Shown: in pieces, positions 1 through 64,000 of the stretch
How the letters are laid out: each line of letters opens with the position of its first letter
How positions within the stretch are numbered: position 1 is the first letter of the stretch
Notes under the pieces: model-generated
What the model was told of the DNA's origin: nothing
Databases searched by the model: none
The model's input: only the letters and a program-made list of their open reading frames with translations
Program-made: the position numbers and the translations under genes
From: Pirellulaceae bacterium
GTDB taxonomy: Bacteria > Planctomycetota > Planctomycetia > Pirellulales > Pirellulaceae
Assembly (NCBI GenBank): GCA_044371425.1
Contig: JBILTR010000001.1
Coordinates: 602,058-666,057 of the forward strand
Direction of reading: 5' to 3'
DNA length: 64,000 nucleotides

Positions 1-2
1 TG

Positions 3-1070
3 ATCCCCAAAAACCTCGACGACAACCCTTGCCTTTACAGCCCCGGTATCAAATGGAACGTGCAGCGAGGGTCGTTTACGCACCTGACGGAGCTGTTTGG
101 TCCCGTGCTGGGGGTGATGCCCTTCCGAAAACTGGAGGAAGCGATCGAGCTGCTGCATCAGACCGGATATGGGCTTACCAGTGGCCTGGAGAGCCTGGAT
201 GATCGCGAGCAGGCGGTGTGGCGCAAGAAGATGCGCGCTGGGAATCTCTACATCAACCGTCCGACAACCGGCGCTGTGGTGCTCAGACAACCCTTCGGTG
301 GCCTGGGGCGAAGCGCCTTTGGACCAGGGATCAAAGCCGGCGGACCGAACTACGTCGTCCCACTAGTGCGTTGTCATCCACCCGAGAATGTGCAGCTGCC
401 TCCCAGCAATGGTCCGCAACTCCCATCGCTCAAGACGCTCTGGAATACCCTCCACCGTCCATCCAACGCGGAAGCGTTTGTGCAATTGAGCGGGCAGAAC
501 CGGCAGGAATGGAGTCGTCTGCTGCAGGCGATTCTCGACTATGACCGCGTCGCCAGGGAAGAGATTCGTCAGGAGCATGACACATTGCGGCTGCTGGGGC
601 AGGACAACTTCCGGCGGTACCTACCGATGCAGCGCGTCCGTCTGCGGGTAGGTCCCGAAGATCGGCTCTGGGAGGTGCTGGCTGCCGCCTCGGCAGCGGT
701 CGCCGCAGGTGCTCGCATCACCATCTCAAGACCCGTCGATCTGCACGACGAATGGGAAGCATGGATGGAACAGTGGACGCAGGATTGGGGTGCCGATATC
801 GAGTTCGTCGAAGAGACCGATCAAGTCTTTCTGGGGGCGCTGGTCGGTGGGCAGGCAGACCGCGTCCGCGTGCTCCAGCCAGGGTCGCTGGCACTGGCCA
901 TCCTGCAGACGGCGATCGAGCATCATGTGCCGGTGGTCGATGAGCCGCTGCATGCTGCGGGGCGAATCGAATTGCTTTGGTATGTGCAAGAGCAGAGCGT
1001 ATCGACCGACTACCATCGCTACGGCAACCTGGGTATGCGAGCGACGGAGGCACGGCGCGAACCGACCTGA
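3..1070 (+). CDS. putA: C-terminal part of the aldehyde-dehydrogenase (P5C dehydrogenase) domain of a PutA-like proline utilisation protein. The gene is 5'-truncated by the window edge.
   Basis: The frame is open from position 3 with no upstream stop. ALDH-family C-terminal motifs are present: ELFGPVL, GNLYINRPTTGAVV.RQPFGG and GPKAGGPNY. Confidence 0.6.
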   Translation: MPKNLDDNPCLYSPGIKWNVQRGSFTHLTELFGPVLGVMPFRKLEEAIELLHQTGYGLTSGLESLDDREQAVWRKKMRAGNLYINRPTTGAVVLRQPFGGLGRSAFGPGIKAGGPNYVVPLVRCHPPENVQLPPSNGPQLPSLKTLWNTLHRPSNAEAFVQLSGQNRQEWSRLLQAILDYDRVAREEIRQEHDTLRLLGQDNFRRYLPMQRVRLRVGPEDRLWEVLAAASAAVAAGARITISRPVDLHDEWEAWMEQWTQDWGADIEFVEETDQVFLGALVGGQADRVRVLQPGSLALAILQTAIEHHVPVVDEPLHAAGRIELLWYVQEQSVSTDYHRYGNLGMRATEARREPT

Positions 1071-1151
1071 GTGGACGCGGGCCACTCTTCCACAGACCTC
1101 GGTCGATGGCCGCGCCCGCTAGCTGACCGGTACGATGGCAAGGCCTTGCGT

Positions 1152-3371
1152 CTACTTGCCAGGCGCTTCCGAGACGGGCTGCTCCTGCTTCCCTGCCTCC
1201 AGGGGTGGCATCGGCACTGGGGTGGGTTCCAGGTGCCTCGCGAGGTATTCGGTGCGGAGCCGTCCGTAGGTTCCACCGATCCCGTGATCGAACTGCGGAT
1301 AGATCATCATGTCGAACCGCTTGTTGGCATCATGAAGCGCCTTGGAAAGCTGCCAGGTGTTGGAAGGGTGGACATTGTCATCCACCAATCCATGTACCAG
1401 TAGCAACTTGCCACGAAGTTGCGATGCGTATTCCATGCAGGAGCCCAGTTGGTACCCTTCGGGATTCTCCTGCGGCGTGCGCATGTAACGCTCGGTGTAG
1501 ATCGTGTCGTAGTTTTTGAAGTTGGTCACCGGAGCGCCGGCCACCGCGACGTGGAAGAGATCGGGATAGCGCAGCACCGCTAGGGCCGCCATGTAGCCGC
1601 CATAGGAGTGCCCGAAAATGCCGACGCGCTGGGCATCCACCCAAGGCTGCTCAGCCAGATGACGGACACCCGCCGCTTGGTCGTCCAGATCGACGCCACC
1701 CAGTCTCTGGTAGGTTGCTGATTCGAATGCCTTGCCACGTCCCGTCGTGCCTCGATTGCCGATCTTTGCCACCACGACGCCGAGTTCACAAAGAGGATTG
1801 GCGGCACTGTAGCGGCACTGGAGCCCCTGGGAGGCAGGGCCTCCATAGACGTCGATCACCAGCGGATATTTGCGGCTGGGGTCGAAATGCGTCGGCTTTT
1901 GAAGGATGCCGTGAATCGTGGTGGTGCCGTCGGTGGAAACAAAAGAAAACCACTCGGCCGGCACCACTCCTGCTTGGCGCGCTGCCTGAGCCGATCCTTC
2001 TGCCAGCACCCATTCCCCCTGGTCGATTCCATAGACCACAGTGCTGGGCGGGGTGTCGACCATCTCCCGCACGGCGACCACATGTCGATGGTCCGGGGAG
2101 ATCTGAAATCCGGTGTGATGCAGTGGCGATCTGGTAACTCGCTGGGATTGAGTGCCATCGAGCCGTGCGCGATGCAACTGCGCGGCGTACGGATTGCTGT
2201 CGCTAAAGGCGGTGTAGTAAAGCCATCCCGCCGCTTCATCCACCTGCACCAGTTCACCGCACGGGTAGGGGACATCTGGGGTCAGATCGGCCAACAAACG
2301 GCCATCCAGATGCCGGAGCTGAAATCGCTTCCATCCATTCGACTCGGTCTCCCAGACGAAACGTTGGCCATCTTCAAGGAAGCGGATTGTCGGTGCATTT
2401 TCCTGCCAAGTCGGCTGCTTCTCCGACACCACGACGCGCTGGCGCAGCGTCACCAGGTCGATGGCGATCCAGTCGAGCACATCTTGGCGGCGGTTGGTGC
2501 GATGGACCAGCAGCTCCTTCCCATCGGGTGAGAACTGAATGCGGTAGAGATACTGCCGTGGTTCGCCGGGGATATCGATCTTTCGCTGGGTGCCGCTGGC
2601 TAGATCGTACAGCCAGAGAAAGACCTCGGGATTGCTGTCGCCCGCCTTGGGATAGCGGGAAGCGAGGATCGTGGTGTAAGAATCCAGGTTCCCTCCGGTC
2701 AGGTAATAGTCCTGCATCCCCTCTTCCCGCACTTCGTAGTAAGCGAGAGTCTGGCTGTCCGGCGACCACCAGATCGCATCCTGCTGAAACAGCTCTTCTC
2801 CGTAGACCCAGCAGCATGTGCCATATCGCCGTCGCTCTGTCCCATCGGTGGTCACCGCTACCGGGAAGCGCCCTTCCACCTGTCCGATAGGTTCCAGCCA
2901 GAGGTTGTTTTCGCGATGGATCGCTTTCCATTGACCATCGGGAGAGACCTCCTCCGTGCGTTGCTGGGCGCGCCCCACGGGAGCTCGACCCCTAGCCCCC
3001 CTTCCGGCATTGGGGGCGGCGGCTGCCGGGGGCACCGCTTCGGCTTCCGAAATCTTTCCGGTCGCTACATCCCATCGCTTTCTTGTCCCCTCGGTTCGGA
3101 AGGTCAGTCCACTTCCATCGGCATCCCAACTGGCCGCCTCGATTCGCCCACCAGTCTGGAACTGACGCATTTGCTGCGCCATCCGATCCATGCGTGCCAT
3201 CCCTTCGGCATGGCGAGCCAGATCCGAATGACCAGGAGGATCTTCTCCGCGGAGCGGTGCGATCAGGCGGATGGCGTCGAGTTTCGATTCCTGCAGCAGC
3301 ATCCCAATCGCCAGCAATCCCAAGAGTGCCTGCCCCACCGTCCAAGAACCATTGCGTCCGACGAAAGCCAT
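1152..3371 (-). CDS. S9 family peptidase (dipeptidyl-peptidase/acylaminoacyl-peptidase type). It has an N-terminal signal anchor and beta-propeller, and a C-terminal alpha/beta-hydrolase domain.
   Basis: GHSYGGYMAA nucleophile-elbow motif; FSPDGK/SPDGQW propeller repeats; 739-aa ORF with a hydrophobic N-terminus. Confidence 0.8.
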   Translation of the reverse strand: MAFVGRNGSWTVGQALLGLLAIGMLLQESKLDAIRLIAPLRGEDPPGHSDLARHAEGMARMDRMAQQMRQFQTGGRIEAASWDADGSGLTFRTEGTRKRWDVATGKISEAEAVPPAAAAPNAGRGARGRAPVGRAQQRTEEVSPDGQWKAIHRENNLWLEPIGQVEGRFPVAVTTDGTERRRYGTCCWVYGEELFQQDAIWWSPDSQTLAYYEVREEGMQDYYLTGGNLDSYTTILASRYPKAGDSNPEVFLWLYDLASGTQRKIDIPGEPRQYLYRIQFSPDGKELLVHRTNRRQDVLDWIAIDLVTLRQRVVVSEKQPTWQENAPTIRFLEDGQRFVWETESNGWKRFQLRHLDGRLLADLTPDVPYPCGELVQVDEAAGWLYYTAFSDSNPYAAQLHRARLDGTQSQRVTRSPLHHTGFQISPDHRHVVAVREMVDTPPSTVVYGIDQGEWVLAEGSAQAARQAGVVPAEWFSFVSTDGTTTIHGILQKPTHFDPSRKYPLVIDVYGGPASQGLQCRYSAANPLCELGVVVAKIGNRGTTGRGKAFESATYQRLGGVDLDDQAAGVRHLAEQPWVDAQRVGIFGHSYGGYMAALAVLRYPDLFHVAVAGAPVTNFKNYDTIYTERYMRTPQENPEGYQLGSCMEYASQLRGKLLLVHGLVDDNVHPSNTWQLSKALHDANKRFDMMIYPQFDHGIGGTYGRLRTEYLARHLEPTPVPMPPLEAGKQEQPVSEAPGK

Positions 3372-3889
3372 GATGACTCCTGTTTCCTTGCCGATACTCT
3401 GGGAATCGGTCCGGTTGCGGATCGAACAAAAAAGAATGCTCCCCGCAGGAGAAGCAACACTCGTTTTCTAACCTTTGGAACGCCGACTCGCCAGTGGCAA
3501 GCCACGATCGGATGGACTCGGCTTCTTCCCGTTTTGGAAGGTCGATGACCCTCCTCTGGCAGGAATCAGCAAGTCGGCACGCAGCGTCCGTCCCCAGCTC
3601 TTCCACTAGGCGTTCGCCGCAGCGCCGGGAGGGTCGATGCCAGCCGCAATCACCATGGGAACTGCAGACCCGAATTTTGACGCCGCAGCCTAAGGAGAGT
3701 CGATGCCAGCCACAATCACCTTCATCGGCCGAAGAGTCGTCCTATCGATGCCGCAAACGGGCACAGCCCGAACCCGAAAGATCACGAAGAGTCGCGAGAT
3801 GAGCCGACCGGAATCGAATGCTACCTGTCGACCGATCGACTGCATTGAATGGGGGTTGGGCGCGTCGACCGGGAGGGGAGGTTGAGCCA

Positions 3890-5819
3890 TCATGGAGATG
3901 CGGAGGGAGGGGCGACCTTCTTTTTTCGAAGCACTTCAATCGCCTCCAACATCCTGTCGTTGTCCGAGTTGAGTTCGGCAAGTGCGGCCAGAAATTCGGT
4001 TTGTTTCGATTCGGGGAGCTGCTCAAGGGAGTGCTCCATCCAGCGCTGGAGTTCCTCGAAGGGCTGGTCGTTCTTTTGGTCGATCGGTGTTTGCTGAGCC
4101 TGGGTCCAATGACGCACCGCGGCGACCAAACTGGCTTCTTGGGAAGGGAGATTCGCTTCCTGGGGTCCGAAGACCGTCAAGAAGGCTCGCATTTTCGAGT
4201 CGGCTTGCCATGGAGAGCGGCGCAGCGTTTCCTGGCAATTGAGGAACATCTGTTCGATCGGGCTGGGGGCTTGCTGTGGATCTCGAAGTCGACTGCGTAC
4301 ATCGCGCTCCGCTTGGCGAAGTTCCAGCGCCGAGAGCATCTTGCGGACCGCCGGTTGTCGAGGGTCCATCGGCTGTTCCAGCAGCCAACGATTCAGCCAT
4401 GACTGATGCTCGCGGATGATCGAAAAGTCTTCCTGCTGGAAGGCAGCGATCGTTTTCTCCAAAATGACATCGTCGCTAGGAACGCGTGTCCATTGTCTCC
4501 ATCCCCAAAAGCCGACCGCCAGTGCCAGGAGGAAAAAGACGATCGATGTCCAGTGCCAACCTTCCGCTTCCCACTCGTATTCCTTCTTCTTCTTTCGTTC
4601 ACGCCGTTTCATCTCCTCCAGCGTCGTGAATTCCGACTTTCGCGACATCGCCAACTCCGCTTCGGTCGGCTCGGGCATCAGTTTGCTCGGGGATGCGGCC
4701 AGCGTGGCAGCGGTGCCTTCCAGGGATGGCTTGGCGGCTTCGGAGGGAGGGTCGCGGTTCGGATCTGCGATGCGTGTCGAGAAGCCGGTTTGATCGCGCT
4801 TCAAATCGATCTGCTTTTCCCGAAGGACGCTGGCTGAATCGATCGACGAGGGCTCCATCTTTGCTTGGGAATCGGGTTCCTCCGAGGTTGGTGGGGGTGC
4901 GGATGGCTTGCTGCCGGAGCCTTCTCCTGCCGGATCAGACGCTCGATCCAGTCCGTGTCGAATGGCACGCACGCGATTGCCGATGACCAGGGCGGTGGGG
5001 GGACGCTTGGCGGGATCTTTCTGCAGAAGCTCGTGGATCAGGCCTTCCAGTGCCTCAGGGGTCTTGGGCGCCAGCGTCCGGACCGGCGGAAATTGCTCGT
5101 AGCGCACCGAATAAAGCACTTCGGGGACCGATCGCCCGACAAACGGTGGTCTGCCCGTCAGAGCGAAGTAGGCGATGCTGCCGACCGAGTAGAGGTCGCT
5201 TTTGCTGGTTACCGCTTTGCCCTCGGCCTGTTCGGGAGGCATGTAATCGGCGGTGCCGACGATACTGCCTGCTGCGGTCATTTCCTCGCCACCAAAAAAC
5301 TTGGCGATCCCAAAGTCGGCCAGTTTCACATTGCCCTCGTGGTCCAGCATGATGTTGGCCGGTTTCAGATCGCGGTGGATCACCCCTTGATCGTGCGCCG
5401 TTTTGAGCGCCGCACACATCTCGCCGATCAGTCGGCAGACGTCGCGCCACTGCATCGGTCCATCCCGTTTGATCCGATGGTGAAGGCTTTCCCCTTGCAC
5501 AAACTCCATCGAATAAAAAAGCTTTCCTTTTTCTTCGCCATATCCGATCAACTGAATGATGTGCGGATGCTGGAGTTTCTTGAGCGTTTCCACCTCGGCG
5601 GCAAACCGCCTGCGAAAGCGTTCTTGATCGGCAAGGGAGTTGGCGATCACCTTGATCGCCACGGGCTGGCCGGTTTTGGCGTGGGTTCCTTCGTAGACGA
5701 TCCCCATGCCCCCCTGCCCCAGCACCCGCTCGACCTTGTAAGGGCCGAGGAAATCCGATGGCGCCTCGGGACTCGCGCCGGGGTCAATCGGATCGGAAGA
5801 TGTCATAGGAGTTTCCTTC

Positions 5820-5821
<2 letters not shown>
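3890..5821 (-). CDS. Serine/threonine protein kinase with one transmembrane segment and a C-terminal extracytoplasmic domain.
   Basis: Hanks kinase motifs GQGGMGIVY, AIKVI, HRDLKPANIML, DFGIAK and APE-like PPEQ; TM helix WHWTSIVFFLLALAVGFWGW. Confidence 0.85.
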
Positions 5822-6743
<922 letters not shown>

Positions 6744-6852
6744 GCTGCCTGGGAGGAGCCGCCTGGCACCCCCCGCCAGCGACTTGATCTTCCTGGGGAG
6801 GACCGATCCAGGTCGATTGGTTTACACTGGAGGCGGATGAGATCGAGCGAGG

Positions 6853-8904
6853 TTGGCAAGGAAGAGGATCACAAGAACGATGGAACGGGCCTTTCGGTTG
6901 GAATCGTGGCTGGGTATTGATCAGGATCCCTCGTGGCTAGGTGCCGGTCAGCGGCCGGTGGTCTCACAGGGAGAAGGGCCTAGTGGCTCTCTTCCTCTTT
7001 CCGACCAGATGTTGCGGGAGTGGTCCAGTGGCGATCTATTCGGCTGGACGCAGAATGCCGGGATGGGGTGGCCTCCCAGCAAAATGCTAGGTCCGCAGTT
7101 TCTGCTGCTGAGCACCCAAGGGGGAATCCGCGCCGAAGATGGCAGTCCCGTGGCTCTCGGCTATCACACGGGGCACTGGGAAGTTGGCCTGCTGATGCGC
7201 GAGGCAGCGCGATGGATCGAGCAATCGGGTGGAGTGCCTTTTGCAGGGTTCGTCAGCGATCCTTGCGACGGGCGCACCCAGGGGACGGTCGGCATGTTCG
7301 ATTCGCTTCCCTATCGCAACGATGCTGCGATCGTCCTGCGTCGCTTGATCCGTTCCCTGCCGACACGCCGTGGCGTGATGGGGGTGGCCACTTGCGACAA
7401 GGGACTCCCCGCGATGATGATCGCTTTGGCCGGATCCAGCCAGCTTCCTTCGGTTTTAGTGCCGGGTGGCGTCACCTTGCCGGCCAAGGGAGCGGAGGAT
7501 CTTGGCAAGGTCCAGACGATCGGAGCCCGTTACTCGCATGGAGAGATCTCCCTGGAAGCGGCTGCGGAAGCGGGTTGCCGCGCCTGCGGTTCCCCTGGTG
7601 GTGGCTGCCAATTCCTTGGAACCGCGGCCACCAGCCAGGTCGTCGCCGAAGCGCTGGGGATGACCGTCCCTCATGCAGCCCTCGCCCCCAGCGGACAGCC
7701 GCTCTGGCTGGAAACCGCTCGACGCAGCGCCCAGGCACTCTGGGACATGCATCAACGCAAACAGACGCTCGCCGATTTCCTCACCGAAGATTCGTTCCAC
7801 AACGCCCTGGCGGTTCACGCCGCTTGCGGCGGATCGACAAACCTACTGCTCCATATTCCCGCCGTCGCTCATGCAGCCGGTTTGCGCCGGCCTGATGTCC
7901 AGCAGTGGCGTGCCATCAACCTCCAGGTTGCACGGTTCGTCGACTGCCTTCCCAACGGACCTGCCTACCATCCGACCGTCCGGTTTTTTCTCGCCGGCGG
8001 GGTACCGGAGTTGATGTGGCACTTACGGGAATTGGGGGTGGCTCGCTGCGATGCACGCACGATCACTGGCGAAACCTGGCATACCATCCTCGATGCATGG
8101 CATCGATCTCCACGCCGCGCCCAGTTGCGGCAGTGGCTCCTCGAGAATGACGGGGTCGACCCCGATCAGGTGATCTATCCCCCTGCAGCGGCACGCACCG
8201 CGGGGATGACCAGCACGGTTTGCTTCCCGGTCGGCAATCTCTGCCCCGAGGGCTCGGTAATCAAATCGACCGCCATCGATCCCAGCGTGATCGATCCAGA
8301 TGGGGTCTACCGCAAGCAAGGACCGGCGCGCGTCTTCACCACCGAGAAAGAAGCTGTTGCGGCGATCAAAGGGCAGCACCCGCGCCCGATCCGTCCAGGA
8401 GACATTTTGATTCTGATCGGACGTGGTCCGCTGGGATCGGGCATGGAGGAAACCTACCAGGTGACCAGCGCCCTGAAGCACCTTTCTTGGGGCAAGGAGG
8501 TGGCGGTGGTCACCGACGCGCGATTTTCGGGGGTCAGTACGGGTGCCTGCATCGGTCACGTAGGCCCCGAGGCGTTGGCTGGGGGACCCATCGGCCGCGT
8601 CCGCGATGACGATTGGATTGCAATTCAGATCGATCGCATTCGATTGACCGGAAGCGTCGACATGGTCGGCTGTGTCGATCGGCGGCTTGATCCCCACCAA
8701 GCTAACCAGTTGCTAGCCTCCCGAACCGCTCACCCTGCCCTGCAGCCCGACCCGCGGCTTCCTGACGACACGCGCTTATGGGCCGCACTGCAACAGGTTG
8801 GCGGTGGCACCTGGGGCGGATGCGTCTACGATGTCGCTGCGATCGTCGAAACGCTGGAAGCAGGCCGAAAAGCGTTGGCCGAGCGAAAGGCCGATCAGCG
8901 GTAG
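6853..8904 (+). CDS. IlvD/EDD-family dehydratase (dihydroxy-acid / sugar-acid dehydratase). The start codon is uncertain.
   Basis: CDGRTQGT and [17 protein letters not shown] Fe-S cluster motifs; length and order match YjhG/IlvD-type enzymes. Confidence 0.8.
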
Positions 8905-10793
8905 ATCCGATTGCGACCAGGGCCACCATCGAGCAGACTGTCGAGGCGGTCGCCATAAAGCCAATCGTCTCCCAAGCCTCCCAGCAACTGATCGACCCCC
9001 GCTTCACCCCAAAGGCGATCGTTCCCATCGCCTCCTTCCAGGCGGTCGTTGCCACTGCCTCCATAGAGCCAGTCGTGACCCGCCTGACCAAGGAGTTGGT
9101 CTGCCCCCGCCTCACCAAACAGCCAATCGTCCCCGTCGCCTCCATCGAGAAAATCATCGCCACTGCCACCGTAGATCCGGTCGTTGCCCGCACCGCCGAA
9201 GAGTCGATCGTTCCCTTGGTAGGAATAGAGGAAATCGTTTCCTCCCTCGCCGTGCAGTTCGGTGCTGCCGCCTCCCGCATACAGCTGATCATTCCCATCG
9301 CCCCCGCGGATACTGGAAGGCAGCACGATCGTTCTGGCGATCAACACCCAGTCGTGCCCATCCGCAGCATCGATCGAAACTCCCGTCAGGGCGTTCAGTT
9401 CGAATCTCCCTTGCCGGACGCCATTGACGGTCACCTGCACTTGGCCTGCGATCCGTTCGACCAGAATGCGGTCGGGACCCGCAGTGCCTCGCACCGTCAG
9501 AATGCCACCGATCACCGAAACCGTCGCGGGGGTTGGAGCCGGAATGTCCATGCGCTGACTGGTCGCCAAGCCAACGGATCGACCCATCGAGAGCCCTAGC
9601 TCGTTATCGAACCTCCAGTGGATCCCACCATAAAGCCGACTGTCGGCCGATTCCTGAGCCGCTTGGTCGACCGAACTGTAGGAGCGGGCTTCTGCGGCGG
9701 GGTTTTCGCTGGCAGCGGTGAAGGGAAGTTGACTGGTGCCAAAAAAACGAGTCAGCACTGTCGCCATCGCGCCACTGAAAGTGGCATGGCCCGAGGTGTA
9801 GCTTGGGAAGTTGGGCGTGGTCAGCAATGGGGTCCACGTCGGATCGGCCTGGGTGGCTGCATTGCCATCGTCGGCCGCTTTGCGGATCCCGGTGATGGGA
9901 CGCCAGAAATCGGATCGGTACTTGATGTCCCAGCAGACGATCGCCGAGTCAGCCAGCGCGAGGTTGAGGATCGCCATCAGACGCGCATTGTCCGAAAGTG
10001 TCGTCCCGCGGCTTTCGGCAATCGTCCTGGCCATCAGATTCAGATGCCCTGGTGGCGTCGCCGTCCCGGCTCCATTGGCCCAGAAATTAGCGATCTGAGT
10101 CTGATCGGGGGTCCGCGTCGAACTGGTTGCACTGCCGATCTGCTTGACCTCATCGAAGGCGGCAGTGTACTGCGCGCTGTCGAGGGCAGGCGGTGGACCG
10201 GGCCGAAAGGCGCTGCCACTAGAAATCGCAAAGGGACGCACTCCAGGCCATTGTGGCAGCAGCGCAGGCGCCAGCGCCGGAGGCGTCGGCTCCCAGTCTC
10301 CAGGCTGTCCACCAGGAGTGTAGGTCACCGAGTTCTGCGACCCATCATTGGCGCGAGCCGCAAGCATTGCGTCTGCTGCCCGACCACCCGCAGCGATGCC
10401 CGCCTGCTTGTCGAGTCCCTCCGGGACCTTGGCCAGCCACTCCTGTCGATTGGCCTGGAACTTGGCGACTTGAGCTGGGAACAGATTCGATAGCACCCGA
10501 GTGGCCGCCTCTGCGATCGCTGCTTCCCTGGATGCCGTGGGAGGAGCCGCCGGTACCGAAAGGTAGGTCCCATTTCGCTGGTCGATCGACTCGACCGCGT
10601 CATAAACCGCACCATGCAGCATCGCCAGTGCCCGGGATGCCACCGGAGGAGAAGTCCTGTCGGTGCGAATGGCCGCCAAGGCTTCATCGTTCCAATCGAA
10701 GATCGGATCGGCATGCATCAAGTGACGCTGCTCCAATCCCTCCAGTCTCAAAACACGCACGGGACGGGATGCCACTCTTTTTTTGATGCTCAT
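8895..10793 (-). CDS. PAP2 / vanadium-dependent-haloperoxidase-like domain protein with C-terminal hemolysin-type (RTX) calcium-binding repeats.
   Basis: All three PAP2 signature motifs are present: [16 protein letters not shown] and [12 protein letters not shown]. At least 14 GGxGxDxL nonapeptide repeats occur at the C-terminus. The start is set at MSIKKRV (ATG 10791-10793) because a GAGGAGG RBS lies 7 nt upstream. There is no N-terminal signal peptide. Confidence 0.75.
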
Positions 10794-10841
10794 TTGCCCC
10801 TCCTCACTTTTCCAACGGGTCGTCGCTCTATCCAACTGAAC

Positions 10842-10871
10842 GCCAGCCTAATCGAATCGAGAGGCTGGCGA
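10842..10871. promoter_or_regulatory. Perfect 9-bp-stem hairpin (cgccagcct / aggctggcg, 12-nt loop) in the leader region of the PAP2-RTX gene.
   Basis: Read directly: cgccagcct-aatcgaatcgag-aggctggcg. Confidence 0.4.
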
Positions 10872-11158
10872 GAATAAATGCAGGAAAGAAAAATGGAATC
10901 CGCTGCCTGCCCGCACCAGGAATCCGCCAGCCACTGACACACCGAAATCCGGGATGGGAGGGATACCTCAAATTCGAGCGGTTTTAGAGTGAAAACAAAG
11001 GGGGATTGCGAGCGAGATTCCCCTATCGCCCTGGTACCATTACGATGGTGCGAATCGCCATGGTCATCCCAAGTGGGACGGTGTGATGCTTATCGGCTTG
11101 ACCCAGCTTGGCGATGAGCCCACCAACCCCGGTCATCGAAGAATGAAGGAGACGTTTT

Positions 11159-13282
11159 TTGGGTCCCTCCCTCCTCTCTCGCCTCGGAATTCAGTCCAAA
11201 TTGCTCTTGGCCATGCTTCTGCTGACGCTGCTATCGGTCGGCACGATGGGGGCCCTTGGTTACCGGTCGGCTCGCGTCACCTTGCGCGAGGGGGCACTGA
11301 AGCAACTGGAGGCGGTGCGTCACGCCAAGTCCAGCGCCCTGCGCGCCATGCTGACGGCGCTGCGCAACCAAGTGCAGGCTCTTTCCGACAGCCAGATCGT
11401 CGTCGACAGTACGCTGGCATTCCGTCAGGCCTTCGCCGCTACCCGCAACCAGCGTCTGGCTCCCGATCAACTGCAAAGGCTCCGGCAGTTCTATCAGGAG
11501 CAATTCCTTCCCGAGCTAGCCAAGACGCGCGTTGGCACTCCGGTATTGGAACAGTACCTGCCGGAGGGACCGGCCGAGCAGTGGTTGCAGTACTTTTATC
11601 TGGCGGATAACCAGAATCCTTACAACCAGAAACGCAATCTTGTCAGTGCTCCTCTGGAGTCGACTGGATACGACGCAGTCCATCAACAGTTTCATCCTCG
11701 CTTGGTGCGCGCCTCGCAGCTCTTTCAGTTCGATGACATCCTATTGGTTGATGCCGAGACGCTCGACATCCTCTACTCCGTGGAGAAGCAATCCGAGTTC
11801 GCCACCAACCTCGACACCGGCCCCTACTCCAACACGCTGCTTGCGGCTGGCGTAAAGAAGATGATCAAGGCCCGGGATCGCGACGACTTCAAGATCGTCG
11901 ACTTCGAACCCTACGCGCCGGCGCTTGGGTTGGGGGAAGGCTTTGCGCTCAGCCCCATCTTCGATGGCCCGGAGATGATCGGGATCCTGGTGCTGCAGTT
12001 CCCAAGTTCCAAATTCACCGAGGTGATCACTGGGAATTTCGGATGGGAAAAAGAGGGATTGGGGAAAACGGGGGAATGCTACTTGGTTGGTCCTGATTAC
12101 ACCTTCCGCAGTCGCAGCCGCTTCATGGTGGAGGATCCCAAGGCCTTCATCGCCGAACTGCGCAGTCGCGGGATCAACAAGTCGGTCGTCGATCAGATCG
12201 AAAAACAGCAGTCGGTCCTCAATGTCCTAGAAGTGCGCAACGACAGCGTCCGCAACGCATTCCAAGGGAAGGAGGGGATCCATGAGACGCTCGACTACCG
12301 CGGTCAGCCGGTCCTCAGTTCCTATGGCTCCCTGGAGTTGGATTCGCTCCGCTGGGCGGTGATCGCCGAGATAGACAGCGAGGAAGCGTTCCGTCCGATC
12401 CGCGACTATGCACGATCCGCCATCCTTCTAGGATCGGGTTTGGTTCTCGGATCCAGTCTCCTTGCGATCGCGTTGGCTCACCTGCTCAGCCGCCCCCTGC
12501 GTCGGCTGACCGAAGGCGCTCGAAGGATCGGACGCGGCGATACCTCCGTTCGCATCCCGGTCGTCGGCACCGATGAATACGCAGAGGTGACCGAAGTCTT
12601 CAATGAGATGGCAGGTAGCCTCCGGGCGCAGACGAAGCAGCTAGAAGCAAGGATTCAGGAGAATCAGGAATTGCTGCTGAACATCCTTCCCGAACCGGCG
12701 GTGGCCATGCGGCGCGATGGCGATGAAAAGGCGACCAAACAGTTCGCGGACGTTTCGGTGCTGATGGCCGAAATCGGAGGACTGGAGGCGCTCGGGGAAA
12801 AGATGGACGAGAGCCGTGCGATGAGTCTGTTGGGAGACTTGGTGACGGTTTTCGATGAAGTGGCCGACCGGGTGGGAGTCGAAAAGGTCCGGACGATTGG
12901 CGCTTCCTACTTAGCGGTCTGCGGACTTTCGATCCATCGACCCGATCACCTCAATCGAATCCTTCAGTTCGCCAAGGAGATCACCGAGGTGGTCAACCGA
13001 GTCAACCGCGAACATCAGACGCAATTGACCATCGGGATCGGAGTCAACACAGGGCCTGTGGTTGGTGGTGTCGTGGGTCGCCGGAAATTCCTCTACGACC
13101 TTTGGGGCGATACCGTCAATCTGGCAAGTCGCTTGGCTCGCAGCGGAACCCCGGCCATTCTGGTCACCAAAGATGTCTACGAAAAGACCAAGGATCTGCT
13201 CTCCTATCGACCTGGCTCCCCCATGGAAGTCCCCGGCAAAGGATCGCTCGCTCACTGGCAACTCGATCCCTCGGATTCCTGA
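11159..13282 (+). CDS. Membrane sensor adenylate/guanylate cyclase: periplasmic sensor domain, TM, HAMP, class III cyclase domain. The start is TTG 11159 or ATG 11213.
   Basis: Two TM segments flank a ~380-aa periplasmic region. HAMP region LRRLTEGARRIGRGD. Cyclase motifs VLMAEIGG, RTIGASYLAVCGL and GVNTGPVVGGVVG. Confidence 0.8.
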   Translation: MGPSLLSRLGIQSKLLLAMLLLTLLSVGTMGALGYRSARVTLREGALKQLEAVRHAKSSALRAMLTALRNQVQALSDSQIVVDSTLAFRQAFAATRNQRLAPDQLQRLRQFYQEQFLPELAKTRVGTPVLEQYLPEGPAEQWLQYFYLADNQNPYNQKRNLVSAPLESTGYDAVHQQFHPRLVRASQLFQFDDILLVDAETLDILYSVEKQSEFATNLDTGPYSNTLLAAGVKKMIKARDRDDFKIVDFEPYAPALGLGEGFALSPIFDGPEMIGILVLQFPSSKFTEVITGNFGWEKEGLGKTGECYLVGPDYTFRSRSRFMVEDPKAFIAELRSRGINKSVVDQIEKQQSVLNVLEVRNDSVRNAFQGKEGIHETLDYRGQPVLSSYGSLELDSLRWAVIAEIDSEEAFRPIRDYARSAILLGSGLVLGSSLLAIALAHLLSRPLRRLTEGARRIGRGDTSVRIPVVGTDEYAEVTEVFNEMAGSLRAQTKQLEARIQENQELLLNILPEPAVAMRRDGDEKATKQFADVSVLMAEIGGLEALGEKMDESRAMSLLGDLVTVFDEVADRVGVEKVRTIGASYLAVCGLSIHRPDHLNRILQFAKEITEVVNRVNREHQTQLTIGIGVNTGPVVGGVVGRRKFLYDLWGDTVNLASRLARSGTPAILVTKDVYEKTKDLLSYRPGSPMEVPGKGSLAHWQLDPSDS

Positions 13283-13351
13283 TCGGTCGACTCGACTCCT
13301 TGCTGCTTTCCAGCGATCCCCAGTCCCCCAATAGCGCAAACGGTTTTCATC

Positions 13352-14815
13352 ATGGAAACGCTTTGGCAGATCTCCCAAGACCAGCTGATTCCAGCAATCG
13401 CTTTGATCGTTGGCTTTCCCTTGCTGATGATCCTTTCGAATGAGTGGATCCGCGCCTCCGAGGCCAGGGGAGGCAAGCTTCTACCAACCGCTCGTTCGAT
13501 CCGGCGGTTGGTGATCCCGACGCTTGCGATCTGGGTCTTCCTGCGCTGGGTGGCAAAGCTGCCCGATGATCATTTGGCGGTGCGGATCGCTGCGACCTTC
13601 TTTTGGATCAGTGTTCTAATTGCCGTCCTGAACCTGACCAACGATGCGATCTTCGGGAACGCCAATCTGGAGTCCTGGCAGGGACGGATTCCGAAGTTCT
13701 TTCGAGACCTGACGCGCCTGGCGCTAATCGCCTTGGGGGCAGCGATCATCTACTCGCTTGTCTGGAACCAGAACATCAGTGTCGCTCTAACCACCCTGGG
13801 GCTGGGAAGCATCGTTATCGGCCTAGCTTTGCAGGAGCCACTAGGCAACATCGTCTCGGGGATGATGCTGCTGTTCGAGCGACCGCTGAATATCGGCGAT
13901 TGGGTCAATGTAGGAGGTGTCGTCGGGAAGGTGATCGAGATCAATTGGCGTTCGGTCCATATCCAGACACCCACCATGGAATTGCAGATCGTCCCCAACG
14001 TGTCGCTCTACAAAGATGCGTTCACCAACCTCTCACGACCCACCACCATGCGGACCGACCTATATGAAGTCGGATTCTCCTACGATCATCCCCCCAACCG
14101 CGTCAAGCAATTGCTGTTGCAGATGCTGCATGAGACGCCGGGGGTGCTGAAAGACCCGCCACCTCGGGTTCGAACCGTCAACTACGCTGATTTCTCCATC
14201 ATCTACCGATTGATCTTTTCGGTCGAATCCCAAGAAATGCTTCCTGCGACGCGCGATGAGGTGATCACGCGCATTTGGTATGTCGCCAAACGCGAGGGAC
14301 TAAACATCCCTTTCCCGATTCAGTTGGAATACAGCCCAAGCGAGTCGATCAGCACGCCAGAGCCGACGGTGGAAGAGCGTCTGGCAGCTTACCCGCGTTT
14401 CCAGACGGCACTGGTCCCTGGACTACGCGCTCACCAGGAACCACGCACCAAGCAATACGCCGCAGGGGAAGTGCTGCTGCGGGCGGGCGAGCCCAGCCAT
14501 GGCATCTCCCTGATCGTCTCTGGCGACGCTGTCGTCCAGGCGATCGGAGGCGACGGAAATCCAATCACCATCGATACGCTCGATCAAGGTGAGTTTTTCG
14601 GAGAGTACGAACTCTCGGGGGATCAGCCCAGCGAAGTGACGGTGGTGGCTACCAGCGATCTGGTGGTGATCCACTTTCCTCCCGATTCGACATCGCGACT
14701 TCTAGAAAAATCGCCCGCCCTCTCACAGCAGGTGGGAGAGGCTTTATCGAGCCGTCGCAAGGCAGCTCGTGCGGCTCGCGCCATGCAACCCAGCCATGGT
14801 TCCGATGTGGAGTAA
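13352..14815 (+). CDS. Mechanosensitive channel (MscS family) with a C-terminal cyclic-nucleotide-binding domain.
   Basis: MscS core LALQEPLGNIVSGMMLLFERPLNIGDWV; cNMP-binding motifs GEVLLRAGEPSHGISLIVSG and FFGEYEL. Confidence 0.8.
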   Translation: METLWQISQDQLIPAIALIVGFPLLMILSNEWIRASEARGGKLLPTARSIRRLVIPTLAIWVFLRWVAKLPDDHLAVRIAATFFWISVLIAVLNLTNDAIFGNANLESWQGRIPKFFRDLTRLALIALGAAIIYSLVWNQNISVALTTLGLGSIVIGLALQEPLGNIVSGMMLLFERPLNIGDWVNVGGVVGKVIEINWRSVHIQTPTMELQIVPNVSLYKDAFTNLSRPTTMRTDLYEVGFSYDHPPNRVKQLLLQMLHETPGVLKDPPPRVRTVNYADFSIIYRLIFSVESQEMLPATRDEVITRIWYVAKREGLNIPFPIQLEYSPSESISTPEPTVEERLAAYPRFQTALVPGLRAHQEPRTKQYAAGEVLLRAGEPSHGISLIVSGDAVVQAIGGDGNPITIDTLDQGEFFGEYELSGDQPSEVTVVATSDLVVIHFPPDSTSRLLEKSPALSQQVGEALSSRRKAARAARAMQPSHGSDVE

Positions 14816-15036
14816 AGTGCGCGACGGCGTGCGCCGTTCCTCTCAAGCAGGGTGGTCATCTCCGCATCACACCGTCGCGTCGCAGTGGGGTGGTGATGTG
14901 TTGGCGGTCTGTTGAATTCCGCCAGCCACCGCAATCGCCAGCCACCATGACATGACGCTTTTTGTTCCGCCGTTCCTCGACCGGCTCATACAGGCTTCGC
15001 CGATTGTCCTTGTGCAATCCACGTCAAGCGATTGCC

Positions 15037-16059
15037 TTAGGCTTTGCTGAAGCCCAGCCCCATCTGGCGCATGCTTCGACTGCCGTGGCAACCCAGAACG
15101 ATATGGTCCAGCACATCGATCCCGATCAGTTTCCCGCTATCAACCAATCGTTCGGTCACACGCACATCGCACTCGCCAGGGGTTGCGTCTCCTGAGGGAT
15201 GGTTGTGGACCAGCAGCAGGCTTTTGGCCGATTCCCGAATCGCGACACGAAATACCTCGCGAGGATGAACCGGGCTGGCATCCAGAATGCCGACGCTGAC
15301 ACGATGCGTTCGCATCGGCTGGTTCTTTGTATTGAGTAGAACGATATGAAACTCTTCATGGGTCATCGTGCGCATCAGATCGAGAAACTCGGATTCGCAA
15401 AAAGCCACTGCCTGTTCGGGCGTCGTGATGCGAACAGGATCGGTCGACCGGCGACTGGATCGCTCTACCCTCCTACCCAGCTCCACCGCCGCCATCAGTT
15501 GGCAGTAGATGGCTGGCCCAACGACCTTGCTAATCTCTCGCAATTCCCCCAGCCCTGCTTGTGCGAATTGGTCCAGCCGATCGGCATAGTGCCTGGCGAG
15601 GTTTTCTCCCGCCTGGACTGCCGATTCTCCAGGCTGCCCCACGCGAATCAGAATGGCCAGTAGTTCCGCCAGCTTCAGCGAACCGGCTCCCTGAGCCAAA
15701 AGCCGCTCCCTGGGCCGCTCCTCCTGCGGCGAATGACGTACCTGCTGACCATGGACCTTCTTGCCGATCCAGGTCCCGAGACTTTCGCAGTCCGATCCGG
15801 CGCGCCATCGATAGCGCTGGTCATGGCCTGAACCGTCGCTGTCGACCCAACCTTCTCGATGCAACTGACCAACCAGGCGGATCAAAAATGGTTTCTTCTC
15901 CCAAGGAACCAGCTGCGGCAACTCCTCTCGCAGAAACTCTGGATATCCCACCAATGCCTCCAGCACACGTTGGTAGCGCCCCAGCCGATCCGCTTTCTCC
16001 AGAAGTTGGCTCATCGCACACGCTCTCCCAAGTTCTCGGACCGATCTCGGCCCCAGCAA
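15037..16059 (-). CDS. radC: RadC-like JAB-domain protein (UPF0758) with a ~110-aa N-terminal extension.
   Basis: JAMM motif LLLVHNHPSGDATPGECDVRVTERL; HhH-like segment upstream. Confidence 0.7.
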   Translation of the reverse strand: MLGPRSVRELGRACAMSQLLEKADRLGRYQRVLEALVGYPEFLREELPQLVPWEKKPFLIRLVGQLHREGWVDSDGSGHDQRYRWRAGSDCESLGTWIGKKVHGQQVRHSPQEERPRERLLAQGAGSLKLAELLAILIRVGQPGESAVQAGENLARHYADRLDQFAQAGLGELREISKVVGPAIYCQLMAAVELGRRVERSSRRSTDPVRITTPEQAVAFCESEFLDLMRTMTHEEFHIVLLNTKNQPMRTHRVSVGILDASPVHPREVFRVAIRESAKSLLLVHNHPSGDATPGECDVRVTERLVDSGKLIGIDVLDHIVLGCHGSRSMRQMGLGFSKA

Positions 16060-16453
16060 AATCCGGTGTTCGTTTGTTCCATTCTTTTGCGGCTGGGGAT
16101 TTCCTGGCTAGAGGAGGTCGGTAAGCGATTTTTTGCAGATAAAAATCAAGATATTTTCATTGGATCGATCGATTGGCATCTTGTTCCTGATGGACGACGC
16201 GCCTGGTGGACACTTTGCTTTTTGATCCATTTGTTCAGTTCTTTGGAGCCCCCGAGAGGATGCGGCCGGGATGGCGTGCCGGCCGGGATGGCGTCCTGGC
16301 CGGACTCGGGGCTCATGGCGGTACATTTTGGCCGCTGGCAGAAGTGCACAAGAGACGCAGTGGGGCGATCGGGTGGGGATCCAATGCCCCTTGGTTCCCC
16401 GAACGAGTCATTGGGACGGGGGGGCTGGGTACGCGTGGGACGGTTTGTGGGTT

Positions 16454-17740
16454 TCAAGCGGAGGGCGGAACGCCGAATCGTCGTCTTCGTTGCTCCAGCG
16501 ATTGTCGATGGGCATGAGCGACGGCGGCGCGAGCGACCCAACCGGCGGCCGTGGCGGACTCCTCCATCCCTTTGAGAATTTCCTCCAAGCGTCGCAAATC
16601 GTGACAGCCGACGTCCCATCCCGCTCGATACCACAAGTCATAGCGTCTTTCTGGCGATGCCTCCCCCGTCCTGGCTTGTTCCATCCAGTAGTCCACCACG
16701 CGGACGCCTCGCGTGTCCTCTGGATCGGTCAAAGCGTCCCAGTAGGCAGGGGAGATCTGATGGCTGGTGGGGGGCGAGGCGATCTGCATTAGTCGGTTGG
16801 CGGCAAACTTTCGTCCACCCAGGTGAACGCCATGCTTTCGAAGCCGAACCGATTGGTCGGTAAAAATGCTGGTCGAAAGAGCTTGCACCCAGCAGTCGGA
16901 TGCCTCCTGCAACTTCTCCTGTCGCAGGGCACCCCAACCAGCGACATCCCATGCCCAGGACTGATCCGATCGGCGAGCCAGGAGGTGGTGCACTTCGTCC
17001 AGGGCTTCGTCCCATCGCTGAATCAGCCATCGCTGAGGGTCTTGAGGAAGCAGGAGGTTTTGGAACTGTTCCAGTCGTTCGGAAGGAAACTGCATCGAAT
17101 CGAAAAGCCACCAACAAAGCTCCCGGTCCCAGTCTACCTGCAGCCAACGGGCATGCTTGGGGGTCGCCAATCGCGCCGCTTCGGACTGAAGCGCAGCATC
17201 GACCCGATCCAGCGCGATCGCATCGAGCGTCCAGCCCATGTCGCGAAACCATCGCCAGCCCTCTGGGCCTTCCAGATGCTCAAGCTGTACCCTATCGCGC
17301 GGTTGTGCATGGGAGGCGACCGATTGAAAAATCCACCGGTCCAGCGACTGCGATCGGCTCGGTTCGCCAAATGCACTCCACGACTCCCCGCACCACGCCA
17401 CGCGGCAATGGTCGTAAAGCAGCGCTTCGCTCCATCGGCTCCCTAGTGGCAGTTGGTCTCCGCCCCCATGGTTCCAATATTGGATCTCCCCGAAATCCCC
17501 TTCCGCACCGATACGCACACAAAGCCAATCGCCATAGCCGTTGGTGATCCACGGCATGCAGTCGGCAGGCATCCCCAGCGGCCAGCGCGTCGGCTGAAGC
17601 AGTTCATCGACTCCCATCGGCTGGTGGAAGGCACCGCGGGTCGACAGGGGGCCGTCGCCATGGCGCCACCAATCAAGCCATGGGTCGGACCATCGAAGAT
17701 GGTAGCGGTCGGCCAGCCGCATGGCGAACGCATCTGACAT
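16454..17740 (-). CDS. Hypothetical protein with an N-terminal SMI1/KNR4 (SUKH-1)-like domain and a ~300-aa uncharacterised C-terminal region. The start is taken at MSDAF.
   Basis: SUKH-1-like signature GMPADCMPWITNGYGDWLCVRIGAEGDFGEIQYWNHGG. The rest has no recognisable motifs. Confidence 0.4.
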   Translation of the reverse strand: MSDAFAMRLADRYHLRWSDPWLDWWRHGDGPLSTRGAFHQPMGVDELLQPTRWPLGMPADCMPWITNGYGDWLCVRIGAEGDFGEIQYWNHGGGDQLPLGSRWSEALLYDHCRVAWCGESWSAFGEPSRSQSLDRWIFQSVASHAQPRDRVQLEHLEGPEGWRWFRDMGWTLDAIALDRVDAALQSEAARLATPKHARWLQVDWDRELCWWLFDSMQFPSERLEQFQNLLLPQDPQRWLIQRWDEALDEVHHLLARRSDQSWAWDVAGWGALRQEKLQEASDCWVQALSTSIFTDQSVRLRKHGVHLGGRKFAANRLMQIASPPTSHQISPAYWDALTDPEDTRGVRVVDYWMEQARTGEASPERRYDLWYRAGWDVGCHDLRRLEEILKGMEESATAAGWVARAAVAHAHRQSLEQRRRRFGVPPSA

Positions 17741-18010
17741 CAGAGAATAACCACGCGCATCGAGAGGAGGGCTGCCCGCGAAAACCTCAGCCGGGAGGCT
17801 GGCTCCCTCACATGATCCTACCTGAGTTTTCCGCCGGCTGCGAAGCAACAGGACGACAAGACCGATCAGGGTAGCAGAAAAGGATTGCCGCCTGAAATGC
17901 TCCCGAACGCTTTTCCGCTAAAATTCAGATGGTCGTTGCGGGATCGTTGGGCGGCTATCAGGGCAGAGGGACGAAGAGACCTGAAGGGTCTGTAGGAGTT
18001 GCGTTGCATC

Positions 18011-19426
18011 ATGGATCGGGAGCCGCCACAAGAAGAGCCAGCTGGCGTTGATGCGGCCGGAAGGAGCCAGCTGCTGCAAGCCAGTCGGCTCCATCTGGAG
18101 AGGATTCAGCTACCCAAGCTGCAGCGTCTTTTGGACCTAGCCCGCCTGGAAAGCCCTTTCTATCGAGAGCGACTGCGGGATGCACCGGTCAGCTTGCGAT
18201 CGGTCTCCGATTGGAAGGATCTACCGACCACGGAAAAAGAGGATTTGGTCGACCCGGATCACCCCATGGGGTTGGCCAAGCATCATCGGCTGCCACTGGA
18301 GTCGTACGCCCGGTACCATCGGACCAGTGGCACCATGGGCAAACCGATGGTGATGCTCGACACGCAGGAGGACTGGCGATGGTGGCGGGAAACCTGGCAA
18401 TGGGTGCTCGACGCCGCCCAGGTCACCAGGCAGGACCGGGTGCTGATGGCTTTTTCTTTCGGACCTTTCATCGGTTTCTGGTCTGCCCATGATGCCTGTT
18501 TGGACCGAGGGGCGATGGTGATCCCGGCCGGTGGGCTTTCCACCCCCTCTCGGCTCGACCTTCTCCTGGCATCCCGAGCCACGGTTCTGGCGTCGACCCC
18601 TTCCTATGCCCTCCATCTGACCGAATTGGCCCTGGAGAGGAATCTTCCGATTGCAGCCAGTCAGCTGCGCACCATTCTGGTAGCGGGAGAGCCAGGTGGA
18701 AGTCAGCAAACCGTTCGCAAGATGCTGGAATCCGCTTGGAACGCCAAGGTCATCGATCATGCCGGTGCCACCGAACTTGGGCCCTGGGGATTTGGCGACT
18801 CACAGGGTGCGGGGCTGCGAGTGATTGAGACGGAATTCTTCGCAGAGTTCCTTCCGTGGGCGCCTGCAGTTTCCCAATGGTCTGCCGAAGATGGTGCGAT
18901 CTCGCGGTCGGATAGAGACTTGGCGGAAAATTCTTTCGCATCGCCAGATGCCCTTCACCCTCCATCGCCTACCCATGAACTGGTCCTCACTCCCCTGGGC
19001 CGCTTCGGATCGCCATTGATTCGGTATCGCACCGGGGATCTGGTTCGTCCCGTATTCGAAGCTCACGGTTTCGTGCGCCTCGAAGGGGGAATCCTGGGGC
19101 GACGGGATGCGATGTGGGTCATTCGTGGCGTCAACATCTATCCAGGCAGTGTGGAGACGATCTTGAGGAGCGAATGTGGGGTGCGCGAGTTTCAGGTGCG
19201 CGCGGTGCGTCGTGGAGCTCTCGACCAACTGGAAATCGATGTGGAACCTGGACCGATCTCCCCTCCGCAGATCGCTCAAATCCTTCATGCCCGATTGGCT
19301 CTTCGAGTCGACGTTCGGGAAGTAGCCGAGGGCTCGTTGCCTAGGTCGGAAGGCAAGGCAAAAAGATTTCACGATCAGCGTCCCTCGTCCGCAAACAACC
19401 CCCATCAAGAAGACCGTCGAACATGA
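18011..19426 (+). CDS. Phenylacetate-CoA ligase-like adenylate-forming enzyme (PaaK / coenzyme F390 synthetase / CapK family).
   Basis: YHRTSGTMGKPMVM adenylation P-loop-like motif; YRTGDL near the C-terminus; family-typical length. Confidence 0.7.
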   Translation: MDREPPQEEPAGVDAAGRSQLLQASRLHLERIQLPKLQRLLDLARLESPFYRERLRDAPVSLRSVSDWKDLPTTEKEDLVDPDHPMGLAKHHRLPLESYARYHRTSGTMGKPMVMLDTQEDWRWWRETWQWVLDAAQVTRQDRVLMAFSFGPFIGFWSAHDACLDRGAMVIPAGGLSTPSRLDLLLASRATVLASTPSYALHLTELALERNLPIAASQLRTILVAGEPGGSQQTVRKMLESAWNAKVIDHAGATELGPWGFGDSQGAGLRVIETEFFAEFLPWAPAVSQWSAEDGAISRSDRDLAENSFASPDALHPPSPTHELVLTPLGRFGSPLIRYRTGDLVRPVFEAHGFVRLEGGILGRRDAMWVIRGVNIYPGSVETILRSECGVREFQVRAVRRGALDQLEIDVEPGPISPPQIAQILHARLALRVDVREVAEGSLPRSEGKAKRFHDQRPSSANNPHQEDRRT

Positions 19427-20724
19427 CCTGGAACTCGGCAAGGCTCCAATCAATACGCCAACAATTCCCTTCGCTCCAACGGCAACATGAGGACCAGGAA
19501 GCGATTTACCTGGATGGTCCTGCTGGGTCGCAGGTGCCGCGGCGGGTTGCGGAGCGAATCGCGGAGGTGATGATCGACCATCAAGCGAATCGGCATGGAA
19601 AATTTCGAACGAGCCAAGAGGTAGATGCTGTCATCGACGCCGCGCATCAGGCCGCCGCAGACTTCCTGGGCGCCAGCGATCCTGGGGAGACCGTTTTTGG
19701 CGCGAACATGACGACGCTCACCTTTGCCTTCTCTCGCGCCCTGGCGCGGACCTGGAATCGAGGCGACCGGATCGCTCTAACCCGCCTAGACCACGACGCC
19801 AATGTCACTCCCTGGAAAATCGCCGCAGAGGAATGTGGCGTGGAGGTGGTGTGGATCGATATCGACCCAGTCGACTGCACATTGAATCTGGAACAACTGG
19901 AAACAGCATGCAAGAGCCCCCTGCGGCTGCTGGCCATCACGGCGGCGTCCAACAGTGTCGGCACTCTGCCTCCACTAGATCGCTGCATTTCACTCGCGCG
20001 ACAAGCAGGAGCTTGGGTCTTTGTCGACGCGGTCCACCTCGCCCCCCACCAGCGCGTGGATGTCGCGCGACTGAATGCCGACTTCCTCATCTGCTCCGCC
20101 TACAAATTCTTTGGTCCCCATGTCGGAATCCTCTGGGGAAGAAGGTCGCACTTGGAGTCGCTGCGGCCCTACAAGGTGGAGCCAGCTCCAGAGACCGTCC
20201 CTGAGAAGTGGATGACCGGTACACAAAACCCGGCTACTCTGGCGGGGGTCACCGAAGCGATCGATTACCTCGCCTCTCTGGCGGATCCTTCGTCCCCTTC
20301 GCCGCTGCACTCCGCGCCCAATCGTTCCAGGCGGCAGCAACTCGATGATGCCTTTCGTCAGATCCAGCTACACGAAATGGGGTTGATCGAGCGGTTGATT
20401 GGAGGGCTGCAGACGATTCGAGGTGTGACCATCCATGGGATCACCGATCCGAAGCGATTTTGGGAGCGAGTGCCGACGCTGGCGCTATCGGCCGAAAACT
20501 GGTCCAGCATCGACTTGGCGCAGGCCCTTGGCGATCGCGGCATCTATGCGTGGCACGGAAACTACTACGCGCTCCAGTTGGCCCGGCGACTAGGGAAGGA
20601 GAAGACGGGGATGCTGCGATTGGGTTGCATGCACTACAACACGGAAGCGGAGATCGATCGCGTCGTCGCGACACTGATGCAGATCCTCGATAGTCGATCG
20701 GCGACTGGGGCTTCTCGCGCCTGA
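19423..20724 (+). CDS. Aminotransferase class V fold PLP-dependent enzyme (cysteine desulfurase / SufS-CsdA-like).
   Basis: FLICSAYKFFGPHVGILWG PLP-lysine region; DHDANVTPW; the ATGA start overlaps the stop of the upstream gene. Confidence 0.75.
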   Translation: MTWNSARLQSIRQQFPSLQRQHEDQEAIYLDGPAGSQVPRRVAERIAEVMIDHQANRHGKFRTSQEVDAVIDAAHQAAADFLGASDPGETVFGANMTTLTFAFSRALARTWNRGDRIALTRLDHDANVTPWKIAAEECGVEVVWIDIDPVDCTLNLEQLETACKSPLRLLAITAASNSVGTLPPLDRCISLARQAGAWVFVDAVHLAPHQRVDVARLNADFLICSAYKFFGPHVGILWGRRSHLESLRPYKVEPAPETVPEKWMTGTQNPATLAGVTEAIDYLASLADPSSPSPLHSAPNRSRRQQLDDAFRQIQLHEMGLIERLIGGLQTIRGVTIHGITDPKRFWERVPTLALSAENWSSIDLAQALGDRGIYAWHGNYYALQLARRLGKEKTGMLRLGCMHYNTEAEIDRVVATLMQILDSRSATGASRA

Positions 20725-20761
20725 TTGGATTTTCCCTGGCGCGCGTCCATCCCCACCCGTG

Positions 20762-20782
20762 GCATGGCCGTCCCGGCCATGC
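20762..20782. repeat. Solo copy of the repeat-family hairpin core (gcatggccg-tcc-cggccatgc).
   Basis: Same 9-bp stem as the hairpins at 21972-21992, 22266-22286 and 30994-31014. Shared flank cgtggcatggccgtc.cggccatgca. Confidence 0.6.
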
Positions 20783-20846
20783 AAAGTGATTCAAAGATAG
20801 AATGTCCTGTCTTCGTCGTTACTGCCCCAAACCCCTCTTCGATCCA

Positions 20847-20874
20847 TACCAGGCACCGACATCGGTGCCTGGTA
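20847..20874. terminator. 12-bp-stem hairpin (taccaggcaccg-acat-cggtgcctggta) between convergent genes; candidate bidirectional terminator.
   Basis: Perfect inverted repeat read directly. It lies between the aminotransferase (+) and PEP-CTERM (-) 3' ends. No U-tract. Confidence 0.35.
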
Positions 20875-20929
20875 TCAACGTCCGATCATGGACTTGCAGA
20901 TGCCTGCCAGTCCATTTCTGAAAACCAGC

Positions 20930-21808
20930 CTACGAGATTCTCGATTGGCCCTTCGACCGCCGCCGATTCACGACGCCAAGAAGCGCCGATCCTGCAGCAA
21001 AAATGGCGATCGACCCTGGCTCGGGCACCTGAGTCTCAGTGAAGGCATCGCGAGCCTCTGCCGAGGTGAGACCAAAAGCTAACTTGTAGGTTACTGAGGT
21101 CGTCTGGCCTGCACCCAAGAGAACTCGCAGTCCAAGGTGAGTTCCTTGATCATCGAAGAATCCGTTTCCATCCACCGGGAAATTAAAGAAGTTGTTCAAT
21201 AATGAACCAGTCGATATGTCAAAAGGTCCTCCGGAGGCAACAACAACTCTGGGATCCAGCGAACCAGCTACAAACGTATAGCCTGACAGCGCTGATGCTT
21301 CGCCCGCAACGGTACCTGCCAGACTGAGCACATCATTGAATGTCGAGTAACCATAAAGCGGAACTCCTTGGTCTGGATCGAAAGTGTCGAAATAGCTGAC
21401 CGTTGTTGGCGAGATACCCTGATTCGTCAACTGCGTGGTAATCCGCAGGGCATTTACACCGGGGACAAGACTGTAGCTCCGAGTGAATTGAATATCCGCT
21501 CCACCTCCCCCGTAATTGCCGCTGACTGTAGTGCCAGTGACGGTGACGAATTGTTGCGTGACGCCCTCAGCCGTATTGCGTACAAATGTCCCGGTATCTG
21601 TTCCATTCTGAAATCCAAAATCAGATACGTAGGTCCCCTGCCGAAAGAACTCCGTGCCATTGAATGTCACCGAGTTGATGGCTCCATTGCTGTCCGAGAT
21701 ATCGACGGAAAGCAATCCATTGCTGATCACTGCCGCTTGGAGCTCCGATCTTGTTGCCATCCCAACCAGTGCCGCCATGGCCAGAATTCCCGAGTGCATC
21801 CAGTTCAT
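20930..21808 (-). CDS. PEP-CTERM sorting-domain secreted protein.
   Basis: N-terminal signal peptide MNWMHSGILAMAALVGMA. The C-terminus VPEPGSIAIFAAGSALLGVVNRRRSK is the canonical VPEP + TM + Arg cluster. Confidence 0.75.
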   Translation of the reverse strand: MNWMHSGILAMAALVGMATRSELQAAVISNGLLSVDISDSNGAINSVTFNGTEFFRQGTYVSDFGFQNGTDTGTFVRNTAEGVTQQFVTVTGTTVSGNYGGGGADIQFTRSYSLVPGVNALRITTQLTNQGISPTTVSYFDTFDPDQGVPLYGYSTFNDVLSLAGTVAGEASALSGYTFVAGSLDPRVVVASGGPFDISTGSLLNNFFNFPVDGNGFFDDQGTHLGLRVLLGAGQTTSVTYKLAFGLTSAEARDAFTETQVPEPGSIAIFAAGSALLGVVNRRRSKGQSRIS

Positions 21809-21878
21809 CCTGAGGATCCTCCATTGCTTGAGACATCAAATCCTGCGAAATGCGTAGGTACGATAGGTGGTATGCTTT

Positions 21879-22412
21879 GCTGGAGTCAATGCCAGAAAGA
21901 GAAGAAGCGAAAAGTGGATGGCACCAATTTCGATAGCTAGCCTATCCCCAGTGCGTCTGCATCGACTCGTGGCATGGCCGTCTCGGCCATGCACATCGCC
22001 CCGTCTTTAGGACTAGCGCCGTTCAAAGCATTCCAGACCGCATCACAAACCCCCTTGCGATCGCAGCCTTTGGGATGCGAATGCCAGCAAAAGGCGCAAA
22101 AGGTGGGTGGCACCAATTTCACGAATGCCAGCAAAAAGCGCAAAAGGTGGGTGGCACCAATTTCAGCACCTTGCTGGAGTCAATGCCAGAAAGAGAAGAA
22201 GCGAAAAATGGGTGGCACCAATTTCGATAGCTAGCCTATCCCCAGTGCGTCTGCATCGACTCGTGGCATGGCCGTCTCGGCCATGCACATCGCCCCGTCT
22301 TTAGGACTAGCGCCGTCCAAAGCATTCCAGACCGCATCACAAACCCCCTTGGGATCGCAGCCTTTGGGATGCGAATGCCAGCAAAAAGCGCAAAAGGTGG
22401 GTGGCACCAATT
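21879..22412 (+). repeat. Repeat cluster L: about 1.8 tandem copies of a ~294-bp composite element containing a 9-bp-stem hairpin and tandem 44-bp sub-repeats with core caaaaggtgggtggcaccaa.
   Basis: Unit start gctggagtcaatgccagaaagagaagaagcg occurs at 21879 and 22173. Hairpins at 21972-21992 and 22266-22286. Sub-repeats at 22076-22165. Confidence 0.85.
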
Positions 22413-22734
22413 GGGGTGGAGTGCTAGCAAAAGAGGATGTGGTGCTATCGGCTACTTGAGGGCTCGCAGTCCCAGGCACAATGCCAGCATCCAGGGGGCG
22501 GTCAGGTTGCTAGCTAAGCTGGGAAATCCCCCTCCGACTCGTTCGAATCCTCTTCTTTGAACTGGCTCCCCGTCTGCGACTGACTCTAGACTCCTCCCAC
22601 TGCGGGTTCACGGAGGAGTCCGCATGCAAGGGTTGGGTGTGTCGAATTCCGAGTCGAGACAGCCTACCCCCTGGATTCGAGAGAACCGATCGAACACCCG
22701 ATCCCGCTGGCCTTTCGTCAAGTTGGCCCAGGCG

Positions 22735-24195
22735 ATGGAGTCCAAGAGCATGGAAGCTCGACACGTCCGTCCGGTAGCACCGCGCGCCACCATTTGTCTT
22801 TTGGTGTCCGCTTGTTTGGGTCTGAATCTGGAGTATGCAGCGGCGCAATACCTGCCAGCTGGAGTCCCGGTCGGTTTCTCCGCCCAGCCCGCCCCGTCCA
22901 TGCCGATAACTGCGTACCCGGCCCCCACCGCCTTTGCCCCGACGGTGATGGTCCCAGGAGCAGCATCCGCTCTCCCGCCGCACCAAGCTGCCGCTGGCAT
23001 GGGACGAGCTGTAACCCGCAACTTCATCGTACTGGCCGCTTCTCAGCAACAAGCCGACACGATGGCCGAGGCGGCCGAACGGTATCGATCGCAGTTGGCC
23101 AAGTACTGGCTGGGCCAGGAACTTCCCGATTGGCCACAGCCCTGTCCGATCAGCGTACGAGCTTCCCAGCGGTTGGGGGCTGGTGGATCGACCTCCTTCA
23201 CCCTCATCGGCGGCAGCGTCACAGGGTGGCGGATGCAGGTCCAAGGGAGCGAAGAACGGATCCTCGACAGCGTGCTGCCTCATGAAATCACACATACCAT
23301 CCTGGCGACTCACTTGGCCCCTCTTGGAAAACCGATTCCTCGTTGGGCCGACGAAGGCGCTTGTTCGACGATGGAGCATGCCAGTGAGACGGCCAAGCAC
23401 GAAAAGTATCTGATTCAATTCCTGCAGGAAGGCCGCGGAATAGCGTTCGCCGAAATGTTTCGGATGAAAGAATATCCATCCGATATCATGCCGCTCTATG
23501 CGCAGGGCTACAGCGTTGCGAAGTTCTTGATCGAACAGTCGGGTCCACAGGCTTTCGTGCAGTTCGTCGAATCTGGGATGCGCACCGAAGACTGGGTGGC
23601 GGCGCTGGAGCATCACTATGGGTATCCCTTGGTGGGCAAGCTGCAGACGGCTTGGAATCAGTGGGTCGCCAATGGACGCGGCGCGATCCAACCCTACACC
23701 GCAGTGGCGCTCGGATTGTCCCGTCGCTCCGTGGCGATCGCACAGAATACCTCCCGCGCTACGAACCCCCAGGGAGTCCGGCTGGCCAGCGCCCTCTCGC
23801 CAATCGAGTCGACCGCAGCTCCCTACCAGCCAGCCCTCGCCGCCAGGCCGATCAGTTCCAAGCCAGCCTCAGAGATGCTGACCGAGTCAGGGATTCCGAG
23901 CGATCTACCGGCCAACGAACTTCGTCAATCTTTGGTAGCTCCTGAGCCAATCTCGTTGCCGCCAGCCTTGGCGTCGCTCGCTTCCCCCCCTGCCTCGCTT
24001 CCGCTCCAAGCCCCCCCCGGCGATGCTGGAGCCGTCACTGGGTCTGCACCATCGATCGATCCCATGGCGCTGGCCGCACCTCCTTCTCTCGCAGGCCCTG
24101 CAGCTCTACCTGCACCCGCCTCGCCGGCCCCGCTGCCTTCATCGATCCCTTGGACTACCCCCGCCGCGTCCTCCCCGGATCGGATCGTCCGCTAA
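22735..24195 (+). CDS. Putative secreted zinc metallopeptidase-like protein (HExxH) with a long Pro/Ala/Ser-rich C-terminal tail.
   Basis: Signal peptide after MESKSMEARH; HEITH motif with downstream Glu; ~170-aa low-complexity tail. The antisense ORF 22510-23691 is Arg-rich junk. Confidence 0.5.
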   Translation: MESKSMEARHVRPVAPRATICLLVSACLGLNLEYAAAQYLPAGVPVGFSAQPAPSMPITAYPAPTAFAPTVMVPGAASALPPHQAAAGMGRAVTRNFIVLAASQQQADTMAEAAERYRSQLAKYWLGQELPDWPQPCPISVRASQRLGAGGSTSFTLIGGSVTGWRMQVQGSEERILDSVLPHEITHTILATHLAPLGKPIPRWADEGACSTMEHASETAKHEKYLIQFLQEGRGIAFAEMFRMKEYPSDIMPLYAQGYSVAKFLIEQSGPQAFVQFVESGMRTEDWVAALEHHYGYPLVGKLQTAWNQWVANGRGAIQPYTAVALGLSRRSVAIAQNTSRATNPQGVRLASALSPIESTAAPYQPALAARPISSKPASEMLTESGIPSDLPANELRQSLVAPEPISLPPALASLASPPASLPLQAPPGDAGAVTGSAPSIDPMALAAPPSLAGPAALPAPASPAPLPSSIPWTTPAASSPDRIVR

Positions 24196-24283
24196 AGCCA
24201 ACCATTGCTCCAGCTTCCGTTTCGGGCCATATTGAGAGAGTCAGAGGCTAGGTGGAATCGAACCGTGGGTTGCGATTCGCCTA

Positions 24284-27200
24284 GTGCCTCATCCCTCCTT
24301 TTGCCAGGGGCAGTCGATGGTCCAAGGCAACCGATCCCACCGACCCAATGCTAGGTTTCCCTTCCTCTTCGGCTGGTTCTGCCGGCCAGCGATCGCTTGC
24401 ATGGTACTGCTCCTGAGCGTGACGCAGACCCAAGGGGAGTCGATCGATTTTCAGCGCGAGGTTGCGCCGATCTTTCGCGAGCGATGTCATCATTGCCACG
24501 ATCGCACGCAGCGAGAAGGTGGCTTGCGACTGGATCGTCGCAGCGATGCGATCCTGGGTGGGGATTCCGGCCCAGCATGGATCCCCACCAAAGCCGAAGG
24601 AAGCCTTCTGATCGCTCGAGTCAGCGCAACCGATCCAGATCTGAGGATGCCTCCCGAGGGACCGCCACTGACTGCGGATCAAATCGAAGTGCTTCGCCGC
24701 TGGATCGATGCAGGCGCTCCTTGGAAAGAATCGATGGAGAGCGACGAAGAGCGATCGACGGTCGCTCATTGGGCATGGCAACCGATCACCCCACCGACCA
24801 TTCCGCCGGAGGATCGATCTGCGACAGCCGCCTCCTCTCCGATCGACCGATTCATTCGGCAGAGACTGTCCGAAGAGCGGCTACCACCCGCTCCCACTGC
24901 CGACCGCGCCACCCTGATTCGCCGCATTCACTTCGACTTGATCGGTTTGCCGCCCTCTCCAGAAGAGGTCGATGCATTCGTCGGCGATGATCGACCCGAC
25001 GCCTGGGAGAGGTTGGTCGATCGCCTTCTTGCCTCACCACAGCTTGGGGAGCGTTGGGCTAGACACTGGCTGGATGTCGTCCACTACGGCGACACGCATG
25101 GCTATGACAAAGACAAGTTGCGTCCCTATGCTTGGCCCTATCGCGACTGGGTGATTCGAGCTTTCAACGAAGACCGATCGTACGTGCAGATGATCGAACA
25201 GCAGGTGGCCGGCGACCAGCTCTTCCCAGATCAGCCCGATGGGATTGTGGCGCAGGGCATGATCTCCGCAGGCCCATGGGACTTTATCGGCCACGCAGAA
25301 GTCCCTGAAACCAAGACCGATGGCAAGATCGCTCGGCACCTGGATCGCGATGACATGGTGGCCAATGTGATCGGCACATTCTGCAGCGTGACCATCCACT
25401 GCGCTCAGTGCCACAACCACAAATTCGATCCCATCACCCAGGAAGACTACTATTCGCTCCACGCCGTCTTCGCGGCGCTCGATCGAGCGGATCGGGCTTA
25501 CTATGCCGATCCTGAGATCGGAAAGCTTGCCGGCTCCCTGAGCCAGCGGCGGCGCGAAGTGGCCGCGGAACAGGAAGCTCGTCTCAATCTGCTTCGCGAA
25601 CAGACCGGCGCGGAGATCGTCGAGGTGGAGCGACAATTGGCGGCGTCTCAGAAGTCCGCCGGAAACCCTACCGAAGCATTTGGATACCACAGCGCCCTGA
25701 GCGATCGAGCGGATGCAAAGAAATGGGTGCAGGTCGATCTTGGGGAAGCGATCTCTATGGCAGCCGTTTCGGTGCGCCCCTGTTACGACGATTTCAATCA
25801 GATCGGTGCAGGTTTTGGTTTTCCTAGACGTTATCGCATTCTTGGATCCAGCGACCCACAATTCAAGGACGCATCCACTCTGGTCTTGGTCGACCGCACC
25901 AAGGAGTCGCAGCCCAATCCAGGGACTCGGCCACTCCGATTCGACCAACTGGATGGACGCTTCCGTTATGTGCGACTGGAGGCGACGGAACTGGCACCTA
26001 GGTCGGGCGACTTCATGCTTGCCATCGCTGAGCTGGAGGTGTGGGATCGCGAGGGCCTGAATCTTGCGGCGGGGAAAGCCGTCGAAGCCTTCGATTCGAT
26101 CGAAGCTCCAGCGCGGTGGCAGAAAAGCAATCTGACCGACGGCAAGTTTCCGAGCGATACCTCGGATCAGCCTCCTTCCCACTGGGTCGCTCTAAGAAAC
26201 CAGCTCTTCCAGAAAGCCAATCCAACACTTTTCTCGCAGTGGCAGGAGGCGAGTGAGCTGCTGGATCAATTGGATCAGAAGATCAAGGAACTGCCTTCTC
26301 CACAATTGGCTTACGTCGCGACGGTGCACACTGGCAGCGGCGCTTTTGCGGGGACCGGTGCCAGCGGTGGGAAACCCAGGCCGATCCATCTCTTGCGACG
26401 AGGCAACATTCAGCAGCCTGCACAAGCCGTCGGCCCCGGCAGCCTCTCGATGCTGCGGCATGCACCCAATCGATTCCCGATGGACATGGGGGATACCGAG
26501 GGGAATCGACGAGCGGAACTGGCACGATGGATCGCTCATCGAGACAATCCGTTGACGTGGCGAAGTATCGCCAATCGCATCTGGCAATACCATTTTGGAC
26601 GCGGGATCGTCGAAACAAGCAATGATTTCGGCACCATGGGCTCGGCTCCCAGTCACCCCCAGTTGCTCGATTGGATCGCTTTACGCGTCTTGGAGAGCGA
26701 CGGGTCGCTCAAGCAACTTCATCGCGACATCCTACTTTCGGATACCTACCAACAAGCCAGTGCGGTCGACCTAGAGCGACAAGCTATGGGCGAGGCGGTG
26801 GATCGCGATAATCGGCTGTTGTGGAAGCAGAATCGGCGCAAGCTGGAAGCGGAGGCGGTGCGCGACGCGGTCCTAGCAGTCAGCGGTACACTGCAGCAAT
26901 CGATGGGCGGTCCGGGATATCAGGATTTTGTGATCGAGCACCCGGAGCATTCGCCTCATTATGAATACCACTTGGCAGATCCCTCGGACTGGAAGACCTG
27001 GCGCAGATCGATCTACCGCGTGATTGTCCGCAGCCAGACCCAGCCGTTCATGACCAGCCTCGACTGCGCCGATCCATCGATGCGCGTCGAGAAACGCAAT
27101 GAGAGCATCTCCCCGATCCAGGCACTGACGCTGCTGAACAACGGACTGATGGTCACGCAGGCCAGCCATTTCGCGAAAAGGCTGGAGCGGGAGGTTGGGG

Positions 27201-27361
27201 GGGATCTGGAGATGCAGGTGGAACGAGCGTTTCGGCTGGCGATCGGCCGTACTCCCAGCGAGGACGAGCGACAGGTGCTGCTCGATCTGCGACGGGAGTC
27301 TGGGCTAGCCAATCTATGCCGGGTGCTGCTGAATCTGAACGAGTTTCACTTCATCGATTGA
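24284..27361 (+). CDS. PSCyt1 / DUF1549 / F5-8 type C (discoidin) / DUF1553 (PSD1) protein of the planctomycete-specific cytochrome-like family.
   Basis: CHHCHD heme-like motif near the N-terminus; central discoidin-like segment YVRLEATELAPRSGDFMLAIAELEVWD; DUF1553-type C-terminus; 1025 aa. Confidence 0.8.
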   Translation: MPHPSFCQGQSMVQGNRSHRPNARFPFLFGWFCRPAIACMVLLLSVTQTQGESIDFQREVAPIFRERCHHCHDRTQREGGLRLDRRSDAILGGDSGPAWIPTKAEGSLLIARVSATDPDLRMPPEGPPLTADQIEVLRRWIDAGAPWKESMESDEERSTVAHWAWQPITPPTIPPEDRSATAASSPIDRFIRQRLSEERLPPAPTADRATLIRRIHFDLIGLPPSPEEVDAFVGDDRPDAWERLVDRLLASPQLGERWARHWLDVVHYGDTHGYDKDKLRPYAWPYRDWVIRAFNEDRSYVQMIEQQVAGDQLFPDQPDGIVAQGMISAGPWDFIGHAEVPETKTDGKIARHLDRDDMVANVIGTFCSVTIHCAQCHNHKFDPITQEDYYSLHAVFAALDRADRAYYADPEIGKLAGSLSQRRREVAAEQEARLNLLREQTGAEIVEVERQLAASQKSAGNPTEAFGYHSALSDRADAKKWVQVDLGEAISMAAVSVRPCYDDFNQIGAGFGFPRRYRILGSSDPQFKDASTLVLVDRTKESQPNPGTRPLRFDQLDGRFRYVRLEATELAPRSGDFMLAIAELEVWDREGLNLAAGKAVEAFDSIEAPARWQKSNLTDGKFPSDTSDQPPSHWVALRNQLFQKANPTLFSQWQEASELLDQLDQKIKELPSPQLAYVATVHTGSGAFAGTGASGGKPRPIHLLRRGNIQQPAQAVGPGSLSMLRHAPNRFPMDMGDTEGNRRAELARWIAHRDNPLTWRSIANRIWQYHFGRGIVETSNDFGTMGSAPSHPQLLDWIALRVLESDGSLKQLHRDILLSDTYQQASAVDLERQAMGEAVDRDNRLLWKQNRRKLEAEAVRDAVLAVSGTLQQSMGGPGYQDFVIEHPEHSPHYEYHLADPSDWKTWRRSIYRVIVRSQTQPFMTSLDCADPSMRVEKRNESISPIQALTLLNNGLMVTQASHFAKRLEREVGGDLEMQVERAFRLAIGRTPSEDERQVLLDLRRESGLANLCRVLLNLNEFHFID

Positions 27362-27393
27362 AGGTGGTTAGAACCAAGCACTGACAGCCAAGT

Positions 27394-28290
27394 TCAGATG
27401 TCGGCGCCTCGCGAAACACTCGCTTCCACCTGGGCTAGATGCGGATTCTTTTTTCTCGCCCAAAGGTTCAGCATCTCGACCCCCAGAGAGAAGGCCATGC
27501 CGAAGTAGACGTAGCCTTTGTTGATGTGAGTCCCCAATCCTTCAGCCACCAGCATCACGCCGATCATGATCAAAAAGGAGAGAGCCAGCATCTTGATGGT
27601 TGGATTGGCTTCCACAAAACGAGCGACTGGTCCGGCGAAAATCATCATCACGAAGATCGCGATCATCATCGCTGCAATCATGACGCGTACATCGTCCGCC
27701 ATTCCGACTGCGGTGATGACCGAATCGAGCGAGAAGATGATGTCGAGCAGGGCGATCTGCGCCAGAGCGCTGCCGAAGGAGGGCGGTTTGCGTAGGGAGT
27801 TCCCATGTTCGTCATGTTCTGGATCAATCAGGTGGTGAATCTCTTTGACACTTTTCACGAGAAGGAAAAGCCCACCTAGAATCAGGATGACATCCTTCCA
27901 GGAGACTTGGTTCATTTCCTGATTGTCTTTCAGTTGGAACCATTCTTTGATCTGCTGCCAGGGCAGCAGATCATCGACCTCAAAGATGGGCTTCACCAAA
28001 TGCATGATCCAAAAGATGCTCAGGATGAGCACGACGCGAAGCACCATTGCCAAGAGCAGACCCAGTTGCCGCGCTTTGGCCTGGCTTTCCTTGGGGAGTC
28101 TAGCGGTGATGATGGAGATGAAAACGACATTGTCGATCCCCAGAACGATTTCCATCGCGGCCAGTGCGATCAAAGCGATCGCAGCACCCATCGCCGTCGA
28201 AGAACCGTCGACGGCGATAGCACCACCTGCAGCCAGCAATCCCGATCCGGTCAGCCCAGTCCCCAGCAACCACTCCAGCATCATCAACAC
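27394..28290 (-). CDS. TerC family integral membrane protein (YkoY/Alx-like).
   Basis: Multiple TM helices; conserved TerC motifs LGIDNVVFISI and LSLDSVITAVGMADD. Confidence 0.8.
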   Translation of the reverse strand: MLMMLEWLLGTGLTGSGLLAAGGAIAVDGSSTAMGAAIALIALAAMEIVLGIDNVVFISIITARLPKESQAKARQLGLLLAMVLRVVLILSIFWIMHLVKPIFEVDDLLPWQQIKEWFQLKDNQEMNQVSWKDVILILGGLFLLVKSVKEIHHLIDPEHDEHGNSLRKPPSFGSALAQIALLDIIFSLDSVITAVGMADDVRVMIAAMMIAIFVMMIFAGPVARFVEANPTIKMLALSFLIMIGVMLVAEGLGTHINKGYVYFGMAFSLGVEMLNLWARKKNPHLAQVEASVSRGADI

Positions 28291-28641
28291 AGGTCCTCAG
28301 CAAGGAAAGAAATCGCGGCTGGACCAGATTTTTCTGCCAGTTCGCCCGCCGAAGAAGTGTACCACGTTTGCAAGCCATCTGCCGTCCTCGAGGAACCGGA
28401 GGGCAATGGCTAGATGGCAGGTCCGCAGTTGGATTGGCCCCGGTTTGATGGCTTGTTGCGGTAAAGATGGCTAGAATTCGAGCGTGGAGTTATGGGAGTT
28501 GGTGGCCGGGTGGGGTCTCCGGTCGATGGACCCAAATGCTTCCATGTCCCATCGCTCCATGGGCTATGGTTTTCAGGACCTAGTGTTTTCGGACCTGGGT
28601 TTGGAGGGGCTGGGTTCGGAAACCGGAAGGAACCGTCTGCG

Positions 28642-30744
28642 ATGGAACCGTTTCAAATAGTTTGCCCTTCCTGCCAAGGAAAACTGCGGGTAGCCAAAGA
28701 AAGTCTGCTCGGAAGAACCATCCCCTGCCCCCGGTGCAGTCAGCCGGTTGAAGTGGTTGATCCCCGGCGAGTCTTCGTTCGGCCGCCTGGGGGCGAGGCG
28801 TTGGATTCAGAGGCGATCACGAGGGGGGCGGATGAGTCGCTGGAGGGGGCTGCGCCCCATGCGAAGGCAGAATCGCTGGCTCCTCAAATGGCCGGCAAGC
28901 GTGGCTTCCGAAATGACCCAGCGTCGGCGGCACCCTCCATCCCTCCATCGCCGACGCCGACGCCGACGCCGACACCGCAGAGCAAACGCCAACCGAGTGA
29001 CGATCGGGCGATCGATCCGGCGGCTCAAGTGGCCTCCCTGGAGTTGCCGCAGAACTGGTCTGCCGATGGACTGAACAGCTCGCGACGATGGCTGCAGGCA
29101 ATCACCCTGGGATTGATCGGACTGCTGGCCGCTGGCGCGGGTTTCTTTGGGTTTGTACGACTTTTCCAGAATCAACAGAACAAGGGAGAGGTCGCGGTCG
29201 CTCCCCCATCCATCGAAGGCTCGGAAACTGCCATCGTCGATCGACAGGGGCCTCAAGACGAAGAGCAGCCCAAGCTGCAGGCACAGATCGCTGCAGCACC
29301 GACCTTAGATCCGAGCATCTTCCAGCCGAAGGTGGCTGAACCACCGAATGCCGCTCCATGGACGCCGCCCCTTGGGGATTCGGATCGGGAGCCGACTCTG
29401 CAGCACCAGGGAGTGGAGCCGGATCCAGCGGTACCGGCGCCTGAGGTTACGAGCACAAAGGAACCCCGTGACGATGCGCCCAAGGGAGGCGCCCAAGGGG
29501 GCGCGAAGAAGGAGCCAGAGGCAGGTGATGAGGAAGTGATCCTGCCGGAAGTGTTTCGGACTTTTCTTCCAGGCGGAGGTCTTGCGGCCGGTTCCCAGAT
29601 GTCCGATGCGATCCTCAGTGCCGAACCAGCTACCGTCCTCCCCGATGCTCCACAGAAGATTCGAATAGACCACTACGTGCATCCTCCAGCGGCGGAATTG
29701 GGAGATGTCGTCAAGCAGTTGGATTGGACGTTAGGGGAGGTGGAGCTCCCCAACATCCCGTTGCACGAAGCGCTGGGTATCTTTTCCCAATTGACCGGGG
29801 TGGGGTTGCAGCTAGACCTGCCGATGATGCTTCGATGCGGGGTTTCCCCTTCGACGCCTGTCTCCGGAAAGTTTCAAGACCTGAAGGTGTCTGAAGCGGT
29901 GAGCCAGTTGGTGGAGCCCTTGGGATTGCAGCTGATCGTCAGCGATGGCCAGCTCCCTTGGATCACTCCAAGTCCCCAGACGGTCGGAAAGCGACTCGAT
30001 CAACGATGGAGGATCGACGACCTTGGGGACATCGACGCCCAGCAGGGGTGGTGGAAGGCGATTGTGGAGGTGGTGCCCGAACTGGGGGATTGGTGTCGTG
30101 TGGAGGCTGGAGAGGTGATTTGGGATCCGAAGGCACCCAGCTCCGCCAAACTGTCGCTCAGCCTGACGCTGGATCGAATTCGATCAGCGATCGGAAAGCC
30201 GCCACAGTGGAAGTGGGCGGATGGCCAGTTGGAGGCGGGGTATCCTTGGGGAGGTTCGACCCAGTGGCTTCAGGAGACCGCCAGCAGCGCATCGCCACAG
30301 GATCGTCCATGGGTGCATGCGCTGATGCGAGCGGCGAAGGAGAGTGGTATCGATCTGGTGGTCGACTGGAAGGGACTGGCGTCGCATGGAGTCACCCCCA
30401 AGTCGTCCGAGACCGTCGTTTTGCGGAATCGAACTGTTCCTCAGATTTTCAAGAAGTACCGGGAAAGGCTGGCGTTAGAGTTGTTGGTGGTGGAACCTGG
30501 ATTGCTGTACCTGACCATTCCGGAGACCAGGCGAATGGATAGCCAGGTCTATCTGGTATCGCTACCTGCCGGGACCAATCCGCAAGATCTGGTCCCATCG
30601 CTTCGCTCCATCGCGCCGGCCAGTGCCTCGATGGAGAGCCTTTTGAGGGTGGTTCCCACGCCTCAGTCCCCGTGGTGTCTGGTCCGGACCTGCATGCCGT
30701 CGATTGAACAGTTGGAGTCGTTGCCGCCGGGAGCTGGTAGCTGA
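28642..30744 (+). CDS. Hypothetical membrane protein: N-terminal zinc-ribbon (CPSC..CPRC), one TM, Pro-rich linker, large uncharacterised extracytoplasmic domain.
   Basis: MEPFQIVCPSCQGKLRV...CPRCSQPVEV; TM WLQAITLGLIGLLAAGAGFFGFV. Confidence 0.5.
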   Translation: MEPFQIVCPSCQGKLRVAKESLLGRTIPCPRCSQPVEVVDPRRVFVRPPGGEALDSEAITRGADESLEGAAPHAKAESLAPQMAGKRGFRNDPASAAPSIPPSPTPTPTPTPQSKRQPSDDRAIDPAAQVASLELPQNWSADGLNSSRRWLQAITLGLIGLLAAGAGFFGFVRLFQNQQNKGEVAVAPPSIEGSETAIVDRQGPQDEEQPKLQAQIAAAPTLDPSIFQPKVAEPPNAAPWTPPLGDSDREPTLQHQGVEPDPAVPAPEVTSTKEPRDDAPKGGAQGGAKKEPEAGDEEVILPEVFRTFLPGGGLAAGSQMSDAILSAEPATVLPDAPQKIRIDHYVHPPAAELGDVVKQLDWTLGEVELPNIPLHEALGIFSQLTGVGLQLDLPMMLRCGVSPSTPVSGKFQDLKVSEAVSQLVEPLGLQLIVSDGQLPWITPSPQTVGKRLDQRWRIDDLGDIDAQQGWWKAIVEVVPELGDWCRVEAGEVIWDPKAPSSAKLSLSLTLDRIRSAIGKPPQWKWADGQLEAGYPWGGSTQWLQETASSASPQDRPWVHALMRAAKESGIDLVVDWKGLASHGVTPKSSETVVLRNRTVPQIFKKYRERLALELLVVEPGLLYLTIPETRRMDSQVYLVSLPAGTNPQDLVPSLRSIAPASASMESLLRVVPTPQSPWCLVRTCMPSIEQLESLPPGAGS

Positions 30745-30821
30745 CGAAAGTTCGCCAACGACGTCGACCGACCGGCTTGGTTCCCATCCCCTCGGGACCT
30801 AATCGCCATCATTCCTTCGGT

Positions 30822-31342
30822 GCTAGCATTCGTTAAGTGCCACCCACCTTTTGGCGTGCTAGCATTCGATTGGTGCCACCCACCTTTTGCGCCTTTTGCT
30901 GGCATTCGCATCCCAAAGGCTGCGATCCCAAGGGGGGGTGTGATGCGGTCTGGAATGCTTTGAACGGCGCTAGTCCTAAAGACGGGGCGATGTGCATGGC
31001 CGAGACGGCCATGCCACGAGTCGATGCTAGCATTCGATTGGTGCCACCCACCTTTTGGTGTTTTTGCTGGCATTTGGATCCCGCGTAGCATTCGTTAAGT
31101 GCCACCCACCTTTTGGCGTGCTAGCATTCGATTGGTGCCACCCACCTTTTGGTGTTTTTGCTGGCATTTAGATCCCGCGGGCTGCGATCCCAATGGGGTT
31201 CGTGAAGCGGATTGTGGCGTGTTGAACCGGGTTGGTCCCAAGGACAGGGGTGGGGGCACGGCCGAGACCGCCATGCCACGCGTCGATGCTAGCATTCGTT
31301 AGGTGCCACCCACCTTTTGAGATTGGTGCCACCCACCTTTTG
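30822..31342 (-). repeat. Repeat cluster R: the same composite element as cluster L in inverted orientation, with seven copies of the sub-repeat core (ttggtgccacccaccttttg on + strand) and the hairpin.
   Basis: The stretch 30876-31040 is the reverse complement of the unit at 21945-22115 with few mismatches. Hairpin at 30994-31014. A second, more diverged copy lies at 31120-31300. Confidence 0.85.
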
Positions 31343-31630
31343 AGGTTTTCTACCTGAAAGGGGGGGGTTCTTTTTGGGGGATCGTCGGCCTGATCTGGGT
31401 GATCCCATGAACGGGTGGTTCTTGGGTGGGTAGCGATGGGCTTGCTGCCGGGGTGGGGGAAAATTGCAACGAAATTTTTCGGAGTCATCAGAAATCAATC
31501 CAATATCTTTCAGATATCATTCGAATATCATTTTGTATCGCAGCGGAGTGTGGGCCGTTGGAACTTCGCCGCTCTTGGTGAGCGGTGGCGCGGCACGATT
31601 AGGGATACGACTGACAAGGAGCAGACCGAC

Positions 31631-32566
31631 ATGGAGACAACGATTGCAGAGAAACCATTTCAGCCAATTTCCGGGTGGGTCGCTCTTCCCGTTTGCTTGG
31701 GACTGCTGGCTTGCCTGCCCTTGGTGCTGATGACCGGCATGATCTTTCTCGGGATTCCTGCAGTACTCTTGGCTGTGGCCGGTTTTTTCGGTTTGTTCGG
31801 CCTGACGGCGATTGGCCCCAACCAGGCGCGCGTTTTCACGCTCTTTGGCGAGTACCGCGGAACGGCACGCCAGTCGGGTTTCTTCTGGGTCAATCCATTC
31901 TTCAGCAAGAAGCTGATTTCTCTCCGGGTGCACAACTTTGAAACGGGATCGTCCCGCACTCCCGAGATCAAGGATGCAGCGGGTAAGGTGACTCAGGAAA
32001 AGGGGCGAACTCATGGAAGGCCTTCCAAGGTCAACGACCGAAATGGCAATCCAGTAGAAATCTCTGCGGTGGTGGTTTGGAAGGTGGTCAACACCGCCGA
32101 AGCTTCCTTCCAGGTGGAGGATTATGAGGACTTCGTCGCGGTGCAAAGTGAAGCGGCGCTCCGTTCGATGGCGACGCGTTATCCCTACGACAGCGAAGAC
32201 CACGAAATGTCCTTGCGGGGCAACACCGAGGAAATCTGCCAGCAACTCCGGCAGGACATTCAGGAACGGTTGGATCAAGCTGGCGTGGAGGTACTGGAGG
32301 CCCGAATCAGCCACCTGGCGTACGCTCCTGAAATCGCTGCCGCCATGCTGCAACGGCAGCAGGCTTCTGCCGTGATCGCCGCGCGAGCCAAGATCGTTGA
32401 AGGGGCGGTTGGCATGGTCCAAATGGCACTGGAGCATCTCAAGAAAGATGGCATCGTGGAGCTAGACGAAGAACGTAAGGCTGCCATGGTCTCCAATCTT
32501 CTAGTGGTCCTCTGTAGCGACCGCAGCGCCCAGCCCGTGGTGAACACCGGTTCGCTTTATTCTTGA
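31631..32566 (+). CDS. SPFH / band-7 domain membrane protein (stomatin/HflK-C-like).
   Basis: AAGGAG RBS 8 nt upstream of ATG 31631; two N-terminal TM helices; SPFH-like core. Confidence 0.8.
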
Positions 32567-32614
32567 CCTTGCCTGGCCAGTAAGGCAAAGATCCATCGCA
32601 TGAGGTAGCCAGGC

Positions 32615-32884
32615 GTGGCGAAACGGGATAGTTTTCTGTTGCGGATCGATCCGCAGTTGATGGACCAACTGCGGCGTTGGGCTGAAGATGACCTCCGAAG
32701 CCTCAACGCGCAGATCGAGTTTCTTCTGCGTCGGGAATTGCGGAGAGCGGGTAGGTGGCCCAAGGAGTCGGCGTCGGAGGGCGAAGCGGAATGCCAGGGG
32801 ATGGCGGCAGAGCCATCCGAAGAGGGGGCAGGCGATCGGGATCACTCGCCCCCAATCGTCCAGCCCCCCGGCAGCGATGACTGA
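32615..32884 (+). CDS. Arc-type ribbon-helix-helix DNA-binding protein.
   Basis: FLLRIDPQLMDQLRRWAEDDLRSLNAQIEFLLRREL matches the Arc/MetJ RHH pattern. Confidence 0.5.
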   Translation: MAKRDSFLLRIDPQLMDQLRRWAEDDLRSLNAQIEFLLRRELRRAGRWPKESASEGEAECQGMAAEPSEEGAGDRDHSPPIVQPPGSDD

Positions 32885-32890
32885 GCAGGT

Positions 32891-34105
32891 GTGAGCATGT
32901 CCAGGCGACCGGCTGTGGCGCTTCTCATCGAAACCTCCAATGCCTACGCACGAGGGTTGCTCCGTGGGATCATCGAGTTCCAGAGAGAGCGAGATGCATG
33001 GAGCGTCTATCTTCCCGAGCAGGAGCGAGGGGCACTGCCGCCGCAGTGGCTGCGACGATGGCGCGGGGATGGGCTGATCGCACGCATCGAAAACGATGCG
33101 ATCGCCCGAGCCGTCCAAGGGACAGGCTTGCCCGTCGTCGACGTCAGTGCCGCGCGGAAAATCGAAGGGATTCCTTGGGTGGAAACCGATGACCGAAAGG
33201 TCGCCGAACTGGCCGCTCAGCACCTTCTCGACCGAGGATTCACCCAGCTGGCCTATTGCGGGGAACCGCAGTTCAATTGGTCGCGTTGGCGTGGAGAGGC
33301 ATTTCGGCAGTTCGTCGCTACCAAGCAGGCTAAATTCTGGGCTTATCCCGATCCCCCGTCGCAAAAGTCTCGCTCCTGGCTCCAAGAGAAAGCGCGACTG
33401 GCCAAGTGGCTGACCAGCCTGCCTCGCCCCATCGGAATCATGGCCAGCTACGACATCCAGGCTCGTCGCATCCTCGACCTGTGTCGCGAACTGCTGATCG
33501 CTGTTCCCGAGGAGATGGCGGTGGTCGGGGTCGATAACGACTCTCTTGTCTGCAATCTATCCTCTCCTTCCCTCTCCAGTGTCATTCCAGATGCTGTTCA
33601 AGCCGGCTATCGCGCCGCTCAATTGCTCGATGACATGCTGCGGGGAGCCGCGATTCCTGGTCAGCCGCTTCTACTTCCCCCCTTAGGCGTTGCCACGCGG
33701 CAGTCGACCGACGTGCTGGCAGTAGACGACCCCTGGATCGCGCAGGTCGCCAAGTGGATTCGCGAGCATGCTTGCGAGGGGATCCAGGTGGAAGATGTCG
33801 CCAGGCATTTCTCCGTCAGCCGCCGCATTCTGGAGCGACGGTTCAAGATGGCAACAGCTCGGACGCCTCATGCCGCTATCCTCAGCCAGAAACTGGAGCG
33901 AGTCGCCAGCCTCCTTCGCGACTCGAGCAGTTCGATCGAGCAAATCGCTTCCCGATGTGGCTTCGAACATCCTGAGTATCTTCAGGTGGCATTCCGCAAG
34001 CACTTCGGCACCACACCCGGTCTCTATCGCAAGACCAAAGGTCGCTCCATGTCCGGTCGCGCCGAGATCGATCCACCAGGACACCAGCCAGGGGCTTCGC
34101 GCTAG
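32891..34105 (+). CDS. XylR-type AraC-family transcriptional regulator (periplasmic-binding-protein-like sensor domain + AraC HTH).
   Basis: The N-terminal VALLIETSNAYARGLLRGI is XylR-like. C-terminal AraC HTH: IEQIASRCGFEHPEYLQVAFRKHFGTTPGLYR. Confidence 0.8.
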   Translation: MSMSRRPAVALLIETSNAYARGLLRGIIEFQRERDAWSVYLPEQERGALPPQWLRRWRGDGLIARIENDAIARAVQGTGLPVVDVSAARKIEGIPWVETDDRKVAELAAQHLLDRGFTQLAYCGEPQFNWSRWRGEAFRQFVATKQAKFWAYPDPPSQKSRSWLQEKARLAKWLTSLPRPIGIMASYDIQARRILDLCRELLIAVPEEMAVVGVDNDSLVCNLSSPSLSSVIPDAVQAGYRAAQLLDDMLRGAAIPGQPLLLPPLGVATRQSTDVLAVDDPWIAQVAKWIREHACEGIQVEDVARHFSVSRRILERRFKMATARTPHAAILSQKLERVASLLRDSSSSIEQIASRCGFEHPEYLQVAFRKHFGTTPGLYRKTKGRSMSGRAEIDPPGHQPGASR

Positions 34106-34118
34106 CCACTGGATCGGT

Positions 34119-34850
34119 TCACCAGCGGATGGTCCCAATCAGAAACAGGATCACCCCACAGCAAGCCACCTGCACCACTCCCTGCGTCATCCGCTCCAAC
34201 CAGAACAATCTTGGGCTGAGCGGTTCGTTCCAGTCGATTTCCTGATTGTCCTGCTGCGAATAAAGGATTTCCCGATAGAGTTGGATCTGGGGTTCCGCAA
34301 AACCAGCCGATGCCAGCACGCTGCGGACCTCCTCATCCCGTCGCCCCCCTGAGAGCTCGGCCACCGTGCCAGCAAACTCGACACCGTAGTCCGGATCGAG
34401 AACCAGGGAACCACCATCCAGGGGCTGGGTCTCTAGCACCACGTGGCCCCCCAAGCCAACCAGACGGCTGGCGATGCCCCGCCGGGACAGCATCGCTTGC
34501 AGCACCGCAGATCGCTCCGAACAGTCCCCTTCCCCGGAAGCCAAGATGCGTGCCGCCAATTGACTTCGGGCCGCAGGCGGATAGAGAGTTCCCAGCAGCC
34601 ACTGCACCCAGTTGATCTCCGGCCCAACCCGAAGCCCCTCACTGTGCTCAACCCAAAGATGCACCAGTTGGTTGAGTTGCCGCAGTTGGCTTTCGCTGGT
34701 TGCCTCCAAATGCTCCACCGCCCCAACCGCCGCGATACCCCGAAGACTCGCCCCGGACCACGTAAGCACCGATCCAGACGTCAGGTTGAAAAAAGTCAGT
34801 CCGGTTAGCAGTGTCAGGACGCACACTAGGCCAACTCGAGGCATCTGCAT
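34119..34850 (-). CDS. Hypothetical membrane protein with N- and C-terminal TM segments.
   Basis: ORF only, with hydrophobic termini. No recognisable motif. Confidence 0.35.
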   Translation of the reverse strand: MQMPRVGLVCVLTLLTGLTFFNLTSGSVLTWSGASLRGIAAVGAVEHLEATSESQLRQLNQLVHLWVEHSEGLRVGPEINWVQWLLGTLYPPAARSQLAARILASGEGDCSERSAVLQAMLSRRGIASRLVGLGGHVVLETQPLDGGSLVLDPDYGVEFAGTVAELSGGRRDEEVRSVLASAGFAEPQIQLYREILYSQQDNQEIDWNEPLSPRLFWLERMTQGVVQVACCGVILFLIGTIRW

Positions 34851-35166
34851 TGAACCCCCTTAAGTGGTGGTAAAATGCTATGCCAAGATTGCGATGCAGC
34901 GCCCGAATGCAGAAAGATTCGAGCAAAATCTATACATCGCGCACCCCAGGCGCTACACTGGAGCCAACCTTCTTCCGGAGCCTCCCGGGGGATTGGCTAG
35001 AATCGCTCGATCGCCACCAACGGTCGAGCGATTCGTTTTTTCGCTACCTAGTTACCAACCCATCGACGCGGGAAAGGTTTCTCGTTTTTTTCCCTGAACG
35101 CACTATTTTTTTCCTGTACCCGGCGGTCCCAATCCCAGGTGATTCCCACCGTTTTCGATTTCCTGA

Positions 35167-35787
35167 TTGCAGCATCTAGGACGATGGTTTTCCCACTACG
35201 AGAGTCTGCCTGCGTTGTGTCATTTCATCACCGCCACCATGGCGCCCCAAGGCGATGAAGCATCGGTGCGCCGACTGGCGAAGGCATCGCTGCTGCAGTG
35301 GGATCCAATCGAGCATCTGGGAGTGCAGGCATCCCTTGCTAGTGGCGAGCGTTACTACCTGACCACAAGCCGATCGTGCGACTGTGGTACCGAGATCGGG
35401 CTGGCGCTTCGAAGCGAAAGCGCACTTCCATCGCAGCAACGCGATTTTTCCCGGGACATCCGAAATCTGAAGAAGAAAGGTTGGTCGGCCGCCAAAATCG
35501 ATCGATGGATGGAACAGTCCAAAGCAGACACTGCCCGAAAGCACCAGGAAGCTGCCAACAGGCTCTCGGGCCAGCACCTGGAACTGCAGCGATGGGTTCA
35601 ATTCATCGCTTCAGTTCTCGATGGCGGCCATGCCCAGTGGATTGGCATCCTGCTCCACTGGTACTCCGGGGACATTGCCACCGAATCGATCGACGCTGGC
35701 AATCGGCGCTGGCTGAGCCGTCGCGAACTGACAGAAGACTACCTGCTCCGTGCCGAAGAGGATGTCCTCCACACCTTTCGATCCTAG
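35167..35787 (+). CDS. Hypothetical protein.
   Basis: ORF only. The coding strand was chosen over overlapping antisense ORFs by composition. Confidence 0.3.
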   Translation: MQHLGRWFSHYESLPALCHFITATMAPQGDEASVRRLAKASLLQWDPIEHLGVQASLASGERYYLTTSRSCDCGTEIGLALRSESALPSQQRDFSRDIRNLKKKGWSAAKIDRWMEQSKADTARKHQEAANRLSGQHLELQRWVQFIASVLDGGHAQWIGILLHWYSGDIATESIDAGNRRWLSRRELTEDYLLRAEEDVLHTFRS

Positions 35788-35874
35788 ACCGCCTCAACGG
35801 ACAGCACCGCAAGCGATGCGATATGGAGTCGATCGCTCGTGGTCGATGATTGGCTCTGTCATTTGCGTCCTTTC

Positions 35875-35946
35875 GAGTACGAGTACCGCTTCGCTCAGTA
35901 CGGGTACCGCTTCGCTGAGTACGGGTACCGCTTCGCTGAGTACGAG
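35875..35946. repeat. Tandem repeat: 21-bp unit gagtacgggtaccgcttcgct in ~3.4 copies.
   Basis: Copies at 35875-35895, 35896-35916, 35917-35937 and a partial 35938-35946. It lies between convergent genes. Confidence 0.85.
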
Positions 35947-36053
35947 AAATTCGTCCTGAAGCAGGAACGATTTGATGACGGGATCGACCAAGGGCGCAAG
36001 GTGGATGATCTTCTTCATCCAATGACGGGCAGCGTCATCTCCCCCCCGGCAGC

Positions 36054-37160
36054 TCAGTCGGTCCCGCAACCCTCTTCGCCAACCTGATGCAGCTCGGCGG
36101 GCGGGAAGACCCCGGGTTCGTTCCCGGAATACCATTTCTCCAAAATGCTCTCCCAGTCTGCGTAGCTTCGAACGCGAACGAAGTCGGCGCGCACCGAGTG
36201 GTACTCCGGATGGCTAGCTGCGTACTTGATTCCAAACTTCCGCATCAGCTGACCAGTTCGCTCGGGACCATACAACGATTCGGCCAGCGACCAATGTTCG
36301 CGAAGCACCTCGCGTTGGCGATGGAGCGAAGGGGGGGGCGGCATGGGATCGCCCGCCGCCAACGCGCGACACTGTTCGAAGATCCAAGGATTGCCGATCG
36401 CTCCTCTGGCCACCGTCACGCCGTCGATTCCAGTTTCCTGAATCATTCGCCAGCAGTCGTGCGCGGTGAAAAGATCACCGCTACCCAGGATGGTTCGGTC
36501 CCCGACCATTTCCTTCACTTCCTTCAGGAACGACCAGCGACTGGGGCCCCGATAGCCTTGCTCCACGGTGCGTCCATGGAGGGTCACTGCAGCCACCCCC
36601 CGCGCGAAGGCTCCTTGAAGAATCTCAAAAAACCGATCGCGACTTTGCTGGCTGTCGTCGATCCCGCGGCGCATCTTGACGGTCACTGGGGTCTCGGGCG
36701 GTACGATGGCCCTGGTGCGTTCAACGATCTCGAGCGCCACTTGAGGTTGGCTGAGGTGGTATCCACCACGGCAACGCCCCAGCACTTTCCGCACGGGGCA
36801 TCCGAAGTTGATATCGATCACCGCGAATCCGGCTTCCACCAGTTTGGCCGCCCCCGCTGCAAACTGCTGCGGTTCGGCTCCCATCAACTGCCCCGCCACC
36901 GGCTGCTCTTCCGGGGTGTTGTAGAGAAAGTGCCTGGTTTTGTCTCGCGTCTTGAGGGCAACCAGGAACTGATCGAGCATCACTTCGCAGAGCGAATACG
37001 AGGCGCCATGTCGCCTGGCCAGAAGTCGCATCGGCCAGTCACTGTAACCGGAAAGCGCTGCCTGGACGATCGGAAATCCGATCTCCAGGTTCCCGATGCG
37101 AAGTGGCCGGTAGCGGATACCTTTCCCGACGGATGACTCTTCGGGCGCGGTGGGATTCAT
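36054..37160 (-). CDS. tRNA-dihydrouridine synthase (Dus family).
   Basis: IDINFGCPVRKV and LHGRT motifs; TIM-barrel FMN enzyme; C-terminal helical domain. Confidence 0.8.
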   Translation of the reverse strand: MNPTAPEESSVGKGIRYRPLRIGNLEIGFPIVQAALSGYSDWPMRLLARRHGASYSLCEVMLDQFLVALKTRDKTRHFLYNTPEEQPVAGQLMGAEPQQFAAGAAKLVEAGFAVIDINFGCPVRKVLGRCRGGYHLSQPQVALEIVERTRAIVPPETPVTVKMRRGIDDSQQSRDRFFEILQGAFARGVAAVTLHGRTVEQGYRGPSRWSFLKEVKEMVGDRTILGSGDLFTAHDCWRMIQETGIDGVTVARGAIGNPWIFEQCRALAAGDPMPPPPSLHRQREVLREHWSLAESLYGPERTGQLMRKFGIKYAASHPEYHSVRADFVRVRSYADWESILEKWYSGNEPGVFPPAELHQVGEEGCGTD

Positions 37161-37202
37161 GGCGCCTGGCTCCTGCCAGCCGAGGGGGTGCGAGCGATCG
37201 GA

Positions 37203-37973
37203 TCAAAGCGACTGAAGATACTGAATCGCCTGCCGCAATTCCAACAGGGGGCTTTCCATCTTCTCCTGTTCGATCACATACATGCCGCTGTAGTGACCTT
37301 CCTCCAGGTCCCCTAGCAACTGGGGAAAATCGACCTCGCCGGACCCCATCGCTACCGAAGAACCACGATTCATCGATCGATCGTACACCGCGTCTTTCGC
37401 ATGGACTAGGCGAATCCATGGCGACGCCTGGAGGACCCCCTGAATTCCGAATCCATTGGCGATCAGATTGCCTGGATTGAGCGTAATCCCGATCGGCGTG
37501 TCTCGCAGACCTTGCAGAAACTGATGAAGCACCGGCAATGGCTCGGCGCCCGTCTCACAACTGAGGAATGCCCCGGCCTTCAGCCCATAGCTTCCCAGAT
37601 CCTCCAGAAGCTCTGCCAGAAGCTGTCGGTTCGGATCATTCTCCTCCTCGGGGATCCGCCCCACCTGATTGACCACCAGTTCGCATCCCATCGCATGCGC
37701 GAATCGCATCGCCGATTTCAGCCCAGCCACCCGCCGCTCCAAATCCTCCGGGTGATAGAGAGCCCGCCTGGTTCCGTAGCGAACCGAACACAGCTTTAGC
37801 TGCGCGTCCTCCAGCCATTTGCGGATCTGTCGCATGCCGGTTCCGGACAATTCCGCCAGATTCACATCGCGCCTTGCATCGAGTTCCACCGAGTCAATTC
37901 CCAACTTGGCTGCAAAAGGAATTGCGAACTGCAGGCTGGTTTGCAGAGACTTTAACTGGACTCCAAATCGCAT
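37203..37973 (-). CDS. Sugar phosphate isomerase/epimerase (xylose-isomerase-like TIM barrel) family protein.
   Basis: MRFGVQLKSL...IDSVELD N-terminus and overall AP-endonuclease-2/XylA-like TIM-barrel pattern. Confidence 0.7.
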   Translation of the reverse strand: MRFGVQLKSLQTSLQFAIPFAAKLGIDSVELDARRDVNLAELSGTGMRQIRKWLEDAQLKLCSVRYGTRRALYHPEDLERRVAGLKSAMRFAHAMGCELVVNQVGRIPEEENDPNRQLLAELLEDLGSYGLKAGAFLSCETGAEPLPVLHQFLQGLRDTPIGITLNPGNLIANGFGIQGVLQASPWIRLVHAKDAVYDRSMNRGSSVAMGSGEVDFPQLLGDLEEGHYSGMYVIEQEKMESPLLELRQAIQYLQSL

Positions 37974-38293
37974 TCAATCTTCCGTCTGCTACATGTCCCT
38001 TAGCTGAATCGACGCCCAATCTAGTCTAATCCCATTGCGAATGTTCGCTAGGGCAATCAGGTGACGGCATGCATCATCGACACGTAGGGTTTCCTCGCTA
38101 TTGAACCTTAGTGCAAACAGCCCGACGATCGCTTTTGAATCGAGCCGCCGGATTGGTCTATACTGGAAAGCATCCTGTCGTTCGGTGAACTTGGTTTCGC
38201 GTTTTGTCTTCGCGAGAAAAGGAACGCCCAACGGACAGCCCCACCCAAGTCGGATTCCGCCCCCCACCCAGATCGAATCTTTGGGAGTCTTCG

Positions 38294-41014
38294 ATGATTC
38301 GGATTGCGACTCGCATGTCTACTCGATACCTCTGGATGCGGCAGCTCCTTGCCGCTTCCTCGATCGGTTTGGCTCTTTCACCGCTCACCTCCGTCTGGGC
38401 CGAAGACGTCGATCCCACACGCTTTGAGAAAGTGGAGATCGCCACCAAGTTGGTGCAACCGATGGAGATGGCGATTGCCCCCGATGGATCGCTGTTCCTC
38501 ATCGAGCTGGCGGGGGATCTCAAACGCATCGATCCGAAGACGAGGAATGTGGAAGTCGTCGGCCACCTGGAGGTGACGACGCAGCAAGAGAATGGGCTGA
38601 TCGGCATTTGCCTGGATCCTGCCTTTTCAGAAAACGGCTGGATCTACCTGCAGTATTCGCCACCCGACTACAGCGGACAGTACATCAGCCGCTTTGACTT
38701 CCGCGACGGCAAGCTTGACCTCGCTTCCGAGAAGCGACTCTTTCAGTACGAAGAGCAGCGTCGGGAGTGCTGCCACCATGCGGGATCGATGGAGTTCGGT
38801 CCCGATGGATGCCTCTATATTGGAACGGGGGACAACACCAACCCATTCAACGACAGCCAGGGATTCGCACCGATCGATCAACGCCCGGGGCGCGAACCCT
38901 GGGACGCACAGCGCACCAGCGCCAACACCCGCAGTTACAACGGCAAGATCCTCCGGATTCGTCCGACCCCCGAAGGATCGTATGAAATCCCCGATGGCAA
39001 TCTCTTCCCGAAGGATGGCAGCGTCGGCCATCCCGAGATCTACGTGATGGGGTGCCGCAACCCCTGGCGATTGAACCTCGATCGACGCACCGGCTATCTC
39101 TACTGGGGCGATGTGGGACCCGACGCTGGGGGCGACGGGGAACGCGGGCCGCGTGGATACGACGAGGTCAATCAGGCGCGCCAGGCGGGCTTTTTTGGAT
39201 GGCCCTACTTCATCGGGCCCAATCGCCCCTACAGCATGGTCGACTTTGCGACCGGGGCTATCCACCCGCCACAGGATGCCGAGCAACCCGTCAATGCCTC
39301 GGTCAACAACACCGGGGCCCGACAACTGCCCCCGGCTCAGCCACCGCTGCTCTACTACCCCGCAGGCCCTATCGACGAATTCCCAGAAGTCGGAAGCGGC
39401 GGCCGCACCGCTTGCGCAGGGCCAGTCTACTACTTCGACGACTATCCCAACTCCCCCACCAAACTCCCCAGCGCCTACGACCGCACACTGTTCGCATTCG
39501 AATGGTCCCGCAACTGGATCCTCGCTGTCCACCTCGACCAAGACCATCGCATCGAACGTCTGGAGCGGTTTCTTCCGGAAGTCCCGTTCATCCGCCCGGT
39601 CGACCTTCAGTTCGATGCCAACGGATCGCTGTATGTCATCGAGTACGGTGAGACATGGGGCGTCAACGCCGACGCAAGGCTGGTGCGAATCGACTACCAA
39701 CGTGGCAACCGCACCCCAGTGGCGGTCTCCCGCGCCGAGAATCAGATCGGCCGCGAACCGCTCTCCGTCCGGCTCTCCGCCGAAGGCTCCAGCGACCGAG
39801 ATCAAGATCCGTTGACCTACCGCTGGTTCGCGGTGGCAACCGGTGACCCGAACAGTACCGCCCGAGTTCCTATCGGGCAGGGGGCTGAGATCGAGCATCT
39901 GTTCACGCAGCCTGGGACCTACTCGGTGATTCTCGAAGCGGCCGATCCACAGGGAGCCGTCGCCTCCACGTCGCTCCCTGTGGTCGTCGGCAACGCGGTC
40001 CCGAAAGTCTCTCTGCTGGAACCGGCCGATGGGGACTTCTATGAGCCGGGGCAGCCGATCGCCTTTCGCGTCCGTGTCGAAGATCCAGAAGATGGTTCGA
40101 ATGATTTCGAAGCGGTCGAGGCGGGCGATGCCGAAGCGATTGAAGGCAAGGCCCCCAGCCGCACGACGATCGAGCTGTTTCCGGAGACAACGGGACTGGC
40201 GGCCAACGAGCCACCGGGGCTGCAGGCGATCCGCAAAAGCGATTGCCTCAACTGCCATGCCATCGACCGAGCGCTTGTAGGCCCCCGGTTCCTCGATATC
40301 GCCGAAAAGTATCGAGACCAGGAAGGGGCTCTCGAGAAATCGATCCAGCGCGTCCGAGAAGGATCCACCGGCGTCTGGGGTAAGGTGGCGATGCTCCCTC
40401 ACGCCCAACTGACCGAACAGCAGGTCGATGAAATGGTCCGCTATATCTACCAGCTCAAGCCCGACGCCAGCCGCGTCTCGGCTCAAGGATTCCAGGGGAA
40501 CCTGAACGCCCCTGCTTCCGGGGCGCTGCTGCGGCTGCAGGCCACCTACACCGATCTGGGGCGAGAGGGAAACATCCCCCCTCTGTCCGGGACCGCCAGC
40601 GTTCTGCTGCGCGGCCGCAGGATTCAGGCCGAGTCGGCGGATGCGTTCGCCAAGACCCAGCCCCTTGCCTCCGAAAATGCCGAAGGGAAAAAATTCCTTG
40701 GTGCGATCGAAAATGGAGCGACCATCTTGTTGCGCGGGATCCCGTTGGAACGGGTGAGCGCTCTGCAGGTTCGCGTTGCCAGCGCGGGGGCTGGGGGTGC
40801 GATCGAGGTGCACCAGGACACCGCCGATGGCCCCTTGCTGGGTAAGATCGATGTCGCCGTCAATGGCCAGTGGGAAGTCTTCCGCGAGGAAAAAATTCCG
40901 CTCCAGCCCACCCAGGGTCGGCACGATTTGGTCCTCAAGTTCACCCATCCTTCCGCGGGTGGCGGACTGATGAATATCGATGCGATCGAGCTTTTGCCGC
41001 CGGCCACACCCTGA
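38294..41014 (+). CDS. Secreted PQQ-dependent glucose/sorbosone-dehydrogenase-like beta-propeller fused to PKD-like, cytochrome c (CxxCH) and C-terminal beta-sandwich domains.
   Basis: Signal peptide after MIRIATRMS; CLNCHAID heme-binding motif; GSDH-like propeller N-terminal half; 907 aa. Confidence 0.75.
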   Translation: MIRIATRMSTRYLWMRQLLAASSIGLALSPLTSVWAEDVDPTRFEKVEIATKLVQPMEMAIAPDGSLFLIELAGDLKRIDPKTRNVEVVGHLEVTTQQENGLIGICLDPAFSENGWIYLQYSPPDYSGQYISRFDFRDGKLDLASEKRLFQYEEQRRECCHHAGSMEFGPDGCLYIGTGDNTNPFNDSQGFAPIDQRPGREPWDAQRTSANTRSYNGKILRIRPTPEGSYEIPDGNLFPKDGSVGHPEIYVMGCRNPWRLNLDRRTGYLYWGDVGPDAGGDGERGPRGYDEVNQARQAGFFGWPYFIGPNRPYSMVDFATGAIHPPQDAEQPVNASVNNTGARQLPPAQPPLLYYPAGPIDEFPEVGSGGRTACAGPVYYFDDYPNSPTKLPSAYDRTLFAFEWSRNWILAVHLDQDHRIERLERFLPEVPFIRPVDLQFDANGSLYVIEYGETWGVNADARLVRIDYQRGNRTPVAVSRAENQIGREPLSVRLSAEGSSDRDQDPLTYRWFAVATGDPNSTARVPIGQGAEIEHLFTQPGTYSVILEAADPQGAVASTSLPVVVGNAVPKVSLLEPADGDFYEPGQPIAFRVRVEDPEDGSNDFEAVEAGDAEAIEGKAPSRTTIELFPETTGLAANEPPGLQAIRKSDCLNCHAIDRALVGPRFLDIAEKYRDQEGALEKSIQRVREGSTGVWGKVAMLPHAQLTEQQVDEMVRYIYQLKPDASRVSAQGFQGNLNAPASGALLRLQATYTDLGREGNIPPLSGTASVLLRGRRIQAESADAFAKTQPLASENAEGKKFLGAIENGATILLRGIPLERVSALQVRVASAGAGGAIEVHQDTADGPLLGKIDVAVNGQWEVFREEKIPLQPTQGRHDLVLKFTHPSAGGGLMNIDAIELLPPATP

Positions 41015-41251
41015 TGAATCATTTTTGATCTCCCCATCGAACCGGCTGCCTTGCCGTAGCCGGAAGAACCAACCCCTCGCTTCGCTGGGCAGTTCGCCTT
41101 GCCAAGCCGATGCATCCTTCCCTTTGGCTTCCTCAAGCACGCGATCGAAAGTCTCGCCGCGATGAACACCGACGCTCCCCTCCCCTTTCGGATCCGATGG
41201 TCCCCCTCGAACCGATCTTGGGCGATCCGCTCCAGGTCCATCCGATCTCGG

Positions 41252-44200
41252 ATGATCGTTTGCCTGGCGATCGCTGGTCTGGCGACCCTGCCAGCCCTGG
41301 CTGAAACCCCCCAGCCAGATTCCACGGTCGATTACCAGCGGCAGATCCGGCCGATTCTGGCGGAGCATTGTTGGCAGTGCCATGGTGTCGACGACAAGAC
41401 GCGCGAGGGGCAGCTGCGACTCGATCTACGCGATGCGGCTCTCCAAGGCGGCGACTCGGGAACCCCAGCGATCCGCCCGGGCGATGCGGCGCAAAGCGAG
41501 ATGCTGGTTCGCCTTCGCTCCGACGACCCCGATCTAAAAATGCCGCCACCGCATCTCCCCAAGCAGCCATCGGCGGACGAGATCGCGCTGCTGGAGCGTT
41601 GGATTGGCCAGGGTGCCCCTTACGCGCAGCATTGGGCCTTTACGCCTCCTGTCCAGCTGCCTCTGCCCAAGGCCGATGCGTCCCCGATCGACGCATGGAT
41701 CGATGCGCGGCATCAGGCGATGGGAATCACCCCGTCTCCCGCAGCGCCCTTGCACCAGCTGGCCCGCCGGCTGTATCTGGATCTCATCGGCCTACCCCCA
41801 TCGCCAGCGGAGCTAGAGGCGTTTGAGAAGGAGGGGCTGGAAGCGACGGTCGACAAGCTATTGGACAGTCCCCGTTACGGCGAAAAATGGGCCCGCCATT
41901 GGCTGGATGTCGCCCGCTACTCCGATACCAACGGCTACGAAAAAGATCTGCGGCGCGAGCAGTGGGCGTGGCGAGATTGGGTGATCGCCGCCATCCAGAA
42001 CGATATGCCATACGATCAGTTCGTCATCGAACAGATCGCTGGCGACCTCTTGCCCAACGCCACACAGGACCAAGTGATCGCCACCGGATTTCTCCGCAAC
42101 AGCATGATCAACGAGGAAGGAGCGATCGTACCTGAGCAGTTTCGCAAGGTGGAGATGTTCGATCGGCTCGACTGCATCGGCAAAGCGGTGCTGGGACTGA
42201 CCACCCAGTGCGCTCAGTGCCACACCCACAAGTTCGACCCGATCTCCCACGACGAATACTTTGGGATGTTCGCCTTCCTGAACAACACCTACGAAGCACA
42301 GTCCTGGGTCTATGCCCCCGACCGATTGCAGCAGCTGAACCAGGCCAGGGCAGCCGTCGATCAAGCGATGGAGTCGATTCGCAAGCAGCTTCCCGACGGC
42401 CAGGCGCGACTGGATCAATGGACCAGTCAGCTGGCAGCCTCCCGACCCAACTGGCGACCAGTGCAGGCGACGCTGCTGGAGACGATCAGCGGACTGAATC
42501 ACCCGACCCAAGAAGAGGACCTTTCGATTTTGATGCTGGGACATACCAGCAACGATGTCTTCCTGCTGGCAAGCCCTCCGGCAGGAACCATCACCGGGAT
42601 CCAGCTGGAACTTCTTCCTCATCGCGATCTCCCCTTCGGTGGCCCAGGCCGAAATGGGCAGGGGATGTGGAGCATTCAGGAGGTGGAGCTGTTGGTGAAG
42701 AAGCCGGGTGCCGAATGGGAGAAGCAGAAGTTGGTGGAGGCGACTGCGGATTTTTCGGAGCCTGAGCAGAAGTCGGGGGATGGAAAATCTGCCTCCGGTC
42801 CCGTCGCTTTCCTGATCGACGGCAAAGAGGAAACCCACTGGCAGGCCGATCGTGGCAAGGGGCGCCGCAACCAAGCGTCGGTGGCGGTGATGCAATTGGA
42901 GACATCGTGCGAGTTGCCGGAGGGATCGGAAATCAAGATCGTCTGGCGGATGCCGCAGATGGTCGGTTGTTGTCGCTGGAGTCTGACCGATCAGCCTAAA
43001 CCAGTCGCCCCGCCAGTCGATCACCAAGCGGTGCTGGCGGCATGGAAAGCGCCCGATGCCCGTAGCCAAGCCGACCGCGACGCTCTCTGGGATGCCTTCA
43101 GCCGCACCGTGCCGGAGTTGGCCGATTCGCGGAAGGGACTCGATGCCGCCTGGGCTCAGTGGCCCGACCCGACGACATCCGTACTGCACTTGGCCGAACG
43201 GGATCCTTCGCAAAAACGTCAGACCTATCTATTGGAGCGAGGGGAGTGGGACCGGCCGTTGCACGCGGTAGAGCCGCATGTGCCACAGGCGCTCCATCGC
43301 CTGGAGCTGGGGCCGGATCAGCCTCAGCGATTGGCGCTGGCCAAGTGGTTGGTCAGCCGCGATTCACCGCTGGCGGCCCGCGTGGCGGTCAATCGCATCT
43401 GGCAGTCGATCTTCGGAGAAGGGCTGGTGGAGACGTCGGAAGATTTCGGAACGCGAGCTCCCGTGCCCGAGTACCTGGAGTTGCTGGATCATCTAGCGGT
43501 CGACTTCCAAGAACATCAGTGGAGCCAAAAGCGATTGATTCGCCAAATCGTCTCAAGCCGCGCCTACCAACGCAGCTCTGCCAGTACCCCCGAACAGCGC
43601 GAAAAGGATCCTCGCAACCGCTATCTGACTCGCGGACCTCGATTCCGCGCCGATGCGGAAGTGGTGCGCGATATCGCGCTAGCAGCCAGTGGCCTCATGC
43701 ATCATCAGATCGGCGGACCGCCTGTGATCCCACCGGTCCCGCAGAATGTGCTCGACTACAACTACACCTATCCAGGCTATTGGACCGCCGCGCAGGGCCC
43801 CGACCGGTACCGGCGCACTGTCTATGTCTTCCGCAAGCGATCGATGCCCGATCCGGCGCTGTCGACCTTGGATGCGCCCAATGGGGACTTCGCCTGCGCG
43901 CGGCGGATCCGATCGAACACGCCGCTGGCGGCGCTGACGAGTTTGAATGAGCCGATCTTTGTCGAAGCGGCTCGGGCGCTGGGCTTGCGAATCGTCCGAG
44001 AAGCTGGCAAAGACGACGCTCAGCGTGCTGCCTATGGCTATCTGCTGTGCACCGGTCGGAGGCCATCCCAGCAAGAGACGCAGCAGTTGCTGCGATTCAT
44101 CGCTCAGCAGCGACAGCGGATCGCCGACGGTTGGATCAATGCGCGCGAGGTGGCGACGGGGGAAAGCGGCAAGCTGCCGGAGATCCCCGAAGGCACGACG

Positions 44201-44275
44201 CCGCAAGATGTCGCCGCCTGGGCCCTGGCCGGACGCGTCCTGCTGAACCTCGATGAAACCATCACCAAGAACTGA
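41252..44275 (+). CDS. PSCyt1 / PSCyt2 (DUF1549) / PSD1 (DUF1553) family protein.
   Basis: Signal peptide [17 protein letters not shown]; CWQCHG motif; same domain order as 24284-27361; 1007 aa. Confidence 0.8.
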
Positions 44276-44297
44276 CTTTCGCCTGAGGCAACTGAAG

Positions 44298-45731
44298 ATG
44301 AATCCGATGCAGAATCTGTCCGATCTGGCTGTGGCTCAGATGAAGCGACGTTGGTTCCTCGCGCAGTGCGGCGTCGGCCTAGGTGGCCTGGCCGCGCGAA
44401 GTCTCCTAGCCGATGATGGGGCCAGCAGCGCGGCAATGGAGGATCTTCCGATGCCTCCCAAGCCTTCGCATTATGAAGCGAAGGCCAAGCGAGTGATCTT
44501 CCTGTTCCAGGCGGGCGCACCCAGTCACCTGGAGCTGTTTGATCCGAAGCCCGAGCTGACCAAGAGGAACGGCCAGTTGCCGCCGCCTGAACTGCTGGAG
44601 GGCTATCGAGCCGCGTTCATCAACCCCAAGTCGGCGCTGCTGGGGCCGAAGTTCGCCTTCGCCAAGCATGGGCAGTGCGGGATGGAATTGAGCGAAGTGC
44701 TGCCGCACACGGCGAAGATCGCTGATGACATCTGCCTGATTCGATCGATGCAGACCGATGCGGTCAATCATGCGCCGGGTCAGATTCTGATGAATACCGG
44801 TTCGCAGCAGTTCGGTCGTCCCAGCTTCGGATCGTGGACCATCTACGGTTTGGGGAGCGAAGCACGCGATCTGCCCGGCTTCGTGGTGCTGACCAGCGCC
44901 AAGGGAACCAGCGGTGGGGCCAGCAACTACGGGGCAGGGTTTCTACCGACGATGTACGGCGGCGTGCCGCTGCGCAGCAAGGGAGATGCCATGCTCTATC
45001 TGACCAACCCTGCAGGGGTCGACCGCCAAGCCCAGAGGGAAGCACTCGATGCCCTCCAGTCGCTCAATCAATCCAGCCTGGAATCCTTCGCCGATCCAGA
45101 AACAGCGACGCGCATTCAAAGCTACGAGATGGCGTATCGATTGCAGACCAGCGCGCCCGAGCTGATGGATTTGCGAGGGGAGTCGCCCGAGACATTGCAG
45201 AAGTATGGAATCAAGGACCCCAACGAATCCAGTTTTGCAAGGAATTGCCTGCTAGCTAGACGTCTAGCAGAACGCGGGGTTCGGTTCGTGCAGCTGTTTC
45301 ATGAGGTGTGGGATCAGCATGGAAATCTGGCTGGTGGCGTGAAGGCCAATGCTGGGGACACCGATCAGCCGAGCGCAGCGCTGGTCCAGGATCTGAAGGA
45401 TCGCGGCATGCTCAAGGATACCCTGGTGATCTGGGGTGGCGAGTTTGGCCGCACACCGATGGTTCAGGGAGGCAATGATGGTCGCGACCATCACAATCGA
45501 TGCTTCAGCATGTGGGTGGCTGGTGGCGGGATCAAGGGTGGCACGGTTTGGGGAACGACCGACGACTTTGGATTCAACGTCGTCGAGAATCCGGTGCACG
45601 TGCACGACCTCAATGCGACGCTGCTACATCTGCTGGGGATGGATCACTTGCGATTGACCTATCGCTTCCAGGGGCGCGATTATCGACTCACCGATATTCA
45701 CGGCAACATCATCCAGGGGATTCTCGCCTGA
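44298..45731 (+). CDS. DUF1501 family protein (sulfatase-like, Tat signal), the canonical partner of DUF1549/DUF1553 proteins.
   Basis: Tat motif [18 protein letters not shown]; the start is embedded in the 3' end of the upstream gene. Confidence 0.8.
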
Positions 45732-45893
45732 TGGTTTTCGTTCGCCATTCGCCCCTCACTCCCTGCCTCTCTCCCCGCGCCAGCGGGGCGCGGGCAGACG
45801 AGGTGGTCGATGTGCGGAAGCAAGAGACTCTGCTCTGAAGCTGCCCCCTCTCCCCCCGGGCAAAGCCGAGGGGATCAGCAAACAGTTCTTACC

Positions 45894-47645
45894 TCAGGGC
45901 GCTAGCGCTTCGATCGCCTGCTTCCTTGCCGCTTCGAATTCATCCCCAGGCTTCCAAGTGGGGAGGCCGTCGGCTTCCGCGATCGCCATGGTCGCTAAGA
46001 ACAGCAGCTTTGCATCCTGCACCGCACCGCTCAAATCCCAGTCCTCACGGAATTCATCAGAGGGCTGATGGTAATGTTTCTCCACCCACTGCTCGATCTG
46101 CTGACGCCCCCAACCTTCGGGTTTCCCTTCCACCTCCTGACCCGCATGGAGATAGATCGCCGGCACCCCCAGCTTGGCTAGGCTGAATTGATCGGATCGA
46201 TAGTAGTAACCCCGATCGGGATGCAGGTCGGGTACCACGACGCGCCCCTGCCACTTGGCGATGGATTCCAGCACTTGATCCAGACTGCTTTTTCCTTGAC
46301 CAATCACATTGACATCGCGCGTCTTTCCGAGGAATCCGATCCCGTCGATATTCACCAGCCCGGCCATCCTGCCCGGCGCGATTGGCGGATTCTGAGCGAA
46401 GTACTTCGATCCTAAGAGTCCCTGTTCTTCCGCCGCCACGGAGGCAAATAGAATCGATCGCCGCGGCGCGGTGGGAAGCGCCTCCATGGCCGCCGCCAGG
46501 CACAGCATCGATGCGACGCCCGATGCATTGTCGATCGCGCCGTTGTAGATATCGTCCCCATCGGCATTGCGCGCCTCGGCCCTCCCCAGATGATCATGAT
46601 GCGCCATCACGATCACACACTGGTCGCGCAAGTTGGGGTCGCTCCCCTCCAGCCAGCCAAGCACGTTGGCGGAGTCTTGCGTGCGAGCCACGGATTCCAG
46701 ACGAAACCCACAGGTGACTCCCAGAGGCACCGGTTGGAAGTCGCTTCTCTGAGCCGCTGCAAGAAGGTCGGACCACTTCCTGCCCGCCAATCCGCTCACC
46801 TTCCCAATCGCCTCCTCGGTGATCCATCCTTTGAATCGGGTCCGCGGCGAACGATCATCCCGCAGTTCAAACTCCTCCCCCGACCAGGAATTTTGCACCA
46901 CGGAGTAGGGATAGCCGGCCGATTCGGTGGTGTGAACGATCAACGCACCGGCGGCTCCCATCTTGGCGGCCATCTCGTACTTGTAATCCCAGCGGCCATA
47001 ATAAAGCCGCTTCTTTCCTTCAAAGAGCGCCCGGTCGTCGGCTGGGTCATTGTTCAGCATGACCAGAATCTTGCCGCGAACCTCTTTTCCTTTGTAATCA
47101 TCCCACTGGTACTCGGGCGCCTGGATTCCATAGCCCACAAACACCAGTTCGGCCGGCGCCACATCGATCGCTTCTTCCGGCACTCCACACACCAGCATCA
47201 AGTCGTCGCGATGCCGCAAAGAAAGCGTCTCACTAGGAGTGCGAAAGAGCACTTCCTTCGGTGGCTTGGTGGCGATGCCTCGCAGCGGGACAGGCTGTTC
47301 CCAGCCCAGATTTCCCAGCGGTCGCATCCCATGGCTTTCCAGCTGACTGGCGATGTAACGCCGCGCCAAAAGATCTCCTTGCGAACCGGGCCCACGCCCC
47401 TCCAGAAGGTCGTCGGCAAGGAAGCGCAGATGGCCCGCCAGCCGCCCTTCATGGATCGCCTGTTCGGCAGCATCGACCTGTTGCTTGGGAGGCGCCTGGG
47501 CCGCTGCGGAACCGCAGACCATACCGCTCAGCAGCAACCCCCGCAGCCACCAGCATCGCGCTGGAAACCGAGTCGCCAGTTCCGTCCTTCGGGCACGATC
47601 ATTCCATCGCATCGCGTCACTCCTTGCTCGAAATCCTGTCGCCAT
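45894..47645 (-). CDS. M28 family metallopeptidase (aminopeptidase with PA domain).
   Basis: HHDHLG and NGAIDNASGVA zinc-ligand motifs; N-terminal signal peptide. Confidence 0.8.
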   Translation of the reverse strand: MATGFRARSDAMRWNDRARRTELATRFPARCWWLRGLLLSGMVCGSAAAQAPPKQQVDAAEQAIHEGRLAGHLRFLADDLLEGRGPGSQGDLLARRYIASQLESHGMRPLGNLGWEQPVPLRGIATKPPKEVLFRTPSETLSLRHRDDLMLVCGVPEEAIDVAPAELVFVGYGIQAPEYQWDDYKGKEVRGKILVMLNNDPADDRALFEGKKRLYYGRWDYKYEMAAKMGAAGALIVHTTESAGYPYSVVQNSWSGEEFELRDDRSPRTRFKGWITEEAIGKVSGLAGRKWSDLLAAAQRSDFQPVPLGVTCGFRLESVARTQDSANVLGWLEGSDPNLRDQCVIVMAHHDHLGRAEARNADGDDIYNGAIDNASGVASMLCLAAAMEALPTAPRRSILFASVAAEEQGLLGSKYFAQNPPIAPGRMAGLVNIDGIGFLGKTRDVNVIGQGKSSLDQVLESIAKWQGRVVVPDLHPDRGYYYRSDQFSLAKLGVPAIYLHAGQEVEGKPEGWGRQQIEQWVEKHYHQPSDEFREDWDLSGAVQDAKLLFLATMAIAEADGLPTWKPGDEFEAARKQAIEALAP

Positions 47646-47713
47646 CGGCCCGCCTTCAGTGCGGGCAAGTCTGCATCATAGCCGATCGCTGGAAATGCTG
47701 CCCGCGGATCGGT

Positions 47714-50700
47714 CTACGAAGAGAGCGATCCGAGATGCTTCAGGAAAAGCGATCGAAGGCGCTGTCGCGTGGCATGGCAACGATCGAGCAGTTGCTGGCC
47801 GGTGGGCTGGTCCAGCAGGAAGGCGAGGCGGTCTAGCTGCCGCGAGTCGCTGGGCAAATCATGCCGTGCAACGGTGTTCATCAGCCTTAGGCCGCTTTCC
47901 ACCCGTCGCAGCCAAGCATACCCTTCGGCTAGCTGTTGGCAGTCGTCGCTGGGCAACAGCCCCTCCCGCGCGATCTCACGCAGCGCAGCAAGCGTCCCGG
48001 TGGCTCGAAGCGAGGGCGCCGACTTGCCATGCTTCAGCTGCATCCACTGGACCAGGAACTCGACGTCGACAGTCCCTCCCTCTCCCCGCTTGAGATTCTC
48101 AAGGCTAGCTCCCGACTGCATCTTCTCGCGCATCGCTACCAGTTGACCTGCATCGGCGGGGTCGACCCGCGTGGAATCGAGAATGCGGCAGATCGCCTCT
48201 TCGGCTCTGCGACGCCCCGTCGGGTTGCCCCAGACGACGCGCGCCTTGCAGAGCATCAATCGTTCCCAAAGCTGTGCACTCGATTGGAAGTAGGTTTCCA
48301 GATCATGCAGGCTGAGCGCCAGGGGGCCGCTGTCGCCATGAGGCCGCAACCGCACATCCAGATCGTAGAGTTTGCCCCCCGCTGCGATTCGATTGACCCC
48401 CTGCAGAATCGACTGAGCCAGATGATGGAAGTCCGAGTGGGCTTCCGGCGTTTCCCCTGTCTCCGATAGCTGCTGGGGGTCGTAGAGGAAAAGGAGATCC
48501 AGGTCGCTATGGTAGTTCGGTTCCTGTCCCCCCAACTTGCCCAGCGCCACCAGCACCAGCGGGACTTCCTTGGCATCCTGGCCCAGCCGACTAGCACTTC
48601 CTTCCTCCAAAAATGAGTCGATCGTTCTCCCCACCACCAGTTCCAAACAGACTTCGGCGACATCGGAGAGACATCGATGAGTCGCTTCCATCGAATCCTT
48701 GCCCAGCAGATCGCGGACGCCGATCCTCAAGTGCGCCGCCCGCTTGAACCCCTGCAGGATCGGTTCGATGCGCGTGGCCCCTTGGCTTAGTTGCCTCAAT
48801 TCCTCCCGCAACGATTCGATCGACGGCAGATCGCCAAGCATCAGCGAGTCCATGAGATCGTCGATCATCCCGGGGTGGCTGGCCAGCATCTCCTCTAGGT
48901 ACTCGCTGCAGGCGCCGATGCGAATGCATAGCCGCAAGGTGGGTGGATGTTCGCTGAGCAGTTCCCAGAGGACGGCCTTGCCGCCGATGGAGTTGCTGAT
49001 GCGGACTAGGTTGACCAGCGTTCGGTCGGGGTCGGGCGTGGCGGCGATTTCGGTGAGCAATCGGTTGGCGATGGCGGAGAGAAAATGGCGACAGCGACTG
49101 GAGGAGAGGAACGGGACGGTTTCTCTGGCCAGCTCCTGCAGATGTTCAAAGGCCTGCAGCGGCTGGACCAGTCGATAAGGTGCCAGAACCGATGCGATTC
49201 GCTGTTCGGTGGGTGCTGGGTCCAGAAGAAGGTCGGTCTCCTGCGACACTTCCCCTTCTTCGCCGAAGGGTTCATGCAGCAGATGGTTCAGGATTCGGCG
49301 ATTCAGTTCCGTGCAGTCCGATAGCTGCGCTTGCAACTGCTGGGTGACCGACCGGGCGGGAAGCTGTTGGTCTCCCGGGAAGTCGCGATAGCCCAGTCGA
49401 ATCGCCAGACGTTTCATCTCCTCAGGAGATTCCGGAAGGGTATGGGTCTGCGCATCGAAGACGATCTGCAATGCATGCTCGACGCGGCGGAGGAATCGAT
49501 AATTCGTCTCCAGCAGCGATCGTTCTTGAGGAGTCAGGCAACCGGCGCGTTCCAGCTGAACAATCGCCAGCAGCGTGTTGCCTGTGGGGAGAGATTCCAA
49601 CTGGGAGGCGTGCAACAGTTGCAAGAATTGGATGACGAACTCGACATCCCGAATGCCTCCACGTCCTGTCTTGATATTGCGGCTGCCAGAGCGACCTTCG
49701 GCGTTGCTGCGTTCGATGTTTCGCTTGATCGCTCGGATGCCTGCGATATCCGCGCGGGTCAGATAGCTTCCCAAAATCCAGGGTCGGAGGCGTTCAAGGA
49801 ATTCGTCCCCAAGTTGTGTATCGCCCGCAACCGCTCGGGCCTTCAGCATCGCTTGGCGTTCCCAGGTGCGGCCCATCGTCTCGTAGTAATGCCATGCCGA
49901 TGGCAGGTCGATCACCAGTGGGCCGCTCTTCCCATAGGGTCTTAGTCGCAGATCGACGCGGTAGGCATGGTGCAACTGGTGGCTGTCTCCCAGCCATCGC
50001 GTGAAGCGTTTGGCCAGCTGATCGAAGAACAGCGTGTTCTCACAGACGCGGGGGCCTTCGGTGCAGCCCTCCAGATCTCCAAGGAACATCAGATCGATAT
50101 CGCTGGAGTAATTCAGTTCGCGGCCACCCAGTTTGCCCATCGCCAGCACGCACCAGCGAGCGGTCGATCCATCAGGACGCAGCGGCCGTCCGTATTGGGC
50201 TCGCGTTGCCTTCCACGCGGCGCGGTAGGCCGCTTCGCAGATCGCATCGGCAAGATCGGACAGTTGCTGAGCGACTAGATCGACCGGCATGCCGCCGACA
50301 AAGTCGTTGGAGGCGATCCGCACGGTCTCGCGATGCCGGTACGATCGCAGCGCCTGCAGGATCTGCGATTCGTCCTTGCACGCATCGACCTGGCAGCAGA
50401 TCTCATCGATCAGGATCTCTCGATCGACCGGTTGCAGACGGCTGCGGCGAATCGCATCGAACGCATCGGGGGATCGGATGAGCTGTTCGCTGAGATAGGG
50501 GCTGACAGAAAACATCTGCAGCAGCATCGGGAGCACATCGGGTTCGCGAGCGAAGAGGTCACCGATCGATCGCCCGGTGCGCGCCGTTCGAATGAATCGT
50601 TCTAGCGTCTCCAGCACCCCCTGCGGGTCGGTGGTGTGGGGCAGGCAGCTGCTGGCCTGATGAAGCATCTTCAGCAGCAGCGAGGGCGGGACGCCATCCT

Positions 50701-50890
50701 CTAGGAAGCGTTCCAGTACCTCGCGAGCAGCACTCGGATCCTTGAGCCCCAGTTGCTGCATCCAGTCTCTGAATCCCAGCCTAGTCGCCGAGGGCTGAAG
50801 ACCGCTATAAAAGCGATGCTGCAAGAAGGTTTCCCCCTGCTGCATCGCATCGCCCGGGCGCCCGGTGTCGCCGCTTGCTCCGTCAGGCAC
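47714..50890 (-). CDS. glnE: Bifunctional glutamine synthetase adenylyltransferase / adenylyl-removing enzyme.
   Basis: Two nucleotidyltransferase domains carrying GKLGGRELNYSSDIDL and GKLGGQEPNYHSDLDL; 1058 aa. Confidence 0.85.
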   Translation of the reverse strand: MPDGASGDTGRPGDAMQQGETFLQHRFYSGLQPSATRLGFRDWMQQLGLKDPSAAREVLERFLEDGVPPSLLLKMLHQASSCLPHTTDPQGVLETLERFIRTARTGRSIGDLFAREPDVLPMLLQMFSVSPYLSEQLIRSPDAFDAIRRSRLQPVDREILIDEICCQVDACKDESQILQALRSYRHRETVRIASNDFVGGMPVDLVAQQLSDLADAICEAAYRAAWKATRAQYGRPLRPDGSTARWCVLAMGKLGGRELNYSSDIDLMFLGDLEGCTEGPRVCENTLFFDQLAKRFTRWLGDSHQLHHAYRVDLRLRPYGKSGPLVIDLPSAWHYYETMGRTWERQAMLKARAVAGDTQLGDEFLERLRPWILGSYLTRADIAGIRAIKRNIERSNAEGRSGSRNIKTGRGGIRDVEFVIQFLQLLHASQLESLPTGNTLLAIVQLERAGCLTPQERSLLETNYRFLRRVEHALQIVFDAQTHTLPESPEEMKRLAIRLGYRDFPGDQQLPARSVTQQLQAQLSDCTELNRRILNHLLHEPFGEEGEVSQETDLLLDPAPTEQRIASVLAPYRLVQPLQAFEHLQELARETVPFLSSSRCRHFLSAIANRLLTEIAATPDPDRTLVNLVRISNSIGGKAVLWELLSEHPPTLRLCIRIGACSEYLEEMLASHPGMIDDLMDSLMLGDLPSIESLREELRQLSQGATRIEPILQGFKRAAHLRIGVRDLLGKDSMEATHRCLSDVAEVCLELVVGRTIDSFLEEGSASRLGQDAKEVPLVLVALGKLGGQEPNYHSDLDLLFLYDPQQLSETGETPEAHSDFHHLAQSILQGVNRIAAGGKLYDLDVRLRPHGDSGPLALSLHDLETYFQSSAQLWERLMLCKARVVWGNPTGRRRAEEAICRILDSTRVDPADAGQLVAMREKMQSGASLENLKRGEGGTVDVEFLVQWMQLKHGKSAPSLRATGTLAALREIAREGLLPSDDCQQLAEGYAWLRRVESGLRLMNTVARHDLPSDSRQLDRLAFLLDQPTGQQLLDRCHATRQRLRSLFLKHLGSLSS

Positions 50891-50908
50891 CCGTCACCCT
50901 CCGTCGGT

Positions 50909-51706
50909 TCAGGGCTGCTTGGGCACCACAGGTGGCAGAGGCTTGCCATCGGGAACGAATCGCACCGAAATCGAATTGACGCAGTGCCGGGTGTTCTTCA
51001 GGGTAAAACCTTCTCCTTCGAACACATGTCCCAGGTGGCCATCGCAATTGGCGCAGAGAATCTCGGTGCGATACCCGTCGGCATCGACTTCGCGTCGCAC
51101 CGAATCGGGGATCTCATCATCAAAGCTAGGCCATCCGCAATGGCTATCGAATTTGTCGCTGGACCGATACAACGGCGCGTTGCAGCGACGGCAGAGGTAG
51201 GTGCCTTTTTCTTTGTGGTTCCAATACTCTCCCGTAAACGCTCGCTCGGTCCCCTTGTGCAGGATGACATATTGCTCATCGCGACTGAGCGTGTTGTACT
51301 GGCCGGGGGCGGGAGTCTTTTCGGAGGATGCCACTTCGGCTAGCGCGCTTTGCGGATCGTCCTGCGAAGCAATCTTCTTGGGATCAGCGATCATGGCGGA
51401 TTCCTTGGTATCAGCGGCGAGGGGGGCAGAAGAGGTAGAGGAATCGACCGAAGTTTCTCGCGCCGAAGCCTGGTTGGCAACCGGGGGAGGAGGGGTCTGT
51501 TGGGAGACCACTTCGGAGTTGGGGGTCGCGGGAGGGGGGAGACGCTTGCCGGCGATGAAAAGGGCGGCAAGTGCCACGCCCACGATGGCGAAAGCAAGGA
51601 GTCGGGTTGGAAGCGGCATGGTGTCGTTCCTCCGGGGTGAACTGGCGAGAGGCGTGCAGGTCAGCGAGGACCAAGGCCGCGGTGGGATTTTCAAAAAAGG
51701 ATCCAC
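50909..51706 (-). CDS. msrB: Peptide-methionine (R)-S-oxide reductase MsrB with an N-terminal membrane anchor and low-complexity linker.
   Basis: Two CxxC pairs (CRRCNAPLY..., [12 protein letters not shown]) and the catalytic RHCVNS motif. Confidence 0.8.
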
Positions 51707-51812
51707 CGGCCTGTTGGTAGCTTAGAGGATCGCAAACCCCAAGTCGACCCGAAAGGGGAGTCCCCCGCCGATCCGCAGGGGTGCCGAGGGCCAAAAAAAC
51801 TTGCAGGAACAG

Positions 51813-51939
51813 ACCCAAGGTGTGCAATAGGACAGCCCCGGGCAATGCCTTGGGATTGGTTTCATCTTTCATGCACAGCGCCCCGCACGTCGGCATGTGC
51901 ACACCCAAGGTGTGCTATGTGAAAGCCCGGGGCAACGCC
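51813..51939. repeat. Pair of ~37-bp direct repeats (acccaaggtgtgc.a.{13}agccc.gggcaa.gcc) 90 bp apart in the hsdM upstream region.
   Basis: R1 is 51813-51849 and R2 is 51903-51939. Each ends in a short palindrome. Confidence 0.6.
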
Positions 51940-52151
51940 CCGGGGAACGGCGACAGCCACCCCACCCCATCCTCACCATCCGCCCCGACGGGGCGAGACG
52001 ATACAATAACCAATGACGCAAAAAAAGCGTCGATTTCGGAGGCGTGAGGAGGGACGGTTGGCGAGCACAACCGCTTGGGAAGGTTCTGACGTATCTCGAT
52101 CCTATCGTCCTCTGAATCCCTAGGCTGCCAGAATACCGAGGAGACCATTCG

Positions 52152-53771
52152 TTGCACTGGATTGCACCCACCGAAAAAGATACGGCGGCCGCGTCGCTGG
52201 AAAAGCGACTTTGGGACGCGGCCGATCAGTTCCGCGCCAACTCGGGGCTCAAGGCCCAGGAATACTCTGGCCCTATTCTTGGACTGATTTTTCTCCGATT
52301 CGCCGAAGTGCGTTTTGCCGCCCAGCGCGCCAAACTGGAAAAAGCCGGAACTTCGTCCCGTCGAGGTAGCCGGGTGGATGAACCCGCTGCCTACCATGCC
52401 GATAACGTGCTGTATCTGGCTGCCGAGGCGCGCTTCGATCACCTGCTGACCTTGCCCGAGGCGGTCGACATCGGCGCCAAGGTCAACGCCGCGATGCGCG
52501 AGGTGGAAAAACACAATCCGCAACTGGCCGGCGTGCTACCCAAGACCTTCAATCTCTTCACCAGCACCCTGCTCAAGGAGCTGCTGAAAAAAATCTCCGA
52601 GATCCCGGCCACACTCGACTTCGATGCCTTCGGCAGGATCTACGAATATTTTCTGGGCGAGTTCGCGATGAGCGAGGGCCAGGGCGGTGGCGAGTTCTAT
52701 ACGCCCGCCAGCATCGTGCAGTTGCTGGCGCAGGTGATCGAGCCCTTCCATGGGCGCATTCTCGACCCCGCCTGTGGATCGGGGGGTATGTTCGTGCAAT
52801 CGGCGCGGTTCGTGGCCGAGCATCATAAGAACCCGGCTGCCGAACTCTCCATCTGTGGCGTCGAGAAGACCGACGAGACCGGCCGACTGGCGCGCCTGAA
52901 CCTCGCCGTGCACGGGCTGGAGGGGGACATCCGCCACGGTGGTAACGTGAACAGCTACTACGACGACCCGCACAATGCCACCGGCCAGTTCGATTTCGTG
53001 CTGGCCAATCCACCCTTCAATGTGAACGCGGTGGACAAGGAGCGGATCAAGGACATGGTCGGCACCGGTCGGCGTTTCCCCTTCGGACTGCCGCGCACCG
53101 ACAACGCCAACTACCTCTGGATCCAGCTCTTCTGCTCGGCGCTGAATGCCAAAGGCCGCGCTGGTTTCGTTATGGCCAACTCGGCCTCCGATGCGCGCAG
53201 CAGCGAGCAAGAGCTACGGCAGAAGCTGATCGAGGCGCAGGCGGTGGATGTCATGGTGGCCGTCGGTCCCAACATGTTCTACACCGTGACGCTCCCCTGC
53301 ACGCTGTGGTTCCTCGACCGGGGCAAGGCTAAGACGAACCGCGCCGAGACCGTGCTCTTTATCGATGCGCGTCATATCTACCGCCAAGTCGATCGCGCCC
53401 ACCGCGATTGGACACCGGCGCAGATCGGATTCATCGCCAACCTCGTGCGACTCTATCGCGGCGAAGCGCCTGACTTGACCGTGGGGGGCCAGGAGACCGA
53501 AGCCAAGCTGAAAGAAGTCTTTGGTAAGAAGCCGAAATATGCCGACATCCCGGGCCTCTGCAAGGCAGCGACGATCGAGCAGATCGAGTCGCAGGGTTGG
53601 TCGCTGAACCCCGGCCGCTATGTCGGCGTGGCTCCGGGCGAAGAGGTGAGCGACGAGGATTTTAAATCGCAGCTTCAATCGCTGAACGAGGAATTGGAAA
53701 CCCTCAACGCCCAAGCGCGGGAATTGGAAGCGACCATTGCCAAAAACGTAGCAGGGATTTTGGAGATATGA
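52152..53771 (+). CDS. hsdM: Type I restriction-modification system DNA methyltransferase subunit M.
   Basis: N6-adenine MTase motifs DPACGSGGM and LANPPFN; HsdM N-terminal domain LWDAADQFR. Confidence 0.9.
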
Positions 53772-54622
53772 AAACAGAATTGGTTCAGGCGTTAAACACC
53801 ACATTCGAAGGGCATGCTCAGCAAACAGAAAGCGGCGTTGAGTTCTGGCTCGCGCGGGATCTTCAGCACTTACTGGGCTATTCAAAATGGGACAATTTTC
53901 TGGGCGTGGTTGTAAAGGCAAAAACCGCCTGTGATGTCTCTGGGCACCCGGTGGGCGACCATTTTGCCGACGTCGGGAAAATGGTCGATCTGGGCTCGGG
54001 TAGCCAGCGGGAAATTGACGACATCATGTTGACTCGCTATGCCTGCTATCTGATTGCTCAGAACGGCGACCCGAGGAAACTGGAAATCGCCTTTGCGCAG
54101 ACCTACTTCGCCGTCCAGACTCGTCGAGCTGAACTGATTGAACAACGTTTGCTTGAGGCCGAGCGAGTTTCGGCTCGCAAAAAGCTCAGCGTTACTGAAA
54201 AGGAACTGTCGGATGTCATCTTCGAGCAAACCGGTGGCAATAATGACTTCGCGTTGATTCGCAGCAAAGGGGACCAGGCTCTCTTTGGAAAATCGACCCA
54301 GGCGATGAAAGCTCAATGGAAAGTCCCGGACAGTCGCCCTCTAGCCGACTTCGCCCCGACGATCATTTTGAAAGCCAAGGACTTTGCCACAGAGATTACG
54401 ATCTTCAATGCGCGCCAGCATGGAATGAGCAGCGAGTCGGCGATTTCTCGCGAGCATGTGACGAACAACCAGGCGGTCCGCAACACGCTGCTGGAACGTG
54501 GCATTCGGCCCGAGGCTCTGCCGGCAGCCGAGGATGTGAAGAAAGTCGAGCGACGTTTGGCCTCTGAGGAGAAAAAATCGCTGCAGAATCCTGAAGGCCT
54601 CACCGCGGAGGAACAGCAATGA
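53768..54622 (+). CDS. dinD: DinD-like (DNA-damage-inducible protein D, Bro-N domain) protein embedded in the type I R-M operon.
   Basis: [32 protein letters not shown] and [12 protein letters not shown] are DinD-like. The ATGA start overlaps the hsdM stop. Confidence 0.65.
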
Positions 54623-54639
54623 GCGAACTTATAAGATTT

Positions 54640-54697
54640 GCCCAAACGCGGGAATTGGAACAAACCATCGCCGCCAATGTGGCGGGGATTTCGGAGG
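54640..54697 (+). pseudogene. Relic duplicate of the 3' end of hsdM between dinD and hsdS.
   Basis: About 80% nt identity over 57 bp to 53709-53765. It would encode AQTRELEQTIAANVAGISEG, compared with the HsdM C-terminus [20 protein letters not shown]. Confidence 0.7.
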
Positions 54698-54698
54698 G

Positions 54699-55923
<1,225 letters not shown>

Positions 55924-55931
<8 letters not shown>

Positions 55932-57015
55932 AATCACCCCGCTGCCCGCCGACTACGCCCCGCTGCTGGCGGAGATCAAGGCCCGCGTGCGGCATGCGCA
56001 GACCCGCGCCGTGATGGCGGTCAATGCGGAGCTGATCCGCCTGTATGGGGAGATCGGTGCGCTGATCGACCAGCGCCAGCAACAGGAAGGCTGGGGAGCC
56101 AAGGTGATCGAGCGTCTGGCCCGCGACCTGCACAACGAGCTGCCCGAAGAAAAGGGCTTTTCCGAGCGCAACATCAAGCGGATGCTGGCCTTTTATCGGG
56201 CCTACCCGCACTTTGTGCCACAGGCTGTGGCACAAATGGGGGGCAAACCAGAAGTGCCGGAGGCCGTGGCACTTTTTCCGACCGATCTCTTGCTGGCGCT
56301 GCCCTGGGGGCATCACAGCGAGCTGCTCGCCAAGGTCAAGGATGCAGCCACCCGACAATGGTACATGCAGGCAGCGGTTCGGTTCGGGTGGAGCCGCAAC
56401 ATTCTGCTGATGCAGATCGAGACCTCGGCGCACCTGCGCCAGGGAAAGGCGACCACGAATTTTTCCGAACGCCTGCCGCCACCGGCATCGGACATGGCGC
56501 AGCAGTCGCTGAAAGACCCCTACATCTTCGACTTTCTTACCCTCGCCAACGGGTTTCATGAGCGGGAGCTGGAAACCGGGCTGGTGGCCCATCTGGAGAA
56601 GTTTCTGCTGGAGTTGGGCCAGGGCTTCGCCTTCGTGGGAAGACAGTATCACCTAGATCTCGGCGGGGATGACTTCTACATCGATCTGCTGTTCTATCAC
56701 CTGAAGCTGCGCTGCTTCGTGGTGATCGACCTCAAACGCGGGGACTTCAAACCCGAATACGCCGGCAAGATGAACTTCTACTGCAATGTGGTGGACGACC
56801 GACTGCGCCATGCGAGCGATGCGCAAACCATCGGACTGATTTTGTGTCAGCAACCCAATAGGGTTCTCGCCGAGTACGCGCTGCGCGGCATCGACAAACC
56901 CATCGGTGTGTCGACCTATGAACTGACTCGGGCACTGCCTACGGAACTGCAAACCAGCCTGCCCAGCATCGAGGAGCTCGAGCGGGCGCTGGCCGACCAT
57001 TCAGGAGACGAATAG
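55924..57015 (+). CDS. DUF1016 / YhcG-family PD-(D/E)xK nuclease-like protein, copy 1.
   Basis: The N-terminal NAELIRLYGEIGALI...GWGAKVIERLARDL is YhcG-like. C-terminal PD-(D/E)xK motif YIDLLFYHLKLRCFVVIDLKRGDFKPEYAGKMNFY. The start overlaps the hsdS stop by 8 bp. Confidence 0.8.
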
Positions 57016-57017
57016 CC

Positions 57018-57064
57018 ATGAGCCCGCACGCCTACACCGAAGACCAACTCGTTGAACAGCCCGC
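57018..57064 (+). pseudogene. Relic duplicate of the 5' end of hsdR.
   Basis: A 47/47-nt identical match to the hsdR start at 58212-58258 (atgagcccgcacgcctacaccgaagaccaactcgttgaacagcccgc). Confidence 0.8.
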
Positions 57065-57186
57065 CATCGGGTTGTGCTCCCACCGGGTGCCTTTGGGCAA
57101 GGGGCGCTTGCATCATTCGCGGCTTTCTCCAACCGACGGTTGGACTTGCCGGGCATTGGCCACTAGCAAGGCCAGGGAGGAACGCT

Positions 57187-58215
57187 ATGACTGATTATCT
57201 ACCTTTGCCTTCCGACTACAACCAGCTCCTTGCCGAGGTGAAAGATCGCATCCGTTCGGCCCAGTATGCTGCACTCAAAGCAGTCAATACCGAGCTTGTC
57301 GGACTGTATTGGGATCTAGGCCGCTTGATTGTGGAGAAACAGGAGCAATCGGGGTGGGGTAAATCCGTGGTTGAACGACTCTCTCAAGACTTGCGGAAGG
57401 AATTCCCCGGCGTGGCCGGTTTCTCGGTCCAGAATCTCTGGTATATGCGCCAATTCCATCTGGAATATCGGGAACATGAAAAACTCCAACCACTGGTTGG
57501 AGAAATCGCCTGGGCACACAACTTGGTCATCATGAGCAAGTGCAAAGACCCTCTCGAGCGGGAATTCTACCTGCGAATGACTCGCAAGTTCGGCTGGTCA
57601 AAAAACGTACTGATCCACCAAATCGCGAACCAGAGCTACGAGAAGTCCTTGCTGGGGCAGACCAATTTCGACCAGACCCTGACGCCCGCGCTCCGGTCAC
57701 AGGCCAAGCTGGCCGTGAAGGATGAATACACCTTCGATTTCCTGGAACTGGCCGAAGAACACAGTGAACGAGAGCTTGAGCGGGCTCTCATCGCCCGCGT
57801 TGAAGACTTCCTTCGGGCCATGGGTGGCTTGTTTGCCTTCATGGGAAGCCAGTATCGGCTTGAGGTCGACGGCCGGGAGTATTTCTTGGACCTACTCCTG
57901 TTCCATCGGCGATTGCGATCTCTGGTGGCCATCGAACTAAAGATTGGCGATTTTCAACCCGAGTTCGTTGGCAAGATGCAGTTCTATTTGACGGCGCTGG
58001 ATCGACAGGTACGGCAGGACGATGAGAACCCGTCCATTGGTATCATCCTATGCAAGGAGAAGAACCGCACCATCGTCGAGTATGCACTGCATGATGCCAA
58101 CAAGCCCATCGGCGTGGCGACTTACGAGATCACTCGGACGCTACCCAAGGAACTGAAGGAGCAATTGCCTCGGCCCGAGGAGATCGCGGCATTGCTCGAG
58201 GGGTTCGATCCATGA
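57187..58215 (+). CDS. DUF1016 / YhcG-family PD-(D/E)xK nuclease-like protein, copy 2. It is diverged from copy 1 and has visibly lower GC.
   Basis: NTELVGLYWDLGRLI...GWGKSVVERLSQDL and YFLDLLLFHRRLRSLVAIELKIGDFQPEFVGKMQFY. The TGA stop overlaps the hsdR ATG. Confidence 0.8.
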   Translation: MTDYLPLPSDYNQLLAEVKDRIRSAQYAALKAVNTELVGLYWDLGRLIVEKQEQSGWGKSVVERLSQDLRKEFPGVAGFSVQNLWYMRQFHLEYREHEKLQPLVGEIAWAHNLVIMSKCKDPLEREFYLRMTRKFGWSKNVLIHQIANQSYEKSLLGQTNFDQTLTPALRSQAKLAVKDEYTFDFLELAEEHSERELERALIARVEDFLRAMGGLFAFMGSQYRLEVDGREYFLDLLLFHRRLRSLVAIELKIGDFQPEFVGKMQFYLTALDRQVRQDDENPSIGIILCKEKNRTIVEYALHDANKPIGVATYEITRTLPKELKEQLPRPEEIAALLEGFDP

Positions 58216-61200
58216 GCCCGCACGCCTACACCGAAGACCAACTCGTTGAACAGCCCGCGATCGGACTCTTTGCTGCATTGGGCTGGCAAACGATTTCGGC
58301 TATGGAAGAAACCTTCGGCCCCGACGGTACGTTTGGCCGCGAGACCAAAGGGGAGGTGGTGCTGACCGATCGACTGCGGGCGGCACTCACCAAGCTCAAC
58401 CCTGGCCTGCCCGCCGAGGCGATCCAGACCGCTATCGACGAACTGGCCCGTGACCGCTCGGCCATGAGCCTGGAGGCCGCCAACCGCGAGGTGTACCGAC
58501 TACTCAAGGAGGGTATTCCGGTTTCCATCCCCGACCGCGAGCACGGCGGGCAGAAGACCGAGCGGCTGCGCGTGGTCGATTGGGAACACCCAGAACAGAA
58601 CGATTTTCTACTAGTCAGTCAGCTTAGCGTGGTCGGCAGCCTCTACACCTGCCGGCCTGATCTGGTCGGTTTTGTGAATGGCTTGCCTTGGGTGGTGATC
58701 GAACTGAAGAAGCCCGTCGTGCCGGCGCGCGCAGCGTTCGATGAGAACCTGACGCACTACAAGAAAGAGATCCCGCAGCTCTTCTGGTTCAACGCCCTGC
58801 TGATCGCCAGCAACGGCACCGACAGCCGCGTCGGGTCGCTGACTGCCGACTGGGAACGGTTCTTCGAGTGGAAGCGGATCGAGCGTGAGGACGAGCCGCG
58901 CCGCGTGTCGATGGAGGTGATGCTGCGCGGCACCTGCGACCCCAATCGGCTGCTCGACTTGGTAGAGAATTTTACGCTCTTCTCCGAGCACAAAGCGGGC
59001 CTGGTGAAGGTGCTGGGCCAGAACCACCAGTTCCTCGGCGTCAACAACGCGATCCGCTCCATGCTGGAAGCCCGCAAGCTGGGCCACGGGCGCGGCGGTG
59101 TGTTCTGGCAGACGCAGGGAAGCGGCAAGAGTTTTTCGATGGTGTTCTTCGCGCAGAAGGTGCTGCGCAAACTGACCGGCAACTGGACCTTCGTGGTGGT
59201 GACCGACCGGGTGGAACTGGATGAGCAGATCGCCAAGACCTTCAAGACCGTAGGTGCGGTGAGCGAAGCAGAGGGGGACCAGTGCCATGCCGCTAGCGGG
59301 GCGCACCTGCGCGAGTTGTTGCGAGGCAACCATCGCTACGTGTTCACGCTGGTGCACAAGTTCCAGACGCCGGAGATGCTCACCGATCGTTCGGATGTGA
59401 TCGTGCTGACCGACGAAGCGCATCGCAGCCAGTACGATACCCTGGCGCTGAACATGCGGGCGGCGCTGCCCAAGGCCCTATTCTTGGCCTTCACCGGTAC
59501 TCCACTGATCGCGGGCGAAGAGCGTACCAAGGAGGTTTTTGGCGACTATGTGTCGATCTATGACTTCCAGCAATCTGTTGAGGACGGCGCGACGGTGCCG
59601 CTGTTCTATGAGAACCGCACCCCCGAGTTGCAACTGGTCAACCCTGATCTCAATGACGACATTTATGACCTGATTGAGAACGCCAGTCTTGACGAACAGC
59701 AGGAGGCGAAGCTGGAGCAAGCACTGGGACGGCAATACCACCTGATTACGCGCGACGACCGGCTGGAGACGGTGGCTGCAGATATCGTCACGCATTTTCT
59801 AGGCCGGGGCTTCCTCGGCAAGGCGATGGTTGTTTCCATCGACAAGGCCACGGCGCTGCGGATGCACGACAAGGTGAAGAAACACTGGGCCGCCGAGACG
59901 GCGCGTGTGCAGAAGGAACTGAACCGCTACGACCTGCCAGATTTAGAAAAGGCAGCGCTGCGGCACCGACTGGAGGTGCTGACTACCACCGACATGGCGG
60001 TCATCGTCTCGCCGGGGCAGAACGAAATCGAGCAGATGAGGAAGCTAGGGATCGACATCGAGCCGCACCGTAGACGCATGAACGATTCTCAGCCCGGACT
60101 GGACGAGAAGTTCAAGGACACGAACGATCCACTGCGTCTGGTGTTCGTCTGTGCCATGTGGCTGACCGGTTTTGACGCCCCGAGCTGTTCGACGGTTTAC
60201 CTCGACAAGCCGATGCGCAATCACACGCTGATGCAGACGATCGCCCGCGCGAACCGCGTCTTCCCAGGCAAGCACAGTGGCGTGATTGTGGACTACGCCA
60301 ATGTGTTCGCCTCGTTGGAGAAAGCGCTGGCCATCTACGGCGCGGGCAAGGGTGGCACGAACCCGGTCAAGGACAAGGCCGAGTTGGTCGCAGCCCTGCG
60401 GGAGGCGATCGCTGAGGTTACCTCGTTCTGTGCCGGCCATGGCGTCGACCTTGCCGCGATGGAAACCCTTCCCGTGGCTGGGATGGAGCGACTGGCTGCG
60501 ATTGAGGACGCGATCGATTCGCTGATTGGTCCTGATGCGGTGCGACGGGAGTTTCTCGGTCACGAAAAATTCGTGAGCACGCTGTATCGCGCCGTCAAAC
60601 CCGATCCAGCAGCAGTTGAATTTTCGATGAGAGTGGCGGGGATTGTGACACTTGCTGGAGCGATCCGAGAAAGACTGAACCCCAACTCGCCCGATATCTC
60701 CACCATTTTGCAGCAGATTGGCGGTCTGCTGGACGATTCGATCACCGGCTTGACGATTCGTGAAGAGGGGCCACCCGCCATCGACCTTTCGAAAATCAAC
60801 TTCGAGGCGCTGGCCAATCGGTTCAAGGAATCGAAACACAAGAATACCGACCTTGAGGCATTGAAGACGGCCATCGCGGCAAGGCTGGAGAAGCTGGTTC
60901 GATTGAACCGAACCCGAGCCGACTTCGCCGAACGATTCGAATCGCTGATCGAGAGTTACAACAATGGCAGCCGCAACATCGAACAGCTCTTTGAGGAACT
61001 GCTCAAGCTGTCGAATAGCCTGGACAGCGAGCAGGAGCGTCACGTGCGCGAGAATCTCAGCGAAGAAGAGCTGGTGATCTTCGACATTCTGACGCGTCCC
61101 GCGCCGGAGTTGACGACCGCCGAACGCGACGAAGTAAAAAAGGTTGCCAGAGATCTACTCTCGCGTCTGAAGAGCTTGCTGGTGCTCAACTGGCGGCAGA

Positions 61201-61367
61201 AATCTGCCGCGCGATCGACTTTGAAATTGGCGATCGAAGACACGCTGGATACATTACCGGCTGCCTACGACCGGCCGTTGTTCGCGCAGAAATGTTCGGC
61301 GCTTTTCGAGCATGTTTATGAGAGCTACCCGGAACTGAATTCGGGAGTCTATGCTGGGCTGACCTGA
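58212..61367 (+). CDS. hsdR: Type I restriction enzyme endonuclease/helicase subunit R.
   Basis: Helicase motifs GSGKS and DEAH; FTGTP; 1051 aa; typical HsdR N-terminal start MSPHAYTEDQL. Confidence 0.9.
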   Translation: MSPHAYTEDQLVEQPAIGLFAALGWQTISAMEETFGPDGTFGRETKGEVVLTDRLRAALTKLNPGLPAEAIQTAIDELARDRSAMSLEAANREVYRLLKEGIPVSIPDREHGGQKTERLRVVDWEHPEQNDFLLVSQLSVVGSLYTCRPDLVGFVNGLPWVVIELKKPVVPARAAFDENLTHYKKEIPQLFWFNALLIASNGTDSRVGSLTADWERFFEWKRIEREDEPRRVSMEVMLRGTCDPNRLLDLVENFTLFSEHKAGLVKVLGQNHQFLGVNNAIRSMLEARKLGHGRGGVFWQTQGSGKSFSMVFFAQKVLRKLTGNWTFVVVTDRVELDEQIAKTFKTVGAVSEAEGDQCHAASGAHLRELLRGNHRYVFTLVHKFQTPEMLTDRSDVIVLTDEAHRSQYDTLALNMRAALPKALFLAFTGTPLIAGEERTKEVFGDYVSIYDFQQSVEDGATVPLFYENRTPELQLVNPDLNDDIYDLIENASLDEQQEAKLEQALGRQYHLITRDDRLETVAADIVTHFLGRGFLGKAMVVSIDKATALRMHDKVKKHWAAETARVQKELNRYDLPDLEKAALRHRLEVLTTTDMAVIVSPGQNEIEQMRKLGIDIEPHRRRMNDSQPGLDEKFKDTNDPLRLVFVCAMWLTGFDAPSCSTVYLDKPMRNHTLMQTIARANRVFPGKHSGVIVDYANVFASLEKALAIYGAGKGGTNPVKDKAELVAALREAIAEVTSFCAGHGVDLAAMETLPVAGMERLAAIEDAIDSLIGPDAVRREFLGHEKFVSTLYRAVKPDPAAVEFSMRVAGIVTLAGAIRERLNPNSPDISTILQQIGGLLDDSITGLTIREEGPPAIDLSKINFEALANRFKESKHKNTDLEALKTAIAARLEKLVRLNRTRADFAERFESLIESYNNGSRNIEQLFEELLKLSNSLDSEQERHVRENLSEEELVIFDILTRPAPELTTAERDEVKKVARDLLSRLKSLLVLNWRQKSAARSTLKLAIEDTLDTLPAAYDRPLFAQKCSALFEHVYESYPELNSGVYAGLT

Positions 61368-61430
61368 GCATGTTTTCTCAGGGCAACGCCCTGGGGTCGC
61401 TAGAGCTTTATAGGACAGTGAACGCCCGGT

Positions 61431-63002
61431 TCAGCAATCGGCTCGGAATGCCAGCAGCGTGCGATCCTGGTGGTTGGTTTCCTGAGGGTCTGACGGGCTG
61501 GGCAGATGCCTGGCGATCGCTAGGCAGAACTCGGAGATCGGTAGATCGCTATGCGATTCCACTAGCTGCACCAGTTGGCTCCAAGGGAGCACATCGGATG
61601 TCGCAGTGGCCTCCGGGCCAAGGTCGGCCACCGCTGCGTTCCACAGCAGCAGTCCCGTCCCAGGCTGCCATGGGATGGTGGTGATGGCGGGGGTGATGCC
61701 GGTGGATGACTGGCCTAGCGTGGAATCCCCCAGCGGTCTTTGTCCCCTGCCGAGGAATCGGCAGCCATCGGGACCCCAGCAGAGAGCCCCGACGTGCCCG
61801 TGAAGAGCCAGTTTGACGCTGCGCTGGTTGGCGTCGAAGTCGGCCCAAGCTAGGCCGCTGTGACTCCAGTCGCTCTGGTGACCGTTTGGGATCCAGCGAG
61901 GGAGCTGGCCAAGGCGTTGGTCGATCATCGGCAGGGCCTGTTCGATCGACTGGTTTTCCAGCCAGGAGTGCTGCAAGAGTGTTTGCAGCGTGGTGGCCAC
62001 CATCGCTCCGAGAACCGATTGCTGCTGGCTAGCTCCAATGGCACAGCGCAGTCGATGGGATTCGGGTTGGTACCAATCATGAAATGCGCCGCCGACTGGG
62101 CCCGCCTGAGAGGTCCAGCCATCCCATTGGATGGGCGAGGCGGAGGCGGTGCGCGTGGGAAGCATGGCGGCCTGAGCCCAGCCGGCATCTTCCATCGTCG
62201 ATTGAATGGAGTAGCTTCGTTCCAGCTGGCGGACCATCTGGAACTGCTGAAGGGCACCGACCATCTGGTCGGCGGCCATGGTGGCGATGGCGATATCGCG
62301 GCGATCGAAATCTCGCGGCCGATCGCTCCAGAACCACAGCGTTCCCAGCGGCGTCGATTCCGTGCCTACCGGGACGCAGATCGCTGCGGGAAACGGTTCG
62401 GGCCTAGCCCATGCGATCTGAGTATCTTCGGCTCGCAGCAGAACGGCTTTGCCGAGCAATGCTTCGAGGTCGGCGCGAGCGCCTCGCAGCGGCCGTGGGG
62501 CCTGGATGAGAACTCCTTCCAGCGAACCCCAGGCAGCGCGGGGCTGCAGCGATCGATGGTCTTCGGTTAGCAGGTACATCGAAGCGGCTTGCATGCCCAT
62601 CGCCAGCGATGCATCGCCAAGCGTCCGCTGCCAGCGATCGGCTAGTTGCGATTGCTCTTTGGCGTCCAACGTGAAATGGATTCCAGTCGCCAGTTCCGCA
62701 TGCTGCCGTCTAACCACCTGCTCGGTGCGATGGAGACGTCGGGCGAGCGACTGGATGGGATCGAGCAGATGTCGGACTTGTTCGAGCGACAGGGAGGCGT
62801 GTTGGTCGGGATCTAGTTCCTTGGCCAGCACCCAGCGTCCCTCCGCGACACTCCATCCGCGTCGTTCGACGCGCCAGCCCGACAGATCCTCCAGGGCGTC
62901 GAGGATCTGTTCCCATTCGGATTCCAAAGGGAGATCCCGTTGAGGTGGCGAGAAGGCTTCGCCCTCGTGGAGTCGCAGATGGGGAGAACGATCCAGTGGC
63001 AC
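61431..63002 (-). CDS. GAF-domain protein with a C-terminal, apparently degenerate PP2C/SpoIIE-like phosphatase domain.
   Basis: Central GAF-like region; LPTRT...VGGAFHDWY...AIGASQQQSV resembles RsbU/SpoIIE motifs but lacks the DxSGxG metal-binding aspartates; C-terminal LLAFRADC. Confidence 0.45.
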   Translation of the reverse strand: MPLDRSPHLRLHEGEAFSPPQRDLPLESEWEQILDALEDLSGWRVERRGWSVAEGRWVLAKELDPDQHASLSLEQVRHLLDPIQSLARRLHRTEQVVRRQHAELATGIHFTLDAKEQSQLADRWQRTLGDASLAMGMQAASMYLLTEDHRSLQPRAAWGSLEGVLIQAPRPLRGARADLEALLGKAVLLRAEDTQIAWARPEPFPAAICVPVGTESTPLGTLWFWSDRPRDFDRRDIAIATMAADQMVGALQQFQMVRQLERSYSIQSTMEDAGWAQAAMLPTRTASASPIQWDGWTSQAGPVGGAFHDWYQPESHRLRCAIGASQQQSVLGAMVATTLQTLLQHSWLENQSIEQALPMIDQRLGQLPRWIPNGHQSDWSHSGLAWADFDANQRSVKLALHGHVGALCWGPDGCRFLGRGQRPLGDSTLGQSSTGITPAITTIPWQPGTGLLLWNAAVADLGPEATATSDVLPWSQLVQLVESHSDLPISEFCLAIARHLPSPSDPQETNHQDRTLLAFRADC

Positions 63003-63412
63003 GTCCGAGCTTTCTAAGAAGGCGAAGCGATCGACGAGTCTTTGGGGCGAGGTGTCGGAGCACCTGGTCGCCCGAGGTGAGTGACGGGAGAGACCATCGG
63101 CCTGGGTCGCTCTTTCGGTCGAGGAAAACAGGGTGGAGTGCGTGGTGCGGTCCCCCTCCCTGACTTGCTGATCGACACAACCGGACTAACCGAAATTCCC
63201 AACACGACGGCTCAAGCCGGGTGGGAAACAGCTAATGGAATAAAAAGTCGTTCGTGCCCGGCCCAAGTTGGCAGGGGTATCGATGTCCGATCCCCACTCA
63301 CGGATTCTCTTGATGATGGCGGAACCCTGGTGAGTCCCCTGGGAGATCGCATCGGGTTTTCTACTGACGGAGTCCGATGGCAGGGAGGCACGGTCGTGGG
63401 CAAAAGGAAAGA

Positions 63413-63997
63413 TTAGGAAGAAGGACTGCTGTCCGCCTCTTCGCTTCCCGTATCGTCGCTGGGGATTTCGAAGGAGCTGGTGGTTTTGACGATGGCGAGG
63501 TCGTCGGGGAAGGTGTGCAGTCCATAAACCACCGCGCGACGACTGCGAAGATCGACATGCAACAGACTGGCCGCTCCGATCGAGACCCGGCCACTCGATT
63601 CAAACAAATGCAGCAAATCCGACTCTTGCCGCTTCTGCCGAAACTCCTTGTGGATCATCGCAAACAGCTCGGCCGGAAGCACCTCCCGCTGGTAGGTCGT
63701 CTGGTAGATGACCCCACGCGGTGCATCGGTACGGAAGCTATAGGGATCCCCGATGAGCCCCCGATGCATCAGGCGTCGTGTGGGTAGGGGCTGGTGTGCC
63801 GAACTGGCGACTTCGCAAAGCGTCAGCGTCTTGTAATAGAACTGAATGCGATGCCCTTCGTGGGTGATGTCGACCTCGACCCGATAGTCGTTGCGATCGA
63901 ACACTCCGGTCTGAACCACCTGGAACAGCTCCGGATGCAGGGCACGCGAAAAGCAGTGGAGTGCGATCGCCATCGCTCGCGGTCGAATCGTCAGCAC
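63413..63997 (-). CDS. Hypothetical protein. The N-terminus may lie at or beyond the window edge.
   Basis: ORF only. The coding strand was chosen by composition. Confidence 0.3.
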   Translation of the reverse strand: MLTIRPRAMAIALHCFSRALHPELFQVVQTGVFDRNDYRVEVDITHEGHRIQFYYKTLTLCEVASSAHQPLPTRRLMHRGLIGDPYSFRTDAPRGVIYQTTYQREVLPAELFAMIHKEFRQKRQESDLLHLFESSGRVSIGAASLLHVDLRSRRAVVYGLHTFPDDLAIVKTTSSFEIPSDDTGSEEADSSPSS

Positions 63998-64000
63998 AAC

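Follow-up and report, generated by a model that had tools for sequence, protein, structure and literature searches.

A probable recombination scar with stacked embedded genes in a Type I restriction-modification operon of a Pirellulaceae bacterium

We have found two different DUF1016 nuclease genes stacked ahead of hsdR in a Type I restriction-modification operon, with a stub of the hsdR 5' end lying between them. This segment is probably a recombination scar in an operon with stacked embedded genes, the stub acting as a coupling leader. An operon of the order hsdM-hsdS-DUF1016-1-hsdR would have been joined to DNA of another variant, in which a different DUF1016 gene preceded hsdR. At one end of the exchange, a non-homologous joint would have formed at 57076/57077, within the first ~58 bases of hsdR; at the other, resolution through homology in the hsdR 5' end or close to it would have restored an intact hsdR. 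The outcome would be the observed order of DUF1016-1, hsdR stub, 110-nt spacer, DUF1016-2 and hsdR. Such a process would resemble homology-facilitated illegitimate recombination or, equivalently, unequal crossover between operon variants, and would involve no transposase or integrase. Ribosomes would then be handed from DUF1016-1 to the stub ORF, to DUF1016-2 and on to hsdR, and an ORF derived from an hsdM relic (54619-54702) may play the same coupling role from the Bro-N gene to hsdS. We infer the recombination pathway and the identity of the incoming block from the DNA sequence. All positions refer to the window, the whole 64,000-nucleotide stretch of Pirellulaceae DNA that was analysed.

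The locus is a Type I restriction-modification operon in which hsdM (PF12161, 7e-20; PF02384, 1e-74), hsdS and hsdR (HSDR_N, 1e-44; SWI2_SNF2, 8e-69; T1R_D3-like; T1RH-like_C, 1e-36; PADLOC REase_I, 6e-175) all carry their Type I domains (Table 1). Both DUF1016 copies matched the Pfam DUF1016_N and YhcG_C domains (4e-37 and 4e-65 for copy 1; 2e-48 and 3e-63 for copy 2) and the PADLOC family PDC-S02 (~8e-145 for DUF1016-1 and ~8e-154 for DUF1016-2), and both have D...(D/E)LK residues (IDLL...IDLK and LDLL...IELK, respectively). The PDC families, including PDC-S02, are untested anti-phage candidates (10.1101/2024.01.29.577857), and a literature search for a tested function of YhcG found no direct precedent. 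The target-recognition parts of hsdS vary by strain, and alignment to other strains is limited to 55084-55300 and the part starting at 55842; relatives can be aligned over the conserved centre and C-terminus. Stop/start overlaps of the ATGA or ATGnnTGA kind occur at every junction of the operon, including both ends of both relic ORFs. In the mini-ORF that follows the Bro-N gene and derives from the hsdM 3' end (repeat D1; 53709-53772 against 54640-54703, 77%), the ATG overlaps the Bro-N stop (ATGA) and the TGA overlaps the hsdS GTG (GTGA).

Table 1. Features of the operon, with positions in the window
Feature	Coordinates	Strand	Remarks
hsdM, Type I methyltransferase	52152..53771	+	GC3 0.765; Pfam HsdM_N and N6_Mtase
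Bro-N gene, embedded between hsdM and hsdS	53768..54622	+	Pfam Bro-N 2e-09; PADLOC candidate PDC-S13 3e-116
27-codon mini-ORF from hsdM 3'-end relic	54619..54702	+	Repeat D1
hsdS, specificity subunit	54699..55931	+	Pfam Methylase_S (PF01420 9e-19)
DUF1016-1, YhcG-type PD-(D/E)XK nuclease, 363 aa	55924..57015	+	Start overlaps hsdS stop (ATGCCTGA)
378-bp segment missing from many conspecific strains	56584..56961	+	Between imperfect 19-nt repeats 56565-56583 / 56943-56961
hsdR 5'-end stub (codons 1-19 and 2 upstream bases)	57016..57076	+	Repeat match; alignment to L100
Stub ORF, 58 codons, beginning MSPHAYTEDQLVEQPAIGLCSH	57018..57194	+	From old hsdR ATG to TGA overlapping DUF1016-2 ATG (ATGACTGA)
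Spacer between stub and DUF1016-2	57077..57186	+	110 nt
DUF1016-2, YhcG-type nuclease, 342 aa	57187..58215	+	TGA overlaps hsdR ATG (ATGA)
hsdR, restriction subunit	58212..61367	+	Second repeat copy 58210-58264

The original prediction described a 47-bp perfect direct repeat of the hsdR start on either side of DUF1016-2. The repeat is present and is two bases longer, with 57016-57064 identical to 58210-58258 (49/49) and 54/55 positions matching when it is extended to 57070/58264. In the whole window the 49-mer has only these two exact occurrences, and none of 100 shuffled sequences contained a 49-mer match with three mismatches tolerated. Homology of the stub to hsdR reaches codon 19 (57076), which places the relic at ~57016-57076. 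The perfect 49-nt block is followed by four mismatches in the next 10 nt, where the relic carries the family-consensus codons GCC ATC GGG TTG and the working hsdR carries GCG ATC GGA CTC. This break in identity points to a boundary, left by crossover or gene conversion, where two hsdR alleles meet. Only 0.3% of pairs in the hsdR family reach 52/53 identity at the 5' end. A 58-codon frame opened by the relic and running into the start of DUF1016-2 had also been predicted, and it is there as the stub ORF, the TGA of which overlaps the ATG of DUF1016-2 as ATGACTGA at 57187-57194. A Pfam search of the stub ORF gave no match; its geometry suggests that it is translated and may serve as a translational-coupling leader. 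No source for the spacer and the first ~37 nt of DUF1016-2 was found: blastn of the spacer against 160 related loci gave no match outside the species, and its three-frame translation and a search of all frames for hsdS motifs gave nothing. The stub and spacer matched no Rfam family and had no significant fold (z -0.64), and a plus-strand search of them for promoter- and terminator-like sites, using scans that cover planctomycete expression signals poorly, found none.

The two DUF1016 blocks have different relatives (related loci are given L numbers). Metagenome contigs L100-L103 carry the single-copy state, in which hsdS is followed by a DUF1016-1 homolog and a full hsdR (1052 aa). Window positions 55842-57075 align unbroken to L100 1287-2520 with 90.8% nucleotide identity, and L100 then continues as full hsdR. 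DUF1016-1 is 93% identical in amino acids and 91% in nucleotides to the homolog in these contigs (P0001), which abuts the full hsdR. Because this alignment runs through the stub into full hsdR, the stub is, as judged from L100-L103, the start of the hsdR that once followed DUF1016-1. A look for relatives with one DUF1016 gene and one repeat, proposed with the original prediction, is thereby answered: these contigs have a single DUF1016 gene, and the repeat sequence is present as part of their intact hsdR. The proposed cassette event at the hsdR 5' end is upheld, but not the target duplication of transposition type, as the repeat is the previous hsdR start. DUF1016-2 is 93.7% identical in nucleotides to L028 from gene position ~38 onward and 91-95% identical to L024 (Pirellula MAGs). 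On these similarities, DUF1016-2 is of another lineage, with a history separate from that of DUF1016-1. The hsdR adjoining DUF1016-2 is 71-87% identical to that of L028 by segment, with ~81% over a joint alignment of DUF1016-2 and hsdR. Similarity of the hsdR body was considered as a guide to the resident block and failed, as the body is a mosaic that is not clearly nearest to either the L100 or the L028 hsdR.

DUF1016-2 had been described as lower in GC than its paralog, and GC and GC3 calculations agree (GC 0.609 in DUF1016-1 vs 0.541 in DUF1016-2; GC3 0.769 vs 0.668; Fisher p=0.003). The further claim, that DUF1016-2 was recently acquired because it is AT-richer, is not supported, since its GC3 is typical of the host (window baseline 0.678 +/- 0.042 over 34 long ORFs) and it is hsdM (0.765), DUF1016-1 (0.769) and hsdR (0.758) that deviate, hsdM and DUF1016-1 by about +2 sd. 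This composition fits an exchange of opposite polarity, in which the resident would be a Planctomycete-type spacer-DUF1016-2-hsdR and the incoming DNA a GC-richer hsdM...hsdS-DUF1016-1-hsdR(1-58), left-anchored in hsdM/hsdS and joined illegitimately 110 nt before DUF1016-2. The closest relatives of DUF1016-2, in Pirellula MAGs, also favor this arrangement, and the resulting structure would be the same under either polarity. However, GC3 of hsdR matches that of hsdM and DUF1016-1 and not that of DUF1016-2, whereas in L028 the DUF1016-2 homolog (0.65) and the adjoining hsdR (0.650) are alike. A further replacement of hsdR would be required, and the 49-nt identity of stub and hsdR would have to be a coincidence, which the rarity of such pairs in the family makes improbable, or the product of conversion. 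We consider the opposite polarity unlikely.

Stubs of this kind recur in related operons. Among 80 loci of the hsdR family, spanning many phyla, 16 have hsdR 5' stubs, with one to three per locus and lengths of 19-145 codons. All of these stubs are upstream of hsdR and share its strand, with none downstream or on the opposite strand. Genes that follow them include Fic/DOC, DUF6088 with AbiEii, Schlafen AlbA_2, Nmad3, DUF488 and DUF1016. Many of the stubs are fused in frame to the 3' end of hsdS (RDLLLPRLLSGQIDVEALDHA, then stop), as in the Accumulibacter loci L105-L108, where the order is GmrSD, hsdR1-42::hsdS last 20 codons, DUF1016 and hsdR. The stub::hsdS joints lie at short microhomologies (~8 nt in L105; 3-11 nt in L091 and L089), and that of L044 is clean (<=3 nt). 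The hsdS motifs that follow stubs are in the frame of the stub and before any stop in 8/8 cases, and 17 of 25 stub ORFs end -8 to +9 nt from the ATG of an ORF of 200 aa or more. Relics of the hsdM 3' end follow Bro-N in six further loci (L014, L023, L030, L041, L046 and L096), and in L122 such a relic ORF bridges two tandem DUF1016 genes. One stub (L037) is decaying by internal deletion, and in L029 the hsdR 5' part is duplicated (128-codon ORF) without an intervening cassette. Amino acid identity across phyla is 74-90% for hsdR, and that of hsdM is 74-98% over the 80 loci. As the scars in these operons show, entire junction segments are passed among operon variants belonging to distant phyla.

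The duplication in L029 lends some support to an in-situ tandem duplication of DUF1016 together with the hsdR 5' end, after which the copies would have diverged over a long time or one of them would have been replaced by a foreign allele through homologous recombination in the flanks. An illegitimate hsdR::upstream joint would yield the same topology, and allelic replacement within the cassette is evident from the similarity to L028, which begins at DUF1016-2 nt ~38. Plain divergence is excluded, as the two copies are 42% identical in protein (not the ~50% estimated originally) beside a repeat that matches at 54/55 nt, and each copy has relatives of 93-95% identity elsewhere. The original view that this is not an old tandem duplication made in place is supported by those far closer relatives. 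The replacement variant takes two events to explain what one can, and the stub::hsdS joints before unrelated genes (GmrSD/DUF1016, DUF1016/AlbA_2) fit a one-step operon fusion at least as simply. Tandem duplication is thus quite improbable. We give still less credence to insertion of a mobile element or action of a site-specific recombinase, with the hsdR start as a duplicated attachment site. A direct repeat does bracket a single gene of other composition. However, the ORFs of 50000-64000 include no transposase, integrase or recombinase, no matching inverted repeats were found in the operon or in the repeat interval, and the interval contains only the spacer and DUF1016-2. Stub length is not fixed (49-58 nt here, 19-145 codons in 15 other loci), and the right partner is often the hsdS 3' end. 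The target duplications known from transposition are far shorter than 49-58 bp. The idea that the hsdR 5' end is under selection at the nucleotide level, be it for recombination or as an RNA element, was also rejected, since synonymous conservation is not raised over hsdR codons 1-20 (synonymous identity among 79 family members of 0.66 at codons 1-10, 0.55 at codons 11-20 and 0.53 gene-wide). The spacer lacks significant structure.

Both copies and the relic are present at the same chromosomal site in all conspecific contigs that are long enough (~20; JGI, ENA and NCBI). The window derives from a metagenome, and three short Logan contigs stop ~30 nt past DUF1016-1, inside the repeat, yet the chance that two strain variants were chained by assembly through the common hsdR start is negligible, given that the same order and spacer recur in ~20 contigs sampled and assembled independently, some of them from k141 assemblies (k-mer longer than the repeat), and in strains with another state of DUF1016-1. 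The arrangement is not an assembly artefact, as the independent JGI, ENA and NCBI assemblies agree and the same gene is present in Logan contigs. The locus is 98-99% identical between strains with flanks that are 92-95% identical, and it therefore spread within the species after it was formed. The acquisition, originally termed recent, can be called so only in this relative sense, as all sufficiently long conspecific contigs already have both copies and the relic. In many strains a 378-bp deletion takes out the nuclease core of DUF1016-1, and this deletion postdates the shared two-copy arrangement. Strain L002 has an additional 1-nt insertion, through which what is left of DUF1016-1 is read in frame into the stub ORF (297 aa). 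The Bro-N gene is absent from conspecific strains L002 and L006-L008.

Homology-facilitated illegitimate recombination combines one homologous anchor with a microhomology joint, and has been described from experiments with Acinetobacter, Streptococcus pneumoniae and Pseudomonas stutzeri. The proposed fusion of operon variants is similar in that one side of the exchange lies in the highly conserved hsdR with a non-homologous joint close by, that microhomologies of 3-11 nt are seen in other loci where both parents are recognisable, and that there is a single-copy state preceding the event, with the relic still within an intact gene (L100-L103). Unlike in the experimental cases, the pathway here is read from natural sequence alone, and unequal crossover between two resident operons would leave the same scar. 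As in integron cassette arrays, single promoterless genes are ordered in one orientation with a repeated element between them and with expression from upstream; unlike in integrons, there is no integrase, and the repeat is a protein-coding fragment of a core gene, variable in length, and not a folded attC. All junctions are of the stop/start overlap kind that is known from bacterial translational coupling, whereas a relay through ORFs of gene wreckage, the translation of which is presumed, departs from the usual form. The strain swaps in hsdS, with the conserved central and C-terminal segments as break points, are like the known shuffling of target-recognition domains. That shuffling is homologous, stays within one gene and changes specificity, whereas the scar brings together gene ends without homology and leaves the operon one gene longer.

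Defence genes inside Type I restriction-modification, BREX and similar operons are known and have been used for system discovery, with their arrival and expression left open (10.1101/2024.01.29.577857). The papers on embedded genes list the genes concerned and leave the origin of embedding open, with only a 'genomic sink' idea raised in the discussion of that source. DUF1016 genes adjoining Type I systems have been noted earlier (PMC9881135), and embedded GmrSD-like genes, one of which is also in L105, are known as well (PMC11411939). The content and co-orientation of the present operon are those of other embedded genes, such as the PADLOC guilt-by-embedding families (PDC-S02, DUF1016/YhcG; PDC-S13, Bro-N), TgvAB of Vibrio cholerae VPI-2 and PrrC of EcoprrI. 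In contrast to the loci in the embedded-gene papers, the joints are visible here, with relics of core-gene ends bracketing the embedded genes, and a literature search for hsdR or hsdM relics and for homology-facilitated illegitimate recombination in defence loci found no such relics described. The scars are a direct record of joining events, and they suggest that the wreckage has to stay in frame for the stack to be expressed. For annotation pipelines, this is a reason to keep small ORFs and 'partial hsdR' fragments at such loci. Taken alone, the window is a modest case of a scar with two probably redundant nuclease genes, one of which is being lost in the population. More broadly, and tentatively, Type I operons of this widely transferred family may grow by recombinase-free stacking of cassettes, in which conserved core-gene ends (hsdR 5', hsdS 3' and hsdM 3') travel with embedded defence genes as homology arms and survive as in-frame coupling mini-ORFs. 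If so, the repeat would be one case of a general, previously undescribed 'grammar' of defence-gene embedding.

One point speaks against the proposed exchange. Had DUF1016-2 arrived with its own hsdR 5' end, the stub and the working hsdR would be predicted to differ in the first 49 nt; they are identical, except in strain L020. On that assumption an extra step is called for, which may have been gene conversion or mosaic heteroduplex repair. In L020, the sole exception, the start of the working hsdR is L028-like and differs from the stub in the first 49 nt. Gene conversion from the 3' end of DUF1016-1 to that of DUF1016-2 was rejected for the difference between the window and L020, as the variant positions do not match DUF1016-1. 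Import of a single ~100-nt patch is the more economical reading of the L020 hsdR start.

The Type I restriction-modification (R-M) locus is a single tightly packed operon on the + strand (52152-61367), and its genes are themselves ordinary members of known families. Two YhcG-type nuclease genes, DUF1016-1 and DUF1016-2, precede hsdR. The products of both contain DUF1016_N and YhcG_C PD-(D/E)XK domains, and the catalytic D...(D/E)LK residues are present in each. Between the two genes lie a fragment of the hsdR 5' end (the relic, or stub) and a spacer (57077-57186). Upstream of hsdM, two 52-nt direct repeats (51803-51854 and 51893-51944), 77% identical and 90 nt apart, each end in a GC-rich hairpin.

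Features of the R-M operon in window coordinates, with the sequence at each junction
Feature	Position	Strand	Assignment	Junction with next feature
hsdM	52152-53771	+		ATGA
Bro-N gene	53768-54622	+	PADLOC candidate family PDC-S13	ATGA
hsdM-relic ORF (27 codons)	54619-54702			GTGA
hsdS	54699-55931	+		ATGCCTGA
DUF1016-1	55924-57015	+	PADLOC untested candidate family PDC-S02	TAGCCATG
Stub ORF (58 codons)	57018-57194			ATGACTGA
DUF1016-2	57187-58215	+	PADLOC untested candidate family PDC-S02	ATGA
hsdR (working gene)	58212-61367	+

The repeat of the hsdR start and the stub ORF reaching DUF1016-2, both noted in the original prediction, were confirmed. Positions 57016-57064 match 58210-58258 at 49/49 nucleotides (54/55 if extended to 57070), and the 49-mer is present twice in the window and 0 times in shuffled sequence. 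The stub ORF begins at the relic ATG, and its TGA overlaps the DUF1016-2 ATG. Only 4 differences separate the relic from the working hsdR, clustered within the last 10 positions. Because the codons that follow the perfect block (GCC ATC GGG TTG; GCG ATC GGA CTC in the working gene) are the family consensus for hsdR residues 16-19, the relic is a true hsdR 5' end of ~58 nt (57018-57076). Its likeness to the working gene over the first 53 nt is reached by only 0.3% of hsdR family pairs, and the family comparison revealed no unusual synonymous conservation at the hsdR 5' end. Neither a promoter-like or terminator-like site, a known RNA family nor a significant fold was found in the stub and spacer. 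Similar palindromes, TCCAACC(N3-4)GGTTGGA, occur at 57129-57145 in the spacer and at 57485-57502 inside DUF1016-2, the latter followed by a T-run on the minus strand, a terminator-like match.

The closest homolog of DUF1016-1 (P0001, 93% aa identity) is found in metagenome contigs L100-L103 in the single-copy order hsdS-DUF1016-hsdR (1052 aa), where the relic sequence is kept as the start of the full hsdR. Window positions 55842-57075 align without a break to L100 1287-2520 at 90.8% identity, spanning the hsdS 3' end, DUF1016-1 and the relic. Because this alignment passes unbroken into a full hsdR in L100, the relic represents the start of the hsdR that formerly followed DUF1016-1. DUF1016-2 has other relatives, with nucleotide identities of 93.7% to L028, a Pirellula MAG locus with its nearest relative, and 91-95% to L024, from a different Pirellula MAG. 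Identity to L028 is 81% over the joint alignment of DUF1016-2 and hsdR, and 71-87% by segment within hsdR. The likeness to L028 and L024 starts only at gene position ~38; upstream of the homolog, these two and loci L109 and L111 have a different non-coding sequence in common, and neither the spacer nor the 37 nt that open DUF1016-2 matched anything in the searches. Separate relatives for each copy uphold the prediction of a cassette event at the start of hsdR. An old in-situ duplication was correctly discounted, the two proteins being 42% identical and each having close relatives elsewhere. L024 keeps the gene order of the window in reduced form: small remnants resembling DUF1016-1, then a DUF1016-2-like gene with an internal deletion (4684-4795 and 5545-5967), separated by ~750 nt of non-coding sequence common to L028. 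In L109 (1898-2194) and L111 (5026-5403), an hsdR stub of 62 codons comes after the DUF1016-2 relative (88% and 81%, respectively), and the sequence beyond it has no long ORF, so that both loci may be operons in decay.

Composition also distinguishes the two copies. As predicted, DUF1016-2 is lower in GC than DUF1016-1 (0.541 vs 0.609; GC3 0.668 vs 0.769, p=0.003). The idea that the AT-richer copy is hence foreign was the wrong way round, because DUF1016-2 is host-like in GC3 and the outliers are hsdM, DUF1016-1 and hsdR (~0.76-0.77). The host reference of 34 long window ORFs has a GC3 of 0.678 +/- 0.042, so DUF1016-2, Bro-N and hsdS look host-like. In L028 the DUF1016 gene has a GC3 of 0.649 and the adjoining hsdR 0.650, while relatives of DUF1016-1 have a GC3 of 0.77 and adjoining hsdR genes of 0.84-0.90. 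The two DUF1016 genes clearly have different histories, and a lineage richer in GC looks to be the source of the operon backbone.

The hsdR family, with 74-90% protein identity across Planctomycetota, Proteobacteria, Verrucomicrobiota, Acidobacteriota, Chlorobi, Spirochaetes and others, bears similar scars elsewhere. Extra hsdR 5' ends were found in 16 of 80 loci (1-3 each, 19-145 codons), all upstream of the full hsdR and on the same strand. The genes after the stubs are typical R-M embedding genes: Fic/DOC, DUF6088 with AbiEii, Schlafen AlbA_2/HATPase_c_4, Nmad3, DUF488 and DUF1016. For many stubs the fusion partner is the final ~20 codons of an hsdS gene, as in L044 (MSPHAYTEDQLVEQPAIGLFS joined to RDLLLPRLLSGQLDVESLDHA, then a stop). 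Accumulibacter loci L105-L108 have the order GmrSD, hsdR codons 1-42 fused to the hsdS 3' end, DUF1016 (82% to DUF1016-1) and hsdR; in L104, a DUF1016-1 homolog (90%) is followed by a degenerate stub fused to the hsdS 3' end and an AlbA_2 gene. Where both parents are recognisable, the joints show microhomologies of 3-11 nt. One stub, in L037, was shortened by an internal deletion that joins hsdR 1-40 to about 210-240. Variable stub length, the hsdS 3' partner and microhomology fit an origin in which two operon variants were joined illegitimately.

We propose that a fragment (upstream junction - X2 - hsdR 5'...) would pair with the resident hsdR through homology while an illegitimate joint connects its other end to a point a short distance inside the same gene. 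The first codons of the resident hsdR would be left as the stub, and the incoming copy would serve to rebuild hsdR. The same product would result from unequal crossover between two operons. The event may also have had the opposite polarity, with the left anchor in hsdM/hsdS; structure alone is compatible with this, but hsdM, DUF1016-1 and hsdR are alike in GC3, which favours DUF1016-2 as the interposed piece. Site-specific insertion is opposed by the variable stub lengths, the hsdS 3' partner and the microhomology joints, and the target duplication of the original prediction was not borne out, the relic being an old hsdR start contiguous with DUF1016-1 in L100 and stub lengths varying among loci. 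An assembly artefact is ruled out because ~20 conspecific contigs from JGI, ENA and NCBI assemblies, these being the ones long enough to cover the region, all show relic, spacer, DUF1016-2 and hsdR, in that order and at the identical chromosomal site.

A JGI contig includes a stretch identical to the window, and at hsdR a Planctomycetaceae MAG matches the window at 99%. In a comparison of 47200-64000 with strains L002 and L020, identity was 98-99% for the R-M locus and 92-95% for the flanking genes, a contrast suggesting that recombination has recently spread the locus within the species. Since locus and flanks differ in this way, the two-copy arrangement appears to have spread through the population after forming. 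It has since begun decaying and is not the sampled strain's own event. The predicted recency thus holds in a relative sense only, the arrangement being already present in the ~20 contigs. The conspecific strains L002, L004-L010 and L020 have hsdS recognition domains other than that of the window, and Bro-N is absent from those whose contigs reach that far (L002, L006-L008, L020). In the same strains DUF1016-1 lacks 378 bp (window 56584-56961), a deletion between imperfect 19-nt repeats that takes out the nuclease core, and such decay suggests that the two paralogs may be redundant; in L002 (9115-10008), a 1-nt insertion joins the DUF1016-1 remnant in frame with the stub ORF (297 aa). In L020, a ~100-nt patch at ~9145-9245 covers the final ~50 nt of DUF1016-2 together with the opening 47 nt of hsdR. 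It is nearly identical to L028, has 14 differences per 100 nt from the window, and stops on its right side where the 49-nt perfect repeat stops. L020 and the clustered mismatches that bound the 49-nt block show that this junction keeps recombining, and the block may be a crossover point, repair mosaic or conversion tract. The hsdR of L004 matches the window at 93-100% (mostly 97-100%) over the first 2 kb and at 70-80% in the C-terminal third, which points to a domain-level swap from about nt 2000.

It is already established that Type I R-M operons harbour embedded defence genes (Payne et al. 2024, 10.1101/2024.01.29.577857), TgvAB being one such case (PMC11411939), and DUF1016 genes are known to adjoin Type I systems (PMC9881135). 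Payne et al. 2024 (10.1101/2024.01.29.577857) left the significance and origin of embedding to be explored. In the literature searched, where absence is not proof of absence, we found no description of core-gene-end relics or reading-frame bias. The scar with its recurrent relay of stub ORFs is a new variation on three known themes, namely embedded defence genes, translational coupling and illegitimate recombination, and the locus exposes a general pattern.

Every junction in the window operon is an overlap or near-abutment. The hsdM-relic ORF is formed by the other relic of the operon, which copies the hsdM 3' end (54640-54703, 77% to 53709-53772); the ORF begins on the Bro-N stop and finishes on the hsdS start. 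The same hsdM relic also follows Bro-N in 6 other loci (L014, L023, L030, L041, L046, L096). In L122, which belongs to a different Type I family, two tandem DUF1016 genes are linked by an hsdM-relic ORF of 37 codons with ATGA at both ends. Among hsdR-stub ORFs, 17/25 stop within -8 to +9 nt of the ATG of an ORF that is 200 aa or longer. The hsdS motifs behind stubs are in the stub frame before any stop in 8/8 cases and in the other two frames in 0, with a chance of ~1.5e-4 if all eight are independent. From these patterns we infer that the scars stay in frame because translational coupling passes through them, first to the added gene and then to hsdR. Tandem divergent DUF1016 pairs also occur in other Type I families (L122 671-2888, L148 4-1496, L140 106-1484).
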